From positions 1-57,507 of the IMG/VR virus record IMGVR_UViG_3300045944_000157: 57,507 nt of DNA; one strand, written 5' to 3'. How positions within the stretch are numbered: position 1 is the stretch's first letter; the number at the start of each line of letters is the position of its first letter. Shown here in pieces: positions 1-57,507 of the stretch. The position numbers and the translations under genes were made by a program. This DNA is from a virus (taxonomy: Duplodnaviria > Caudoviricetes). The notes beneath the pieces are model-generated. The model was not told where the DNA came from. It did no database searches and was given only the letters and a program-made list of their open reading frames with translations.

Positions 1-395
1 GTTCCCCATTTGAATGGGGCGGCACGGCTGCCCTCAATGCGGTGGTCGATCATCTGATAGTCAGCAGCAACAACAGCAACGCTGTCAGAAGCGTTATATT
101 CCAATGCGTATCTGGATGAACTGGCGGCATAGGCTCTACGATTTACAGTAATAGGCCGCGATGCATTGGCAAAATACCCCCACTGATCAGCCATATAGTA
201 AGGTGGAGTGAGGCCAAGATTGTCGCCATTCTGCTGGCTGATTTGCATCGACGGGTTGATGATGTAGTTGAACGGCAAAGCAGTACCCAACGATGCCGCC
301 GTCCAAGTCCCTGTCGTGGTGCTGTATGTGTAGACCACCGTGCCGCTGGTGAACTTCTGGCCATCGGTAGGGGAGGATGGGAAGTTGATTGCCAT
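1..395 (-). CDS. Receptor-binding/tail-associated protein, paralogue 3 (runs off left edge; absent from ORF track)
   Basis: ATG at 395 overlaps the upstream TGA; translates MAINFPSSPTDGQKFTSG...TALPFNYIINPSMQISQQNG, matching the N-terminus of 395..1531. Confidence 0.8.
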   Translation of the reverse strand, partial: MAINFPSSPTDGQKFTSGTVVYTYSTTTGTWTAASLGTALPFNYIINPSMQISQQNGDNLGLTPPYYMADQWGYFANASRPITVNRRAYAASSSRYALEYNASDSVAVVAADYQMIDHRIEGSRAAPFKWG

Positions 396-1531
396 CACAT
401 CCTCGCATTCATGGCGATGTAGTCGGCTTCCGTCTGGTAGTACATGCATGCCTGCTTGCCGCCCGTGGCAAAGGTTCCCCCTGTCGTGATGTCGAGTTCC
501 GCAGCCCAGTAGTTGCTGGTATTGGCAGAGATGGACGAGAAGAGGGCTGTCGTTGTGCCATCGTAGAACCGAACAGAACCCGCTGCGGTTGCGGTTGGCG
601 CAAGCCGCATCGGCACCGGATGCCGCATCCCACTGCGTGACACAGCGGTGCCGCTCGCCACGCCGCCATGCAGTCCATATGCCCTGTACCAGTACCGCTG
701 GCAGCGTTTGGTTTCCGCTGTGATTTCCGGAAGCGCAAACGGCGGCGCAACACCGGTCTTGTAGGGATCGGCGTAGAGGCCGAAGTCGAAGATTTCCAAC
801 GTATCGCCAACAGTAAAGAACTGCGCTGCGCCAGCCGCGCCACCATCCGCTACGCCGGTCGTCCAGCTATTGGTGGTCCCGCCGCTATTTCCACTGCCCC
901 ATACAAACGAGAAGCAAAGCTCCATTGCTGCCGAATTGTCATTTGCCCATGTGCCACCCGTGGCACCGGGTATGACAAGCGTGCAATAGGCGTCCGTGTT
1001 AGCAGTGTTTGCTCCTGTCGATGTTCGATACCCGTATCCGGCTGGAGTACGGACAGTGAACTCAACGCCAGTGGACCCGACAACGGATGCCTTGAAGCCG
1101 AAACGCACGACGATCTGCTTTGCGCTGGCTGTCCCGAACATCAAATCGGCTATGCGAACACCCTCTATCGGACAGAAAACCCAGACATTCCGCGTACCAA
1201 TCGGAGAACCGGCAACGTTGTTGATCGTGAAGCGCAGGCGGTTAGGAGAACCATAAGGAGTTACGACAGCGACTTGCTGTCCAGTTACCGCGCCTGTCGT
1301 GGTGGCGGAGACTTTCCAGTTCTCCGAAATATAAGCGGCATTCCCTCCGGTGGTCGCCGTTGTCCCGAATGGCTGGCTGACCTGAAAGGCGGGATTGACG
1401 ATGTAGTTCTTCGGCAGTGCCGTAGTCAGCGGTGCCTTGGTCCAAAGTCCATTGCTGTAGACAAACGATGTGCCGGGAACAGCGTTGAAAACCTGTCCTT
1501 GTGTGGGCGAGGACGGGAAGTTGATCGCCAT
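395..1531 (-). CDS. Receptor-binding/tail-associated protein, paralogue 2
   Basis: 378 aa, G/T/S-rich, MAINFPSSPT N-terminus, KRCQRYWY motif near C-terminus, directly downstream of tail fibre genes. Confidence 0.75.
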   Translation of the reverse strand: MAINFPSSPTQGQVFNAVPGTSFVYSNGLWTKAPLTTALPKNYIVNPAFQVSQPFGTTATTGGNAAYISENWKVSATTTGAVTGQQVAVVTPYGSPNRLRFTINNVAGSPIGTRNVWVFCPIEGVRIADLMFGTASAKQIVVRFGFKASVVGSTGVEFTVRTPAGYGYRTSTGANTANTDAYCTLVIPGATGGTWANDNSAAMELCFSFVWGSGNSGGTTNSWTTGVADGGAAGAAQFFTVGDTLEIFDFGLYADPYKTGVAPPFALPEITAETKRCQRYWYRAYGLHGGVASGTAVSRSGMRHPVPMRLAPTATAAGSVRFYDGTTTALFSSISANTSNYWAAELDITTGGTFATGGKQACMYYQTEADYIAMNARM

Positions 1532-2673
1532 TATGGCCTCGCATTCATCGAGATGTAATTGGCGGTCTGAGTATCGACCAAGGTCCGGAACGGTCGTCCA
1601 ATCGTGTATGTCGCGCCAGCCTGACCGATGGTCAGTGCCGTGCTGTCGGCATGGTTCTGGTAGTTGGTCACCGAACTGGCATTTGGCGCGACAGAGATGT
1701 CATGGGTTCTCAGAGAGCCAACCAATGCAGCAGTTGGAGCCACTCGCATCGGGACATAATGCGAGGCCCAAGCGATGCCTTGCGACGTGGTGTTGACGAC
1801 CCCATCCATGCGGAAGCACCTGTACCAGTAGCGCAGGCAGTCCTGCTGGTCGTCCTCAATGTGCGTTGGCTCGAATGGTGGGGCCAAGCCGGTGATGTTG
1901 GGGTCCACATACCAGCCGACATCGAACAGTTCCACGGTGTTGCCGACCGTCTGATAGAACGTGTTGGTCAGCGTGCTGGCCCCGGCATAATTTCCGGAAA
2001 GCCATTGATAGGTGCTGGACGTGAAGCTGGCGTTGCAGGCAATCCAGTGGATGAACCCCCATCTGGTATTGTCAGTCACCCAAGCCCCATCGGTGCAGGG
2101 CGGAACGACACAGACTTGCACCGTATCGGTATTCGCCTGTGCCGCCGAGATGGTGAACGGATACACATAGGACCGCGTGGAACCGAAGTTCCTGATGGCG
2201 ACATTGTAGGTTCCAGCCGGGGCTTTCCATCCGAACCGCAACACGCTCCATTTCGCATTGGTGGTTCCGTAGAAAAGGTCCGTCATCCTAAGACCTTCCA
2301 GATAGTGGTAGAATGTCAGCCACTCTCCGGAACCGAGCGTCGCATCGGCGGTCGTGATCGACAGCCGCAGCCTGTATTTGGAACCGTCCGGTGTCGTAAT
2401 AGCCAGACGCTGACCACGATAGACCCCGACATCGCTGGTGTAGGTGGCGTAATAGCCTTCCGCCATGATCAGGCCAGCGACGTTCGACCCATCCGTCAAA
2501 CCGTTCTGGTCATTGATCAGGAAGCATGGGTTGAACAGGAGGTTCTTTCGAGATGCCGTACCGGCCCGTCTGGTCCATGTGCCTTTGGCGGAACTGTAAA
2601 CGTAGGTAGGCCAGCCGCCACCAGCCCAATGGACATGACCATTAGCGGGCGAGGTCGGGAAATTGTACCCCAT
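1531..2673 (-). CDS. Receptor-binding/tail-associated protein, paralogue 1
   Basis: Start MGYNFPTSPANG coupled to tail-fibre stop; colinear similarity with 395..1531 (RFGxKA, CxRYWY, YIxMNAR). Confidence 0.75.
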   Translation of the reverse strand: MGYNFPTSPANGHVHWAGGGWPTYVYSSAKGTWTRRAGTASRKNLLFNPCFLINDQNGLTDGSNVAGLIMAEGYYATYTSDVGVYRGQRLAITTPDGSKYRLRLSITTADATLGSGEWLTFYHYLEGLRMTDLFYGTTNAKWSVLRFGWKAPAGTYNVAIRNFGSTRSYVYPFTISAAQANTDTVQVCVVPPCTDGAWVTDNTRWGFIHWIACNASFTSSTYQWLSGNYAGASTLTNTFYQTVGNTVELFDVGWYVDPNITGLAPPFEPTHIEDDQQDCLRYWYRCFRMDGVVNTTSQGIAWASHYVPMRVAPTAALVGSLRTHDISVAPNASSVTNYQNHADSTALTIGQAGATYTIGRPFRTLVDTQTANYISMNARP

Positions 2674-4829
2674 CACGCTCCTACCGTATTGATCTGGACC
2701 CACTGCGAGGACGAACCGTCATTGTAGTAAATGTAAAGGTTGCCATCAAACGAGTTCCACCACAGTTGCCCGTGCTGCGGGGAACTGGGAGCACTATCGT
2801 TAATGGTTGCTTTAGCAACAGAAACAACATTTATAAGCGTATCAACGTATGATTTTGTAGCTATCCCTTGAGGAGATGTAGGATCACCACTAACAGTGCC
2901 CAACCCTGTATTGCGATTAAAAGTTAAAACTGAACCAGCGGTGTATCCACCATCGTCACAATACTGTAAGTCAAAGTTAGAGCCTGCATTTGATCCAGTT
3001 TCAGTAGCGTTATTACCTAAATACATAACCCATCGATCAAGTGTTGCTTTCTTTCCAGTGATACTGTTCTTTTCATAATCAGCAGACTTATCCAAAACTA
3101 TCGACGCCGATCCAGTCGTCGGCTTCATGACCAATCCTCCGGTCATCGTGTCGCCAGCGGCATCAACGAAGTTCGTGTTGCTCTCTGTCTTGGTGTAGTA
3201 GTTGGACAGATCGGGCGCGGCACCGATTGGCCCAACGGTTGCGCCATTGATACGGGCGTACATTCCGGTCGCCGTTGTCCACACATCGCCATTGGTGGGG
3301 GAGGAAGGTGCGGCAGTGTGCGGCAGATTGAGCAGACCGGTATCGATCTTCATCCCGCGAGTAGTGCCACTGGTCGAATTGAAAAGGCCAACCGTATTGA
3401 GGACTGAGGCGTTGCCGATGTAGACCGCATTGTCGAACGTATACAGGCCGCTGCCGGTAAACGTTGCGCTGCCAATACTGTCGTGGCGCGGTGATATCTG
3501 CACCGTCTGACCATGCGGCGGGTCTGCCCGAATGACGAAGGTGCCGGTGCTGGCAACTGACGTATCGCGTGCGATGACTGTTTGCCCACCATTGACGAAG
3601 GCGAACCGTCCATTGCTGTCTTCGATGGACAGGGTGCTACCCTGAATGATCTTGCCGGTCACACCATCGAAGCGAGGGACAGTATTGTCCGTCGCACCGG
3701 CAGGACCGATGACATCGCCTCCCGGTGCGTCCGCGATCATCTGTGTCACGAAAGCCGTTGTGGCGATGGAGGTATCGTTGTCACCGGGACTTGGTGTCGG
3801 TGCAGTCGGATTGCCGGTGAGAGCAGGGCTGGCAAGCGGCGCATAACCGGAAAGATCGGGTGCCGCCCCAATCGGCCCTACGGTCCCGCCATTGATGTGG
3901 GCATACAGCCCTGCGGTCGTCGTCCACATGTCGCCATTTGCCGGAACGGATGGAGCCGTACCATGCGGCAGGCGAAACCACGCATTGGCCGATGTCGCAG
4001 CCAAGGTGTATATGGCGCTGGAAGTTAAGTTGGCACCTGTAGCTGTAATGCCGTTTGGCGCGCTCAGAATACCCATGACATCAAGCGCACCAGCGAACTT
4101 GGCGGAACCGTTAGAGCGGTCTATTTCGAATGGATTGCCAAGCCATGCGCCATTGTCCGCATAACGGGAAACGGTCCACTTGGAACCACTGTTGCTGCCG
4201 CTTTCACCAGAGTTCAGGAACATCCGCCAGCGTGGCGTTCCACCACGCTTCCATGCGAACATGGACGCATTGTCTGCACTCAATGCCTGCGTATCGTTGA
4301 TGACGAATTCAGTGCCGGTGCCGCCAGCCGCATTGGTGTTCGCGATGACGCTGCCCGTGACCGTCAGGTCACCAGCCAGTGACATGCCGGTGCCGCTTGT
4401 CTGAAGCTTGACGGCTCCATTGTATGGGCTGTTGAAGAATTCAGCGGTGAACCCGGCTGGCGAACCGGCCCCGTTGGTGATGTAGAGCGTCGAGCCTGCG
4501 ACGGTCTGGAAGACCAGCGACTGACCGGTTCCCTGATCAATGATCTTGTAGCCGCCGGTCCCATAACCGCCTGTCTTCCACGTCACCACCATCTGGCCGT
4601 TGGTGGCGTTGTAGGACAGGCCGCTGTTGGTGGTGATGTTACCGTCGCTTTCGAAGGTGAAGGTGGACGTACCCTTGGTGATGGTGAAGGAAGTCGTGGT
4701 GTCGCTGAAGGTGTACTTCAGGATGTGCTTGATGTTGCGGAAGTGGTCGTCGCCAAACTGTTTCTGGTCTGATCCCAGAGGCCACGCTTCGTTCAGGCTT
4801 GAGAACAGATCGCCGCTTTCGACGCCCAT
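2673..4829 (-). CDS. Tail fibre protein with internal repeats
   Basis: 718 aa; GDDHFRNIK N-terminus, LTGNPTAPTP..DNDTSIATTAFV and IATKSYVD fibre motifs, duplicated modules. Confidence 0.85.
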   Translation of the reverse strand: MGVESGDLFSSLNEAWPLGSDQKQFGDDHFRNIKHILKYTFSDTTTSFTITKGTSTFTFESDGNITTNSGLSYNATNGQMVVTWKTGGYGTGGYKIIDQGTGQSLVFQTVAGSTLYITNGAGSPAGFTAEFFNSPYNGAVKLQTSGTGMSLAGDLTVTGSVIANTNAAGGTGTEFVINDTQALSADNASMFAWKRGGTPRWRMFLNSGESGSNSGSKWTVSRYADNGAWLGNPFEIDRSNGSAKFAGALDVMGILSAPNGITATGANLTSSAIYTLAATSANAWFRLPHGTAPSVPANGDMWTTTAGLYAHINGGTVGPIGAAPDLSGYAPLASPALTGNPTAPTPSPGDNDTSIATTAFVTQMIADAPGGDVIGPAGATDNTVPRFDGVTGKIIQGSTLSIEDSNGRFAFVNGGQTVIARDTSVASTGTFVIRADPPHGQTVQISPRHDSIGSATFTGSGLYTFDNAVYIGNASVLNTVGLFNSTSGTTRGMKIDTGLLNLPHTAAPSSPTNGDVWTTATGMYARINGATVGPIGAAPDLSNYYTKTESNTNFVDAAGDTMTGGLVMKPTTGSASIVLDKSADYEKNSITGKKATLDRWVMYLGNNATETGSNAGSNFDLQYCDDGGYTAGSVLTFNRNTGLGTVSGDPTSPQGIATKSYVDTLINVVSVAKATINDSAPSSPQHGQLWWNSFDGNLYIYYNDGSSSQWVQINTVGA

Positions 4830-5258
4830 CTACGCAATCCTGATGATCGCCGTCGCTGCTGCCGGTGCCGGGAAGATGATGGTGAAGTCTCCCGCAGAAC
4901 TGGCTTTGTCGGAGCCGAAGTCCAGAATGACCGCAGTCCTGTTGCCATTGGTGGAGTTGTAGATCATCGCCCCTCTGGCAGTGATGGTGGCGGTTGTCCA
5001 CGTACTGTCGTTGAAGTCCGTGTAGGCCGTGGTGCCGGAGACGACTGGCGACACATTGGTCAGCGTGTTGCCGCCCGCCGTATAGCCGGTTCCGGAAACC
5101 TCATTGCTCGCCGTATAGGTCGTGGTCGAACTGTCCAATGTCGCCGCGCTGGTGTAGAGCGCGATCTTGAAGGAGTTGCCGCCCGCTGTGTTGAAGTTGT
5201 GCAACCCCTGCATCAGTTCCTGCTTGAAGGTTGTCGCCACTGCTTGGGTAATCGCCAT
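4830..5258 (-). CDS. Conserved virion structural protein
   Basis: MAITQA..TFKQEL..G.HNF..FKIALYTS..NEVSGTGYTAGG family, tail region. Confidence 0.75.
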   Translation of the reverse strand: MAITQAVATTFKQELMQGLHNFNTAGGNSFKIALYTSAATLDSSTTTYTASNEVSGTGYTAGGNTLTNVSPVVSGTTAYTDFNDSTWTTATITARGAMIYNSTNGNRTAVILDFGSDKASSAGDFTIIFPAPAAATAIIRIA

Positions 5259-5259
5259 C

Positions 5260-5514
5260 TCACCTTTCCTTTCCGGTCAAGAAGTAAGCGCGGTCTGAGG
5301 CGATGGCGCGTTTGACCCCATCCAGAACAACCGCATACATGCGTTCCCTGTACTCCATAGCCTGCGCCCTGATCGGCTCCGGTGCCGTGTCCGCGATCTG
5401 GATCAGCCGCTCGACAATCCTCTGCGCGAAGAACTCCGCTGGATGCCCGCCATCCATGGTGGTGACCACGGTGACACTGCCAACGCTGGCCCCAGCTTCT
5501 TGCCCAATGCTCAT
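5260..5514 (-). CDS. Hypothetical phage protein
   Basis: 84 aa, translationally coupled within the structural operon. Confidence 0.7.
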   Translation of the reverse strand: MSIGQEAGASVGSVTVVTTMDGGHPAEFFAQRIVERLIQIADTAPEPIRAQAMEYRERMYAVVLDGVKRAIASDRAYFLTGKER

Positions 5515-6149
5515 GTCGGCATCCTCTGGTCAGGCATCCGGTAGGTATCCTTGCGCTGGCGTCCCTCGACAATCAGCTTGAGATCGGTGATCGCCACTTC
5601 GAACTGCTTGCCGTAGGCTTGGATCACATCCTGATCGCCCTTCTCGTAGATGTAGCCATGCATGATGATGCCGAAGATCAGCGCGTTCTCGCCGTTCTCT
5701 GACAGCCAGTTGGTATTGTCGGGATCATTGTTGAGGCTGATCGACGGCGGCTTCTTGAAGTAGTGCATCTCGACTTCGTAGTTCTCCCCCGGTGTTGGGG
5801 CGAGCAACAGGTCCGTCTCGTTGCGGACAGCGTAGAAGCGCGGCTTTCCTACCTGAGTGGGGTCCGGGTAGGCTTCATTGAGGAACGCTTCGTCCTTGGG
5901 CAACAGGTAATCGTAAGTCGGCGTAATAACTGCCAGCGAATACGCGGACACGTAGTCCTCCGGCACCGACAGGAAACGGTCACCGATAACCAGCGTCGAG
6001 GTCGCTGTCTCCTTGGTCATCGGAAGCTGCACCTTGCGATAGATATCCTCTTCGGCAAGGCGGGCATGCAGCGGAATGTTGGCGAGAAAGGACGGCTCTT
6101 CGTTCTCCAGATACTGTTTGACGACAGCCTGTATCTGACCCCAGTTCAT
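5511..6149 (-). CDS. Head-tail adaptor / tail tubular-type protein
   Basis: 212 aa; G.PRFYA, LAPTP...Y.VEMHYF, TNWLS motifs. Confidence 0.7.
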   Translation of the reverse strand: MNWGQIQAVVKQYLENEEPSFLANIPLHARLAEEDIYRKVQLPMTKETATSTLVIGDRFLSVPEDYVSAYSLAVITPTYDYLLPKDEAFLNEAYPDPTQVGKPRFYAVRNETDLLLAPTPGENYEVEMHYFKKPPSISLNNDPDNTNWLSENGENALIFGIIMHGYIYEKGDQDVIQAYGKQFEVAITDLKLIVEGRQRKDTYRMPDQRMPT

Positions 6150-6451
6150 GTAATCCTCACCGTGACCCGCCCGACATCCGTGAGCAGGATGTTGGTTGTC
6201 TCGTGACCGACAGGGTTCCAGCCGTACAGCCTGCGGCTCTCTGCCAGTTCCGCTTTATCGGAACGCGAACCCTTGACGGTCTGCTTGTCGGAAGTCTTGA
6301 CGCCGCGTGTGTCGAGTTGCGGATGGCTCTCGTCGTAGCAGGACTTGCATACCTTCAGCCCGGTCGGGCGACCGAGAAGGTACTCATCTCTCAGATGGGA
6401 CAGTTTGAAACGCAGGCCGCAGCGGTCACAAATGCCGGGAACCGGCTTCAT
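6146..6451 (-). CDS. Zn-finger virion-region protein
   Basis: CDRC and CKSC..DESHPQL motifs; overlapping start/stop with neighbours. Confidence 0.7.
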   Translation of the reverse strand: MKPVPGICDRCGLRFKLSHLRDEYLLGRPTGLKVCKSCYDESHPQLDTRGVKTSDKQTVKGSRSDKAELAESRRLYGWNPVGHETTNILLTDVGRVTVRIT

Positions 6452-7128
6452 CGGTTGTAACTCGACATGTCGGGAACCATGAAGAAGGAGGCGCGGTCGC
6501 GATCCTCCTCCGCAGCCAGCATGTACTGGCGCTCATACTCCGCTTGCAGCATGGGGATGCGATCCGTTGCGTTCGGAGACTTCATCGCAAGGAAATAGGC
6601 CAGTCCCGAAACCAGTGCCGGGAGAAAGCGTGGCGGGATATCCACCGTGTTGGTGTAGTTCCCGGCATCCTGAATGGTGCGAATGCCCCAGCAGATGAAG
6701 GTTCCGTCCTCCGTGGGTGTCGGCCAGATGCGCAGCTTCGGCGGATAGGTGCGATGCACATAGTATTGCGACGGGGTGCCGGTTTCATTCTTGTTGGCCA
6801 TTCCGGCCCACTGTGCCCCACCCAGCCGCGTCATCGTCTGGTCGTTCTGCTCAAGGCCGGTGCCGGTGCGCCATGCTGCATCCAGCAAGTCGATGGTTTC
6901 GGCGGGCAGTTCGACCGTATCGTTGCCCATGGTCATCGGCACGCTGAACTGTGTCAGCGTCCACATGTTGAGGCCGCGATTGCCCCATTCACGCATCAGC
7001 AAATCGAGTGAGCGGCGGGCAGTCTTTAGGTCATAGCCGCCGCGCACTTCGATCCCCACCATTTCATAGGCTTCTTCAATCAGGTCGATGATGTCCGGAT
7101 TGAAGGTGGCAACGCCGGATGTGGTCAC
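6448..7128 (-). CDS. Head-tail adaptor protein
   Basis: [50 protein letters not shown] motifs. Confidence 0.75.
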
Positions 7129-7280
7129 TTCTTACCCTTTTTGGCCGGGATTTTAGCGCCGCTCCTGCGGGCCTGACTGAGGGATGCGGCGACCGCCTGC
7201 TTCTGCGGATAGCCCGCCTTCCTCATTTCCTTGATGTTCTTGCCGATGGTTTCCTTCGACTTGCCCTTTTTCAGAGGCAT
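7125..7280 (-). CDS. Small basic phage protein, 51 aa (absent from ORF track)
   Basis: [51 protein letters not shown]; GGAGGA RBS; stop overlaps GTG of next gene. Confidence 0.75.
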
Positions 7281-7659
7281 CGCTTTCTTCCTCCATGGTC
7301 ATCAGGTTCAGGACCGTGACCCGAACCGCTTTGTCCTGCGGAAAGACGACCGAGTTTCGTCCCTTGTTGACGCTGACAAACGGCACCCGGTAGACGGCGA
7401 CAATGTAACCCTGTCCCTTCATCGCTTCACGACCGGCTGGCGACGGGAACCAGTCCAAGAGTTGTGAAATGGAGAGGAAGCCGAAGATGCCGCCCTCTTC
7501 CTTGAACCGCTCATAGAAGGGGCCACCTTCGTCCTGTGGACCGGTTGGCCTCTTGTCGAGAGGATCGTGACCACTAACCGCATCATAAAGCTGGACGGTG
7601 CCGGTCAGCGACCATGGACCCTTGCCGGTGTCACGGTGTTCGATCCGATAGACCCTCAA
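7153..7659 (-). CDS. Hypothetical protein (VYRIEH..GP / FGF.S..QL..WF family)
   Basis: Coupled start; 3' end overlaps the 51-aa ORF. Confidence 0.6.
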
Positions 7660-7892
7660 TACATTGCCACCAGTCCGGTTGCCGTCGAGGCGACCTTGAT
7701 AGCGCGGGGAGAGATCGGCAGCAGCGTGCCAGCCGGAACAGCCGAGAAGGTGACGGTGGTGCCGTCACGGTCGATAGCCACGACTGTTCCGGTGCCGCCA
7801 ACCCAGATGCCACGGCATCCACCCATGTTGGGTGTGTCGCTCTTCACGACATCCTTGAACGCCTTGACCGGATTAGACCAGAGATCGGCCAT
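7656..7892 (-). CDS. Head spike base protein (RcGTA Rcc01079-like)
   Basis: RGIWVGGTG..V....G..VTF..VPAGTLLPI..R...STATGLVAM pattern. Confidence 0.75.
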   Translation of the reverse strand: MADLWSNPVKAFKDVVKSDTPNMGGCRGIWVGGTGTVVAIDRDGTTVTFSAVPAGTLLPISPRAIKVASTATGLVAMY

Positions 7893-7901
7893 CGCTCCCT
7901 C

Positions 7902-8141
7902 CTACGACAGGACGGCGCTGGTATCCACACGCAGCCAGTTGGTGCCGTTGGAGAAGCATGGGCAAGCGCCGGTCGCGGCGTCACTGACATAGATGAGCGC
8001 ACCGGTATTGGTGGTTGCCGAAGGCACCGATGCCTTGGCATAGATCGGAAGCTTGACGGTTCCGCCAGCTTCCGCAGAAGAGATGTTGCCGATGAAGCCT
8101 GCCGTTGAAACGACGGGACCAGAAAATGTGGTGCGTCCCAT
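7902..8141 (-). CDS. Capsid decoration / head fibre-like protein
   Basis: MGRTTFSGPV N-terminus; GALIYVSD...FSNGTNW C-terminus; follows capsid gene. Confidence 0.6.
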   Translation of the reverse strand: MGRTTFSGPVVSTAGFIGNISSAEAGGTVKLPIYAKASVPSATTNTGALIYVSDAATGACPCFSNGTNWLRVDTSAVLS

Positions 8142-8180
8142 GGGGTGGTTACCTTTCACAAGAAGGTGGAGGGCGGGGTG

Positions 8181-8211
8181 AAAGAAAGGGCCGGGGGAGT
8201 AACCGGCCCTT
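8181..8211 (-). terminator. Intrinsic terminator after major capsid gene
   Basis: AAGGGCCGG/CCGGCCCTT stem followed by T-rich tail on minus strand. Confidence 0.7.
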
Positions 8212-8238
8212 CCAATTAGCCGAGAGCGAGGGAGGAGA

Positions 8239-9147
8239 TTACGCTCCCGGCGAGCCGTAAATCGCCAGCGGATCGCTCCAGCCGAAGCTGTAGCGTTCGC
8301 GGCTCTTGTAACGGTAGTTCCCGGTATCGAAGTCGGTATCCATGCCGGTCTTCAGTGGCGCTCTGACGAAGTGCTTGAGGCCGTTCGGGATATCGGTGGT
8401 CAGGAACCATGCGTCCGGATCGGTCAGGTAATGCATGACGCCGTAGCCTTCGGGAATGGCCCCGTTGGACTTCAGCGCGTTGACATCATTGTCTGCCGTG
8501 CCGGGACGCTGCTCCGTCTGCAACAGACGGGTGGCGACGAACTGGTTGCCGGGAGCGATGATCAGCTTCCTTGGCCTTGCGGCGATGAGAAGCCCACGTT
8601 CATCGGTCCATGCCGCGATGTCGATCACCGCATTTTCCAGTGCCGTCTCGTTGAGGTCCGTTGCGACCGCAGCGACATTCGAGTTGACGCCACCCGCAAC
8701 CAGCGGATGGTCGGGAGCCAGCAACGGCTTGCCATCACCACCCGTAAAGTTGGTGTTGAAGCCATTGTTGAGGGTAGCCGCAGCCTTGACCTGTTTGGTG
8801 TAGGCCATGGAGCGTGCCAGCGCCTTGGTGTAGCGGGCCGAAAGCTGGTCATAGAGGTTGTCCTCAATGGCCTCCTCGGTGATCGCAAATCCCATGGCGA
8901 TGGTTTCGTGGGTGTAGCGGGCGGTCCATGCTTCCTGCGCATTGTCATACGCAATGGCGGCACCTTCCATCTTCACCGGAGCAGTTCCGAAACCGGAGAG
9001 TTTCTGCTCTTCCTCAAACGAGCGGTCACTGTTTTCGGTCGTGTAGACCATGGTGTGCTCGTTCTCGTACTTCGCGTACTCCAGCCCAAACAGTTTGTTC
9101 AGACCGGGCAGCAACTCTTTGAAGAGTTGAGCGCGAGTGATAGCCAT
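8239..9147 (-). CDS. Major capsid protein
   Basis: MAITRAQL.KELLPGLN.LFGLEY, HETIAMGF.ITEEA.EDNLY, YKSRERYSFGWSD motifs; strong RBS. Confidence 0.92.
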   Translation of the reverse strand: MAITRAQLFKELLPGLNKLFGLEYAKYENEHTMVYTTENSDRSFEEEQKLSGFGTAPVKMEGAAIAYDNAQEAWTARYTHETIAMGFAITEEAIEDNLYDQLSARYTKALARSMAYTKQVKAAATLNNGFNTNFTGGDGKPLLAPDHPLVAGGVNSNVAAVATDLNETALENAVIDIAAWTDERGLLIAARPRKLIIAPGNQFVATRLLQTEQRPGTADNDVNALKSNGAIPEGYGVMHYLTDPDAWFLTTDIPNGLKHFVRAPLKTGMDTDFDTGNYRYKSRERYSFGWSDPLAIYGSPGA

Positions 9148-9162
9148 TTCTCAACTCCTTTC

Positions 9163-9735
9163 TTAAGCTGCCGGGTCACGGTTGAGGTGCGTGTTCAGAC
9201 GGACAATGCAGTCCGTGAACGCATCACCCACCGCACTGCCGGGGCGACGGACAAAATCCACGATCCTGACGGGGAAGGTGGCGGTGGCGGCAATACCAGC
9301 GGTCGCCAAAGCAACAGCCGATCTGCCGGTGGTCAGTGAGCCTGCGGTCTGGACAAGGTTGGCGTTCAGACCCAGTTGCGCCTGCGTCACGGGACCGTTG
9401 GCCTGTATCTCAAACAGGAGATCAGGGTCGTCATAGACGTAAGCCCATGCGGAGGAGTTGGGTTTGATGACCGTACCAGCGGTCCAGAAGTTCCGATGGA
9501 ACAGACCCATCGACGTGTCTTCGTACTCGCAGCCCCAGAAGACACCGACCGGCTTGGTGCCGGTAGTGGCTGTTTCTTTTTCAATAAAGCCAGCGACCAG
9601 TTTGACGAGATCGCCACAGAAGATCGACGTGGCGTAGCCGCCGCTGATCTTCATCAGACGATCTCCGTGTGACATGTACTGACCGCCCTGCATATTGACG
9701 GGCCGCAAGCCATAGGGAGCGGCAACTGCTGCCAT
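9163..9735 (-). CDS. Capsid cement/decoration protein
   Basis: APYGLRP, IF.GDLV, GVF.GCEY, V.DDPD.LFEIQ; directly upstream of MCP. Confidence 0.7.
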   Translation of the reverse strand: MAAVAAPYGLRPVNMQGGQYMSHGDRLMKISGGYATSIFCGDLVKLVAGFIEKETATTGTKPVGVFWGCEYEDTSMGLFHRNFWTAGTVIKPNSSAWAYVYDDPDLLFEIQANGPVTQAQLGLNANLVQTAGSLTTGRSAVALATAGIAATATFPVRIVDFVRRPGSAVGDAFTDCIVRLNTHLNRDPAA

Positions 9736-9776
9736 CTCTTCTCTCCTATTGGTTTGTGGGGGAGGGTTAAGCGAGG

Positions 9777-10232
9777 TTACTCGCCAGAGCCGAATGTGGT
9801 GCGCGACTTGCGCTCCGGTCTAAGGAGCGGCATGCGCGGGTCATTTTCGCGGAGATAGTTGTTATCTACCGAGGACATCTGGTCTGCGGCGCGCTTCTCG
9901 TAATATTTCGTACGGGCGGTCACATTCTCGACGGCTGTCTTGCAAAGCAGCAATCCTCCAACCTCCACCCCATCGGGGAAGCGGCTGTCCCTGTCGGACA
10001 TGATCTGGAGTTCAGGATGGTCCGCTGCCTTGACCGGCTCCCATCCTTCCCTGATGCGGGACGACACGTTCTTGTTGTCCGGTGTCCCGAAGCTGCTGGT
10101 TCTGATCCAGCGGAATGCGTAGCCGGGTTGCGGCAACGGTACAGGAAGCAGTGACGACGGCTTCCAAGATTGCTCTCTCTTCTCTGCCTCACGGGTTTCT
10201 TTGTCTCTAAGTGTGCGTGAAGCTTCGGCCAT
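9777..10232 (-). CDS. Conserved head-region protein
   Basis: W.P...LP.P.P.PG..FRWIR, REGWEPV, GGLLLCK motifs. Confidence 0.75.
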   Translation of the reverse strand: MAEASRTLRDKETREAEKREQSWKPSSLLPVPLPQPGYAFRWIRTSSFGTPDNKNVSSRIREGWEPVKAADHPELQIMSDRDSRFPDGVEVGGLLLCKTAVENVTARTKYYEKRAADQMSSVDNNYLRENDPRMPLLRPERKSRTTFGSGE

Positions 10233-11256
10233 CTCTCTGATCCTGTTCTGCGACAAGCTGTTGTGCGTATTGCTCGACGGTCAATCCAAGTCTGCGAGCA
10301 AGACGGGCTTGGCTCTCCGTGATCTGTACTCTGCGCGGAGCGCCGTTTCCGGTGCGCGACACCGCTCCCACCGGGGGAGACGATCTGCGTTCCGGCAGTC
10401 CACCGTTGGAACGGTTTGAGCGGAAGCGATCCGGAAAGCGCCGCCGCATCTCCTCGTTCAGCTTGGTGTAATATTCCGGCTGATCGGGCATGATGCCGTC
10501 CCGCTCAACCAGTTGCTTGTGATAGCCAAGCGCGTAGCCGGTCATCGCATCATCGCGACCGAACCACGTATTCTTCTCTGCCCATTTCACCGCCGCCGGG
10601 TCTGGTTGTGGCTGCTGCGGCTCCGGTGCCGGACGATTGAAGATGCTCTCGTCTTCCTTGCGAAGCTGCATCGGCTGCTGTGCCGCAGCGCGTTCCATCT
10701 TGGCGATGGCCGAAGCAATGGCTTCCTGCGCCACCACCATGCCATTGGCGTCACCGGCATCGTGGGCTTCGCGATAGGCGACCTTGGCCTGTTCCAGCAT
10801 CGACTGAAGACGCCCGCGATGCTCGCCCATCAGGACTTTCTCACCCTGATGGATGAAGTCCTTCATGGCGTTGTTTTCTTGCATCAGCCGTCTGGCAAGG
10901 TTGACGGCTTCCTGATTTTCGCGAGCGATCTCGTCGGCGCGGCGACGCTCCGCATGGATGCGGGCGGTCATCTGGGTGATACGCTTCTGGGCACCCTTGG
11001 CGTAGCCGCGAACCTCGTCCTCACCGGGAATGTCCGGTTCACCGTCGCGACTGTCGTCGGCTACCCACTTACCCTTGTCTTCCTCCGGTGCATCGTCGCC
11101 AATCTCGACTTCGATATCCGGACCTCTGTCCCTGCCCGGTTTGTCCGGGCGAACCAGTTCAGTCGGTTCCGGTGGCGTCCACTTCTCATCGTCTTCTTCG
11201 AAGTCGCCCTCTTCGATGAAGTCGTTATCCGTCAATGAGTTCTTCGGCATCACCAT
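10207..11256 (-). CDS. Scaffolding protein
   Basis: Acidic N-terminus, coiled coil, WA..N.WFG, ARRLGLT.EQYA C-terminus. Confidence 0.75.
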   Translation of the reverse strand: MVMPKNSLTDNDFIEEGDFEEDDEKWTPPEPTELVRPDKPGRDRGPDIEVEIGDDAPEEDKGKWVADDSRDGEPDIPGEDEVRGYAKGAQKRITQMTARIHAERRRADEIARENQEAVNLARRLMQENNAMKDFIHQGEKVLMGEHRGRLQSMLEQAKVAYREAHDAGDANGMVVAQEAIASAIAKMERAAAQQPMQLRKEDESIFNRPAPEPQQPQPDPAAVKWAEKNTWFGRDDAMTGYALGYHKQLVERDGIMPDQPEYYTKLNEEMRRRFPDRFRSNRSNGGLPERRSSPPVGAVSRTGNGAPRRVQITESQARLARRLGLTVEQYAQQLVAEQDQRDGRSFTHT

Positions 11257-11615
11257 GCCCTTTCAACCTTGCGCGGATCATCCACGACCGCTTCCACGGT
11301 ATCGTCGTTGATGAGCCGGAATTCCTGATCCTCGACTTTCAGTCGGGTGCCGGAATAGGAACGGAAGATCACCCAGTCGCCAATCTTGCACCACGGGCCG
11401 TTGGGGAACTTCTTCTCGTCCTGATAGGCATCCTCTCCCATGGAGACGACATAGCCGAAGATCGATGCGACCTCTTCCATTCTGCGCAGTTCATCCGGTC
11501 GTATGATGCCGCCTGCGGTTTTCTCCTCGACAGAAGGGATCGCGACGAGGAGTTTGTATCCTTTCGGGTCCGGAATGACCGAACCTTCAACATCCTTGAT
11601 TTGCGTGGAGTACAC
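11250..11615 (-). CDS. groES: GroES-like co-chaperonin
   Basis: P.GYKLLV, EEKTAGGII, G.DAY, GPWCK.GDWV.F..YSG, RLINDD.V.AV. Confidence 0.88.
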   Translation of the reverse strand: MYSTQIKDVEGSVIPDPKGYKLLVAIPSVEEKTAGGIIRPDELRRMEEVASIFGYVVSMGEDAYQDEKKFPNGPWCKIGDWVIFRSYSGTRLKVEDQEFRLINDDTVEAVVDDPRKVERAW

Positions 11616-11625
11616 GGTTCACCTC

Positions 11626-11664
11626 AAAAGAAACCCCGCGCCGGTCTTTCGGAACCGGGCGGGG
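11626..11664 (-). terminator. Intrinsic terminator-like hairpin upstream of groES
   Basis: CCCCGC-CCGGT/ACCGG-C-GCGGGG stem then TTTCTTTTG on minus strand. Confidence 0.55.
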
Positions 11665-11739
11665 CGAAGAAGGAGAAACTTAAGGCACCGGGCTAAGGTG
11701 CCACTCTAAAATACGGCACCCCTTGTCAGAGCGTCAACC

Positions 11740-11922
11740 TCACTGGTCCTCATCGTCCTCTGAGAATGCTTTCCTGACGATCTCCTTGACGATCATGAAG
11801 GTTCCCAGCATGGCGATCTGCTCCCGGTAGGTGGTGTAATCGGGGCAACTTCCATTGAGGATGTTGTGTTCGACCGTCGCCATCTCACGGTCGATCATGG
11901 CAAGTATCCGCTCCAGCATCAT
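11740..11922 (-). CDS. Small conserved protein after portal
   Basis: 60 aa, G...DY..YR motif, coupled to portal stop. Confidence 0.65.
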   Translation of the reverse strand: MMLERILAMIDREMATVEHNILNGSCPDYTTYREQIAMLGTFMIVKEIVRKAFSEDDEDQ

Positions 11923-14495
11923 TTGCCGTTCGCCTTCGGTCTGGCCGCTGCCTTCATCCGGGCCTGCCGCTCCTGACTTTCGCGGTCAAGCTGCCGCTGA
12001 TGATCCTCGCGGTCGCGCTCCTCCATTTTGTCGGCATGCTCCTGCCCCATCCTCTGCGCTTCCTGCACCGTGGTCGCGATGCTTTCGGAGATTTCCTTGC
12101 CAAGCCTGATGCCCTCTTGGCGCTCCTTGCTTTCCAAGTCCTGACCGAAGGTGACAAGGCTGGCCCCGACTTCCATACCTTTCATGCGCTCTTGGCTTTG
12201 CAGCTTGGCGTAGTCGAGTTGCTCTTCCTTGGCTTCCTTGGCGGCATCGACCACCATATCCACCGCGTCCTTCTTCTCCTTGTGTTCCTGCGCCTTCTCC
12301 TTGACCGCGACTTCCCTCTCGCGCAACTGGAACACAGGATCGGCAGCAATCTGTTCCGCCTGCTTCTGCTTTGCCTGCTGCTCGTGAAGTTCGCGCAGCC
12401 GCACCGAAGCGTCCGCCAAGGCTCGCGAAAGCATGCCCTCCACTTCGGGCGGCTGCTGTTCCCCCAGCGGGGGAAGCTGAACGCCCATGATCTGCTGTAT
12501 CTCACCGTGGTACTGGTGAGCCAGATGTTCGGACAGATGGGCTTCCATTGCACCTTGCATTTTTGCCGCAGAGGGTGACGCCTTCAGCATTTCCAGTATC
12601 TTGGGATCGGTGAGGAGGCTGAGATGGACCTGAATATGCGCGGTGTGATCCTGATCAGGGAACACCTTGGTCGGCTGACTGGTCAGCATCGCCATATTTT
12701 CCTGCACCGGGTCCATGCGTGGCGGCGGCGTATCCATGGGCAGAATGCGCTCATCGTTCTTGACGCCTATGGCCTGCAATCCCGCCCGATGAAGTTCCTT
12801 CATGTTGTAAAGTTCAGGGTTCATTGCCGCCAGTTGCTGGACAGCCTGCGCCTGCATGATGCGGTGCGCCTGCGTTGAGGCATTGGGATCGGATACCGGG
12901 ACAACATCCACGGTCTTGCCGTCGAAATCCTGACGCCGGTTGAAGGCACCGCTCTCATCCCACGCATACTTTTCGTCCATGTAGTCAAAGATCGACTTGG
13001 CGATGAGGCCGAATTCTCTACGTAGGGAAGCATGAAGACGGGCATGCACGGCAGTCATCACCTTCATCGACCGTTCAAGAAGCGCCAATGTGGTGCCGAC
13101 AGGGGCGCTCATGGTCTGCGCGGTGATCTCGGTGTCGGCAATCGAACCCACCCGCCTGCCTTCCTCGACAAGCATTTGCAGGAGATTGGCCAGCACCGCT
13201 GACGGTTCCTTGTACGGCATCGGGAACAGGTTCTGTTGAATGGTCCCGGCAGGGACATCCACGTCCCGCCACTCACCGGGGGCGATAGGGGTGTCGTCGC
13301 CCTTGGTTCGTAAGCCCCTTGTCTTCAACCCACCGGGGAGGTTGGACAAGGTTCCGGCGTCAATCAATTGCCTCAAGATGGACGTGGATGCCTTGGCGAT
13401 TGACCCAAGCAAATGGATCAACCCGATGCCGTAGAAACCCAGTGCAGGCATGTACTGGTAGTGAACGAAATACTGTTCGGCCACGCGCTGGTCGTCCATT
13501 TCGTTCCAGTTGCGGTAGACCGACAGAACCTTCCGGCTCTGTTTTTCAATTGTGATGATGTACGGGTCGGCAATCTCGTCCGGATCGGCAAGCACGCCGG
13601 GGAGATTGTAATAAGCATGGATTTCCCACAGTACATGGCGGTTATCCACCTGTGTCGCTGGTTCGATGCCGGTGATCTCGTTTTCTTTTTCCTTGCCCTC
13701 CGGCGGCGTTTCGACCGCTGGCTTCTCCAGCTTGACCTTCCGGTAGAAGCCTGCCCGCATCAGCTTCTTCACCTGATTGGGTGATCTGTGCATGACATGC
13801 GTGTAGCGTTCGGAATTCTCCAGATCGGAGCATCCGTAATCCACGATGAAGTCCTCTGCCGGAACCATGCAGGCGGAAGGCCGCTTCTTCAGCGGGTCGT
13901 AGTAGACCTTCTTGAACACCGAGCCTGCGAGAGGGAGACGAAACAGCAGTTGCTCCGTCTCGTTCCGATATTCCTTCATGTTCTCCGTTAGCTGGTAGTT
14001 CATCTCCTCCTTGACCCGCTTGGAGGTGGCGATCTTCTCCGGGCTTTCGTCGCCGTAGATTTTGGTCAGCACCGGCCCGTTGGCCGGGAAGATTTCGGTG
14101 ATGGCGTTCGACTGGAACCTGACGACCGCTTCCGTCATCACCGGATGATAGACGCCACTTGATCCCTTGAAGGGTTCGTTGCGGTCCTCGCCCTTGAAGC
14201 CGAGATAGTCGAGGCCGGAGGTATAGGTGTCGATCCAGTCGGCGCGGCTCATGTCGTCCGCCTCAACCAGTTCGAACAGATCGGAAGCGATGGTTTCGAG
14301 GTCTTCCTCCTCAAGGAAGTCAGCCAGATTGGCGCGATGCTCCGAACCCTGACCGGGCTGCGGCTCCTCCATCGGCATGTCCTGCGGACGATCCGCCACG
14401 TTGTCCGGCACCACATCGACATCAATCGGCGGTGCCGCCCCGTTCATCAGCGGCATCTCGTCATGCAAGGGGATCATGGCAGGGGCGATGGCCAT
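11919..14495 (-). CDS. Portal protein
   Basis: 858 aa; LPLAGS.FKKVYYD, GFYG.GL.HL, LRQL.DAGTLSNLPGG, PYKEPS, APVGTTLALLE. Confidence 0.92.
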   Translation of the reverse strand: MAIAPAMIPLHDEMPLMNGAAPPIDVDVVPDNVADRPQDMPMEEPQPGQGSEHRANLADFLEEEDLETIASDLFELVEADDMSRADWIDTYTSGLDYLGFKGEDRNEPFKGSSGVYHPVMTEAVVRFQSNAITEIFPANGPVLTKIYGDESPEKIATSKRVKEEMNYQLTENMKEYRNETEQLLFRLPLAGSVFKKVYYDPLKKRPSACMVPAEDFIVDYGCSDLENSERYTHVMHRSPNQVKKLMRAGFYRKVKLEKPAVETPPEGKEKENEITGIEPATQVDNRHVLWEIHAYYNLPGVLADPDEIADPYIITIEKQSRKVLSVYRNWNEMDDQRVAEQYFVHYQYMPALGFYGIGLIHLLGSIAKASTSILRQLIDAGTLSNLPGGLKTRGLRTKGDDTPIAPGEWRDVDVPAGTIQQNLFPMPYKEPSAVLANLLQMLVEEGRRVGSIADTEITAQTMSAPVGTTLALLERSMKVMTAVHARLHASLRREFGLIAKSIFDYMDEKYAWDESGAFNRRQDFDGKTVDVVPVSDPNASTQAHRIMQAQAVQQLAAMNPELYNMKELHRAGLQAIGVKNDERILPMDTPPPRMDPVQENMAMLTSQPTKVFPDQDHTAHIQVHLSLLTDPKILEMLKASPSAAKMQGAMEAHLSEHLAHQYHGEIQQIMGVQLPPLGEQQPPEVEGMLSRALADASVRLRELHEQQAKQKQAEQIAADPVFQLREREVAVKEKAQEHKEKKDAVDMVVDAAKEAKEEQLDYAKLQSQERMKGMEVGASLVTFGQDLESKERQEGIRLGKEISESIATTVQEAQRMGQEHADKMEERDREDHQRQLDRESQERQARMKAAARPKANGK

Positions 14496-14619
14496 TGTGT
14501 TATATCCTCATCTGAGGTGGGCTGGTTGGTTGCAGCCTGCGTGTCACTGGCTCATGACCTTGGAGACACGTCGATTAACCGGAGGGCGGACGCGCCCCAA
14601 ATTGCCGCTGCAACCACCT

Positions 14620-16140
14620 CTAGTAATACTCCAGCTTTCTCACGTAGGTTTTTTTGAAGTCCTCATCGTCATCATTCATGGTGCCGATCCAGCCACCGAG
14701 ACGGAACCGCTGCATCGCCATGGTGACGGTATCGACGTAATCGTCATGCTCTCCGGCGGGGAAGGCGGCACATTCCTCAATCACCTCCTGCGCCCACGAC
14801 TTCATCTTTGGCGCATAGACCATTTCGGATGCGAAAATATCGGTGACCGAGTTGACGCGGCTGATCTTGTCGTTGGGATTGCCGGTGCCGCCCCTACCCA
14901 CCACCACGTCCTGTATCGGGATGTTCATCATCCGCATCTCGTAGATCAGCGGATGTCCCGCTCCCCGCGCTTCGATCAGGCAGATGTCCGGCTCCCACTC
15001 CTCGTAGTGCTGCTTCGCTCTCCGCTTCAGTTCCGGAAACTCCCACTTGCCCCGGATCGCATCCAGCAGGATCAGCTTGCTCTTCCCGTCGTCTTCTTCG
15101 TCTGAGAAAACGCCCCAAGTAGTACAGGCTGAATAGTCGGCTCTGGTCGTGTTTGAGAAGGCGGTGTCCCAAGATTGGATAATGGTGTCGCATTTCGGTG
15201 GCTTCGGCTTGTCCCAGTTCTGCCAGTAGTCGCGCTTGATCAGCGCCCCCTCTTCCGAGATCGGGTTCTGCTGGTACTGGGCGTTCCATTTGGACAGCGG
15301 GATCGACGCCTTGGTGCGGAGCAGTTCCTCCAGCGACCAGTATTCCGGCCAGATCGGTTTGCCGGAAGGCAGGATGGCGGGTAGCTGGACGATCTCCCAC
15401 TGATCGGAGTGCTCGTCGGCCATCTGTTTCTTCAGAAGCTGTCCTGTAAGATCGCGGAGCGACCACCGTGTCATGACCACGATGATCGCTCCACCCGGCT
15501 GAAGGCGTTGGCGGGGGCCACCTTCATACCAAGACATCACCCTGTCGTAGACTTCAGGGTTGCTCTCACCGATTACGGCATCCTGCTCCGACAGCGGATC
15601 GTCTATGATAAAAAGGTCTGAGCCCTTACCGGCTACTGCACCCCCAGTTCCGATTGCAAAGTATTCGCCACCCTTGTTGGTGGACCAGCGGCCAGCCGCC
15701 TTGTTGTCCGGTGACAGGCTGACACTGGGAAATAATGCCTGAAAATCATCCCTATCGATGAGTGCCCTCACCTTTCTGCCGAAGCCGACCGCCAACTCTG
15801 CCGTGTGGGACGACTGGATGACCCTCTTGTTGGGGAAGCGGCCAAGGAAGAAGGCCGGTAGGTAGACGGAAGCGAACTCGCTCTTGGTGTGCCGGGGCGG
15901 CATGTTGATGATGATCCGCTTCTTGCGACCGGCGATCACGTCATCGAACAGTTCAGAGATAATGCGGTGGTGTGACCCCTCAACGAAGTCAGGCCACATG
16001 GTTTTGACGAACGGCAGGAAATGGGTCCGCGCATTCAGCTTGGCGCGGGTGCGGGTCAGTTCGTCCAGTAAGTCGAGGACTTCCTTCTGCTTGTCGAGCG
16101 GAAGCCCGCTGACCCGAAGCAGCAACTCGTCATAGTTCAT
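14620..16140 (-). CDS. terL: Terminase large subunit
   Basis: INMPPRHTKSE Walker A, IIDDP Walker B, VMTRW, AQYQQNP, SWDTA nuclease, HDDYVD. Confidence 0.95.
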   Translation of the reverse strand: MNYDELLLRVSGLPLDKQKEVLDLLDELTRTRAKLNARTHFLPFVKTMWPDFVEGSHHRIISELFDDVIAGRKKRIIINMPPRHTKSEFASVYLPAFFLGRFPNKRVIQSSHTAELAVGFGRKVRALIDRDDFQALFPSVSLSPDNKAAGRWSTNKGGEYFAIGTGGAVAGKGSDLFIIDDPLSEQDAVIGESNPEVYDRVMSWYEGGPRQRLQPGGAIIVVMTRWSLRDLTGQLLKKQMADEHSDQWEIVQLPAILPSGKPIWPEYWSLEELLRTKASIPLSKWNAQYQQNPISEEGALIKRDYWQNWDKPKPPKCDTIIQSWDTAFSNTTRADYSACTTWGVFSDEEDDGKSKLILLDAIRGKWEFPELKRRAKQHYEEWEPDICLIEARGAGHPLIYEMRMMNIPIQDVVVGRGGTGNPNDKISRVNSVTDIFASEMVYAPKMKSWAQEVIEECAAFPAGEHDDYVDTVTMAMQRFRLGGWIGTMNDDDEDFKKTYVRKLEYY

Positions 16141-16142
16141 GA

Positions 16143-16170
16143 AATGAAAAGGGCCGCATGAGCGGCCCTT
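16143..16170 (-). terminator. Terminator-like hairpin immediately upstream of terL
   Basis: AAGGGCCGC/GCGGCCCTT stem followed by TTCATTTC. Confidence 0.55.
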
Positions 16171-16235
16171 CCATAGGGACGTAGGGGTTTATGGTACGCC
16201 TACAGGGTACAGCCCCTTGACGGGGATGGGAAGTG

Positions 16236-16580
16236 CTAGACGTTCTCGACGTTGGCGTCCTCTTTTTCGATGACCTCCTTGGTCATCGGTTCGCCTTGGC
16301 TCACCTCGTCACCGGCACCGACATTCTGCTGCGGCTCGCGCTTGTCGATGAAGACATAGCCGGTGTTGGTGGGAATTTCCTCGTCGGTAAAACCAGCCTG
16401 TCTGTACTGGCGTTCGGCATTGCGCCGCTTCTGGAGTGCCGCAACATCCTCCTCGCCGTCATAGGTGCGGGAAATCTGAGCGCCTACATCGTAATATTCG
16501 GCATCTGCCGCTTCACGGGCTTCGTTCTCAGCCTGCATCTGTTCATCGACACTGCCGGGTCCGGCTCTGGTCGTGGCCAT
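16236..16580 (-). CDS. Acidic hypothetical protein
   Basis: 114 aa, AAGGA RBS, abuts upstream stop. Confidence 0.65.
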   Translation of the reverse strand: MATTRAGPGSVDEQMQAENEAREAADAEYYDVGAQISRTYDGEEDVAALQKRRNAERQYRQAGFTDEEIPTNTGYVFIDKREPQQNVGAGDEVSQGEPMTKEVIEKEDANVENV

Positions 16581-16865
16581 TTACTTTCCTTTCTTTCCAG
16601 ACTTCCCTTCGGAAGCCTTATCAACTGCGGAGACGCCCTCGGCATCGGCATCCTTCGGCTCGCCCTGATTGCCCTTACCCGGCTTGTCTTCGGGAGGGCC
16701 GCGACCCTCTTCCTCGCCGCCCTCGCCCTTCAGTGCGGCGGCGACCTTTGTCCATAAATCGGCATCGGTCAGCATGTTGCGGCTGTTGACTGTCGGGTTG
16801 GCGCTGGCATTGACGAAAAGCTGCGCGACACGCTTGCCAATCTCTTCATTCTGCGGGTTGGCCAT
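16581..16865 (-). CDS. Hypothetical protein
   Basis: 94 aa, GAGGA RBS, operon context. Confidence 0.6.
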   Translation of the reverse strand: MANPQNEEIGKRVAQLFVNASANPTVNSRNMLTDADLWTKVAAALKGEGGEEEGRGPPEDKPGKGNQGEPKDADAEGVSAVDKASEGKSGKKGK

Positions 16866-17349
16866 TGGTTGGTTCCTCTTCGTTTTCAGGCAGGAAGGTG
16901 AAGGTCTTCTGGTCCGTCTGATAGCTGCCCTGCTGCACCCAGACCGGGAATGACCCTGCGACTTCGGCAGTCGATGGCTTGACGGTCGTCCTTAACTGGT
17001 CGCTGCTGATGAAGGTCGTTGGTTCAATACCGCCGTTGAAATAGATAATGCTCGTCTCGGTGAATTTGTTGCCATTGACGTTCATTTCCACATCGGCAGA
17101 ACCAATTCTGGCGCTCGACGGATTGATACTATTAAGCACCGGCTCCTCGCCCGGTTCCGGGTCGGGCGGCAGCGGTGGCTGCGGCGTGTAACCGGGGGGC
17201 CATGGCAGGCCATTCTGGAGATAGACGCGGCGCTGGTTGTTGGCCTTGATGATGTTGGCGACATTGGCCTCGCCATCAAAGGTCTGGGTGGTTTCGCCAA
17301 AGCGCGGGTCACCCGGCGTTATCGGCGGCATGCTCTCGTTCTCTGCCAT
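16846..17349 (-). CDS. IPT/TIG (Ig-like) domain protein
   Basis: PVLNSINPSSA..G......V.G..F...S.I.FNG....TTF.S...L pattern. Confidence 0.7.
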   Translation of the reverse strand: MAENESMPPITPGDPRFGETTQTFDGEANVANIIKANNQRRVYLQNGLPWPPGYTPQPPLPPDPEPGEEPVLNSINPSSARIGSADVEMNVNGNKFTETSIIYFNGGIEPTTFISSDQLRTTVKPSTAEVAGSFPVWVQQGSYQTDQKTFTFLPENEEEPTNGQPAE

Positions 17350-17635
17350 TCTCGTCCTCCATGAGGGTGAAAGGAAGCACGGCGGTCACATGGTCGCCGG
17401 TCTTGACCTTGACTTCGATGGTCACCGGCTCGCCATGCCACCATGCCGGATCGAAGGGTGCCGACAGCAAGTCCTGACCCAGCATGCCGCTGGCCTGCGG
17501 TTCGCCATCGAACAGCACTTGGCTCTGCATGGTGAAGCCCATGCCCCTGACGCCGAGCACGAATGCGCCATCGGTGGTCTTGGCGGTATTCGGTTCCAGC
17601 TTGAGCAGTTCCGGTGAAGACAGGGTGGCTGTCAT
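17309..17635 (-). CDS. Second IPT/TIG-like protein
   Basis: P.L..LEPNTA....F.L.V.G.GF...S.V.FDG pattern. Confidence 0.6.
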   Translation of the reverse strand: MTATLSSPELLKLEPNTAKTTDGAFVLGVRGMGFTMQSQVLFDGEPQASGMLGQDLLSAPFDPAWWHGEPVTIEVKVKTGDHVTAVLPFTLMEDENGREREHAADNAG

Positions 17636-17643
17636 GGCTCCTC

Positions 17644-17856
17644 CTATTGCAGCTTCGGCATATCGACCCCGGTACTGACACCGATCAGGTCGAGCAGCAA
17701 CAGCACGACGACAATCGCCACCACAACGATAAGGACGATCTTGACGATCCGTTGCGGCGGTTCAGGGATGAGATTGTCCACAACGTAGACGGCCACGTAA
17801 TAAAGAATGCCGATGACCAGCAGCCAGACAATCAGGCTGACGAGAGCGCCAATCAT
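17644..17856 (-). CDS. Two-TM membrane protein (Thivi_2564-like; holin candidate)
   Basis: Two hydrophobic helices separated by IPEPP..IVK. Confidence 0.65.
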   Translation of the reverse strand: MIGALVSLIVWLLVIGILYYVAVYVVDNLIPEPPQRIVKIVLIVVVAIVVVLLLLDLIGVSTGVDMPKLQ

Positions 17857-18056
17857 GATGCTTTCTCCTCATAGATTGCTGCCCTGACGGCGGCATCCTT
17901 GGCTTCCAGCAGCTTACGAAGAGCAACGGTGCGTTCCGGATTGCGCGGCAGGGTTTCCATGATCGTTGCAGCCAGTTTGCCAAACGGCTGCGATACCTCC
18001 TGAAGATGCTGTGGCAGATGGTGCCAAGCAAAGAACTGAAGGATCGGTTCGCTCAA
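17853..18056 (-). CDS. Small helical-hairpin phage protein (possibly Acb2/Tad1-like)
   Basis: GGAGGG RBS plus TTG; ILQFF..HLP.HLQ.VS.PF...LP.NPERTVALRKLLEAKD.AVRA. Confidence 0.7.
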   Translation of the reverse strand: MSEPILQFFAWHHLPQHLQEVSQPFGKLAATIMETLPRNPERTVALRKLLEAKDAAVRAAIYEEKAS

Positions 18057-18253
18057 TGAACCCTCCATAAACGAAGGGGATCGCGGAGGAGCCAACCCCG
18101 ACACGATCCCCAACCTTCAACCGCCTGAAAGGAGCGGTTGCGGTGAAGCTTACCACGCTCAAGGAGAGGGAGGAAAGCCGGGGCGGACAAACCTCCCCCT
18201 CAGTGGCCTCCTGTGAAACTGCTGTTCGGGCACATCACTCAGGCTCGTCCAGT

Positions 18254-18787
18254 CTATTTATTCTTCCCTTTGGGTCCACCGCCTTTGCCGGGGTTGTCGG
18301 GGTCTTTCCCTCCACCGGGCTGGTTCCCGTGTCCCTTGTCTGCGTCTTCAGACCCTGATGGTGGGCCATTGCTTCCGCCATTGTTACCGGGCGGGCCTTG
18401 GGGTCCGGTCGGTCCTTGAGGTCCGGCTGGCCCCTGCGGGCCGGGTGGACCCATTCCCCCGGTTCCTCCCTGTCCTCCGCTTGGCCCAGAAGGACCAGCA
18501 GGACCAGACCCACCACCACCACTATTGCCGCCAGAACCAGAATTGCCAGAATTTCCACTGTTGCCGCTCTCCTGCGCCGTTGCCTGTTGCTGGCTGTTGT
18601 AGACCCTGCATAGCTGGATGGTGTTGACGCCCTTCTGCCTGAGATAGCGGCACTGCTCCTCGGAGAAGAACAGCCCCGGTCGGTGCATGTTGGTGCAGCC
18701 GGAAAGCAGCCACAGGATGATCAGCATCCACAGGACGATGCCAATCGGCAGCGCAATTGCTATGCCGCGCACGAAGTGGATGCTCAC
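18254..18787 (-). CDS. Lipoprotein with collagen-like Gly-X-Y repeats
   Basis: GTG start coupled to upstream stop; hydrophobic leader, LSGC lipobox, GPQGPAGPQGPTGPQGPP. Confidence 0.65.
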   Translation of the reverse strand: MSIHFVRGIAIALPIGIVLWMLIILWLLSGCTNMHRPGLFFSEEQCRYLRQKGVNTIQLCRVYNSQQQATAQESGNSGNSGNSGSGGNSGGGGSGPAGPSGPSGGQGGTGGMGPPGPQGPAGPQGPTGPQGPPGNNGGSNGPPSGSEDADKGHGNQPGGGKDPDNPGKGGGPKGKNK

Positions 18788-18930
18788 TCCCGGCGCTTCT
18801 TTTGGGTCTTCGTCTGCGGGCATATCCCCCTCGTATCGATACCAACCTGCTTCATGACGCGGCACTGGTCCGCCGTGAATTTCGGCGCATCGGCCTTACT
18901 GACCGACATCAGGAAGATCAGGCTTGCCAT
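18784..18930 (-). CDS. 48-aa two-Cys peptide
   Basis: MASLIFLMSVSKADAPKFTADQCRVMKQVGIDTRGIC; paralogous motif in next gene; start uncertain. Confidence 0.45.
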   Translation of the reverse strand: MASLIFLMSVSKADAPKFTADQCRVMKQVGIDTRGICPQTKTQKKRRE

Positions 18931-19330
18931 TGCCGCTATCCAGCATGCGGTCGGCAATGAGTTTGAGGCTTTCGCAATAAGAGGCAACTTCTTCCAGTGT
19001 CGGTTCATGCTGGAGAACAACGCTGACGAACCATCTGTCCGCTCCCTGAAAAGCAAAACCCGAAGAGACGCCCCACTGATCCGGCCCTCCCCTTTGTTTG
19101 ACATGGCGCATGACGCATCCCGATTGCTGATTGGAGAACTCCTCGTACTCGCTCATGAAACGGTTCATCAGTTTCTCATCGTTCAGCACCCGCCAGACGG
19201 CATAGGTCGGGATGCCGATGACAACCAAGAGCGCGATGATCAATACGTTCTGAAGGTTCAGCCCCTTGATGATATTGGCGACGTTAGCGATGCGCCCCTC
19301 TGGTGGCGGCGGTTGCGGGGGAACGGTCAT
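18896..19330 (-). CDS. Single-pass membrane protein in lysis module
   Basis: One TM (VLIIALLVVIGIPTYAVW) and two Cys in the C-terminal domain. Confidence 0.65.
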   Translation of the reverse strand: MTVPPQPPPPEGRIANVANIIKGLNLQNVLIIALLVVIGIPTYAVWRVLNDEKLMNRFMSEYEEFSNQQSGCVMRHVKQRGGPDQWGVSSGFAFQGADRWFVSVVLQHEPTLEEVASYCESLKLIADRMLDSGNGKPDLPDVGQ

Positions 19331-19530
19331 TCGATCTTCTCAATCAGTCCCTCGCGCACCGCGTCATCGAAGTTCATGTGCCACTCGTAGATGGCTTCCT
19401 CACTGATCCGGACCAGCGCCTGCGCCAGCCGGTAGACCTCCTGCTTCTGGTGCGAGACGAACACCACATGGGTTCCCTTGGGAACGAGGATGTCCTTGGT
19501 GGTGCGGTACCTGTTGCGGTTGGCGCTCAT
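19327..19530 (-). CDS. Hypothetical protein
   Basis: MSANRNRY start, ATGA coupling at both ends. Confidence 0.6.
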   Translation of the reverse strand: MSANRNRYRTTKDILVPKGTHVVFVSHQKQEVYRLAQALVRISEEAIYEWHMNFDDAVREGLIEKIE

Positions 19531-19613
19531 TGCATCAGCCACCACATCAGGCCGAGGATGGCGATGATGAGTGTGATGTAGATGACGGCCCATTCGGCAT
19601 CGTGGCGGTTCAC
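19527..19613 (-). CDS. 28-aa single-TM peptide (absent from ORF track)
   Basis: MNRHDAEWAVIYITLIIAILGLMWWLMQ; GTGA/ATGA overlaps with both neighbours. Confidence 0.55.
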   Translation of the reverse strand: MNRHDAEWAVIYITLIIAILGLMWWLMQ

Positions 19614-20338
19614 GCGATCTGTTCCCCGTTGAGGATGACGGTGACCTTGCCGGTTGTCGTTATTGTCACCACCGGGACATCGGTTGGTGGAACCGGTTCA
19701 GGGGAAGGCTCGGTCCACGAGGTTTCGAAGGCTTCAAGGAATTTGACGTGGTAGCCCTTGATCAGATTGCCGATATTGACGCCACCCGACCAAGTGGGAA
19801 CCTTGGTCTTGTCGCCGTTGACGATCTCCCGCGCCCCGAAGCTGTCGTTCTTGGTGTCGCTGAAATAGCGCGGCAAGTTCTGCACCTTGCCGTTGCCGTC
19901 CTTGCGGAACCACCCTTCGTACATGCCGCGCATCAAGACCCTTGCACTGATGGTCGCGTCGAGTGCCCTTTCGGGATGGAGATAGAGATCGTCACCACCT
20001 GTAAGGGCAAGCTGTGATGTAGCAAACTTGTAGTTGTCCGCCCACGTAAGCTGGATATCCCCCCTGCCATAATAAAGCAGGCCGGTGGTCGGGTCCGGTT
20101 CACCGTAGGGCTGTCCCTTGCCCTTGCCGTACTCTTCGATGGGCCACATGGTGGCGCTGGTTTCGTGGTACGAGGTGGCGAAGCAGTAGGAGATATAACG
20201 GAGGTCGGTCTTCGGCGGCACACGTTCCTCGTATGCCCCCATCTTGAAGTTCATCCCGTCCACCTGTTGCTGGGTCATGTGCCCATGAAACAGGCTCTCG
20301 CGGACATGGTTAAAGAAGACAGTGCGGTCGAAAGGCAT
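19610..20338 (-). CDS. Endolysin, glycoside hydrolase 19-like
   Basis: AT.YHET...PIEE, YYGRG.IQLTW..NY, AR.IVNG motifs. Confidence 0.88.
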   Translation of the reverse strand: MPFDRTVFFNHVRESLFHGHMTQQQVDGMNFKMGAYEERVPPKTDLRYISYCFATSYHETSATMWPIEEYGKGKGQPYGEPDPTTGLLYYGRGDIQLTWADNYKFATSQLALTGGDDLYLHPERALDATISARVLMRGMYEGWFRKDGNGKVQNLPRYFSDTKNDSFGAREIVNGDKTKVPTWSGGVNIGNLIKGYHVKFLEAFETSWTEPSPEPVPPTDVPVVTITTTGKVTVILNGEQIA

Positions 20339-20376
20339 TGAACCCTCCCCGCTCTCTCCACGGGGAGGATTATGCC

Positions 20377-20604
20377 TTACCGGCGTGAACCCTGAACAGA
20401 GGTGCCGCGCGACGTGCCGTGGGCCTTTTCGATCAGCCCCATTGAGGCAAGCGTCTCGATCATTGCCGAAATCGATCCCTTGGAAGAGATGCCCAAACCA
20501 ATGGCGATCTCCCTGAAGGTCGGGTTATGCCCATGCATCTCCTCGAATTTGTTGATGAAGTCGAGAAACTCCTGTTGCCGCTCTGATGGTCTGGCTGAAG
20601 CCAT
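20377..20604 (-). CDS. LexA-type winged-HTH protein (no peptidase domain)
   Basis: RQQEFLDFI......G..PT.REIA..LG..S......L...G.I......R. Confidence 0.8.
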   Translation of the reverse strand: MASARPSERQQEFLDFINKFEEMHGHNPTFREIAIGLGISSKGSISAMIETLASMGLIEKAHGTSRGTSVQGSRR

Positions 20605-20615
20605 CTCCGTTCTCC

Positions 20616-20831
20616 TCACCTCCATTGTTCGCGTTTCCATTTGATGCATGCTTGCAGCACCTTGATGTTCTGCTCGTGCTGGCTCCCATAGAGAAGGCCA
20701 TGGCTGCGGCCATCTCCATGGATCATAACGATCCGCGCGTCGATCTTCGGGTAGACATGGATCGCCTGCCATGGATAGAGGCAACGGATCAGCTTCCGGT
20801 ATTCCTTAACCAGCGCCGGTATCTCGTCCAT
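20616..20831 (-). CDS. Hypothetical protein
   Basis: 71 aa ORF filling operon gap. Confidence 0.5.
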   Translation of the reverse strand: MDEIPALVKEYRKLIRCLYPWQAIHVYPKIDARIVMIHGDGRSHGLLYGSQHEQNIKVLQACIKWKREQWR

Positions 20832-21051
20832 CGTCGCTCACATTGAACTCCACGGTTTCCGGCACCCCGTCATCCAGCGTCACCAGTTGGGTGGGAGAAA
20901 AGATATGCAGAATGCCGTCGTCGTTCTCGACCACATACCTGATCTGTCCCTTCACCTTCCTGAAGACGGAGACGATGTAGCCCTGAAACACATAGTCGCC
21001 CCCGGTCTTGATGACCCGATCCCCAACAACCAACTGCTTCTTCCTACCCAT
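20806..21051 (-). CDS. SH3-like protein resembling the DfrB/R67 fold
   Basis: GDRVIKTGGDY.FQG.IV...RYVVE...G.LHIF; GAGG RBS. Confidence 0.6.
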   Translation of the reverse strand: MGRKKQLVVGDRVIKTGGDYVFQGYIVSVFRKVKGQIRYVVENDDGILHIFSPTQLVTLDDGVPETVEFNVSDDGRDTGAG

Positions 21052-21068
21052 GATTGCCTCTCTGAACT

Positions 21069-21311
21069 TCACTCGGTATCCCCACGTCCGGCTGGCCACA
21101 GCTTGGCCGGAACTCCCGGCCTGTCATCTGACGAATGCGCGTATGCCTGCTCCTCCAGCATGAGGATGGCATCCTCCAGAAAGGCTTTGGTCACGGTGGT
21201 CCATCTGCCGATCTGATCCTGATACAAAATCTCTATCGTCTTGCAGCGCATGGTCTGGTCATGCGTACCGCGCAACGCCTTCAGCTTTTCGATCTTCTCT
21301 CTTGCGTTCAT
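21069..21311 (-). CDS. Hypothetical protein
   Basis: 80 aa, GAGGGAG RBS. Confidence 0.55.
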   Translation of the reverse strand: MNAREKIEKLKALRGTHDQTMRCKTIEILYQDQIGRWTTVTKAFLEDAILMLEEQAYAHSSDDRPGVPAKLWPAGRGDTE

Positions 21312-21469
21312 CTCCCTCTCCGTTTCATCCCGTCAATCACCATCCATACCCCGATCCCTTGCAGGATGAGGATTATAATCCCAAGCACCATTTCTTTACC
21401 CCTATATAGGACGGAAATCGTCCGGCTGACAGGGTAGCCCCGGTGCCGGAATGGATCAACCGGAACGGT

Positions 21470-21766
21470 TTATAAATGCGCCGCTTTTCTGAGGAGAAGA
21501 TTTATCTTCGCCTGCCAGCCCATGCCGCTTTTGCGGAAATGTTCGAGGATATCGTTATCCAGCCAGATTGTGACGCGGCTCTTGCGAGATGAGTGGAAGC
21601 GTCTGTCGGCCTTTGCAGGATTTTTCGGAATATCGACGTTTTCGACTTTATTTTGCACAGGCTCCGGCAAATCCGTTTCCTCTTCCCATGGCTGCTTTTC
21701 GATCTGCCGAATTTCCGATTTTTTTTGCAGAAAAATTTTTGGTTGGTATTGCCTCGACAGGCTCAT
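21470..21766 (-). CDS. BrnA-family antitoxin (orphan)
   Basis: K..VTI.LD.DI.E.FR..G.GWQ.KIN..LR C-terminus; GGAGGG RBS before ATG 21766. Confidence 0.8.
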   Translation of the reverse strand: MSLSRQYQPKIFLQKKSEIRQIEKQPWEEETDLPEPVQNKVENVDIPKNPAKADRRFHSSRKSRVTIWLDNDILEHFRKSGMGWQAKINLLLRKAAHL

Positions 21767-21955
21767 GTTATTTCCCTCCGGAATTGCTGTACATACGTAC
21801 TGTACGTACAGGATGTATATACATACTGTATGATACAGGACGGACAGTACGTACTGTATCAGACTGTACGGGATTTGTGAAATTTTGGATCGGGTGTCCG
21901 GGTTAGTATGTATCGCGTGACGCACACGCGCCTGCACGCGCGGGGGCTACGTATG

Positions 21956-21978
21956 GGTGGGGGGTAGTACCCCCCACC
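21956..21978. repeat. Perfect 11-bp inverted repeat
   Basis: GGTGGGGGGTA-G-TACCCCCCACC. Confidence 0.85.
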
Positions 21979-22039
21979 ATGCGCACATACTACATGTGGG
22001 GTCCATGCCCTACGACCCTGTGTCCTGATTATCCAATGA

Positions 22040-22052
22040 AATCAATGGGTTA
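22040..22052 (+). promoter_or_regulatory. IHF-consensus site
   Basis: AATCAATGGGTTA matches WATCAANNNNTTR, in non-coding DNA near terS. Confidence 0.55.
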
Positions 22053-22278
22053 GTGTACATCTAAGTGATTGTAGTGATAGCGAACTGCACTCGAAGAGTG
22101 CACAGATTACAGTGTCACCCCATTGTTGTTGTCTCATTCTCTCTCTTACATCTTGATGTAAGAGAACCAGTGCTATCCCCTTATCCCCTCCTCTCACCAT
22201 GTACCCTCAGTACCCTTAAGGGACTGAGGTGTGTGTGGTGATTGGCCTTCCATTGTCTTGGTGCCGACAGTCATCTCG

Positions 22279-22863
22279 CTACTCGACATCTTCGATGTCT
22301 CCGTTGCTCTTTCCGGGCGAAACCTCTTGGGCATCAGGAAGAACCCTTGGTTCTGGATGTGAAACATGTTCGATGGTTTCATGCCGAAAGAGTTCGCGAA
22401 GTTTGCTTCGCAATTCCAGTTCCACTTCCTCCGGCCTTCTCTCCGTCCTGTCTTCGACAGAGCGAACCTCTCGAAACATCGAAACCAGATCGATTTTGCC
22501 TAAGGCAATCAATGCGGCGATCCGTTCCGATGGCTTCGCGTCTTCTCTCCGGCTTTCTTTCATCAAGCCGGAGAACACGTGCCGACGAATGGCCACGGCA
22601 TCCCGATGCATAGCCTTCTCCTGCTCCGTAAGGAGCATTTCCACCCTATGTTTGATCTTGTCCTGCTTCATCAGCTTGGATGCCGAGACATTGACCGTCG
22701 ATGACTTACCGCCCGCACTGTAAGTAGCGCGGTAAGCTGCCGAGAGCGTCTCTCCCCGAGCCACCAATTGCGCGAAAGCTTCCTGCCTTGGTGTGAGATC
22801 GGAGGCCAGTCTGGTCGGCAAACCAAGGCTTTGTCGTAAACTGTTTTGCGGCATAACGGTCAC
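22279..22863 (-). CDS. terS: Terminase small subunit
   Basis: LTPRQEAFA..V..G.....AYR..Y.......ASKL.....I..R pattern. Confidence 0.8.
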   Translation of the reverse strand: MTVMPQNSLRQSLGLPTRLASDLTPRQEAFAQLVARGETLSAAYRATYSAGGKSSTVNVSASKLMKQDKIKHRVEMLLTEQEKAMHRDAVAIRRHVFSGLMKESRREDAKPSERIAALIALGKIDLVSMFREVRSVEDRTERRPEEVELELRSKLRELFRHETIEHVSHPEPRVLPDAQEVSPGKSNGDIEDVE

Positions 22864-23055
22864 CGTGTCCTAAACCCTATGGGGGTTTAGAAATTCTAGT
22901 CAGAACCCCGATGATTTGCCAAGTGGTCCGGCTCCAATACCCAAGGGGATTGGAGCGTCTGCGGGGGCGCATCATGCCCGCATCATGACGCGAGTTTTCT
23001 TCACGCCTGTTTCCCTACGCATTATGCGCAGGAGAAATCGCGCATGGAAAAAGGC

Positions 23056-23084
23056 TTGCCATTTGTCGTCCGGTTTGGGATTGT
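23056..23084 (+). promoter_or_regulatory. Putative early sigma70-type promoter
   Basis: TTGCCA-N17-GATTGT at the divergence point; -10 is weak. Confidence 0.4.
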
Positions 23085-23094
23085 TTGGGGGTCG

Positions 23095-23400
23095 AAAGCA
23101 GGATTGCTCCGACAGCGGAAAGCCGGATGGCTCCCGCCAAAAAGCATCTCTCCGGAGAAACCGGGGGCCGCAAGCACCGCTGTGAAGCGAAGCTTGGTGA
23201 AGGCAGAACAAATCCGGACAGTTTTGCGGCGATCATGGATAACGAAGTGATCGAAAGTCAGCGAAGCTGGTCGTGGCAAAGAGCAATCTTGTGATGCTTT
23301 GCCGCCCACACTCCTCCTCACGATTGCTGCGGGATCAAGCTGCAAACTCAGCAAAAGCTGAAAGGCGAAGCTTGGTCCTTCAACAATCCTGAAAGGATTA
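23095..23400 (+). ncRNA. Candidate structured leader / ncRNA
   Basis: Many nested helices incl. 23099-109/23281-291; three GCGAAGCT(T)GGT copies; no convincing ORF. Confidence 0.5.
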
Positions 23401-23404
23401 CGTT

Positions 23405-24010
23405 ATGACGAAAACTGCCAAAACCGTTGCCAAGTCGGAAGTCTCCTCCCGTGAGGAGCTGCTCGCCAGCGTCTCACAGTTTGAATTTCAAACTTGTGAG
23501 ATCGTCGGCGGACGGAATTTCCCCATTGGGGAGAAATTCGACTGCATCAAGGTCGGGGTTTCCGGCTACGGCAAGCCCTACACGGTCATCTCCGTCAACG
23601 GAGAAGACCGGTTCTGCGATCCGAAGAACCTCAAGGTTCTTAAGCCGATGACCGAAGCCAAGATCGCCGCCGCTAAAGCGGCGCTGGAAGAGGCAAAAGA
23701 GGCAACCCTGATCGTCGGCGGAACCATCAAGAATGAGAGTGAGAAAGCAGTTCTCATCTCTCATCATGGCTGGTTCAAGCCGAAGTGGTTTCCCAAGTCT
23801 CTGGTCACCAAGATTGGTGACCATGAAGACGGCGAGCAGAACCTCTATGAGGTTCCTCGTTGGAAAATCCATGCCGATCATGGTCCGGCTGGCGTGAAGG
23901 CTCTCGCGGCACTCCAAGATGGCTATGAAGCCATGTTGGAGCCGGAAGAAAAGCCGGAACCCAAGGTCGTCGTCCGTACCGGTAAGTATACCGGTAAGGT
24001 CAAGAAGTGA
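23405..24010 (+). CDS. Early hypothetical protein
   Basis: 201 aa, AAGGA RBS; ESEKAVL...WFPKS motif. Confidence 0.8.
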   Translation: MTKTAKTVAKSEVSSREELLASVSQFEFQTCEIVGGRNFPIGEKFDCIKVGVSGYGKPYTVISVNGEDRFCDPKNLKVLKPMTEAKIAAAKAALEEAKEATLIVGGTIKNESEKAVLISHHGWFKPKWFPKSLVTKIGDHEDGEQNLYEVPRWKIHADHGPAGVKALAALQDGYEAMLEPEEKPEPKVVVRTGKYTGKVKK

Positions 24011-24017
24011 TCTCTGA

Positions 24018-24088
24018 AAAATCGCATGACCTCCCCTCCGAAAGGAGGGGAGAGCGGGCGATTTTGCCCTGAATGAGGAGCCAACAAA
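24018..24088 (+). repeat. Intergenic structured element copy 1
   Basis: AAAATCGC-ATGA-c-CTCCCCTCC-GAAA-GGAGGGGAG-a-GCGG-GCGATTTT-GCCC..TGAGGAGCCAA. Confidence 0.92.
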
Positions 24089-24265
24089 ATGCCATTTGAT
24101 CCCAATGATCTCGCTGAAATGCTCTTGGTAAAAGAGCACTTCATCGATGAGCGAAACTTCGCCATGTCGATGCGGGATTGGCCGAAAGTTTCTGTCATCC
24201 GACAGAAACTCAAGCACGTTGAAAACCGGATTGCTTCGATCCGGTTTCAGCAAAAGACCGCCTGA
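24089..24265 (+). CDS. Cassette ORF, 58 aa (absent from ORF track)
   Basis: MPFDPNDLAEMLL...RFQQKTA; exactly fills the space between copies 1 and 2. Confidence 0.8.
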   Translation: MPFDPNDLAEMLLVKEHFIDERNFAMSMRDWPKVSVIRQKLKHVENRIASIRFQQKTA

Positions 24266-24331
24266 GAAATTGCATGGGATGGGGTCCACTGGACCCCATT
24301 ACGGGCAATTTCGCCCTTTTGAGGAGCCAAA
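24266..24331 (+). repeat. Intergenic structured element copy 2
   Basis: GAAATTGC-ATGG-GATGGGGTCC-ACT-GGACCCCATT-ACGG-GCAATTTC-GCCC..TGAGGAGCCAA. Confidence 0.92.
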
Positions 24332-24586
24332 ATGCAAGTTCTCACGAAAGCACAGAAACTCGCTTTGAAGCGAGTTTTTGATCGGACGCCTCTTTTCGTC
24401 CTTTGGGACGGAAAGTGCTTCATGCCGACTTCCACCGAAGGGTGGAATGCTCACAAGAGACTGGATCAACCGACAATGACCTACCGGTCATTTCGGTACA
24501 CCGCAGTCACCAGCTTTGGGACGTTAATCGTCCCATGGTGTGGAATGTGGCTGGCCATCGAAACCGATGGCTACACCCACTCTTAG
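24332..24586 (+). CDS. Cassette ORF, 84 aa
   Basis: C-terminal W.GMWLAIE.DGYTHS; bounded by repeats. Confidence 0.8.
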   Translation: MQVLTKAQKLALKRVFDRTPLFVLWDGKCFMPTSTEGWNAHKRLDQPTMTYRSFRYTAVTSFGTLIVPWCGMWLAIETDGYTHS

Positions 24587-24657
24587 AGATCGCATGATAT
24601 CTCCTCCGACTTGTCGGAGGGGATAGCGGGCAATCTCGCCCTATTGAGGAGCCAAAA
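24586..24657 (+). repeat. Intergenic structured element copy 3
   Basis: GAGATCGC-ATGA-TATCTCCTCCGAC-TT-GTCGGAGGGGATA-GCGG-GCAATCTC-GCCC..TGAGGAGCCAA. Confidence 0.92.
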
Positions 24658-24993
24658 ATGGTTGGAATGCTGAACATCGGTACAGTGTCCCATGGGACAC
24701 TGCGTCCGCAAGATTTGCTCCGTAGGTTTTCCCAAACCTACGAGCAATACTTCAGCGATGAAACGGATTACAATCCGTTTCTTTACATGGCAGCTAACTT
24801 GTTAGCTGCCACTCTGGATGATCTCGAAGGAGATCATGTTGCCGACCACATCTATGAGCATGTCGATTATACAATCGACAAGCTTATAGAGAAGCTGGAA
24901 GGCTTGGCTTCCCGTCATAACTGTTACTTCGGAACCACCGAAGGTGACGGTTCGGATTTCGGCTTCTGGCCGAATGAAGGCGGCGAAGCTTAG
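24658..24993 (+). CDS. Cassette ORF, 111 aa acidic
   Basis: GTVSHGTLR..DL..F and YFG..EGDGSDFGFW motifs; bounded by repeats. Confidence 0.8.
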   Translation: MVGMLNIGTVSHGTLRPQDLLRRFSQTYEQYFSDETDYNPFLYMAANLLAATLDDLEGDHVADHIYEHVDYTIDKLIEKLEGLASRHNCYFGTTEGDGSDFGFWPNEGGEA

Positions 24994-25065
24994 GAATTGC
25001 ATGACTTCCCCACTGAGAAATCAGTGGGGAATGCGGGCAATTCCGCCCTGAATTGAGGAGCCAAG
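24993..25065 (+). repeat. Intergenic structured element copy 4
   Basis: GGAATTGC-ATGA-c-TTCCCCACTGA-GAAA-TCAGTGGGGAA-t-GCGG-GCAATTCC-GCCC..TGAGGAGCCAA. Confidence 0.92.
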
Positions 25066-25287
25066 ATGACTGAAAGAGCACAACTTTTCGCCCAGAGACT
25101 TCGTGATCTGGACGAATGCATTGCTGAAAGCAAGGCATCGGAACACTACGATCCGAAAAACGACTACTGGACCCATCTCAAAGAGATGGAAATTCAGGCT
25201 TTCGCCAAAGGCGATGGTGTCGTTTGGCGGGTCAATGACCGGCCTTACATCGTCTTCGATACCATCGATAGCCGATGGTATTCCTGA
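25066..25287 (+). CDS. Cassette ORF, 73 aa
   Basis: Bounded by repeats 4 and 5. Confidence 0.8.
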   Translation: MTERAQLFAQRLRDLDECIAESKASEHYDPKNDYWTHLKEMEIQAFAKGDGVVWRVNDRPYIVFDTIDSRWYS

Positions 25288-25355
25288 GAAATTGCATGGG
25301 ATGCCCTCTCTCAGAGAGGGCATTACGGGCAATTTCGCCCTTTGAGGAGCCAAAC
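25288..25355 (+). repeat. Intergenic structured element copy 5
   Basis: GAAATTGC-ATGG-GATGCCCTCTC-TCA-GAGAGGGCATT-ACGG-GCAATTTC-GCCC..TGAGGAGCCAA. Confidence 0.92.
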
Positions 25356-25535
25356 ATGATCCTGCTTTGGATATCGACATATATGTCGATCTTCACGATG
25401 GGAATTCTTGCCATCATTGTGGGGACTTCCCCACAATTCGGTTGGCCGGAATATTCCGCCACCATTCTTGCGATACTTTTCGGTATCGGCGCAGCAACGA
25501 CGTTGCTGGAAATTGGTCGGAGGGAACGTCGATGA
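25356..25535 (+). CDS. Cassette ORF, 59-aa two-TM protein
   Basis: MILLWISTYMSIF...; starts at the RBS of repeat 5. Confidence 0.75.
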   Translation: MILLWISTYMSIFTMGILAIIVGTSPQFGWPEYSATILAILFGIGAATTLLEIGRRERR

Positions 25536-25615
25536 TCTACATTCTTGTTCCAGTGATAGCTTTGCTATCGTGGTACATCGTTTATCTCGAAACAACGAAA
25601 GGAGATCGCAAATGA
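25532..25615 (+). CDS. 27-aa single-TM peptide
   Basis: MIYILVPVIALLSWYIVYLETTKGDRK; GGAGGG RBS; ATGA overlaps. Confidence 0.5.
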   Translation: MIYILVPVIALLSWYIVYLETTKGDRK

Positions 25616-25917
25616 AATGTCTCCACTTCGTTGGTTTCACCAACGAAGAACAAATCAGGAAGGCTTCCCGAATATTCGGGGAGCCTCATTTCATACATCC
25701 CAAATGGGATGTCAGAGCCGAGCAAGAATTGGATGTAGACGATGTAATCGTCTACGCCAATGGAACACCGAGGAGAGCGGAAGAACGTGAGTTCTTCCTG
25801 AGTGTGGGCGGCAAGCAAGGGGGTGGGCGCATGATGCGCCTGCCCCCTTTTTTTTGCTCAAAATTCAGCTACTATCGCAGACATGCGCTACATACCCGGA
25901 TACGAAGAACGCTATAG
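25612..25917 (+). CDS. Hypothetical protein (HFVGF...A.R.FG.P.FIH..WD.RA)
   Basis: AAGGAG RBS before ATG 25612; 3' end runs through a terminator-like hairpin. Confidence 0.6.
   Translation: MKCLHFVGFTNEEQIRKASRIFGEPHFIHPKWDVRAEQELDVDDVIVYANGTPRRAEEREFFLSVGGKQGGGRMMRLPPFFCSKFSYYRRHALHTRIRRTL
25819..25856 (+). terminator. Intrinsic terminator ending the cassette operon
   Basis: GGGGGTGGGCGC-ATGAT-GCGCCTGCCCCC then T run. Confidence 0.7.
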
Positions 25918-26230
25918 AATAGATCAAAACGGCAATGTTTTCTGTAATCATAAGAATAGATTTCTGAAACCAACCCTGCACCCTTCAGGGTATCTATTTG
26001 TGTCTCTAGCAAAAGGGACAAAAAATTATCCATTGCGAAAGCAATACAAGATCAATTACTTAGTCGCACTTACTTATATCGGACCAAGGCCAAAGGGCTT
26101 GGTCTGTTGCCACAATGATGGGAACAAACTCAACAATCACCTCTCGAATATCAGATGGGACACCCAAAAATCGAACATCCACGATGCAATCGTGGCCGGT
26201 ACGTTTACCGGGCGACCACGTAAGCACTAG
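25883..26230 (+). CDS. NUMOD4-HNH homing endonuclease
   Basis: IPGYE..Y.I...G.V, GY..V.L, LVA..YIG, CHNDGNK.NN..SN.RW.T...N; AT-rich relative to flanks. Confidence 0.85.
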   Translation: MRYIPGYEERYRIDQNGNVFCNHKNRFLKPTLHPSGYLFVSLAKGTKNYPLRKQYKINYLVALTYIGPRPKGLVCCHNDGNKLNNHLSNIRWDTQKSNIHDAIVAGTFTGRPRKH

Positions 26231-26702
26231 TTTTTTCGCGCACGCGCGAGGGGGGGCAGCAGACACGCGATCCCGGTACTTAATCGTCCGGTCCCAAAAA
26301 AGCGATTTTCCAAAAGACCAGCTAAATCTTTGATCTGAAAGAATGTCGTGGACACACTAGAGGGGTGGCAAAATTCAAGAGGTATTTTTGCCCCCCTCTC
26401 AAATGTCAAATCCTACCCATACCCCCCATAGGTAGGAAAAAACTGGCGAAATGCCTGTCAAAGCGTTGATCTTAAAGATGCGGACGCTGTGGACGGTTCA
26501 ATCCGTACACATTCTGGCTGGCCAAAAAGCAGAAAGGCTCTCGCAACATTGGCCGAAGCCAGTCACGGAGCCTTTCGCTACTGGCGTTTCAACTCACCCC
26601 TCACAGGGTTTCGCTTACTTTGTCAGCTAAGTGGTTATAGGGCGCATGATGCCAATTGGCAATGCCAAAATAGCAGACATGCGATCCCTTTAGCACGGTC
26701 TT

Positions 26703-26862
26703 GTAAAGACACATGTTTGGCTGTCCCATAACGTAAGAATGTTTGCGTTTAACCAATTACCAAAAGTGGTAGTAACTTATTGATATCATTGATGATATTA
26801 ACGAAAACCTTATCACACGCAAGAATGTTTAAGTTATGGGACGAACAAACATGTTTCCTTAC
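26703..26862. repeat. 46-bp imperfect inverted repeat with central IHF-consensus site
   Basis: Arms 26703-26748 and 26817-26862, 36/46 matches by hand; TAACTTATTGATA at 26773-26785. Confidence 0.8.
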
Positions 26863-26964
26863 GCGCCCGTACTAACGTTCATCCCTTGATATCTGAGTGA
26901 AATCCGGTGGCAAAAATCGTCCGGTGCCGGTAAGGTTTTGGTTCGATCAGGGAGACGCACATTT

Positions 26965-27921
26965 ATGTCAAACAAGCATGCACCAGACCCGTTGGTCTAT
27001 CTGCCGCCAGAAGACGCAGAACGCTTCATGATCCTTATCATGACGCATCTGGTCGATTGGCCGCTCAAAACCGCTGAAAGTTTCAGAAATGCAGTTCTGG
27101 GAAACGGTGCCATTGCCGTCAATCCCCTGCTTGGCATCGAAAACGACAACGATGTCAGCTTCCTCAAATCATCCCTTAAGAAGGTGATTGCCGAAGGCCG
27201 AATGATCGATTTCGGCTTCATTCCCAATGAACTCTACAAGACTGAAAGTCTGCGCTCCCGTCGCATGTTTGAAAGCGGCGATTTCCAGCATCCCTACGAC
27301 ACTTGGCTGGGCATCGCATCGTGGGAAGGCGGTTCATGCGGCTACTATTTCACACCGCATCCCGCTGACCCAAGCATGATCCTGTGCATCGAACTCTATG
27401 GGGTATCGGTGCCGCAAGTCGGTGACGCCATCCTCATCTACGATATCATTTCCATAGAAGTGAAAGGCATCGGCCAAACGCTGGTCCATCCGGCACCGAT
27501 GAAGCATGTCCAAGGATACAGCACCTATTTTGGCCAGACTGAGGAAGAGGCTGGAGCGGCACGTGGCGCAAATACGCTGGACCCAATGGTCACCATGCTT
27601 CGTATCTTGGCTGATGCATCGATCCCAATTGTGGATCGACCGGCACCGGTCAAGCTGAACAAACACAGAGTGAAGAAAGGGCTGTGGGAAATCCCTGCCC
27701 ATACCGCTGTTCTGACCAAAGATTACGTCACCGCTTTTAGAGCCGCACAGGCTGGCATGCATGAAAAAGGTACGCATGCATCACCCGTGGCGCATTGGCG
27801 TAGAGCACATAAGAGAACGTTGGCCGATGGACGCATTGTCCCAGTTCGCTCGTCCAAGGTGAATTGGAGGGAGACGGAGGAACTGCACCGTCTGTTCTAC
27901 CGAGTACCGGAAAAGAAGTGA
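26965..27921 (+). CDS. Hypothetical phage protein with SP..H.RR.H.R C-terminal motif
   Basis: AGGGAG RBS; GTHASPVAHWRRAHKR. Confidence 0.75.
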   Translation: MSNKHAPDPLVYLPPEDAERFMILIMTHLVDWPLKTAESFRNAVLGNGAIAVNPLLGIENDNDVSFLKSSLKKVIAEGRMIDFGFIPNELYKTESLRSRRMFESGDFQHPYDTWLGIASWEGGSCGYYFTPHPADPSMILCIELYGVSVPQVGDAILIYDIISIEVKGIGQTLVHPAPMKHVQGYSTYFGQTEEEAGAARGANTLDPMVTMLRILADASIPIVDRPAPVKLNKHRVKKGLWEIPAHTAVLTKDYVTAFRAAQAGMHEKGTHASPVAHWRRAHKRTLADGRIVPVRSSKVNWRETEELHRLFYRVPEKK

Positions 27922-28178
27922 TGTACGGTACAGACATCGAGAAATGCATCGCTTGCGGTGACAATTCGGACGTGATCGACAGCCGTCCGGTCCCGGCAAC
28001 AGGTTTCAGAAGAAGACGGCGGCAATGTCCGCATTGCAAGCGCCGCTGGAGCACCTTCGAAGTGTCGGAAGAAACCTACAGGGTAATCCTTGCAACCGAG
28101 AAGCTTGAGCAACTGGCAGACACGCTGGAGGAACAGGCCAAATCACTAAGGCAACTGACTAAAGGAGAAACCGAATGA
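27921..28178 (+). CDS. NrdR-like Zn-ribbon protein with coiled coil
   Basis: CIACG...VIDSR......RRRRQCPHC..RW.T.E. Confidence 0.75.
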   Translation: MYGTDIEKCIACGDNSDVIDSRPVPATGFRRRRRQCPHCKRRWSTFEVSEETYRVILATEKLEQLADTLEEQAKSLRQLTKGETE

Positions 28179-28477
28179 GAAAGAACGAAAAGACAGCCTT
28201 GACGCCTGATGAGGTGTTGCGTGTAGCCTATGCAGACATCATTAGAGATATCGATCAGGACGATCTCGCCGCCCTGCTCAACGTGAATTCGGGGCGCGTG
28301 GCCGAGGCTGTCATCGCCATACGTTGGGCCATGCATAACCACAAGCTGATCTACAGGCACATCCAGAAACAGAAGAACGGCAGAAAGAAACTGGCAGTCG
28401 CGGAGGTCGTTGAAAACGGGCAGGGCACAATGAAATTCATAGAGGATGGCGACGGTCTGAGAATAACACATGGGTAG
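28175..28477 (+). CDS. Hypothetical HTH-like protein
   Basis: DQDDLAALLNVNSGRVAEA; AGGAGA RBS. Confidence 0.65.
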   Translation: MRKNEKTALTPDEVLRVAYADIIRDIDQDDLAALLNVNSGRVAEAVIAIRWAMHNHKLIYRHIQKQKNGRKKLAVAEVVENGQGTMKFIEDGDGLRITHG

Positions 28478-28763
28478 CAGGATTGGGCGAGGGAAAAAGG
28501 TCAAAATGAAAGACCGCATCAAATGCAGGCTGATGGATGAAATCCTGAAAGGTAACAATATCTACATTGCCGAGACGGTACTTAGTGAGAAGTCCTTCCT
28601 TCTGTATGCCAACAATGACCAGCACACCGAGCCTTGTGACGATCTGTTTATGTGGAAGGGCTATGCCATGCCATTGGTGTCGCAGCCCGTTACGCTCAAG
28701 GATGCCTTGGCGATAGTCGATACACACTGGGACAGCAGGATAAAGATAAATGACATGGCGTGA
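28470..28763 (+). CDS. Hypothetical protein
   Basis: Overlapping operon ORF. Confidence 0.55.
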   Translation: MGSRIGRGKKVKMKDRIKCRLMDEILKGNNIYIAETVLSEKSFLLYANNDQHTEPCDDLFMWKGYAMPLVSQPVTLKDALAIVDTHWDSRIKINDMA

Positions 28764-29178
28764 TCATGGCATACACGCAAGGCTGCACAAGAACCTCACC
28801 GAACTGCTGAAGCGCGGTGAAGTGAACATCACGCTGACCTGTGTTCATATCAACCAGCCTGTCGAGGATGAACGCTTCCACGAGGGCATCTGGCAGTATC
28901 TGGCGCATGCTGGCGCTTTCGTGACCGGTCAGACTGACAGCGATGAAGCGTCACAGTGTTTCGGGTGCGAGAAAGACTGGACATGGAAACGTGTCATCCG
29001 TGGGTTTGTGCTCATGGAGTTTATCGATGTAAATGGTCAGAGCGCGATGGGTACGGTCACCGGATTGTGCCCTATATGTTGGGGTAATGAGCAGAGACTG
29101 TTGAAGGCATTCGAGCGTGATTTCGGCATCAAGCCGGATCAGATACGACGGGTGCATCACGAAGGGGGGCACGCCTGA
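28750..29178 (+). CDS. Hypothetical Zn-binding protein
   Basis: CFGC and CPIC pairs. Confidence 0.6.
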   Translation: MTWRDHGIHARLHKNLTELLKRGEVNITLTCVHINQPVEDERFHEGIWQYLAHAGAFVTGQTDSDEASQCFGCEKDWTWKRVIRGFVLMEFIDVNGQSAMGTVTGLCPICWGNEQRLLKAFERDFGIKPDQIRRVHHEGGHA

Positions 29179-29420
29179 TGATGAAATTCATGACGAACAG
29201 TGAAGCTAGATGCATCGTTGAGGATATGGGCGACCGTATCCTCACCACGGAACAGGTTCTGGAGATACTCCCGGTCAGCAAATCAACGCTGTGGAGACTG
29301 GAGAAACAGGGCATTTTCCCAAGGCACTTCAAGGTCGGTTCCCGCAAGAACGGTTGGCTGGAAAGCGATGTCCAAAGCTGGATCGATAATGTCCAAGAGG
29401 GCAACATCACCGTCAAATGA
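29178..29420 (+). CDS. AlpA-family HTH (excisionase/regulator)
   Basis: IL...QV.....VSKSTLWR....G.FP.......R..GW.ES.V..WI. Confidence 0.85.
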   Translation: MMKFMTNSEARCIVEDMGDRILTTEQVLEILPVSKSTLWRLEKQGIFPRHFKVGSRKNGWLESDVQSWIDNVQEGNITVK

Positions 29421-29782
29421 GGAACCTCAATCTGCTGAACGCCTACCGCTGTATCGGACCAGATATCATCAAATATTTCGGCAGCACAGGAGATCACACA
29501 TGTGGGTTCTTCGTGGTGCCGTCGCCCATCGACAAGGGCGAGATGAAGGTCATGGCATCGTCAGACTACGATTGGGACCATGTTTCGGTATCGCGTCCCA
29601 ATCGATGCCCAAACTGGACAGAAATGGAACATGTCCGACATCTGTTCTTCAAGGATGACGAAACTGTCATGCAACTGCATGTGCCAGTGGTTGACCACAT
29701 TTCGGTACACCCGAACTGTCTCCACATGTGGCGACCGCAAAAGCAGGAAATACCAAGACCACCTTCGATCTTGGTGGCTTAG
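29417..29782 (+). CDS. Conserved phage protein (WDHVSVS..RCP.W.EM family)
   Basis: HVSVS, P.W.EM, Q.H, H.NCLH.W motifs. Confidence 0.8.
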   Translation: MRNLNLLNAYRCIGPDIIKYFGSTGDHTCGFFVVPSPIDKGEMKVMASSDYDWDHVSVSRPNRCPNWTEMEHVRHLFFKDDETVMQLHVPVVDHISVHPNCLHMWRPQKQEIPRPPSILVA

Positions 29783-29790
29783 GGGTAGAT

Positions 29791-30114
29791 ATGGCAAAGG
29801 GTAGGCCGCTCCGCTTCATATCGGGGAACTACATTGATCGCGTCAACGATGCGGTGTTTGTCGAAATAGGCGAAACCACCGTCTATTTCGCTGACCGCAA
29901 GGTGATCGCGATGTACGCCCACGATGCGCTTTATCGCGTCAATGCGCTCGACAGCGGCATCATGTACAAACGTGTGCGGAGCGCCATGCTGCGACACAAG
30001 CCACGCAAGGTGCATGAGATGAAGCGTGAAGACCTGAATGCAATGGTCGAGGCTGCGATCATGACCATGGCGTCCAAGCTGGTGGATGAAAAGCTGGGGC
30101 TGGAAACCGCATGA
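29791..30114 (+). CDS. Hypothetical protein, probable paralogue of 30814..31167
   Basis: V.IGE...YF.....I and LVD..L shared pattern. Confidence 0.65.
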   Translation: MAKGRPLRFISGNYIDRVNDAVFVEIGETTVYFADRKVIAMYAHDALYRVNALDSGIMYKRVRSAMLRHKPRKVHEMKREDLNAMVEAAIMTMASKLVDEKLGLETA

Positions 30115-30821
30115 GCGAGATCACTTTTGCCTGTGAGCCGGTGGTGTTTGGGTCCATTGCCGAACCGGTCCCGGCCAAGAAGATCATCGAAGACTGGTTC
30201 CGCAAGCTGCCGATGGACCTTCCGGAATACAACATCCTTGAGAACTTCGGCAGGACGGTCAAAGCCTGCCCGCCCTTCTTGGATGCCATGACGCTGGGCT
30301 ACATGTTTCTGGTGCCCGCCGACTTCAAGATAGAGATCACCGGCAACGGCACCCACTTCAACGCCTATTGGCGCTATCCGGAACCCTATATCGACGGGCA
30401 TCCACCGAGTTCCATCACCGGACATCCCAAGCATGGCAAGATCATCGTCAAGGTGTTCACCATGTGGGGCATCAAGACCAAGCCGGGATGGTCCACGCTG
30501 ATCTTCCCGCCAATCAATCGTGCCGAACTGCCTCTAGAGGCAATGGCCGGAGTGCTGGACAGCGACCGGATGCACGATGTCCTGACCATTCCATGCTTCT
30601 GTAATCTTCCCGATGGTCTGCATTTCATTCGCAAGGGCACGCCGCTGGCACAGGTGCTGCCTTTCAAGCGGGAGGAACTGAGTATGGTGGCACGGGGAGA
30701 GACACCGGAAGAAAAGCTTCTGCGGGAGAACCACAGGCGTCTGATGATGTCCGAGGTCGGCTCCTACCAGCGCAAAATCCGGCATAAAGGCTACGACGAC
30801 AAAGACGTGGGGCATGATTGA
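30111..30821 (+). CDS. DUF6065-like protein
   Basis: TVK.CPPFLDAM..GY, T.PGWS.L..PP.N, G..D.D, KGTPL.QV.PF.R. Confidence 0.7.
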   Translation: MSEITFACEPVVFGSIAEPVPAKKIIEDWFRKLPMDLPEYNILENFGRTVKACPPFLDAMTLGYMFLVPADFKIEITGNGTHFNAYWRYPEPYIDGHPPSSITGHPKHGKIIVKVFTMWGIKTKPGWSTLIFPPINRAELPLEAMAGVLDSDRMHDVLTIPCFCNLPDGLHFIRKGTPLAQVLPFKREELSMVARGETPEEKLLRENHRRLMMSEVGSYQRKIRHKGYDDKDVGHD

Positions 30822-31167
30822 GTATTCGAGCACACCGGAATTCTTTTTCCACGACGAGATGGGCAACGATATCACCTCCGTCTCAGTCGGAGAGGTGTGG
30901 CTGTACTTCTACAAGCAGACACTGATCGGCGTGCGTGACATGCGCAACAACAGGGCTGTGTTCCTGCGCGTCACGAAAATCCCCAAACCGGATGGCTATT
31001 CGCACCGGCACGAAATCACCTACGACATTGTGCTACGGGCGACCAAGGAACCCTACCACAATCAGGAAACTCCGAAATATCTGCACGCGGAGGAACTGAC
31101 TGCCTTGGCTATCGCGTGGGTGGCTGAAGGCTTGACCAAACACGTCGATCTGGCGCTGCACGCTTAA
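30814..31167 (+). CDS. Hypothetical protein
   Basis: 117 aa, overlapping start. Confidence 0.65.
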   Translation: MIEYSSTPEFFFHDEMGNDITSVSVGEVWLYFYKQTLIGVRDMRNNRAVFLRVTKIPKPDGYSHRHEITYDIVLRATKEPYHNQETPKYLHAEELTALAIAWVAEGLTKHVDLALHA

Positions 31168-31208
31168 CCTTCTTCCTTAGATGCTTCCACAAAATCGGTT
31201 TGGTGGGA

Positions 31209-31236
31209 TTGACAGCCCAGCCGAACCGGATATGAT
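31209..31236 (+). promoter_or_regulatory. Sigma70-type promoter
   Basis: TTGACA-N16-TATGAT. Confidence 0.7.
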
Positions 31237-31293
31237 TTGGGCCGGACGACAAAAAACCGGTCCGACTATAAAGAAACGTTTCAGGAGAAACAA

Positions 31294-32385
31294 ATGAAAA
31301 TTTCCGACGCCAAGACCCTGCTTACCACCATTCTCAAGTACAACATCGACCAACATCTGGCCGGTGTTTCGCATAAGCACTTCATTATTCCTTGCTTCAT
31401 CGGTGATCCCGGTGTCGGCAAGACTTCCATTCCCAATCAGGTTGCCGCCGAAGAGGGCGTTCCTCTTCACACCACCATCATCGCTCAGTATGACGCTGGC
31501 GAAATGGGTGGCTTCGGCATTCCCACAGACGTGGTTTTCGAAGAGGAAGACGACGAGGGAAAAATCCGCCGCTACACTGAGAAGCGTGTGATCCGGGCAC
31601 GCCCCGATTATCTGCCTGATCCACGTACTCCGGAAGGCGTTGTCGGTATCTGGAACCTTGACGAACTGATGCAGGCGTTTCTGGCCAACCAGAACATTTG
31701 CAGCCAGATCGTCAACGAGTACCGGGTTGGCGAACATCCGATTTCTCACGGCATCACCATCTGCTGCACCGGCAACAAGCCTGAGAACAAGGCCGGTACG
31801 ACCACCATGCCGATGCACTTGAGGGACCGTCTGATGTTCATCAACATCGAAGCGGACCACAAGGACTTCAATGACTACGCCAACCAGCGCGGTCTGCATC
31901 GTTGGGTCCGTGCCTTTGTCCAGAAGAACCCGGCGTTCCTTCACAAGTTCGAAGTCGGCGTCAACGCTTTCCCGTCACCACGTTCTTGGGAGCGGACTTC
32001 GGAACTCCTGAAGATGGGCCATGCGCCGCACATCCTGACCGAGTGTCTGTATGGCCAGATTGGTGAGGGTATGGCTTCGCAGTTCCTTGCATGGGTCAAG
32101 GTCGAAGACCGGTTGCCGAGTGCCGAGGATGTTGTGAAAGACCCTGAAGGTGTGCCGGTCTTCGGGGATCGCGATGCCGACGTGAACTACATGCTGATGG
32201 CGAACCTTGTTGAGGTGGCGGACAAGAAGAACCTTGGGCAGATCATCAAGTACCTGAAGCGCATGCCCAACAAGGAATTCGTCGCCATGTGGGCCAAGGA
32301 TGTCCAGCAGCGGCATCCGGAAGTCAACGACCTGAAGGAGATGACAGAGTTTAAGCTGTCCACGTTGACAAAAATCCTCATCTGA
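31294..32385 (+). CDS. MoxR-like AAA+ ATPase
   Basis: GDPGVGKT Walker A, WNLDE Walker B, TGN, LRDR, PSPRSWE; AGGAGAAACAAATG start. Confidence 0.88.
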   Translation: MKISDAKTLLTTILKYNIDQHLAGVSHKHFIIPCFIGDPGVGKTSIPNQVAAEEGVPLHTTIIAQYDAGEMGGFGIPTDVVFEEEDDEGKIRRYTEKRVIRARPDYLPDPRTPEGVVGIWNLDELMQAFLANQNICSQIVNEYRVGEHPISHGITICCTGNKPENKAGTTTMPMHLRDRLMFINIEADHKDFNDYANQRGLHRWVRAFVQKNPAFLHKFEVGVNAFPSPRSWERTSELLKMGHAPHILTECLYGQIGEGMASQFLAWVKVEDRLPSAEDVVKDPEGVPVFGDRDADVNYMLMANLVEVADKKNLGQIIKYLKRMPNKEFVAMWAKDVQQRHPEVNDLKEMTEFKLSTLTKILI

Positions 32386-32465
32386 TACTGCGGTTTCCGG
32401 TCCTGTTTCGGCGGGACCGGTTTCCGGAATATCAACGAAGGGTAGCAAGAAGTTAGGAGAAACAA

Positions 32466-33341
32466 ATGGCTAATCTTTCACATCGGGCCGTCATGGTGGT
32501 CCTCAATCAACGTGCATGGAAGGGCAAGGCGGTGGACCGTGAGGTTGCTGCACAAGCCGAAATAAACGCCAACGCAGAACAGGGCACGATGACTGTCATC
32601 AAACAGTTGACGCCGAAGTACCTGATCCAGCCGATTACCAACATCATGCAGGAAGGGCGGGCGGCGCATTACAAGAAGACCCTTCCCGGTCTGTTCCGTG
32701 GTCAAGCTATCCTGCCGACGAAGATGTTCGAGGATTACATGGTCGAGCAGCAGGAGTACGGCGACCAGTTCTTCAGTGCCGTCGATAAGTTCATCGGCAT
32801 CTATCCGGATATCCGCGAAGCAGCGAAAGGCAAGCTGGGCACGTCCTATAAGGAAAGCGATTTCCCGACAGCCGATGCCATCCGCTCGTACTTCGACTAC
32901 AAAGTGACGCCGGGACCGATCCCTGAAGCGACTGACTTCCGCCTTGAGGGGGTCAGTGCCGAGAACACCGCTGTCTTCAGCAGCGAGGTTCAGGATAGCG
33001 TCAAGCAACTCTATGCCGACGCCACCAAGACCATGTTCGACAGGGCGCGAGCCTATCTGGAGAACTTCTACCGGCAGGCTAAGAACTACAACGTCAAGGC
33101 ACCGGGGGCCATGCTGCGGGACGCCACCATCGATCAGATGAATGCGTTTGCCGAGATGGTCTGCGACATGAATATCACTGGTGATCCTCTGCTGGAACAG
33201 GTTGGCAAGGAACTCCTCAAGGACTTCGTTGACCTGTCGGGCAAGGAACTCCGCAAGTCCGCCGAGATGCGCACCGAGATTGCCGACAAGGCCAAGCGCA
33301 TTCTCGACAAAATGACCCCGGTCAAGCGTATCGCTGCCTAA
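32466..33341 (+). CDS. DUF3150-like helical protein
   Basis: W.G...DR, H...TLP, F...YP, LG..Y...DFP, N.T.DP.L; position between AAA and vWA genes. Confidence 0.65.
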   Translation: MANLSHRAVMVVLNQRAWKGKAVDREVAAQAEINANAEQGTMTVIKQLTPKYLIQPITNIMQEGRAAHYKKTLPGLFRGQAILPTKMFEDYMVEQQEYGDQFFSAVDKFIGIYPDIREAAKGKLGTSYKESDFPTADAIRSYFDYKVTPGPIPEATDFRLEGVSAENTAVFSSEVQDSVKQLYADATKTMFDRARAYLENFYRQAKNYNVKAPGAMLRDATIDQMNAFAEMVCDMNITGDPLLEQVGKELLKDFVDLSGKELRKSAEMRTEIADKAKRILDKMTPVKRIAA

Positions 33342-33406
33342 ACTCTGTGAGGGGGAGCGATCCTCCCCCTTACACCTTCACTCTGAGCCGGACGATTTCC
33401 GGCATA

Positions 33407-33435
33407 TTGACCGGAGCCGCTGGCGGCGGTATGGT
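33407..33435 (+). promoter_or_regulatory. Sigma70-type promoter
   Basis: TTGACC-N17-TATGGT. Confidence 0.65.
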
Positions 33436-33473
33436 CGGACGATAAAAATCAAGCCCTACAGGAGAAACTCAGC

Positions 33474-34745
33474 ATGTCATTGATCACAGATGGTGAAGAG
33501 AAAATCACCAAGGCAAAGACCAAGCTGGTGCTCAAGCACCCGTTCTTCTCAATCGTCGCGCTTGGCCTTCTCTACAGGAACGCGACCGAAGACCACATGC
33601 CAGAGATCAATACGATGGCCACGGATGGCCGTCATATCTGGTGGGACGAAGAGTTCACGGACAAGCTGACTGTCGCTGAGACGGTCGGCGTGATTTGTCA
33701 CGAGGTTCTGCACGTTGTCTTCATGCACTGCCTTCGGCGCGGTGCCCGTGACCCATTGATCTGGAACATCGCTTGTGATTACGCGATCAATCACATCGTT
33801 CTGGATGCCGGTCTGACCTTGCCATCCGACGCATTGTTTGAGCCGAAGTACAAGGATTGGTTGGTCGATGCGATCTATGATGACCTGATCAAAAACCGTC
33901 CGGATTTGCCGAAGCGTATCACTCTGGGACGCCCATGCCCCGATGGCGATGATGGCGAAGGCAACGGCAAGCTTCCCCCGCAACCGGGTAAGGGAGACAA
34001 GGGCAAGGATGGCAAGACGCCTCTGTGGGGCACCGTCATGGAGCCGCGCAACGATGACGGCACGCCGATGAGCGATGCCGAGAAGCGCGAACTGGAAGAG
34101 GAGATCAAGATCAAGGTGGTGCAGGCCGCTGAAGCAGCCAAGTCAATCGGCAAGCTGCCGGTCGCTCTTGAAGGTCTGGTCAAGGCTGTCGGCAAGCCGA
34201 CTGTCGATTGGAAGGCGTACATCCAGCAATGGGTGAGCGGCAAGGTGCCGGACGATTACACTTGGAAGCGCCCGAACAAGAAGATGCTGGGCCTCTACGG
34301 TCTGGTCACTCCGTCCATGCAGTTGAACGGCTGCGGCACTGGCGTCATCTCCATCGACACATCCGGTTCCGTGAGCAACGAGGAACTGGTGAAGTACATC
34401 ACCGAGATCGCTGGCGTCGTGGAAATCTGCAACCCGGACAAGCTGTACATCATGCAGCATGACACTCACGTCCACCGTGTCGATGAGTGGGAACAGGGCG
34501 ATACCTTCGACCACCTGAAGATCACTCACCGTGGCGGCACATGCATCCGTCCGTCATTCGAGAAGGTCAATACCTTCGATGAACAGATCGACTGGATGAT
34601 CTGCTTCACTGACATGGGGATCAATGACTTCCCGTCCGTGAAAGAGGCACCGGATTTCCCGGTTCTGTGGGCGGCGACGGGTCCGGACATTGCTCCCTTC
34701 GGTACCTATCTCTCGCTTCGTGATCCGATCAGCGCGGTGTCGTGA
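33474..34745 (+). CDS. DUF2201-type metallopeptidase plus vWA-like protein
   Basis: TMATDG, HEVLH, WNIA.DYAIN; DTSGS MIDAS, GGT, FTD. Confidence 0.88.
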   Translation: MSLITDGEEKITKAKTKLVLKHPFFSIVALGLLYRNATEDHMPEINTMATDGRHIWWDEEFTDKLTVAETVGVICHEVLHVVFMHCLRRGARDPLIWNIACDYAINHIVLDAGLTLPSDALFEPKYKDWLVDAIYDDLIKNRPDLPKRITLGRPCPDGDDGEGNGKLPPQPGKGDKGKDGKTPLWGTVMEPRNDDGTPMSDAEKRELEEEIKIKVVQAAEAAKSIGKLPVALEGLVKAVGKPTVDWKAYIQQWVSGKVPDDYTWKRPNKKMLGLYGLVTPSMQLNGCGTGVISIDTSGSVSNEELVKYITEIAGVVEICNPDKLYIMQHDTHVHRVDEWEQGDTFDHLKITHRGGTCIRPSFEKVNTFDEQIDWMICFTDMGINDFPSVKEAPDFPVLWAATGPDIAPFGTYLSLRDPISAVS

Positions 34746-35416
34746 TGATGGATCGTGAGAGGGCAGTCCTGACCTTCAAGGATATCAGGACACTCAAGCG
34801 GATGATGTCGGCGTATAGCGCCGACATCAAAGACGTAAGGCGCGGCAAATCGTGGAACGTCGAGCACGAGATCAGGGGGCTCTGTGAGCGCATGAAGCTG
34901 ATGCGCAAGGGACAGCGGGACCGCTCCGCTGATCCTTTGCAAGTCAAGAAAAGCTTCGCTCTCAATGCCGAGAAGGATATCAAGAGATGCCTGACGGACA
35001 TATGTAGCAAGCGCAAGTTCAACGAAACAATTATCGTAGGAGGAAAAGACACAGGAACATGTGAATACAAGGAGGGGATTAACCGATACTCCAAGCCTAC
35101 AGTAACGCTGTGCGTAGGGCATATGTGGTATCGCAATGTCTTCAAGAACATCTACGACCACAATCGGCTGGTCCAGAATGATTACATCATCCTGTCAGCC
35201 GTCGAGTACCGGACCAATGTGCCGCATGTCAGGCTCTACGAGGCTGTCGCTTACGGCATCAGCGAGAAGGGACAAGTGAACGGCTGGATCGGCCAGTCGA
35301 AACTGGGTGAGCAACTCTGTTCCTTCAGGACAGACAAGCAAGCCGCAATCCAAGCAGCGCAAAGGCTGACAGTCAGGTCAGTCAATGAACAAATATCAGG
35401 AGAAACAAATGGCTAG
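34742..35416 (+). CDS. Hypothetical protein
   Basis: 224 aa, coupled. Confidence 0.7.
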   Translation: MMMDRERAVLTFKDIRTLKRMMSAYSADIKDVRRGKSWNVEHEIRGLCERMKLMRKGQRDRSADPLQVKKSFALNAEKDIKRCLTDICSKRKFNETIIVGGKDTGTCEYKEGINRYSKPTVTLCVGHMWYRNVFKNIYDHNRLVQNDYIILSAVEYRTNVPHVRLYEAVAYGISEKGQVNGWIGQSKLGEQLCSFRTDKQAAIQAAQRLTVRSVNEQISGETNG

Positions 35417-36542
35417 CATCATCGAAAGCATCAAGGCAGCGGAAGCAGAGGCTATGGAACCCAAGATCAATCCCGAATTCAGAGACTTGCTCGACATCCA
35501 GTCGGAGGTTTCCTACGAGGAACTGAAGAAGATGATCGAAGCGGAGGGTATTCGCGATCCCATCGTCGTATGGGCAGAGCAGAACGTGATTGCGGACGGT
35601 CATAACCGTTTCAAGATCGCCAAGGAACTGGGCATCGAATGCCCACGAGTGGACAAGTCCTTTGCCGACGAGGCCGAGGTCAAGACGTGGATCATTCGCA
35701 ACCAGTTGGGGCGGCGCAACCTCACTCCGGCACGCTTCGAATACTACATCGGCAAACTCTACAACGAGCAGAAGGCTGAGACTGCACAGGAAAAGCAGGA
35801 AGGCGGCGGCAACGTTGCCGAGAAGCTGGCGGCTGAATTCGAAGTGTCGGAGAAGACCGTTCGTCGCTACGGCACCAATGCCAAGGGCATCGACGCCATC
35901 GAACGCATCCGTGGCAAGCTTGAGAAGAACAAGCAGTTGTCGAACAAGCCGACCTACACCAGTGAGGAAGTCGCCGTCATCGGACAGGCTCCCAACACCA
36001 CGGTTGCGGCGAAGACCCTGAAGAACATCGATGACTATAAGAAGCAGAAGGCAGAGAAGAAGCAGGAAGACAAGGCTATCAAGGCTGCTGTGGTGGACAA
36101 GCAGACCTACTACGGTGTCGCCCTGTGTGAGCCAGACTTCTCCGCTTCCGGTTTCTCCATCTCGACAGAGCCGAAGCCGACGCTCGACAAGAACGCCGCC
36201 TGCTATGTGATCGTGCCGGATGAGTGGCTGGCCGAGGGCATCAAGCTTCTCGACAAGTGGGGTCTGCGCTACGAGGCCAGCTTCATCTACTGGTCATCGG
36301 CCAAGATCGATGACGGTCAGTTCTCCAAGATCGTCCATCGCAACGTGTTGCTGGCGACCAAGGGCCAGATCACCGGACCCAAGGCAGGGCAGGAAGCATC
36401 CTCCTGTGTCCTGCTCAACGGTGATATCGGTCCTGCCGTGGTCAAGCTGATCGACAGCTACCACAACGGCAACACCAAGAAGCTGGACATGCGCCGTGGT
36501 GCCAAGGCCAACGGCAATTGGGAGATCGTCTCCGTCAAGTGA
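35409..36542 (+). CDS. ParB-like N-domain, HTH and degenerate MT-A70-like C-domain
   Basis: EGIRDPI.VW...DGHNR, NQLGRRNL, A.EF.VSEKTVRR; WG..Y...Y W and LLATKG with EPDF in place of DPPW. Confidence 0.75.
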   Translation: MASIIESIKAAEAEAMEPKINPEFRDLLDIQSEVSYEELKKMIEAEGIRDPIVVWAEQNVIADGHNRFKIAKELGIECPRVDKSFADEAEVKTWIIRNQLGRRNLTPARFEYYIGKLYNEQKAETAQEKQEGGGNVAEKLAAEFEVSEKTVRRYGTNAKGIDAIERIRGKLEKNKQLSNKPTYTSEEVAVIGQAPNTTVAAKTLKNIDDYKKQKAEKKQEDKAIKAAVVDKQTYYGVALCEPDFSASGFSISTEPKPTLDKNAACYVIVPDEWLAEGIKLLDKWGLRYEASFIYWSSAKIDDGQFSKIVHRNVLLATKGQITGPKAGQEASSCVLLNGDIGPAVVKLIDSYHNGNTKKLDMRRGAKANGNWEIVSVK

Positions 36543-36605
36543 TTGGGTAGCGAGGGGCCGGTTCGTCCGGCCCCTGTCTGAGCAATCACGCTCAAGGGGT
36601 AGACC
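36539..36605 (+). repeat. Diverged 6th copy of the intergenic structured element
   Basis: GTGATTG..AGGGGCCGG-TTCGT-CCGGCCCCT..GAGC-AATCAC-GCTC then RBS and ATG. Confidence 0.6.
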
Positions 36606-36788
36606 ATGACCAAGAAAGAACAAGCCGCCGCTCTGCGCAAGCAGATCGAATACCTCAAGCTGACCGAGGGCGCGAAGCTGTTCAATCTCACCGAACGCTA
36701 TCGCGAGAACTCCAAGCGGGCCATCGCCTTCAGGAAGAAGATCGACCGACTGGAGACTGAAATCGAGAAACTAGAGGGGGGCAAATGA
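36606..36788 (+). CDS. Small coiled-coil protein
   Basis: 60 aa, AGGGG RBS. Confidence 0.65.
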   Translation: MTKKEQAAALRKQIEYLKLTEGAKLFNLTERYRENSKRAIAFRKKIDRLETEIEKLEGGK

Positions 36789-36961
36789 AGAAGTTCAAGT
36801 GGACCGAGGAGGAAGACCAACTGCTGCGGCAGTTGGCGCAGCAGAAGGTGGCGCTTGGCTTGATCGCACACAAGCTGCGGCGCTCACGACCAGCCGTCAT
36901 AGCACGGGCAACCAAACTGAAGGTGCCACTCATCCACACTGGGAATGGCTCTCTGCCGTAA
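36785..36961 (+). CDS. GcrA/Myb-like HTH protein, 58 aa (absent from ORF track)
   Basis: KWTEEEDQLLRQL......IA.KL.RSR.AVI.RA.KL. Confidence 0.65.
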   Translation: MKKFKWTEEEDQLLRQLAQQKVALGLIAHKLRRSRPAVIARATKLKVPLIHTGNGSLP

Positions 36962-37018
36962 CCGATTTGTAGGGAGAATTTGAAAATTTTGCGCAAAATT
37001 TAGAGCAGGGGTAGCAAC

Positions 37019-38131
37019 ATGATGGTTCTCGACACAGCTTTGGCGCATGGCGTGATGCTGACCAACGGCATCAAGCAAAAGCTTAAGTATCTCAAACCGT
37101 TCACGAGGCGTTTCGTTTTCAACGCCGACGCATCACACAAGCAGGGACGCTTCGCGATGGAAGCGGCAGACACCATCTGCCGCAACGCCAACTACATCGT
37201 GAAGCCGTATCCCAACACGTACATTGAGATCGACAATCACGCCTGTATCAGGGGCGCGAAGAACGATGTGATGTTCGGTGCCGATGAGAGGATCGGCTAC
37301 CTGTGGACGGAGTACGGGCAGTGCTTCGTCTGCTACGGCAGCGGACACAAGGCAGAGTGGTCGCCCTTCGTCTATGCACAGCACGGCACGGGCGGTGATG
37401 GCGACCGGCTGTGGGAAATCTACGACAAGCAGATCGTCCAGCTTGATGACAGCATGGACGATGAACGGATGACCTACGCCCGGTTCAAGCAGTACCTCAT
37501 GATCGGACAGGTCGCTCCTGATCTGAGGCCGGACGTAAACAAGTTCTCCCACAATCTCACCGATCTCTATGAGATTGGTCTGGCCAGATCAGATATCCCA
37601 ATGGAGGTTCTTGAGGCGGCATTCAACGAGAACATCGGCACCTACAAATATGCACTGGCATGCCTGATGCTGCTGGATGAGAGGATCAAGCGGCAGCTTG
37701 TCCACGTCCCGGCCACACGCAAAGTGATACAGGGCAAGCTGACTGCCGTCGCCAAGCATGACGTGGTGACCATCGATCTTGATGTGCCGACGATCCGCAA
37801 GGTCTATGCCAAAACCGCTCATCAGGGAGGGCACCAAATCGAACATGATGTGTCCGAACACTGGGTCTATTACGACTGCTCGACGCAGTGCCAGCATGAC
37901 TGGCAACCCTTCACCTCAGAGGAAGCGACCGAACGTGACCTGAAGTACGGGCACAAGGAACCACTGCGCCGTGAAGTCTGCTCCGACTGCGGCGGACGGC
38001 GCACCCGCAAGCCATCCTATGTGGCGGGCGATCCCAAGAAGGGATCGACGGTCGGCAAGAAGCGATACCGGGTGATCGCAAGCCAAGAGAAGAACGTTAT
38101 CAACGTGGACTTCAAGAAGAGGAAGGGATGA
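37019..38131 (+). CDS. Hypothetical protein with C-terminal His/Cys cluster
   Basis: 370 aa; H.V..HW, C.H.W, CSDCG. Confidence 0.75.
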   Translation: MMVLDTALAHGVMLTNGIKQKLKYLKPFTRRFVFNADASHKQGRFAMEAADTICRNANYIVKPYPNTYIEIDNHACIRGAKNDVMFGADERIGYLWTEYGQCFVCYGSGHKAEWSPFVYAQHGTGGDGDRLWEIYDKQIVQLDDSMDDERMTYARFKQYLMIGQVAPDLRPDVNKFSHNLTDLYEIGLARSDIPMEVLEAAFNENIGTYKYALACLMLLDERIKRQLVHVPATRKVIQGKLTAVAKHDVVTIDLDVPTIRKVYAKTAHQGGHQIEHDVSEHWVYYDCSTQCQHDWQPFTSEEATERDLKYGHKEPLRREVCSDCGGRRTRKPSYVAGDPKKGSTVGKKRYRVIASQEKNVINVDFKKRKG

Positions 38132-38511
38132 TGTTGCGGATCGCACTCGCTCTCCTCTATATGTCTACTCCCGCATGGGGGCAGACATGTACCATCGTCA
38201 CCGATGGCACCATCGCAATCTACGAACACGAGATCGCACACTGCAATGGCTGGTGGCACGAACCCTTCGCGCCCAATCTCGTGCCGCCACGAGAGTACGT
38301 GCATCCCTACGATGGGTTGCTCACCGTCTATCTCACCGGACATAATTACGGGGAGCACATGGCAATCATGTCGCTGGCCCCGATGGACACCAAGTACATC
38401 TTCAGGTGGGACGAGACGGTCGAGACTATCTGCCGACAGCTTTGGCAGGAGCGGGGGATTGCGGCGTCAAAGAAATTTGAGGGACGCTTGTCTGGCTGCG
38501 CGGTTCCGTGA
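38128..38511 (+). CDS. Secreted protein with HExxH motif
   Basis: Signal-like N-terminus (PAWG), HEIAHCNGW.H. Confidence 0.6.
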   Translation: MMLRIALALLYMSTPAWGQTCTIVTDGTIAIYEHEIAHCNGWWHEPFAPNLVPPREYVHPYDGLLTVYLTGHNYGEHMAIMSLAPMDTKYIFRWDETVETICRQLWQERGIAASKKFEGRLSGCAVP

Positions 38512-38974
38512 GCACGCCGTCCAGTGCCCGCACGCATGTGCGCAGACACGTTACATCGAAGGGCCACGGAATATCCAAGAGAACCAGATCGATAAGAGCG
38601 ATGCGGTACTGCTTGCCCATCGCCTTATCCATTCCCTTAACGATGTAACAGACAGACATCACTGCATTGGCTTTTCGTGCAGCTATCCGTGACGGATCGC
38701 TGTGTGCCACGCCGTTGAAGTCGGGCGACTTCAGCCCGACGAACGTCGCCCGATGCAACTTATGTAGCAAAGCGACGAGCAGACTGTACTCAACCGCACT
38801 GATGGTATCATTCAGCAGCAGCCGGTCGATCTCGCTGTCGTCCAAGACCTTGCCTTGGTATCCATTCGAAGCCGTGAGTTTGGGTACGACAGTGAACCGT
38901 TTCGCCAGTTCAGGCGAACCGTAATCAGTAGCGACGATTGAAGAGGTTTTCTGTTTCGATGAACTCTTCCCCAT
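38426..38974 (-). CDS. Hypothetical protein downstream of primase-helicase
   Basis: D.G.PEL, IDRLL....I motif; start uncertain. Confidence 0.6.
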   Translation of the reverse strand: MGKSSSKQKTSSIVATDYGSPELAKRFTVVPKLTASNGYQGKVLDDSEIDRLLLNDTISAVEYSLLVALLHKLHRATFVGLKSPDFNGVAHSDPSRIAARKANAVMSVCYIVKGMDKAMGKQYRIALIDLVLLDIPWPFDVTCLRTCVRALDGVLTEPRSQTSVPQISLTPQSPAPAKAVGR

Positions 38975-40772
38975 CACGCGCTTCCCGATAACTGGTTGGC
39001 CCATTGGGGGAGTATGGATGAAGGTCATCCATGATGTCTGTCAAGTAGGTATTGGTGGCGGTGTCGTAGAGGATTTCACACTCACCCTCTTTACCCATCC
39101 AGTCGTAGCGGGTCTTCCAGTTGATGAACTTCACCACTCCCGGCTTGTCGGGCACACGATAGACGGTCAGTCCGAAGTCCGCCTTGGAATACCAAGCTGC
39201 CGATCCCGACACATGATAGCCGCGCGGCGGCGGATAGTTGCCGTCCCTGTCCGGCATCAGCTTGGTCGGATGGGCGATCAGCCACAGATGAATGCCGTGG
39301 TACTGCGCCGTCAGGCGCAGCGTCGTCAGCATGTCATCGATCCACTGGGTTTCGTTCACATCCTTGGTCGGGCGGGCAATGTAATTGTAGGGATCGATCA
39401 CCGCACCGGAGATGCCCCACCGGAACACTGCTGTCTTGATGCGCTCGACAATGGAAGCCAGTGAAGCCTTCTGCCCATCGTCCTGCGACAGGAACTTGAA
39501 GTGCTCGTTGATGAACGGCAGGCAGTCTTCCAGTTCCCGCTTGCTCATCCGCTCACCCGCCCTATCCGTCTCAAAGAAATGCTTTTGGGTCAGCATCTCC
39601 GCAAGCTTGGCGATATGAACGTGGATGGGGTTCTCAAATGAACAGATGGCGAACGACTGTCCGTGCCGACGCGCGAGATTGAGCATGAACTGGTCCACCA
39701 TCGTGGACTTGCCGTGACCGGGGATGCCGGTGAGGATCGTCAACAGGCCGGGACCACACGAGTAAAGGTCATCGATGGGTGGCATGCCCGTGAGAATGCG
39801 TTCCCCAAGTCCGTCGTCGTATAGCTTGGTCACGTTGCCCGCAAACGCAGAGGCTTCGTACAACCCTTCAATGGGCCACGGCTCTGCCAGTTCCACACAT
39901 GTCCTAAGTCTTTCCCCACCATGCTTTAACAGGACATCGTTAGCATCCTTGCAATCGTCCGGAAATGCAACCCTCCAGCAACGGTGCTTGCCGATGCGGC
40001 GGGCCAGTTCCTCTGCAAGTTTGGTGCCGGGTTCGTCTGCGTCACTGGCAATGACGATGCGCTTGGCTGCATCCATCTTTTCTTTGGCTGACCACAGGAA
40101 CGCCATCGTCGTCTTGATGTCGGTGCCTTCGTCTCTGGTAAAACTGGATGAGCCATTAGGCACGGAGGTGGCGTTGGCTACGCCAGCCTCACCGAAGGAG
40201 AGCATGTCCATCTCACCTTCGCAGATGATGAAGTCGCTGTTCTTCTCCATGTCCACCAGTTGCAGCCCGCACAATGAACCCAGCGTGGTGTCACAAGTGT
40301 TCGCCTTCTCAGCCATGCAGCGGACCTTGTGCCCCTGCACTCTGCCATTAACGATATACGGGAATGCGACAGCCCAATCCTCACGCCTGAGATCGTGGAA
40401 GTAGGCGAGTGCATTGACCACCCCGTAGGATGCAGCCGTCTCTTCAGAGATGCCGCGCCCCTTGAGGAACTGCTTGGCTATCGGATCAAGGATGGCTTCG
40501 ATCTTCTTGACGGCACCCTTGGCGACCTTCTTCTCCGTCCACTTGGGTTCAGCGTCACGTTTGTCATTCGGATCAAGGCGCACCGCACCTTTGGCATCGC
40601 AGTGAAAGCACATGTACAGTGCCTTCTCGTGATCGATGGTGACGGAGAGGATGCGTGCTTTCTTGTTGGTGCGTGTCTCAGAGCAGGCGAAACAGGTTCT
40701 CCTGTAGTGCCCGCTGCCCTTGGCTAAAGCCCAAACGCGCACCGCATTCTTCTCGTCGTCCGTGTATTGCAC
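38925..40772 (-). CDS. T7 gp4/Twinkle-like primase-helicase
   Basis: CFAC/CFHC Zn finger, CEGEMD, SVPNG, KDAND TOPRIM; GIPGHGKS, IDPYN, AHP.K, SGSA.W..KAD. Confidence 0.93.
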   Translation of the reverse strand: MQYTDDEKNAVRVWALAKGSGHYRRTCFACSETRTNKKARILSVTIDHEKALYMCFHCDAKGAVRLDPNDKRDAEPKWTEKKVAKGAVKKIEAILDPIAKQFLKGRGISEETAASYGVVNALAYFHDLRREDWAVAFPYIVNGRVQGHKVRCMAEKANTCDTTLGSLCGLQLVDMEKNSDFIICEGEMDMLSFGEAGVANATSVPNGSSSFTRDEGTDIKTTMAFLWSAKEKMDAAKRIVIASDADEPGTKLAEELARRIGKHRCWRVAFPDDCKDANDVLLKHGGERLRTCVELAEPWPIEGLYEASAFAGNVTKLYDDGLGERILTGMPPIDDLYSCGPGLLTILTGIPGHGKSTMVDQFMLNLARRHGQSFAICSFENPIHVHIAKLAEMLTQKHFFETDRAGERMSKRELEDCLPFINEHFKFLSQDDGQKASLASIVERIKTAVFRWGISGAVIDPYNYIARPTKDVNETQWIDDMLTTLRLTAQYHGIHLWLIAHPTKLMPDRDGNYPPPRGYHVSGSAAWYSKADFGLTVYRVPDKPGVVKFINWKTRYDWMGKEGECEILYDTATNTYLTDIMDDLHPYSPNGPTSYREARDGEEFIETENLFNRRY

Positions 40773-41064
40773 AGGAAGTTACCCTTAAAAATGAAGAGGG
40801 CATCGCCTAATGGGGTGGAAACCAGCGATGCCCATGTGTCAAGGACCGGATGCTCGTCTGGACAAATGACACTAGAATAGTCTACTCCCCCGGTCGTTAG
40901 CCGACAACCCGAACCCGGTAATTTGTCAAAGAAAAACCCTTCCCGCAGGGTAGGACGGGAAGGGCTCTGACAAGACTGGCTGCACCAGATGCATGGGGGG
41001 GGTAGAGGGGGGCAAGCGGGTGCAGCCACTGCACACCGGAACATAAAGGCAGACAGGTTCTATT

Positions 41065-41550
41065 TCAATAGAGGTAACCTATCAGTTCGAACCGGTTCCA
41101 CGGGACAACGACCAACGGTTCGACAGACCCTTCATCTTTTCGGTCCCGGCGTCCGTCCACCACAATGCGTGGCCTGTGGATCACGTCCCTGAAGTCAGCC
41201 ATATGCACGCTGGCGTTCGGGAAACGCACGGCCAAGTAGCTGGAGTAACCCATCTCAATGAACTGCTTCGCCGCCGTCACCTTGTTCATGGCGATCCAGT
41301 AGCCTTCGCCATAGCCGAAGGGGATGCTCCATCGAAACTTCGCTTCGACAAAAACAATGGCATCCCGCATCTCTTCGTCATCGAACTCCACCTTGACGAA
41401 GGTGTCGGCATCACGGTCCCGGCACAGGACATAATCCAAACTCAGATACCGGGGAAGCTTCTCGAAATTGTCGCAATCGAAACAAGGAAGCAACAGATTG
41501 GCTATCGCTTCCTCATTCTCACGATCTTCATCCGTTTCGCGAAGCGGCAT
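41065..41550 (-). CDS. PD-(D/E)xK-like nuclease
   Basis: LDY...FVEAK.R, GRRDR.D...EP motif. Confidence 0.6.
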   Translation of the reverse strand: MPLRETDEDRENEEAIANLLLPCFDCDNFEKLPRYLSLDYVLCRDRDADTFVKVEFDDEEMRDAIVFVEAKFRWSIPFGYGEGYWIAMNKVTAAKQFIEMGYSSYLAVRFPNASVHMADFRDVIHRPRIVVDGRRDRKDEGSVEPLVVVPWNRFELIGYLY

Positions 41551-41555
41551 CTACC

Positions 41556-41915
41556 CTATCTTTGCAGGACTTCCTTGGCTGCAATGCATGCCTGTCTTGC
41601 GATGTTCAGATCATCGATGCGGCGGACGATTGTCAACCGCACCTCTTCCGTCTCACTAATGTCACGCTCCAGACCGGAGATGATGTTGTCCATCTGCTCG
41701 TTCATGGTGCGCGTGGCTCTGTCGGTGTCTTCGTTGGTTGCCGCCTCGACTGCCTTAGCCATGCCGGTCGGGGTCAGTACCGGACGAGCGAGTTCCGGAC
41801 GGAGGTTCAGTGGCCTCACCTTACTCAAGCCAAGCTGGTCAGGCTTCTTCGGCTCCACCGTCTTCTCCAAGTTCAGTATCTCCTTGGCCAGTTCGTCTTC
41901 ATTGATCATGCTCAT
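41556..41915 (-). CDS. Coiled-coil hypothetical protein
   Basis: 119 aa, coupled. Confidence 0.65.
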   Translation of the reverse strand: MSMINEDELAKEILNLEKTVEPKKPDQLGLSKVRPLNLRPELARPVLTPTGMAKAVEAATNEDTDRATRTMNEQMDNIISGLERDISETEEVRLTIVRRIDDLNIARQACIAAKEVLQR

Positions 41916-42745
41916 GCCTTCAGTTCCTTTACTGCTTCATCGAACTGCGCAAACAAGGCGGTCATCGCAGCCACCTTGGTTTCAAAATCATCAAGCTTTT
42001 TATCCAACGTTTCCGATAGCTTACCGTATTCCTCTATCTTCAGTTGGACTTCCATGAGACTGGTGTTGTAGGTCATGGACCGATCCATGATCTCCCGCAC
42101 CAGACGGTCCACTTCCGCCTTCTCTTTCTCACGGTTGATCTCTGGACCAAAGGTATCCTCACGAATGGCCGCAACCCATTCCTTCGGAACCCCCAGATCA
42201 GTCGCGACCTTCTCATCGTTCCAGTGCCCCCGATAGCCAGTGGTTTCGTCCGCGTATACTTCGTCTAACTTATTGTAAATGATACGTTTATCTGCCCTAC
42301 TCATGGACAGACTGACCGGAGCCTCTGGCATAATCTGTTCCGTGGAAGCATGCAAATTTCCGGTAGAAATTTTCATGTCATCGAACGTGACGGGCGGCGG
42401 TATCGCCGTATCTGTCCGGATGTCGGTGTGCTTGGTCTTGATGTTCGCACCACCATTGGCCCTCTTACCCATGTCTTCACCCCTCCAGTGTTCGGGGCAG
42501 CGGTCGGCACGCTGATGTCCACCCACTCCCCATCCCTTATCCCGAAACCACTTCGCGGCAGCGATGGGATTGATCGCTCCTCGCCGCGAGTAGATCATCG
42601 TGCGGTCGCAATCCCTTGCGCTGCATCGAATGCGGACCCTGTGGAACTGGTCAGTCGGGTCCGCCGCCGTGACCATCTCAAAGCTTCTGTCATGCCTGCT
42701 CTTCTCATGCATCAGCCACTCCTCAACTTGCGGTTCGCATGCCAC
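41912..42745 (-). CDS. Hypothetical protein (Zn-binding, HTH-like, coiled coil)
   Basis: C....C, GW......CP.H; D.KVA..LGVP..WVA.IRE..FG. Confidence 0.7.
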   Translation of the reverse strand: MACEPQVEEWLMHEKSRHDRSFEMVTAADPTDQFHRVRIRCSARDCDRTMIYSRRGAINPIAAAKWFRDKGWGVGGHQRADRCPEHWRGEDMGKRANGGANIKTKHTDIRTDTAIPPPVTFDDMKISTGNLHASTEQIMPEAPVSLSMSRADKRIIYNKLDEVYADETTGYRGHWNDEKVATDLGVPKEWVAAIREDTFGPEINREKEKAEVDRLVREIMDRSMTYNTSLMEVQLKIEEYGKLSETLDKKLDDFETKVAAMTALFAQFDEAVKELKA

Positions 42746-42975
42746 TCTTTCATCTTCTGGGATCGCACTTGCTTTTGATCGTCCGAGTAGGACGGTCTAT
42801 GCCTTGTACCCTTGATAGATGGCAAGGGCAAACCCATCCGGATGAGGTACATCCGCACGCTTGATCCCTCCTTGTATCCGAGTGCCGGAGCCATTTCCTG
42901 TAGGCTCATTCCGTCACGCAGCATCTTGCGTGCCCGCACCACCTTGTCATCCACGTACCCGCCCGCGATAGCCAT
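42712..42975 (-). CDS. Small HTH-like protein
   Basis: GMSLQEMA.ALGY....SVR.YL. Confidence 0.55.
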   Translation of the reverse strand: MAIAGGYVDDKVVRARKMLRDGMSLQEMAPALGYKEGSSVRMYLIRMGLPLPSIKGTRHRPSYSDDQKQVRSQKMKEWHANRKLRSG

Positions 42976-43169
42976 CAGTCGAGCACCTCCTCAAGCTGCT
43001 CTGCAATCTCCCGGCTGATTTCCTCCTTCAGTTCCTCCCGCTCCTGCTCGTCCGCCCACTCTTCGCGCAGGCAGTTCCAGTAGTCGTCGCCGTCATAGAG
43101 GTAGCAAGTCGATGCCGCCTGTGCGTTTGTGACAGAGCACAGCGCAAGCGTGATAAGTAGCAGTCTCAT
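42975..43169 (-). CDS. Small secreted protein
   Basis: AGGAGAAACAAATG start; signal peptide ending AQA. Confidence 0.65.
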   Translation of the reverse strand: MRLLLITLALCSVTNAQAASTCYLYDGDDYWNCLREEWADEQEREELKEEISREIAEQLEEVLD

Positions 43170-43199
43170 TTGTTTCTCCTTCATCTGTTATGGGGAAGC

Positions 43200-43400
43200 C
43201 TCCTCCCTGTCTGGAAAACCGCCAAGAAAACCAGACAGGGAGAAGGGATGGGCGGGGCAGTCGCTACACCTGACGCCCCCGTTCGCAGGGTGACTTGCGT
43301 TATTGTCCCGCCCGCTCCGATCCTTCGGTGAGGAGCCATCCCGAACCGATGGACCGGATTGTTCGACGGTATTCCCGGCCCGGTGATTTATCAACCGGCC
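43200..43400. ncRNA. Candidate structured RNA
   Basis: 12-bp hairpin 43203-14/43231-42; multibranch closed by GGGATGG/CCATCCC. Confidence 0.35.
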
Positions 43401-43538
43401 CTTTCCGCATCACAGATGAATGAGATAACGATTACCGTTATTTATACGGAAAACCCCAAAGAGCCAGATAAGTAATTGATCTTAAAGAATAATGTTTTAG
43501 GAGGTAAGTTCTCACCCGTAGGCGTGTGAACTAACCTC

Positions 43539-43721
43539 CTAACTTCCGGACAATTTAGATTTCTGTCTGGCCAACAACCCAAGGTCTTCCATCATCCGGC
43601 CTTCAACCTTGTGCTCGGCACACAACCACACACCCGGCTTGTCCTTGAACACGCCGAAACCAAAGGCACCCCATCTTCCGCAGTAACAATTGTGCAGGAA
43701 CATCTTGCCTACCTCTGCCAT
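43539..43721 (-). CDS. Small Zn-finger protein
   Basis: H.C.CG.WG.FG......W.C..H. Confidence 0.6.
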   Translation of the reverse strand: MAEVGKMFLHNCYCGRWGAFGFGVFKDKPGVWLCAEHKVEGRMMEDLGLLARQKSKLSGS

Positions 43722-44095
43722 ACGTCAGGTGCCTTGGCGTCTTTCGAATAATCTGTTTCGATGATCTCGCCATCTTTGGTGGCGCTCTCAAACACACGCC
43801 GTCCAACCATCCACCCGCTATCTTCACCAAGCATGACGCAGATAGCATCATTAGTCAGACGTGGTGTGGCGCAACATTCGATATCGATCTGCGTCCACTC
43901 ATCCTGTCCCTTAAGGAACTCGAATGCCGCAGCCTCTGCCTTGTCCAGTGTCGGGAAAAACCTGTCTCGTTCTCCATCATTAAAGAACCAGATGGTCAAC
44001 TGGATTGTCAGCGTGACCACCGGTTGTTCAAACAGATTTTTTTGGACGCAGTTATCCCTATAGCCCACTCTTTTCCCCTTCCCATATTTTCCCAC
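43709..44095 (-). CDS. Hypothetical protein
   Basis: 128 aa; start uncertain. Confidence 0.55.
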   Translation of the reverse strand: MGKYGKGKRVGYRDNCVQKNLFEQPVVTLTIQLTIWFFNDGERDRFFPTLDKAEAAAFEFLKGQDEWTQIDIECCATPRLTNDAICVMLGEDSGWMVGRRVFESATKDGEIIETDYSKDAKAPDVWQR

Positions 44096-44129
44096 CGTGT
44101 TTCCTTTTTTTTCGCTTCGCTACCGGTTA

Positions 44130-44490
44130 TCCCTTCCGGCACCCTCTTAAGCCACGACCCCCCCTACCCCCCAGAGAACAGCGCGAAGTTTCCCGTCGCG
44201 CATTCTGGGGTTAAAGGGGGTGATTGCCACGGGGTCGTCTTCCCCTCCGAACGTTTCCAGCGGCACCTCGTGTGAAGTCCTAAGTTCCACACAGTCGGAT
44301 GGTTAACCCTGCGCCCACGGATCATGCTGGCTACGAGTTGCACGTAGTCTCCCGTGAATGATCGATTGCCCAATCGACGGTGACCAACGACGGTCGTTCC
44401 CCTCGGTCTTGATCCCAAGGTTCGGTCCCTATAGGCGGGACTGGCTATGCGTATGCGCCGGACGGAGGGGATTGGACCCTCTACACCGTA
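44130..44490 (-). ncRNA. Candidate large structured ncRNA / leader
   Basis: Dense nested helices, long-range pair 44241-49/44463-71, TTGACA on minus strand at 44520-25. Confidence 0.5.
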
Positions 44491-44532
44491 GCTTGATTTT
44501 TCACCCCTGCACGGAAGGCTGTCAACCGATAG

Positions 44533-44859
44533 TCAGCTTTCTTTCTGGTTGATCTTTTCCCTGAGAAGGCGACCGTACTTTTTGGCCAGCGAAATCGGCA
44601 GGCCAGCCAGCGTGGTCATCTGGTTGCGCATGTCCTCGACATGCACGTTTGCCAAGTAACAGACGGTATCGAAGTCAGGGCTGGCCAGCCATGCAAAGAC
44701 CTCATCCCTCGCCCGTGGGTCACCCTCGTAGATGTCACGGACTGACTGGCCGATCACTCCCCTCCAGAGACGATACACGGATGACTGTTCGTGGTCGCTG
44801 TGGATCAACCAGCCCGGTGACTGTCTTCTTACGGACCTGTCTATCGTTGACGTAGACAC
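44533..44859 (-). CDS. Hypothetical protein (LWR.VI.Q...D...W..S.DF..VC family)
   Basis: Overlaps RusA 3' end; start uncertain. Confidence 0.55.
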   Translation of the reverse strand: MSTSTIDRSVRRQSPGWLIHSDHEQSSVYRLWRGVIGQSVRDIYEGDPRARDEVFAWLASPDFDTVCYLANVHVEDMRNQMTTLAGLPISLAKKYGRLLREKINQKES

Positions 44860-45157
44860 GTCCTTGCAGGGCGTCGAGGATGAGGCTTTCATCAAGGTCA
44901 GGGCGTCGGCTCGTGTAGTAGATTTCGAGTTCGACATGGACATCCCCAAGGAACATGGGATCAAGCGTCGGACACTGCATGGCGAACGCACTCAGGTAAC
45001 CCAACGCCTCATCGCTTTTGATGAAACGGACTTTGCCGTTGACGTGTACCAGTTTGCGGGAGTTCGCCTTGCTATGTGGCTGACCGAGGATCACCTTGGT
45101 CCATGGAACCTCACGCCCGAGAAGGTTCTGTTTTTTCCTTGCCTTGACATTCTTCAT
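44735..45157 (-). CDS. rusA: RusA-like Holliday junction resolvase
   Basis: G.P.SKANSR, RRPDLD..LILDALQG....NDRQV; start uncertain. Confidence 0.8.
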   Translation of the reverse strand: MKNVKARKKQNLLGREVPWTKVILGQPHSKANSRKLVHVNGKVRFIKSDEALGYLSAFAMQCPTLDPMFLGDVHVELEIYYTSRRPDLDESLILDALQGRVYVNDRQVRKKTVTGLVDPQRPRTVIRVSSLEGSDRPVSP

Positions 45158-45174
45158 GGGTCTGATGCTATGAA
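45144..45174 (+). promoter_or_regulatory. Putative promoter of recombination operon
   Basis: TTGACA-N17-GCTATG (alphaproteobacterial-type -10). Confidence 0.45.
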
Positions 45175-45251
45175 CTGTCGTGTTATCAAACCATGAGCCG
45201 GGAGAAATATCCACCAGTCCCGGCGATCAAATTTTCCAGCGGGGTAGGGCA

Positions 45252-46172
45252 GTGAAGTACACCAACAAATTCAATCTGCCGGACACCATTGTCCGCGCAG
45301 CCTATGTCAACAACGACAAGTACAACAAGGGCGACGTGCACCGGTCGGTGACACAACTGATCCAGCCGCCGCGCATCGACATGCTGCGCAAGGCGCACTT
45401 CGTGGATATGGAGAAAGATATTTCGGAGGAGTGGTGGGCGCTGTTCGGCTCCGCTGTCCACCACATTCTGGAGATGGGGGCTTCCACCCCAACGCTTGTC
45501 GAAGAGCGGCTGGCCTGTGAGATCGATGGCTGGAAGGTGTCGGGGATGATCGACCTTCAGGAGATCACCATCGATGGTCTGGTCTTGTCCGACTACAAGG
45601 TGACCACCGCCTTCGCCCTGATGCAGGAGGAGGTCAAGCCGGAGTGGATCAACCAGTTGAACCTTCTCGCTTATCTGGTTCACTGCAACAAGCCGGAGTT
45701 CAGGATCGCGGCATTGCAGATCGTCGCCATCGTCCGCGACTGGCAGCGCACGCAGGCAGCGATGGATGCCATGTATCCGGTGGCTCCGGTGGTCAGGTTG
45801 AAGGTGCCGCTGTGGTCCGTCAAGCGACAGGAGAATTACCTGCGCGAGCGGGTCAGGCTGCACCGCGAGACGGAGATGCTGCACGAGATCGGGGTGCCGC
45901 TGCCCTACTGCTCCGATGAGGAACGCTGGATGCGCGACAGCAAATGGGCGGTCATCAAGGAAGGGAGTAAGAAGGCGGCACGGGTGTTCTTCAACGAGGC
46001 CGAGGCCAAGGAACATCTCAAGGAAAGGAAGAATGGCTACAAGGTAGAGTTCCGTCCCGGCAAATCGGTCCGCTGTGACGGGGATTATTGCGGCGTAGCT
46101 AAGTGGTGTGAGCAGTGGCGGCACATGAAGGAGCATGACAATGATCAAGCGGAACAGGGTGGTGCCGGTTGA
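45252..46172 (+). CDS. Cas4/RecB-like PD-(D/E)xK exonuclease
   Basis: SVT.L, G.AVH, E.R, SG..D, DYK.T, QLN; C-terminal RC..YC....C. Confidence 0.85.
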   Translation: MKYTNKFNLPDTIVRAAYVNNDKYNKGDVHRSVTQLIQPPRIDMLRKAHFVDMEKDISEEWWALFGSAVHHILEMGASTPTLVEERLACEIDGWKVSGMIDLQEITIDGLVLSDYKVTTAFALMQEEVKPEWINQLNLLAYLVHCNKPEFRIAALQIVAIVRDWQRTQAAMDAMYPVAPVVRLKVPLWSVKRQENYLRERVRLHRETEMLHEIGVPLPYCSDEERWMRDSKWAVIKEGSKKAARVFFNEAEAKEHLKERKNGYKVEFRPGKSVRCDGDYCGVAKWCEQWRHMKEHDNDQAEQGGAG

Positions 46173-46353
46173 TAAAAACCGTGCGGTCATTTACGATGAG
46201 CGGGACTACGAGGCGACAGGCACAAGCTATCTTTCCCATACGGTCTACCTTTCAGAGGAACCGGCAGCGGTGGATACCGGACTGCTTGACGCCAGTGGCA
46301 ACAAGATCATGCGTGATGCAGAAAAACGAACCATCGGGTTCATAAAATTTTAG
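46135..46353 (+). CDS. Hypothetical protein
   Basis: AAGGAG RBS; TGLLDA.G..I.R....IGF. Confidence 0.6.
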   Translation: MTMIKRNRVVPVDKNRAVIYDERDYEATGTSYLSHTVYLSEEPAAVDTGLLDASGNKIMRDAEKRTIGFIKF

Positions 46354-46361
46354 GAGAAACA

Positions 46362-47084
46362 ATGTCAGACGAACAGTTTGTCCAAGCCATGCAGGCACTG
46401 CATGAACTTGGAGATCAAGTGGCTGTCCCAATGAAGGGCGGCAAGTCCTACGTCATGGTCAAGGACCGCATCGAAATCTTCCGCAAGGAATTCGGTGATC
46501 GCTTCGGTATCAGGACTGAGGTTGATTACAAGGAAGGCTTCGATCAGGGAGCGCCGGTCGTGGCGTCTGCCTTCATCCTCAACAGCGAGGGACTTGTGAT
46601 CGCATCCGGATGGGCTGTCGAGTTCGTCGGCTCGACCAAACTGACCGATGCCTCGCCGGTCGAGGTGGCTGAGACGAGCGCGATAGGACGCGCCTTGGCC
46701 TGCTTCGGCCTGCATGGTGGAGAGTACGCCTCACTGGATGAGATGCAGACCCACCAGAGGAAGGAAGAATTCCGCGCGGCACCACGCACTGTGGCCAAGC
46801 CAGCCAATGGCAACGGTCCCGACAGACCAGTTGAGCAGAAGCCAATGCCAAGCAGATGGTACGTACCGACTGTCGATGACTGGGAAATCCAGCCCGACGA
46901 AGCGGCGCAGAATGTCATGGACGAGATCGACCGCATCGATACCACCCATGAACTCGGCAAATACTGGGGTGAACTCAAGCCGTCGCTTGACACCCTCAAG
47001 AAATTTGCGGGAGCGCAGGACATTATCGCAGAGATCAAGGCCACGTTCGCAACGCGGCACAACACAGTGGGGTCAAGGAAATGA
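46362..47084 (+). CDS. Single-strand annealing protein (Rad52/Erf-like)
   Basis: Y..V.DRI..FR, AETSAIGRALA..G......AS..E; between exonuclease and SSB. Confidence 0.7.
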   Translation: MSDEQFVQAMQALHELGDQVAVPMKGGKSYVMVKDRIEIFRKEFGDRFGIRTEVDYKEGFDQGAPVVASAFILNSEGLVIASGWAVEFVGSTKLTDASPVEVAETSAIGRALACFGLHGGEYASLDEMQTHQRKEEFRAAPRTVAKPANGNGPDRPVEQKPMPSRWYVPTVDDWEIQPDEAAQNVMDEIDRIDTTHELGKYWGELKPSLDTLKKFAGAQDIIAEIKATFATRHNTVGSRK

Positions 47085-47632
47085 GTGACTGGGGTAGAGC
47101 ACGCAGCAATCGTGGCCGTGGAAACTATGACGACAGGGATGATGACAGGCAGCAGCAGAGGTTCCCCAACAATGGCGGTCTGTTCCCGGTCAAGGATAAG
47201 CGTTCGGACAATTCGCCCGACATGAGCGGCACCATCCTGATTGCCGACGATGTGCTCGACTACATCGTGCGTGAGGCACAGAACGGCAACGAGGTGCTGA
47301 TGGAACTGAAGGGCTGGCGGCGCATCTCGCGCAACAACACCAACTACGAGAGCATCGCCATCAACATCCCGTACAATGTCCGCATGGAAGAGGGCGGCAA
47401 CCCCACCTACAGGTCACAGCGCGGTGGCGGCAGGCGTTACAGCCAGCCACAGAGACGCAGGGATGATGACCGTGGTGATCCGCAGGGCAACCGCTACTCG
47501 CAGCAAAGCGGTCGTGGCAGATACGACGAACGCAACCCGCCGCCACGCAGGAATGATGACGACGAGTTCTCGCGTGGCGACCGGATGCCAGACTTTCTGC
47601 GCGACGATGACGATGATGCCCCACCGTTCTGA
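47081..47632 (+). CDS. SSB-like protein
   Basis: G.LF...K.....PD..G.I core, disordered linker, acidic DDDDDAPPF tail. Confidence 0.7.
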   Translation: MSDWGRARSNRGRGNYDDRDDDRQQQRFPNNGGLFPVKDKRSDNSPDMSGTILIADDVLDYIVREAQNGNEVLMELKGWRRISRNNTNYESIAINIPYNVRMEEGGNPTYRSQRGGGRRYSQPQRRRDDDRGDPQGNRYSQQSGRGRYDERNPPPRRNDDDEFSRGDRMPDFLRDDDDDAPPF

Positions 47633-47981
47633 CCGGGAGTACCGGGTAGTTTACACACGGCGCAAGCGGAAGGAAGACCCGTTCCGTTTGCGTTCTTTCT
47701 CCTATCTCTACTTCATCCGTGGCAAGCCGTGCCTTCAGTGCGGCTCACCCGGTGAGGCCCACCACATCCAGTACGCACAGCCACGAGCACTGGGACGCAA
47801 GACCGGCGATCAGTACGCAGTTCCCTTGTGCCATCCCTGCCACATGAAACTGCACAACGATGGCATACCGGAGCGGACGTGGTGGGCCTTGCGTGGAATT
47901 GATCCAGTGAAATGGGCAGAGAGAAGCTACGAGGAATGGAGCAAGGAGCATGGCGTACACAACGACGACACCGGTTCTTAG
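47613..47981 (+). CDS. DUF968/HNH-like nuclease
   Basis: R...YL..IR..PC..CG...EAHH......G.K..D..AVPLC..CH..LH; start uncertain. Confidence 0.75.
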   Translation: MMPHRSDREYRVVYTRRKRKEDPFRLRSFSYLYFIRGKPCLQCGSPGEAHHIQYAQPRALGRKTGDQYAVPLCHPCHMKLHNDGIPERTWWALRGIDPVKWAERSYEEWSKEHGVHNDDTGS

Positions 47982-48801
47982 TGCGACGGGGATCGCGCCG
48001 GTTCAGATCGGCAACCAGATATTCAACGGGCCACCTATGTGGGCGGATGCACAGATAGCAATTGGTGACCCACGCAATGTCATCGTCGCCGGGAAGAAGC
48101 TGAAGGTACTGTCGAGGTTTGAGCAGGGCAGGAACCGGCTTCAGCGCAATTTCGGTGAGGAGAAGCAAGGCATCGACTGGTACTACGAAGCGGTGCCGGT
48201 CGAGGAAGTGATCGATGCGCTTGGCTGGTGGAACCCGATGCAGTCCGGTCGCCCCAAGCTGTATGCCCAGAAGCTGCTCGACGGTCTGCCGTCTCCGTGT
48301 CCCGGCAAGGGGTTTCGCTGGAAGGCGTGTGGCCTGATGCTCTTCACGCCGCCGGAAGTCGGACGGCACCGCTCCAAGAACCGCACCTCATCGGCAGGGT
48401 TGGCCCTGCTCAAGCACTGGGCTGAGAGCCGCCCGAAGTTCCGCCCGTTCTTCAATGCTTACTACAGTGAGAAGGCAGAGCGTGAGATCACCCTGATCTG
48501 CGTGGACCTTGCGCTGGGTGTGATGCCCGCTGCTTGGAAGCAGATCATGGAGCGCAACAAGCTGGTGGTTGAGGTGAAGTCGGAACAGATCAGGAAGAGC
48601 ATGCACGCACAGGCACAGGCCAACCAGACCTACAGTCAGGGAATTCAGTCAAACATGCTGGCGCAGCAGGCGATGCTGGCGCAGCAGGCCAACAGCATCA
48701 GTAACCAACTGTATGGAATGGGTCAGTCGGCAAGTCAGATTGGTCAGGGTCTTTTGGGAAATCTGTTTGGGGGAGGATTGAACATCAATGCAAGACGATG
48801 A
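47950..48801 (+). CDS. Hypothetical protein with Q-rich tail
   Basis: 283 aa, AAGGAG RBS. Confidence 0.7.
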   Translation: MAYTTTTPVLSATGIAPVQIGNQIFNGPPMWADAQIAIGDPRNVIVAGKKLKVLSRFEQGRNRLQRNFGEEKQGIDWYYEAVPVEEVIDALGWWNPMQSGRPKLYAQKLLDGLPSPCPGKGFRWKACGLMLFTPPEVGRHRSKNRTSSAGLALLKHWAESRPKFRPFFNAYYSEKAEREITLICVDLALGVMPAAWKQIMERNKLVVEVKSEQIRKSMHAQAQANQTYSQGIQSNMLAQQAMLAQQANSISNQLYGMGQSASQIGQGLLGNLFGGGLNINARR

Positions 48802-49255
48802 GGAAAGAGAAATCGAATTGCTGTCCTCGAAATTCGAGGCAGTGAAGATCGCCATGAACCAAGACAAGACGGGGTTCATCCTCAAGCTGTCGGTCCACCC
48901 GAACGATGCTCCGGAAGACATCATGCGTGATCCGGTTGGCACCCGCTATCTGGTGGTGGCTGTACGGATTGGCGATGAGGGTGAGGCGATTGCCTCACCT
49001 TCTCTTCGTGATGGGATCGTGGCGGTTAATCTGGCGGGACAGCTTGCACGGGACAGCCGCTTTCAGACATGGCTGGTGCAGCAGGAATTATCGGACGTGA
49101 TCTCCGAAGCCGCAGCCGCAGATGCCATCCGTACTCATTGCGGCGTGGTGTCACGTTCTGACCTTAAGACCAATGTGGCTGCACGCCGCCGGTTCCTTGC
49201 CCTGCGCGACGAATTCGCCAATGATCTGCGCCGTGGCACCGTACCAAAGGGGTAG
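48788..49255 (+). CDS. Conserved phage hypothetical protein
   Basis: FEAVK..M.Q.K.G..L.L..HP.D.P......VG.RY; CGV.SR..L. Confidence 0.7.
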   Translation: MQDDEEREIELLSSKFEAVKIAMNQDKTGFILKLSVHPNDAPEDIMRDPVGTRYLVVAVRIGDEGEAIASPSLRDGIVAVNLAGQLARDSRFQTWLVQQELSDVISEAAAADAIRTHCGVVSRSDLKTNVAARRRFLALRDEFANDLRRGTVPKG

Positions 49256-49258
49256 ATT

Positions 49259-50104
49259 ATGGAAGAATATGAGTGGGCAATGAGCAGTTATGTGAGGTCG
49301 AAGAAGTTCGAAAAGCTTTCTCCGAACTCCAAGAGAATATACAGCGACGGCATCGATACTCTGGCACCGTACTTCAGCGGTGTCCTGTTGAAGGATATCG
49401 ACAGGCCGATGGTGATCGCGTTCCGTGACGCACACTACGATCAACCGGGCAAGTGCCGGGTGGCGATCAATGTCCTGAAGAACATCCTTCAACACGCTTA
49501 TGACAAAGGCTGGGTGACCGGCAATGTCGCCATGAACCTGCGCGACATGCCGCCGTCCAAGGAGATCGAACGCTGGCAGGAGGATGAGATCGACAGGTTC
49601 TGTTCGACCGCACCCTTCCACATCAGGGATGCCATGATGCTGGCGCTCTACACGGGGCAGCGACGTTCCGATCTGGTGCGCATGTGCTGGTCCGACATCA
49701 ATGAGGAGAGCGGGTTGCTTTATGTGAAGCAGCGCAAGACGGGCGTCGAGCTGTGGATACCCATCCATCCCAAGCTGCGCCGTCATCTCGACGGGATGCA
49801 GAAACGCAAGAGCGTGCGAACGGTCTTCGCCCAGAACCACATCCTGACAAACCATTATGGGATGCCGTGGGTGCCTGAAAGTTTGCGTGCGGCTTTCAAG
49901 CGTCACTGTGCCAAGATCGGTCTGACGGGAAAGCAGTTGCATGGTGTGCGTAAGACTACCGCGTCGATCCTTGGCGAACTTGGTTGCACCGCACTCCAGA
50001 TCATGGCGATCACCGGTCACCAGTCCCTCAAGGAGGTCCAGCGTTACACGGTGGGTGCAGAGAAGAGGCGATTGGCAGAGGAGGCCATGGCGAAATGGCA
50101 ATGA
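49259..50104 (+). CDS. Tyrosine recombinase (core-binding plus catalytic domains)
   Basis: TGQRRSD, Q.KTG, HGVRKT, TGH, RYT catalytic set. Confidence 0.92.
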   Translation: MEEYEWAMSSYVRSKKFEKLSPNSKRIYSDGIDTLAPYFSGVLLKDIDRPMVIAFRDAHYDQPGKCRVAINVLKNILQHAYDKGWVTGNVAMNLRDMPPSKEIERWQEDEIDRFCSTAPFHIRDAMMLALYTGQRRSDLVRMCWSDINEESGLLYVKQRKTGVELWIPIHPKLRRHLDGMQKRKSVRTVFAQNHILTNHYGMPWVPESLRAAFKRHCAKIGLTGKQLHGVRKTTASILGELGCTALQIMAITGHQSLKEVQRYTVGAEKRRLAEEAMAKWQ

Positions 50105-50286
50105 ATGTAACGCTGAGAACCAAGAATGGGGGAGAGGTGATGACCAAAGACCTTGGTGGTCTTCCCGCCTTTCCTGAAATCATTAACCGGGGTGGGAAAC
50201 TCTATGTCCTGAGACGGGTTACGCCAGACAAGGAGAACGCCTTCTATCATGAGGCGAATGTCTTGGACATGGAAGAGGGGGAATAG
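50101..50286 (+). CDS. Small hypothetical protein
   Basis: ATGA coupling to recombinase stop. Confidence 0.55.
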   Translation: MNVTLRTKNGGEVMTKDLGGLPAFPEIINRGGKLYVLRRVTPDKENAFYHEANVLDMEEGE

Positions 50287-50643
50287 ATGGGGGAGGTTGT
50301 CGAACTTAACAATTACAAGGACATGACCCCACGCTTCTCGCTTGAGGCAACGATGGACGAGGAAGGATCATGGCGTGTGGCCATTACCGATTTCTATGAC
50401 GACAGGATGGATACCCATGCTGTCTACCGGGAGATCGCGGAGGCGCTGATCCCGATAGCCGGGGGTATGGTCCACAGTGCCGAAGACCTTGAGCCGACGA
50501 AGAATGGCTGCATCATGACCAGCATCCTGCTCTTCCAAGGCGGGCACATCGACTTCCGCTCCCATCCTCTGGACACCAAGGAAAGGAAGGATTGGGTTTG
50601 CTCTGCCCTCGACCGCATCAAGCGCAACGTGCGCAAGGGTTGA
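50287..50643 (+). CDS. Hypothetical protein
   Basis: 118 aa, GAGGGGG RBS. Confidence 0.65.
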   Translation: MGEVVELNNYKDMTPRFSLEATMDEEGSWRVAITDFYDDRMDTHAVYREIAEALIPIAGGMVHSAEDLEPTKNGCIMTSILLFQGGHIDFRSHPLDTKERKDWVCSALDRIKRNVRKG

Positions 50644-50702
50644 TAAATGACCGTGAAGTACGATATAAATCGTGCGGGCATAATGGAACAGGGCGAACCA
50701 GT

Positions 50703-50951
50703 ATGAGTATCCATGCAACAAATCTGTGGGCCAGCATCGACAAGATTGCGGAGCAGGAAAACACCACGCTTCCAAGGCTTGCTTTGAAGGCGGGGCTTGA
50801 CCAATCAACCTTCAGCCATGCACGCCGCAAGCGGAACTGGATGAGCCTGAAGACACTGGCCCGCGTGCTCAATGCACACGACATCACCATCAGGGAATGG
50901 GCGCGTCTGGTCGATGACAAGATGCCGAACCCCGATCCTGAAAACGTATAA
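50703..50951 (+). CDS. XRE-type HTH resembling alphaproteobacterial S24-repressor N-domain
   Basis: LWA.ID..A......LA..AGLD..TF...R. Confidence 0.75.
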   Translation: MSIHATNLWASIDKIAEQENTTLPRLALKAGLDQSTFSHARRKRNWMSLKTLARVLNAHDITIREWARLVDDKMPNPDPENV

Positions 50952-50964
50952 CCAGAGAGGAGAT

Positions 50965-50986
50965 GGATAGTTCTTCCGAACTATCC
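50965..50986. terminator. Hairpin between convergent genes
   Basis: GGATAGTTC-TTCC-GAACTATCC; no T tract. Confidence 0.45.
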
Positions 50987-51000
50987 TCTGATGGCGGCGG

Positions 51001-54000
51001 TCAATCGATTGCCGCCATCACTTCATTGGCGCGTCCAACGAGATTGTCCTGACGATCCTTCAGCATCTTGATCCGCGCTTCCCTGCTCTCCTCGGTGCCC
51101 TTCTTGCTTTCCCTGATCTTCTTGATCTTGGTGCTGATCTTCTTGCGGGCATTCTCAAAGGCGTTGATGCGGGCGGCGATCTTGTACTCCTTCGGATACT
51201 TCTGGATGATCGACAGGTACATCGCATCGTCGTTATCCCTGCGGGCATCCTTCATTGCCTTGTGTACGCGCAGCACCTGATCCCTGCCCTCAATGTAGTC
51301 CTGTAGGTCGTTGCGCGTGGTGATGGTGCCGTAGGCTTTGCGCAGGAACGGAATGTCGGTGGCTTCGATCTCCATCTCCGGCAGTTCGCCGGTCGCCCCG
51401 CCATACATCAAGCGACCGGCGCGGGCCAGAAATGTCCCGGTGCCACCGGTAATCCAATCGACTGCATACTCGACCTGATTGGGGGAGTACTCCATCTTGC
51501 CGGGTATGTAATCTCCCTGCCGACCGGTTAGCTGGGACATCCAGTCCGCGATGGAAACAAACAGCGGATGGGTGTTGTTCCAGTATTGCTGGCTGCGGTT
51601 TTCTCCAACGTTATCATAGGGGCTGACCGGTGGCGCGATGGGCTTGCCGGTGAAGTCCTCATTCATGTAGAGGTCCACTACCGGGTCGATAATCGATGGT
51701 ACCACCCAGTTGAGGAAGGAGTTCGATCCGCCCATCGGGTTGAGGCTGTCGATCATCGTCATGCCGCCCGTGCTCATCAGTTCACCCATCGTGTACTTGC
51801 CACGCGCGGCACGGGACGAGGCGCGGCCCCAGTTGTAGATGCCGTTCATCAGGTACGGCATCGGTATCTTGAAGTAGCCGCGCTCACTGATGCCGAACGG
51901 GTCCATGAACACCATGTTATGTTCAAGCACGTGCGGCGGTATCTTGTCGTAGGTCTTCTCTCCGTCATCGTCTTCCGGGGAAAGCGCCGACATCAGCATG
52001 TCCTGCACGGCACCGGCTGCAAGCACCGACGCCCAGACATACTTCATCCGGCGCGAGCGGATGAACGGGTTGAGCAGCGCCATCGATCCCTGCATCGACG
52101 CATTGAAGAACATGTAGAAGGCGGTCATCATCGGTTTCATCTCGCCGCCCATATTGAAGTTGACGGTGAGGTTCTTGGCTGCGAATGCCGCCATCTCCTT
52201 TGCCCGCAACTGGTTCTGTGCATCGTGCGGGTCACCGCTGAGTTCAAGGTACTGGTCCCGAAGAACCTTGTAGGCGGCGAGACGGGTGCCGTTTTCAATG
52301 GCAAGGTTGTAGTCGGAGATAAACTTGCCAAGCGCCTTGAGCGGCTTCAGAACTTTGTGTTTGGCACCGGAGACATCCTCGGCCAGATGCTGGTTGATGT
52401 GGTCGATGGTGTCAGCCAGTTCACGGATGCCGAAGACGGCGGTATGTCCGCCATGCCTGCGGAATTCCTCATGCACCTTGGCCCACTCGCCGGTCGGGTT
52501 GCCGGAACGCAGCGACTGCCGCACCCCGTTGAGTGCCGGGAGAACCGAAGCGATCACCTTGCGGCGCACACCCTTGCGCTTCTGCTCGGACAGGTTGACC
52601 ATCGCCGCCTCAAGGTCGCGCAGCATGTTGGCGATCATGAACTCCGGATTGTAGCTGGTGCGGGTGGCGGCAAGGAACCGGTTGACTGCCGCCAGACCTT
52701 TGATCAGGGAGTGCATGCCGGTGTTCGAACCCAGCCCGGACTTCGATCCCATCGCCCTGACGATCTTGTCGTCTTTCATCTTGATGTAGAATTGCTGGCC
52801 ATCGACCTTGCCCTTGAGCACGGTCGGATCGGTCATCACCTGATTGTCCACTGACTGCACGACGGTGCCGGTCTTGACATCGTACCGGTATTTGGTCCTC
52901 GGCATCTGAAGGATTTCCGCCACGCCCGCCATCTGCGCCGGGTTGTCGAGGATCAGCTTGCGGAACGACTGCGCCACCTTGTTCTTCCCGGCCCGCACAA
53001 TCGTCTCTTGGTTCTGCATGATGGCGTGGGCAATCAGGTCACGGCCCATGCTTTCGCGGCCAAGGGCTGAGTAGTCTTCCTTACCCCTGATGTTGAAGCC
53101 CTTGCCGGTCTTGGCAAAGTCGGACATGTCCTCATCCCTGAGAGATGCTTCGCCAAGGAAGCCACGGATCGGCACGTAGTCCTGATAGGTATCGACCGGG
53201 GTGCCGTCCGGATGCAGCAGGGTGCGGAAGTCGGGGGTCAGTCCGGATGCCACGCGGATGTCGTTGGTGGACCTGACGATGGCCCGCATGCGGGAGCGCA
53301 CGGAGTTCGGATTGGTCGGCTCCATGAACTCCCGTGCAAATGGTTTGGTGGCAAACCAGTCGAGCACGGCCTGCGCCTCACCGTCACCCATGCCGGACCC
53401 GGCTTCGTACTGCATCGGTCGTTCGCCAGCGATGCGCTCGTTGCGCTTCTTCATCAGCGCATTTCGCTCCAGTGCATGCTGTGCATAGAGATAGAGTTCA
53501 GCCAGTGCGTGCTTGTGGTTGACCTTGTAGCCGTCGAGGAAACCGGCAACCCTTGGCGAGATGGTGCGTGCTTCGTCGTAGTCCCGGCGGGTGACGCTCA
53601 AGCCTTGGATGGTGTCCATCATCGGCTTGTAGAAGTCCTTGTCGTTGGCGGTCAGATGGGCGTCGGTCTGGCTGGAGTACAGTTGCTCCCTGAGATAGAC
53701 ATCGTTCTCGTTGGTGATGAAGCCGCCGTTCTTTTTCATGCGGTCGATCAGCCTGCCAATCGACAGCATGCGGTCCTGCAAGGAGATGATGGTGTCGTCG
53801 GCCTTCTCCTTCAGGAGAGCCTTCTGCCTGCCGCCGGGGATGGTCCAGTCGATCAGCTTGTGCAGGACAGGAGACAGGTTGTCGTAGGTGATCCTGTTGT
53901 GGACTTCGGACAGCCTGTCGATGGGTGGCACGGGCGGCACCCGTGTTCCGGTCGGTGCCGCCGCCGAATACTGTGGGTTTGCCTGCGCCTGTGCCTGCCG

Positions 54001-57000
54001 GACCATGGAGAAGAAAGGCTGGTCGCCCTTCTCGAAACTGTCCATCATCGGCTGAGTGAACATCAGGTCGTAGGTGTCGAGAGGAACGCCACCCTTCTGT
54101 TCGTCCATCCCCATCGCGGCATCCAAGCCACGATAGTAGTCGCCGTGCGCATGCCAAGACAGAACATGGTTGATCTCGTCCCGCTCCAGTCCGGCGGATT
54201 TCAGGATGTCATCCGGATCATAGTTGCGCCGGTTGCGGGTGACGTGCATCGCCGTCTTCAGCTTGTCGATCAGCGTCTCCGCGTCCTGCTTCTCGCTGTC
54301 GTGCTGGTACACGTCGTCATGGATGTTGTCCTGATGGTTTTTGTGCAATGCATTGATGAAGTCGAACATGTCTTCCCGTTCAGGCAGGGCTTCGGCGGCA
54401 CTGAGAGACGGTCCCTCGTCTATCCCCAGTTCCCACGGCTCCGGCTCCCACGTCGGAGGACGATCCCTGCTTTGCACGACTGAGTGCTCAAGAACTGCAC
54501 CGAATGGATCGGCAATGCCGCGTGTGATACGGGGAAGCTTGAGAAGGTAGCGGTTGACGATGGGTGAGACGGAGACATCTCCATAGGCGGTGTACTGGTT
54601 TCGCCCCTTCTCGTCCTGTGTCGTTTCCAATTCGCCATAACCCTCTGTCACGGCAACGCTTTCCGGAGAGCCGTGCCATGAGATGCCGTCATAGCCATGC
54701 TCGACTGCATGCCGGATCATGCGGCGGATCACATAGTCTTCCCAGTTCGATTTGAAGGGAGCGTTGGGGATAGCCAGTCGTTCCCGCGCCGCAGCCATCT
54801 CTTGGACCACATCGCTGTGCTCTTTCCTGACGGCATCGATCTGCGGTCCAAGATCGACCATTTCCTGTAGTCGCTCCTGCACCTGTCTGCGGTTGGTGAG
54901 TAGCCGCTCGTTCACCGCGCCACCGGTTTCGGCGCGTATCCTTTTCTCCATCTGTTGCAGCATCCATATCTGGTCAGCGATGACGACCTTCCTGCCTTCC
55001 AATTGGCGTTGCTTGTCGTAGAGAGCACGCGCCTCATTTCCCAACTGTTCGTACTTGGCTACGGCTGACTTGGAGTAGTAGCCAACCTTCGACCCCCGCT
55101 GATGAAGGTCGGACTGCATTTCCTCAAGGAACATGATACGTTTGCCGTCCCGTTCCACGTCCCTGAAACGGACGAAGGCCAGCACGTTCTCAAGCTTTCG
55201 CCTACCCTTGCCTGCGGGCACTGTCATGTGCCCGTTCTTGTCGAAGTAGTCCGGCTCCCCTTCCTTACCGGGGAAGGTGAGCGCCACTTCGGCATAGGTC
55301 TTGTCGGCCTTGCTGGTCTGGCTGCGCTCCACCCACTGCGGGCTGGATATCGCCGCTTGACCCAAGTCGGGGTGTGCCGGGTTGGCAAAGACGACAGCAC
55401 GCACATTGGGTCCGGACGCCTTGACGAAGTTCATGATGTCGTTGCGGTGGACTTCCTCACCTTTCGGCAAGTCCTGTAGCCACTGCTTGATGCCCAGCCA
55501 GTTCAGTTCATCCGGCTTGATCCCGGCACTGGACAGCATCTTGATCCAGTCATTCTTCGGTGCCGTCTCACGGGTGACCTTCTCAAGGAAGCGCATGGTG
55601 TCGAGATAGAAGTTGTCGGTCTTGAGCAGCGAGTAGGTGATGTCGTCGGGACCGCGCGGACCCAGCCCGCCATGACCAATCTCACGGTCGGCAATGCCAC
55701 CGGAGAAGATGGTGTCCATCAGGTCGGCGGCATCGTGCCGCTGCGACAGCCGCATCATCTTCTTGATGAAGTCGGCTATCTTTCTCAGCAGGCTGCGCTC
55801 CGGATTGCGGAACGCGGTCGGGTCGTTCATGTAGTGCCGCGCCATCTCGGCAATGGCTTCCTCGGCAAGGATGTTGGAGCTGGAGCCTTCGGCGCGGATG
55901 GCTGCGCGTTGCAGCCATGTGTACTTCTTGCCGGGAACCTTGGCGTTCACCGCATGCTGGAACAGGGTGTCCCATTCCTGCGGAGTAAGGAGATCAAGGC
56001 TGCGTAAGGCATGGATCAGTTCGTGGTTGAAGACCTGTTCCATCAACTGAGCACGCTGCTCGGTGGTCAGGTTCGGATTGTAGAGATCGTTGGCAATCCG
56101 GATCAGGTTGCCGATGACCCGCTTCATGCCATCCGGATCGGTGCGCTTGATGTCCTGTGAGGTGCCTTCGACAATACCGTCCGGCGCTTCTGGGTTGGTC
56201 AGCCGTGGCAGGATGCCGACATCCACCCGTCCCTTGCCCAGAACCTTTTCGCCGTAAGCTTTCAGGCTGTCGGCAACCGGACCCACCTGCTTGGTGAAGT
56301 CCTCCTCGATTGCCGCCTGCTTCTCTTCCGCTGTCTGCTGTTCTTTGTGCTGATTGCTTTCCGGGGAGTAGGCGGCATCGAAACCCTTCAACGCTTCGGT
56401 GGCTTCGTTCTCGGTGACGAATGTCTTGAGCAGCGTGTCACTGACCGTCCGCTGATCCTTGCCGGGGATGTGCTCATGCTGGAGTTCATGGATGCCGTAC
56501 TGAATACCCTTCGGGTCTTCGCTTACGGTGGCTTCCTTCTGCCGGTTGGCCGGGATGTTCTTGTCGATCCAGTCAAGCGCCTCTTCGCGTGTGGCAAAGT
56601 TCACCTTGCGGCCAACCTTCTTACCGTCCATCTCGACGGAGAACGGCTTCGCATCGGCTGACTGCACCGCTCTGACGACATACTCACGGGTGCGCCGCTT
56701 GCGCCCCTTGCCCGTCTTGTCCACCGTCTCGCCGGTTCCATGCGGTTCAATGATCTTGATGTACTGGTCCTTGTTGCCAGCCGCATGGGCATCGCCACGC
56801 TTCAGTATCTCGTTGAAGTAGGCTTCTGCCATCGGCTTGGAGACGCCCAGCGTTTTCCTGATCCTGTCGATGGACAGAGTGCCCTTGTCCCGCAAGGCGA
56901 CGACGGATTTCTTGTAATCGGTTTCGCTGATCGGTGAGACTTCCTCACCAATCTTCGGTGTCGCCGTTACCCGGCTGGCCTGCGGTGCTGATCCCTCCTG

Positions 57001-57507
57001 CGTTGTCTCTGAACCAGCAGCCGCAACACGCGGCGACATTCCGGTGACAGCGGACTTGTTGATGACGGCGTACTCGGTGCGGCCCTTCGGGCCAGTGCCC
57101 GCCACCACACCGTAACCTTGGTTAGCCAGTTCATTCATCCGCTCCTGTGTCAGCCCGATGATGGTGCCCTTCTGGCGGAAGATTTTGGTGCCGGGGGCGA
57201 TGTCCACATTATAGACGGTGGGTGTGCCGCCCATCCTGCGGGAGAAGTTCTCGGCCTGTGACAGGTCTTCCTCGGCATGGCCGAAGAACCCGGCATAGAG
57301 ACGGCCCTTCTTTCCGGGTCTGTCATGGATGAGGTTGATGCGGTCCTGCGTCAGTTGCGCATCGCCGGTTCCATGGATCAGCCGCATGCCCTCCTTGCCA
57401 ACCAAGTCCGGCACGGCGTGCGGCGATAACGGGGCGGAAGGGACTGGTGCAGGGGGCGCTGGAGGTGGCGGCTTCGGTCCTTCGGTTTCCGTATCCTTCA
57501 GACCGGC
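51001..57507 (-). CDS. Giant polyvalent (probable ejection) protein with LPD38-like C-terminus; 5'-truncated by window edge
   Basis: Frame is open to the edge; HELIH..EEA.AE, EEMQSD.HQ, KNLTVNFN..G, Y.FFNA..QG, N.DF.G.PI motifs. Confidence 0.85.
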   Translation of the reverse strand, partial: AGLKDTETEGPKPPPPAPPAPVPSAPLSPHAVPDLVGKEGMRLIHGTGDAQLTQDRINLIHDRPGKKGRLYAGFFGHAEEDLSQAENFSRRMGGTPTVYNVDIAPGTKIFRQKGTIIGLTQERMNELANQGYGVVAGTGPKGRTEYAVINKSAVTGMSPRVAAAGSETTQEGSAPQASRVTATPKIGEEVSPISETDYKKSVVALRDKGTLSIDRIRKTLGVSKPMAEAYFNEILKRGDAHAAGNKDQYIKIIEPHGTGETVDKTGKGRKRRTREYVVRAVQSADAKPFSVEMDGKKVGRKVNFATREEALDWIDKNIPANRQKEATVSEDPKGIQYGIHELQHEHIPGKDQRTVSDTLLKTFVTENEATEALKGFDAAYSPESNQHKEQQTAEEKQAAIEEDFTKQVGPVADSLKAYGEKVLGKGRVDVGILPRLTNPEAPDGIVEGTSQDIKRTDPDGMKRVIGNLIRIANDLYNPNLTTEQRAQLMEQVFNHELIHALRSLDLLTPQEWDTLFQHAVNAKVPGKKYTWLQRAAIRAEGSSSNILAEEAIAEMARHYMNDPTAFRNPERSLLRKIADFIKKMMRLSQRHDAADLMDTIFSGGIADREIGHGGLGPRGPDDITYSLLKTDNFYLDTMRFLEKVTRETAPKNDWIKMLSSAGIKPDELNWLGIKQWLQDLPKGEEVHRNDIMNFVKASGPNVRAVVFANPAHPDLGQAAISSPQWVERSQTSKADKTYAEVALTFPGKEGEPDYFDKNGHMTVPAGKGRRKLENVLAFVRFRDVERDGKRIMFLEEMQSDLHQRGSKVGYYSKSAVAKYEQLGNEARALYDKQRQLEGRKVVIADQIWMLQQMEKRIRAETGGAVNERLLTNRRQVQERLQEMVDLGPQIDAVRKEHSDVVQEMAAARERLAIPNAPFKSNWEDYVIRRMIRHAVEHGYDGISWHGSPESVAVTEGYGELETTQDEKGRNQYTAYGDVSVSPIVNRYLLKLPRITRGIADPFGAVLEHSVVQSRDRPPTWEPEPWELGIDEGPSLSAAEALPEREDMFDFINALHKNHQDNIHDDVYQHDSEKQDAETLIDKLKTAMHVTRNRRNYDPDDILKSAGLERDEINHVLSWHAHGDYYRGLDAAMGMDEQKGGVPLDTYDLMFTQPMMDSFEKGDQPFFSMVRQAQAQANPQYSAAAPTGTRVPPVPPIDRLSEVHNRITYDNLSPVLHKLIDWTIPGGRQKALLKEKADDTIISLQDRMLSIGRLIDRMKKNGGFITNENDVYLREQLYSSQTDAHLTANDKDFYKPMMDTIQGLSVTRRDYDEARTISPRVAGFLDGYKVNHKHALAELYLYAQHALERNALMKKRNERIAGERPMQYEAGSGMGDGEAQAVLDWFATKPFAREFMEPTNPNSVRSRMRAIVRSTNDIRVASGLTPDFRTLLHPDGTPVDTYQDYVPIRGFLGEASLRDEDMSDFAKTGKGFNIRGKEDYSALGRESMGRDLIAHAIMQNQETIVRAGKNKVAQSFRKLILDNPAQMAGVAEILQMPRTKYRYDVKTGTVVQSVDNQVMTDPTVLKGKVDGQQFYIKMKDDKIVRAMGSKSGLGSNTGMHSLIKGLAAVNRFLAATRTSYNPEFMIANMLRDLEAAMVNLSEQKRKGVRRKVIASVLPALNGVRQSLRSGNPTGEWAKVHEEFRRHGGHTAVFGIRELADTIDHINQHLAEDVSGAKHKVLKPLKALGKFISDYNLAIENGTRLAAYKVLRDQYLELSGDPHDAQNQLRAKEMAAFAAKNLTVNFNMGGEMKPMMTAFYMFFNASMQGSMALLNPFIRSRRMKYVWASVLAAGAVQDMLMSALSPEDDDGEKTYDKIPPHVLEHNMVFMDPFGISERGYFKIPMPYLMNGIYNWGRASSRAARGKYTMGELMSTGGMTMIDSLNPMGGSNSFLNWVVPSIIDPVVDLYMNEDFTGKPIAPPVSPYDNVGENRSQQYWNNTHPLFVSIADWMSQLTGRQGDYIPGKMEYSPNQVEYAVDWITGGTGTFLARAGRLMYGGATGELPEMEIEATDIPFLRKAYGTITTRNDLQDYIEGRDQVLRVHKAMKDARRDNDDAMYLSIIQKYPKEYKIAARINAFENARKKISTKIKKIRESKKGTEESREARIKMLKDRQDNLVGRANEVMAAID

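Follow-up and report, generated by a model that had tools for sequence, protein, structure and literature searches.

Five successive intergenic spaces in a single polycistronic operon of a tailed, temperate soil phage are occupied by five ~70-nt units (24014-25355, + strand), and these units are sense-strand RNA structures under selection. They lie in the window, by which we mean the whole stretch of DNA analysed (57,507 nt of IMG/VR record IMGVR_UViG_3300045944_000157). We favour, with slightly less than even confidence, the reading that the units act as RNase III-type punctuation of the mRNA; we regard this as the best reading because the early intergenic spaces of T7, folded here, share the layout of the units.

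Arrangement of the units and the operon

The initial annotation had described five ~70-nt units, each running from a stop codon to the next ATG, and this was borne out by the sequence, a pattern search, and a covariance model. The spaces 24011-24088, 24266-24331, 24587-24657, 24994-25065, and 25288-25355 each contained one unit. The pattern GCATGR-N15-40-GGGCRATYYYGCCC had five matches on the + strand, none on the - strand, and none in 100 shuffles, and TGAGGAGCCAA occurred exactly five times, once per unit, without variation and with an ATG after it. The covariance model built from the five copies scored them at 84-87 bits, and the next-best match in the window reached 13.6 bits (36536-36608). 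The copies and their parts are as follows.

u1, 24014..24088, + strand: between gene A (stop 24008-24010) and gene B (ATG 24089), 86.7 bits; outer stem 24018-24025/24058-24065; inner hairpin 24031-24052 with GAAA loop; GGGC 24056-24059; GCCC 24066-24069; TGAGGAGCCAA 24074-24084
u2, 24263..24331, + strand: between gene B (stop 24263-24265) and gene D (ATG 24332), 85.9 bits; outer stem 24266-24273/24305-24312; inner hairpin 24278-24300 with a G.U pair at its base; GGGC 24303-24306; GCCC 24313-24316; ribosome-binding-site (RBS) block 24320-24330
u3, 24584..24657, + strand: between gene D (stop 24584-24586) and gene C (ATG 24658), 86 bits; outer stem 24586-24593/24630-24637 with one C.A mismatch, its first base being the G of TAG; inner hairpin 24598-24625, 12 bp with one U.G pair and a CUUG loop; GGGC 24628-24631; GCCC 24638-24641; RBS block 24645-24655
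u4, 24991..25065, + strand: between gene C (stop 24991-24993) and gene E (ATG 25066), 83.8 bits; outer stem 24993-25000/25037-25044; inner hairpin 25006-25031, 11 bp with GAAA loop; GGGC 25035-25038; GCCC 25045-25048; RBS block 25054-25064
u5, 25285..25355, + strand: between gene E (stop 25285-25287) and gene F (ATG 25356), 87.4 bits; outer stem 25288-25295/25329-25336; inner hairpin 25300-25324; flanks identical to those of u2; GGGC 25327-25330; GCCC 25337-25340; RBS block 25343-25353

No RNA family described in Rfam matched the units, a comparison on which the initial annotation had made their novelty depend. The whole window gave no Rfam match at gathering thresholds, and when 22800-26000 was searched at E-values up to 10, the units were touched only by chance matches of the miRNA type (18 bits against thresholds of 90-98).

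The operon and its surroundings comprise the following features.

22864..23404, + strand: non-coding space separating gene A from the divergent small-terminase gene (22279-22863, - strand)
23405..25917, + strand: operon of small ORFs holding all five units
A 23405-24010, B 24089-24265, D 24332-24586, C 24658-24993, E 25066-25287, F 25356-25535, G 25532-25615, H 25612-25917, + strand: ORFs of the operon
25817..25856, + strand: hairpin and T run resembling an intrinsic terminator (15 pairs, 10 of them G-C, then TTTTTTT), closing the operon

No Pfam family was found for A-F, the sole PHROG matches of the operon proteins were weak and of unknown function, and A, C, and D had no PDB relative at an E-value below 0.09. 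The hairpin at 25817-25856 is the sole terminator-like site on the + strand within 23405-25900. The space at 22864-23404 probably holds a predicted promoter and a long leader: several of its blocks are kept in all four phages compared here, among them a hexamer resembling TTGACA (TTGCCA at 23056-23061 in the window) and a small hairpin that surrounds the Shine-Dalgarno (SD) sequence of gene A. The operon may be an early one, judging by its position only. No RNA polymerase gene was found in the phage.

Fold, covariation, and strand

Each unit is an irregular hairpin with an 8-bp outer stem, a mismatched middle, and a variable GC-rich inner hairpin, followed by the invariant block and the ATG. 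The outer stem has the 8 bp given in the initial annotation in four of the five copies, u3 containing one C.A mismatch, and all of the arm variants listed there for individual copies are present; the inner hairpin does differ in sequence from copy to copy but measures 9-12 bp rather than 9-13 bp. What had been called a 4x4 internal loop is better described as A.G, U.G, and G-C followed by a purine-purine pair. The reported difference at that last pair is real, with A.G in u1, u3, and u4 and G.A in u2 and u5, and one more mismatch lies next to it in u1 and u4; because u2 and u5 have both flanks in common, the apparent swap may represent a single event. The helix spans 22-24 rungs in all eight copies known from the window and a relative (about two helical turns) despite inner stems of 9-12 bp, and the stop codon lies inside the 5' arm or 0-2 nt from it in seven of the eight, u1 being the sole copy whose stem begins 7 nt past the stop codon.

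All five + strand units folded 4.2-7.2 standard deviations better than dinucleotide shuffles. Across seven copies (five from the window and two from the relative L014), 92.6% of cells paired, compared with 40-56% when the partners were slid, and 14 of 23 pairs were altered on both sides; none of 500 shuffles reached the observed values. The initial annotation had favoured RNA of the plus strand, and both strand signals point to the sense strand: 12 cells were G.U (A.C on the other strand) against three of the reverse kind, and among 14 four-base loops of intergenic hairpins and terminators in four phages there were nine GNRA, two UUCG, and one CUUG on the + strand and none on the - strand.

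A second hairpin, GGGC-N6-GCCC, is invariant in the five window copies. As the initial annotation had stated, this hairpin shares bases with the 3' arm of the outer stem, along its first half and throughout its loop, but the full pseudoknot also proposed there would be implausible on steric grounds, since it would require every one of the six loop bases to pair; two alternative states of the 3' arm fit better. In every copy, a diverged sixth one among them, the outer stem and the small hairpin cannot form together. A compensatory GAGC/GCUC variant of the small hairpin occurs in L014 and in this sixth copy, which may lend the second hairpin some support, weak statistically: the seven aligned copies contain one compensatory event, 54 of 500 shuffles reached the observed value, and the GAGC/GCUC change also preserves pairing with the SD.

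A sixth copy in the window

The sixth copy is the 13.6-bit match of the covariance model (E 0.03), with a minimum free energy of -37.5 kcal/mol (z -3.96). All of its outer-stem bases are unlike those of u1-u5, and the stop codon lies inside the stem.

36539..36608, + strand: sixth copy, after a ParB-like gene (stop 36540-36542) and before a 60-aa ORF (ATG 36606)
36539-36545/36583-36589: outer stem; 36553-36575: GC-rich hairpin
GAGC 36580-36583, loop 36584-36589, GCTC 36590-36593: alternative hairpin

The sixth copy, the SD-sequestering type of unit in relatives, and the richness of the operon in hairpins, including its coding regions, are observations beyond those of the initial annotation.

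Units in related phages

BLASTn analysis of 23400-26300 against 50,697 phage records gave no match. The unit type of the window was found in one other metagenomic phage only, L014, and the mismatched middle differs between the two, being A.G or G.A in the window and U.G in L014. Two further relatives, L021 and L039, carry at the same junctions a homologous two-hairpin unit that sequesters the SD. This unit forms a 19-24-rung helix in which 96.1% of cells were paired, compared with 41-48% when slid, and 14 of 19 pairs were changed on both sides, a result reached by none of 500 shuffles. Its anti-SD covaries with the SD and lies 30-45 nt past the stop codon, and the conserved mismatched middle is absent. 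The same gene junctions bear either an SD-open or an SD-sequestering module, which amounts to a natural experiment.

The initial annotation had asked whether relatives carry different ORFs between the same units. We found that in relatives the same genes recur between such units in rearranged order: A-B-D-C-E-F (window), A-B-C-F'-D (L014), and A-B-C-D-X (L039). Gene order and gene content differ among the four phages, and crossover points could not be placed in the units. Units are more alike within one genome than between genomes.

Proposed RNase III-type processing

The initial annotation had proposed that the units punctuate a polycistronic mRNA and had named the early RNase III sites of T7 as an analogue. 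The first of these ideas is supported as regards structure in the sense-strand RNA, with the cutting itself being a proposal, and the analogy agrees in layout with the T7 stretches folded here. In the T7 early spaces, a lower stem starting from the upstream UGA (two of five) was followed by an internal loop, a 9-10-bp upper hairpin, the SD, and the AUG, and three of the five spaces measured 63-81 nt. The T7 sites and the cleavage point were placed where we take them to be, the T7 record having no such annotation.

Under the RNase III reading, a double-strand-specific endonuclease of this type from the host would cut the helix at or near the mismatched middle, as at the five early signals of T7. 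The upstream message would then end in the stable inner hairpin, which would block 3' exonucleases, while the freed 3' arm would refold into a 4-bp hairpin, GRGC-N6-GCYC, at the new 5' end and shield the 5'-monophosphate, leaving the fixed SD block open to ribosomes. Since the same ~70 nt recur between genes, the units are substrates for homologous recombination and gene conversion, and such exchange would explain both the likeness of units within a genome and the reordering of cassettes between genomes. Several observations count against the RNase III reading: the units lack sequence likeness to the T7 sites and are much more stable, hairpins are dense inside coding regions too, and the statistics of the small 5' hairpin are weak. 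A cut in the unit type of L021 and L039 would leave no 5' hairpin, and contigs from RNA libraries, which do not reveal RNA ends, span u1 (23955-24105) and u5 (25223-25354) uncut, although DNA may be present in these libraries and some transcripts could escape processing.

Should the units prove to be processing sites, punctuation of early operons in the manner of RNase III would not be peculiar to T7-like lytic phages and would have arisen independently in an unrelated lineage of temperate soil phages, with a conditional 5' hairpin and a fixed RBS block added. Because the modules are compact (~70 nt) and context-independent, they could serve as insulating connectors in synthetic operons.

Access to the SD and a ribosome-gated alternative

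The units could instead couple the translation of neighbouring genes, or insulate the RBS, without any cleavage, which we consider rather unlikely. A terminating ribosome would cover the 5' arm and open the outer stem, the 3' arm would pass into GGGC-N6-GCCC, and GCCCU would release the SD for translation of the next cistron; when the upstream gene is not translated, the outer stem would re-form. The position of the stop codon relative to the 5' arm and the mutual exclusion of the outer stem and the small hairpin agree with this mechanism, as do most of the predicted energies. When the 5' arm was blocked or removed in silico, a test whose outcome speaks for the RNase III reading too, the small hairpin (-6.1 kcal/mol) formed in four of the five window units and SD opening cost 0.9-3.6 kcal/mol; blocking lowered this cost from 3.5-5.5 to 1.6-2.6 kcal/mol in four of the five units. 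However, u2 shifted the opposite way (from 0.13 to 3.6 kcal/mol), and the "off" state is a weak, bulged 5-bp pairing that is closed no more than expected by chance. The late start of the u1 stem is a further difficulty, and the anti-SD of L021 and L039 lies beyond the reach of a terminating ribosome, so a coupling mechanism common to both unit types is hard to draw. At a minimum, the module would hold the SD in a fixed open context whatever the neighbouring gene. In keeping with such an insulator, the SD of this unit type is at least as open as it is behind a shuffled upstream sequence (31-100 of 100 shuffles closed it to the same degree or more).

Hairpin density across the operon

The operon has 8.1 hairpins of 9 bp or more per kb, compared with 0.96 per kb in the rest of the window, and L014, L021, and L039 gave corresponding values of 6.1-7.9 and 0.9-1.4 per kb; the whole operon, coding parts included, is thus about eightfold enriched in hairpins in all four phages. 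The window's coding sequence alone contains 14 hairpins where synonymous-codon shuffles predict 1.2, and the same comparison gave 7 against 0.85 in L014, 4 against 0.61 in L021, and 7 against 1.24 in L039, with none of 200 shuffles reaching the observed number in any of the four. Nine control genes contained 8 coding hairpins where 4.4 were expected, a number reached by 11 of 200 shuffles. A hairpin inside gene D persists in three phages; both partners have changed in 4 of its 10 pairs, and no pair is disrupted. This excess in coding sequence is an observation separate from the units, and we know of no established explanation for an excess kept by compensatory changes.

Because hairpins are dense in coding regions as well, selection for structured RNA in general could account for the intergenic hairpins, with no cutting involved. 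Under such a reading, which we also hold to be fairly improbable, the RNA of the whole operon would be selected for dense folding as protection against, for example, RNase E, 3' exonucleases, Rho loading, or RNA-targeting host defences; the intergenic hairpins would be simply the largest of the set, with flanks and RBS kept alike by gene conversion rather than by a specific function. The enrichment in all four phages, the coding excess, and the gene D hairpin all accord with it. It accounts neither for the conservation of the unpaired or mismatched middle (GCAUGR opposite RNGCGG) nor for the constant register relative to the stop codon, the overlap of the outer stem with the second hairpin, kept in three sequence variants, or the near-constant 22-24-rung helix. 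In addition, the coding hairpins are single stems of 9-14 bp, whereas composite two-turn helices are intergenic only.

A combined model, quite unlikely in our estimate, would describe an "armoured" transcript in which the cistrons of an RNA selected for dense hairpins, in its coding parts too, are joined by two-state connectors of SD-open (window, L014) or SD-sequestering (L021, L039) design that are swapped by gene conversion. The 3' arm of such a connector would switch to the local hairpin once a nuclease removes the 5' arm or a ribosome covers it. If this were true, the module would be a portable RNA "connector" that sets the processing, stability, and translation of any inserted gene, and the armoured transcript could possibly defend the first-expressed phage messages against host RNases or RNA-targeting immunity.

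DNA-level, promoter, and ribozyme readings

It is very unlikely that the units act as DNA, either as attC-like sites at which single-stranded DNA is recombined by the tyrosine integrase encoded at 49259-50104 or as a protein-binding inverted repeat like the extended start-associated sequences (ESAS). The core sites of attC are R'' (RYYYAAC) and R' (GTTRRRY). Such a role would suit the single-ORF cassettes, all in one orientation and each with an imperfect inverted repeat of variable centre behind it, the varying order of cassettes among relatives, and the presence of the integrase, which belongs to the general phage integrase family phrog_1 (E 1.9e-43) and lies 24 kb from the units; the fixed block directly before the ATG also recalls the start-associated sequences (SAS) as described in excerpts of PMC3203893. 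Against it, GTTRRRY is missing from the units, its sole match in 23092-26141 being at ~26128, and of 14 matches to the SAS consensus with at most three mismatches (16.4 expected by chance) none fell in a unit. The conserved blocks are 33-41 nt apart at a variable spacing, which is poor for a rigid protein site, and the arms covary, which a protein half-site does not need. RNA tetraloops and G.U pairs mark the sense strand, and the SD within the unit and its covariation with the anti-SD in relatives are meaningful only in mRNA. For attC-like recombination by this integrase, as put forward in the initial annotation, we found nothing in favour.

Highly improbable is a cassette of the PeSL (promoter-early stem-loop) kind, in which each unit would combine a stem-loop terminator or attenuator with the promoter of the next gene. 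The location and make-up (stop codon, stem-loop, SD, start) and the association with small, shuffling genes of unknown function are those given for PeSLs in excerpts of PMC2839356, and the first hairpin after gene A in L021 bears a T run. In the units themselves, by contrast, neither a sigma-70-like site (four in 22000-30000, none in a unit, scanned with a consensus that may not be the host's) nor a terminator-like site was detected; the stable G/C-rich inner hairpins are followed by AGCGGGC or similar rather than by a T run, and no hexamer pair keeps a fixed spacing because the length of the inner hairpin varies. A new self-cleaving ribozyme, which the initial annotation had also raised, is extremely improbable: the units are repeated, structured, phage-borne, without a family match, and conserved in their unpaired middle, but each is a single unbranched hairpin with only two or three non-canonical pairs and no junction, a true pseudoknot is unlikely, and the middle differs in L014 and is missing from the L021/L039 type.

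Comparison with known systems

The early precursor RNA of T7 contains five RNase III signals; mismatches or loops in a target can limit cutting to one strand, and 3' hairpins made by RNase III are determinants of stability (Nicholson review, PMC3867540, excerpts). Like our units, the T7 sites R0.3, R0.5, R1, R1.1, and R1.3 are several in one early polycistronic RNA that is closed by a terminator. The two sets are alike in the size of the intergenic space and in having an irregular hairpin whose lower stem and 9-12-bp upper hairpin are separated by a mismatched middle, with the SD and the AUG following within a few bases of the helix; at the T7 0.4/0.5 and 0.7/1 junctions the lower stem even starts at the upstream stop codon, as in the units. 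The likeness is one of layout only, as no shared sequence block was seen on reading the two side by side. T7 conserves the upper stem, whereas the upper stem of the units varies and conservation lies in their lower stem, middle, and RBS; the units are also far more stable (-33 to -40 kcal/mol compared with -17 to -26 kcal/mol for the T7 stretches), and the T7 stretches folded show neither a second 4-bp hairpin that excludes the first helix nor a fixed RBS block of 11 nt. A further difference is that the phage in the window is temperate, bears an integrase, and yielded no RNA polymerase gene.

The PeSLs of T4-type phages are intergenic modules reaching from stop to start, with a G/C-rich stem-loop and short homologies that reshuffle cassettes (PMC2839356, excerpts; see also PMC4122927). 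A strong sigma-70 promoter and a terminating stem-loop define the PeSLs, and neither was detected in the units; the units lie inside one transcript and have a covarying long-range pairing and a two-state 3' arm.

Integron attC sites and the units are both imperfect inverted repeats with a variable centre that follow single promoterless ORFs in one orientation and in variable order. The R'/R'' core is missing from the units, which carry the SD of the next gene. An attC site acts as the folded bottom strand of DNA, whereas the strand signals of the units are those of sense RNA, and the integrase encoded in the window matches the general phage family phrog_1.

The SAS of Cluster K mycobacteriophages are fixed, asymmetric blocks with an AGGAGCC-like SD, placed in one orientation a few bases before the ATG of non-structural genes and preceded in about half of cases by an imperfect inverted repeat with a variable spacer (PMC3203893, excerpts). 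The 13-bp SAS consensus, with at most two mismatches, does not occur in the units. The ESAS has 17-bp arms and a 4-13-bp spacer, compared with 8-bp arms and a 33-41-nt hairpin spacer in the units; its authors saw no compensatory support for an RNA hairpin and favoured a DNA-binding protein, whereas compensation in the units is strong. Excerpts of a 2025 account still give the function of SAS and ESAS as unknown (PMC12699233), and among these unsolved "start-associated" repeats the units described here provide a clear case of RNA covariation.

Repeated units of the first right-arm operon

The window spans an entire IMG/VR virus record of 57,507 bases with an estimated completeness of 94%. Between 24011 and 25355 there are five successive intergenic spaces, each bounded by a stop codon and the following ATG, and a single unit of 69-75 nt (u1 to u5) fills each one. 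A two-block pattern matched the window five times on the + strand, never on the - strand and never in 100 shuffles, and TGAGGAGCCAA occurred exactly five times, each 2-5 nt upstream of an ATG. The covariance model that the initial annotation had called for was built from the five copies, which scored 84-87 bits versus 13.6 bits for the next best place in the window with filters off. These pattern counts and the score gap bear out the five units noticed earlier in consecutive intergenic spaces as real repeats, far beyond chance.

Proteins encoded on the left arm (- strand) are the tail fibre proteins, major head protein, portal, large and small terminase subunits and endolysin; those of the right arm are a ParB-like protein, HNH endonucleases, an ATPase, a primase/helicase, an exonuclease, a tyrosine integrase and a 2137-aa protein. 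Neither an RNA polymerase gene nor an RNase III gene was recognised in the window. The features concerned are as follows.

23405-25917 (+): unit-bearing operon, first of the right arm, with genes A (201 aa), B (58 aa), D (84 aa), C (111 aa), E (73 aa), F (59 aa), G (27 aa) and H
25817-25849: operon-closing terminator-like hairpin of 15 pairs with a T run
36539-36608: sixth, diverged unit (13.6 bits), after the ParB-like gene in another operon, with the plan of u1-u5 in different letters

The small terminase gene is divergent from the operon, with a non-coding space of 540 nt between them, and the position of the operon suggests that it is early. For genes A-F, no Pfam family and no PDB relative were found, and PHROG gave only weak matches of unknown function. 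ORF H (25612-25917) runs through the terminator hairpin and overlaps the start of an HNH gene, and its true end is uncertain.

Structure, covariation and strand of the units

RNAalifold and single-sequence folds agreed on the plan of the unit. Its outer stem has 8 bp and leads through an unpaired A to a U.G and a G-C pair with purine-purine oppositions on either side, and then to an inner hairpin of 9-12 bp with a distinct sequence in each copy. On the + strand, all five units folded 4.2-7.2 standard deviations below dinucleotide shuffles. An alignment of seven window-type copies (u1-u5 plus the two units of the related metagenomic phage L014) had standard pairs in 92.6% of cells, versus 40-56% when partners were slid by 1-3 columns; both sides had changed in 14 of the 23 pairs, and the observed values were reached by none of 500 shuffles. 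Twelve cells were G.U on the + strand, and thus A.C on the other, versus three of the reverse kind (C.A in the outer stems of u3 and the second L014 unit, plus one in u1). Among 14 four-base loops of intergenic hairpins and terminators in four phages, nine were GNRA, two UUCG and one CUUG on the + strand, and none was of these types on the - strand. Because of the G.U strand bias and the + strand tetraloops, the folded molecule is most likely the sense RNA. With high confidence, we regard the units as sense-RNA structures that are under selection and linked to the ribosome-binding site.

A second hairpin, GGGC-N6-GCCC, is invariant in the window units, and its last two stem bases and whole loop also serve as the outer stem's 3' arm, which makes the two structures mutually exclusive. 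The initial annotation was right about this invariant hairpin and its overlap; the pseudoknot that it proposed appears sterically implausible, as all six loop bases would need pairing, and was set aside. Covariation supports the small hairpin weakly, since the seven aligned copies contain one compensatory event (one L014 unit has GAGC...GCUC where the others have GGGC...GCCC) and 54 of 500 shuffles reached the observed value. The same change also preserves pairing with the ribosome-binding block before the ATG (SD).

The sixth copy has a fully covaried 7-bp outer stem with the stop codon within it, a mismatched middle and a 9-bp G/C-rich hairpin. Its 3' arm provides the loop and one stem base of a 4-bp hairpin, GAGC-N6-GCUC, followed by the SD and ATG; the overlap of the two structures is therefore conserved in three sequence variants.

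Search for copies and relatives

Three DNA-pattern scans of IMG/VR and one of a metagenome collection returned 1, 14, 5 and 10 stretches. When these were scored with the covariance model of the window-type unit, the only true match was L014, a 12.5-kb contig with two full units (62.8 and 71.1 bits), and the others reached at most 31 bits. The L014 contig was also present in the metagenome collection (L029), and L030, a short contig, has an identical sequence. Three further stretches (L006, L031 and L035) looked like chance matches on reading and were rejected as unit carriers. A protein search of viruses with gene A found L021 first, and a later search returned L014 and L021 only; no gene A homologue was found in genomes. 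The gene D search found L039. Besides L039 and L040, none of the 64 viral gene C loci searched carried a unit, the best score being 19.4 bits.

L021 and L039 carry another unit type at the same junctions as the window. The stop codon is followed by a G/C-rich hairpin, in which the loop is GAAA or UUCG, by a linker, (G)CUCUUGCG, by a second hairpin of 11-13 bp and free sequence, by UU(U)GAGGAGCCAC or UUUUAGGAGCCAUC, and by the AUG. The SD is paired by CUCUU in the linker, so that its stem and the second hairpin form a single helix of 19-24 rungs. In seven copies of this type, 96.1% of cells paired, versus 41-48% when slid, and 14 of 19 pairs, including four of the SD stem, had changed on both sides, values reached by none of 500 shuffles. 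Two copies with insertions after GGAG carry matching anti-SD insertions. A pattern scan for this type matched only its own two phages, and its covariance model found only its seven training copies, with none in the window or in L014. With the first hairpin, CUCU... and the same RBS block but no outer stem, the L014 A/B junction seems to be a vestige of this type. Three of the relatives' units (L021 2300-2320 and 2596-2612; L039 3235-3250) have a further small hairpin, which the last codons of the upstream gene form with the first intergenic bases and whose loop contains the stop codon.

Units are more alike within a genome than between the same junctions across genomes: the two L014 units share the inner hairpin too, u2 and u5 share both flanks, and in L039 units 1 and 3, and 2 and 4, pair up. 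This likeness may reflect recent duplication or gene conversion. Among the arguments that the initial annotation named against its functional models was a gene order fixed in relatives, and the order varies among the four phages: A-B-D-C-E-F in the window, A-B-C-F'-D-HNH in L014, A-B-C-D-X in L039 and A-B-Y-TM in L021. As the order is not fixed, that argument does not apply.

No Rfam family matched the window at gathering thresholds; by the initial annotation, such a match would have removed novelty. In a permissive search of 22800-26000, only chance-level miRNA matches touched a unit. BLASTn against INPHARED phages gave no match. Since Rfam, the deposited phages and literature directed at analogues yielded no match, no near relative and no report, respectively, the element appears to be undescribed, and as far as these collections show it is confined to four uncultivated soil phages. 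The stretch 23000-26000 was present whole in 18 soil metagenome runs of one year, and 13-29% of its words were present in six soil metatranscriptomes; thus, this phage or a near-identical one recurs in those samples, some of which may be its source.

Other genes and surroundings of the operon

Gene C (24658-24993) belongs to a widespread family of small phage proteins with the invariant C-terminal motif CYFG...GDGSDFGFWP and no known function, with homologues at 66 viral loci and seven bacterial genome loci. The latter come from unrelated phyla (Chromatiaceae and relatives, Sphingomonas, Halanaerobiaceae, Sporomusaceae and Terriglobales), so no host can be named. A GcrA-like match and alphaproteobacterial sRNA matches at the terminator were sub-threshold and were discarded as host clues.

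A non-coding space of about 450 nt precedes gene A (window 22940-23404; L014 9520-9989; L021 925-1414; L039 2150-2660), with several blocks conserved in all four phages. One is a TTGACA-like hexamer, and another, the small hairpin AAUCC-UGAA-AGGAUU, encloses the gene A SD in three of the four. This space may hold the operon promoter, operators and a structured leader. After the operon, a free-standing HNH endonuclease gene is present in the window (25883-26230) and in L014 (11815-12252). The window protein (NUMOD4 and HNH_3) has no BLASTp likeness to that of L014, which suggests independent homing-endonuclease insertions at one boundary. In the 2137-aa protein (51001-57414, - strand), the first 150 residues match a methyltransferase-annotated family and the C-terminal 900 residues match giant phage proteins of phrog_14770 (E 5.5e-121), of unknown function; possibly it is injected and acts against restriction, as DarB of P1 does.

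Possible functions of the units

Every copy of either type has an irregular intercistronic helix of two turns, a stable hairpin and a fixed SD block. An RNase III-type enzyme would cut the two-turn helix, and the stable hairpin would remain on the upstream RNA. Because such cutting fits both unit types and the layout of phage T7, we tentatively favour it, by analogy, as the function of the units. Simulated 3' products starting one base before GGGC had a -6.1 kcal/mol hairpin at their 5' end for the sixth copy and for four of u1-u5, and SD opening costs of 0.9-3.6 kcal/mol across the six window copies. Hairpins at the 5' end can protect mRNAs.

Four soil metatranscriptome runs were compared as contigs, which cannot show RNA ends, strand or level and in which DNA is possibly present. 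Contigs span u1 (23955-24105) and u5 (25223-25354, with adapter on both sides), possibly from DNA. Contig starts at 25060 and 25065, from two studies, cannot show RNA ends. The units, which make up 15% of 23405-25850, contain 11 of the 32 contig ends in that stretch; most contigs are single 151-nt reads, so the two ends of a contig depend on each other, and reads and assemblies can also break at stable hairpins, for which reasons no conclusion is drawn from this count. Uncovered stretches likewise carry no meaning.

A ribosome-gated coupling switch or insulator, acting without cutting, is unlikely. When the first bases after the stop codon were blocked in silico, as by a terminating ribosome, the small hairpin formed in u2-u5, and the SD opening cost fell from 3.5-5.5 to 1.6-2.6 kcal/mol in four of five units and rose in u2. 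A rule links the stability of SD hairpins to expression. Neither SD sequestration nor contact of the stop codon with the helix is common to both unit types. In the relatives' type, opening the SD costs 3.9-9.2 kcal/mol, and 1-65 of 100 shuffles were at least as closed; in window-type units, the cost is 0.1-4.5 kcal/mol, 31-100 of 100 upstream shuffles were at least as closed, and the C/U-rich upstream runs sit in hairpins, leaving the SD open. SD sequestration was rejected as the function of the window type, in which the SD is no more closed than with shuffled upstream sequence.

We also doubt that the units are passive 'armour', part of a hairpin excess that extends over the whole operon in all four phages.

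Perfect hairpins of at least 9 pairs in the operon span: number per kb versus the rest; coding-only number observed versus expected from synonymous-codon shuffles
Window, 23405-25860: 8.1 versus 0.96; 14 versus 1.2
L014, 9990-11800: 6.1 versus 1.4; 7 versus 0.85
L021, 1415-2870: 7.6 versus 1.1; 4 versus 0.61
L039, 2661-4560: 7.9 versus 0.9; 7 versus 1.24

The coding-only counts were reached by none of 200 shuffles in each phage; nine other window genes had 8 hairpins versus 4.4 expected (11 of 200 shuffles). One gene D hairpin is kept in three phages, with four of ten pairs changed on both sides and none broken. We know of no established explanation for such an excess in coding sequence. The coding hairpins are single stems of 9-14 bp, and the intergenic ones alone are composite two-turn helices. 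A general link between gene C and hairpin density was rejected: 64 pooled loci had 0.8-1.1 per kb near gene C versus about 0.5-0.6 upstream, and the hairpins of the only outlier (L084) are unrelated.

A DNA-level site is improbable, as what we take to be the attC core motif is absent from the units. A PeSL-like promoter-terminator is more improbable still. The available part of their description shows T4-type PeSLs to be like the units in position, stem-loop and SD, with a role in shuffling that the units may share, and defines them by a sigma-70 promoter and a terminating stem-loop; in contrast, a consensus scan found no sigma-70-like or terminator-like site in any unit, although the host may use promoters of another type. 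A ribozyme is scarcely credible.

Comparison with known systems

The SAS/ESAS elements of Cluster K mycobacteriophages, as far as the accessible text describes them, resemble the units in having a fixed block before the ATG and an inverted repeat upstream; no function has yet been assigned to them. Their consensus is absent here, and their authors, in that text, report having seen no compensatory changes in favour of an RNA hairpin; for our units such support is strong.

RNase III-type cutting, the reading preferred here, has its model in T7. When folded here, T7 early intergenic stretches showed a lower stem of 5-6 bp, an internal loop, an upper hairpin of 9-10 bp, the SD and AUG, and the upstream UGA is where the lower stem starts at two junctions, 0.4/0.5 and 0.7/1. 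The T7 record used does not annotate the RNase III sites, whose positions and cleavage point are presumed here. The layouts are alike and the sequences unrelated; the T7 stretches fold less stably, and conservation falls on the upper stem in T7 and on the lower stem in the units. According to the available portion of Nicholson's review, the T7 early precursor contains five RNase III signals, loops or mismatches in a target can restrict cutting to one strand, and the 3' hairpins left by RNase III cuts are stability determinants. The element is new as a motif, and its arrangement is of a known kind.
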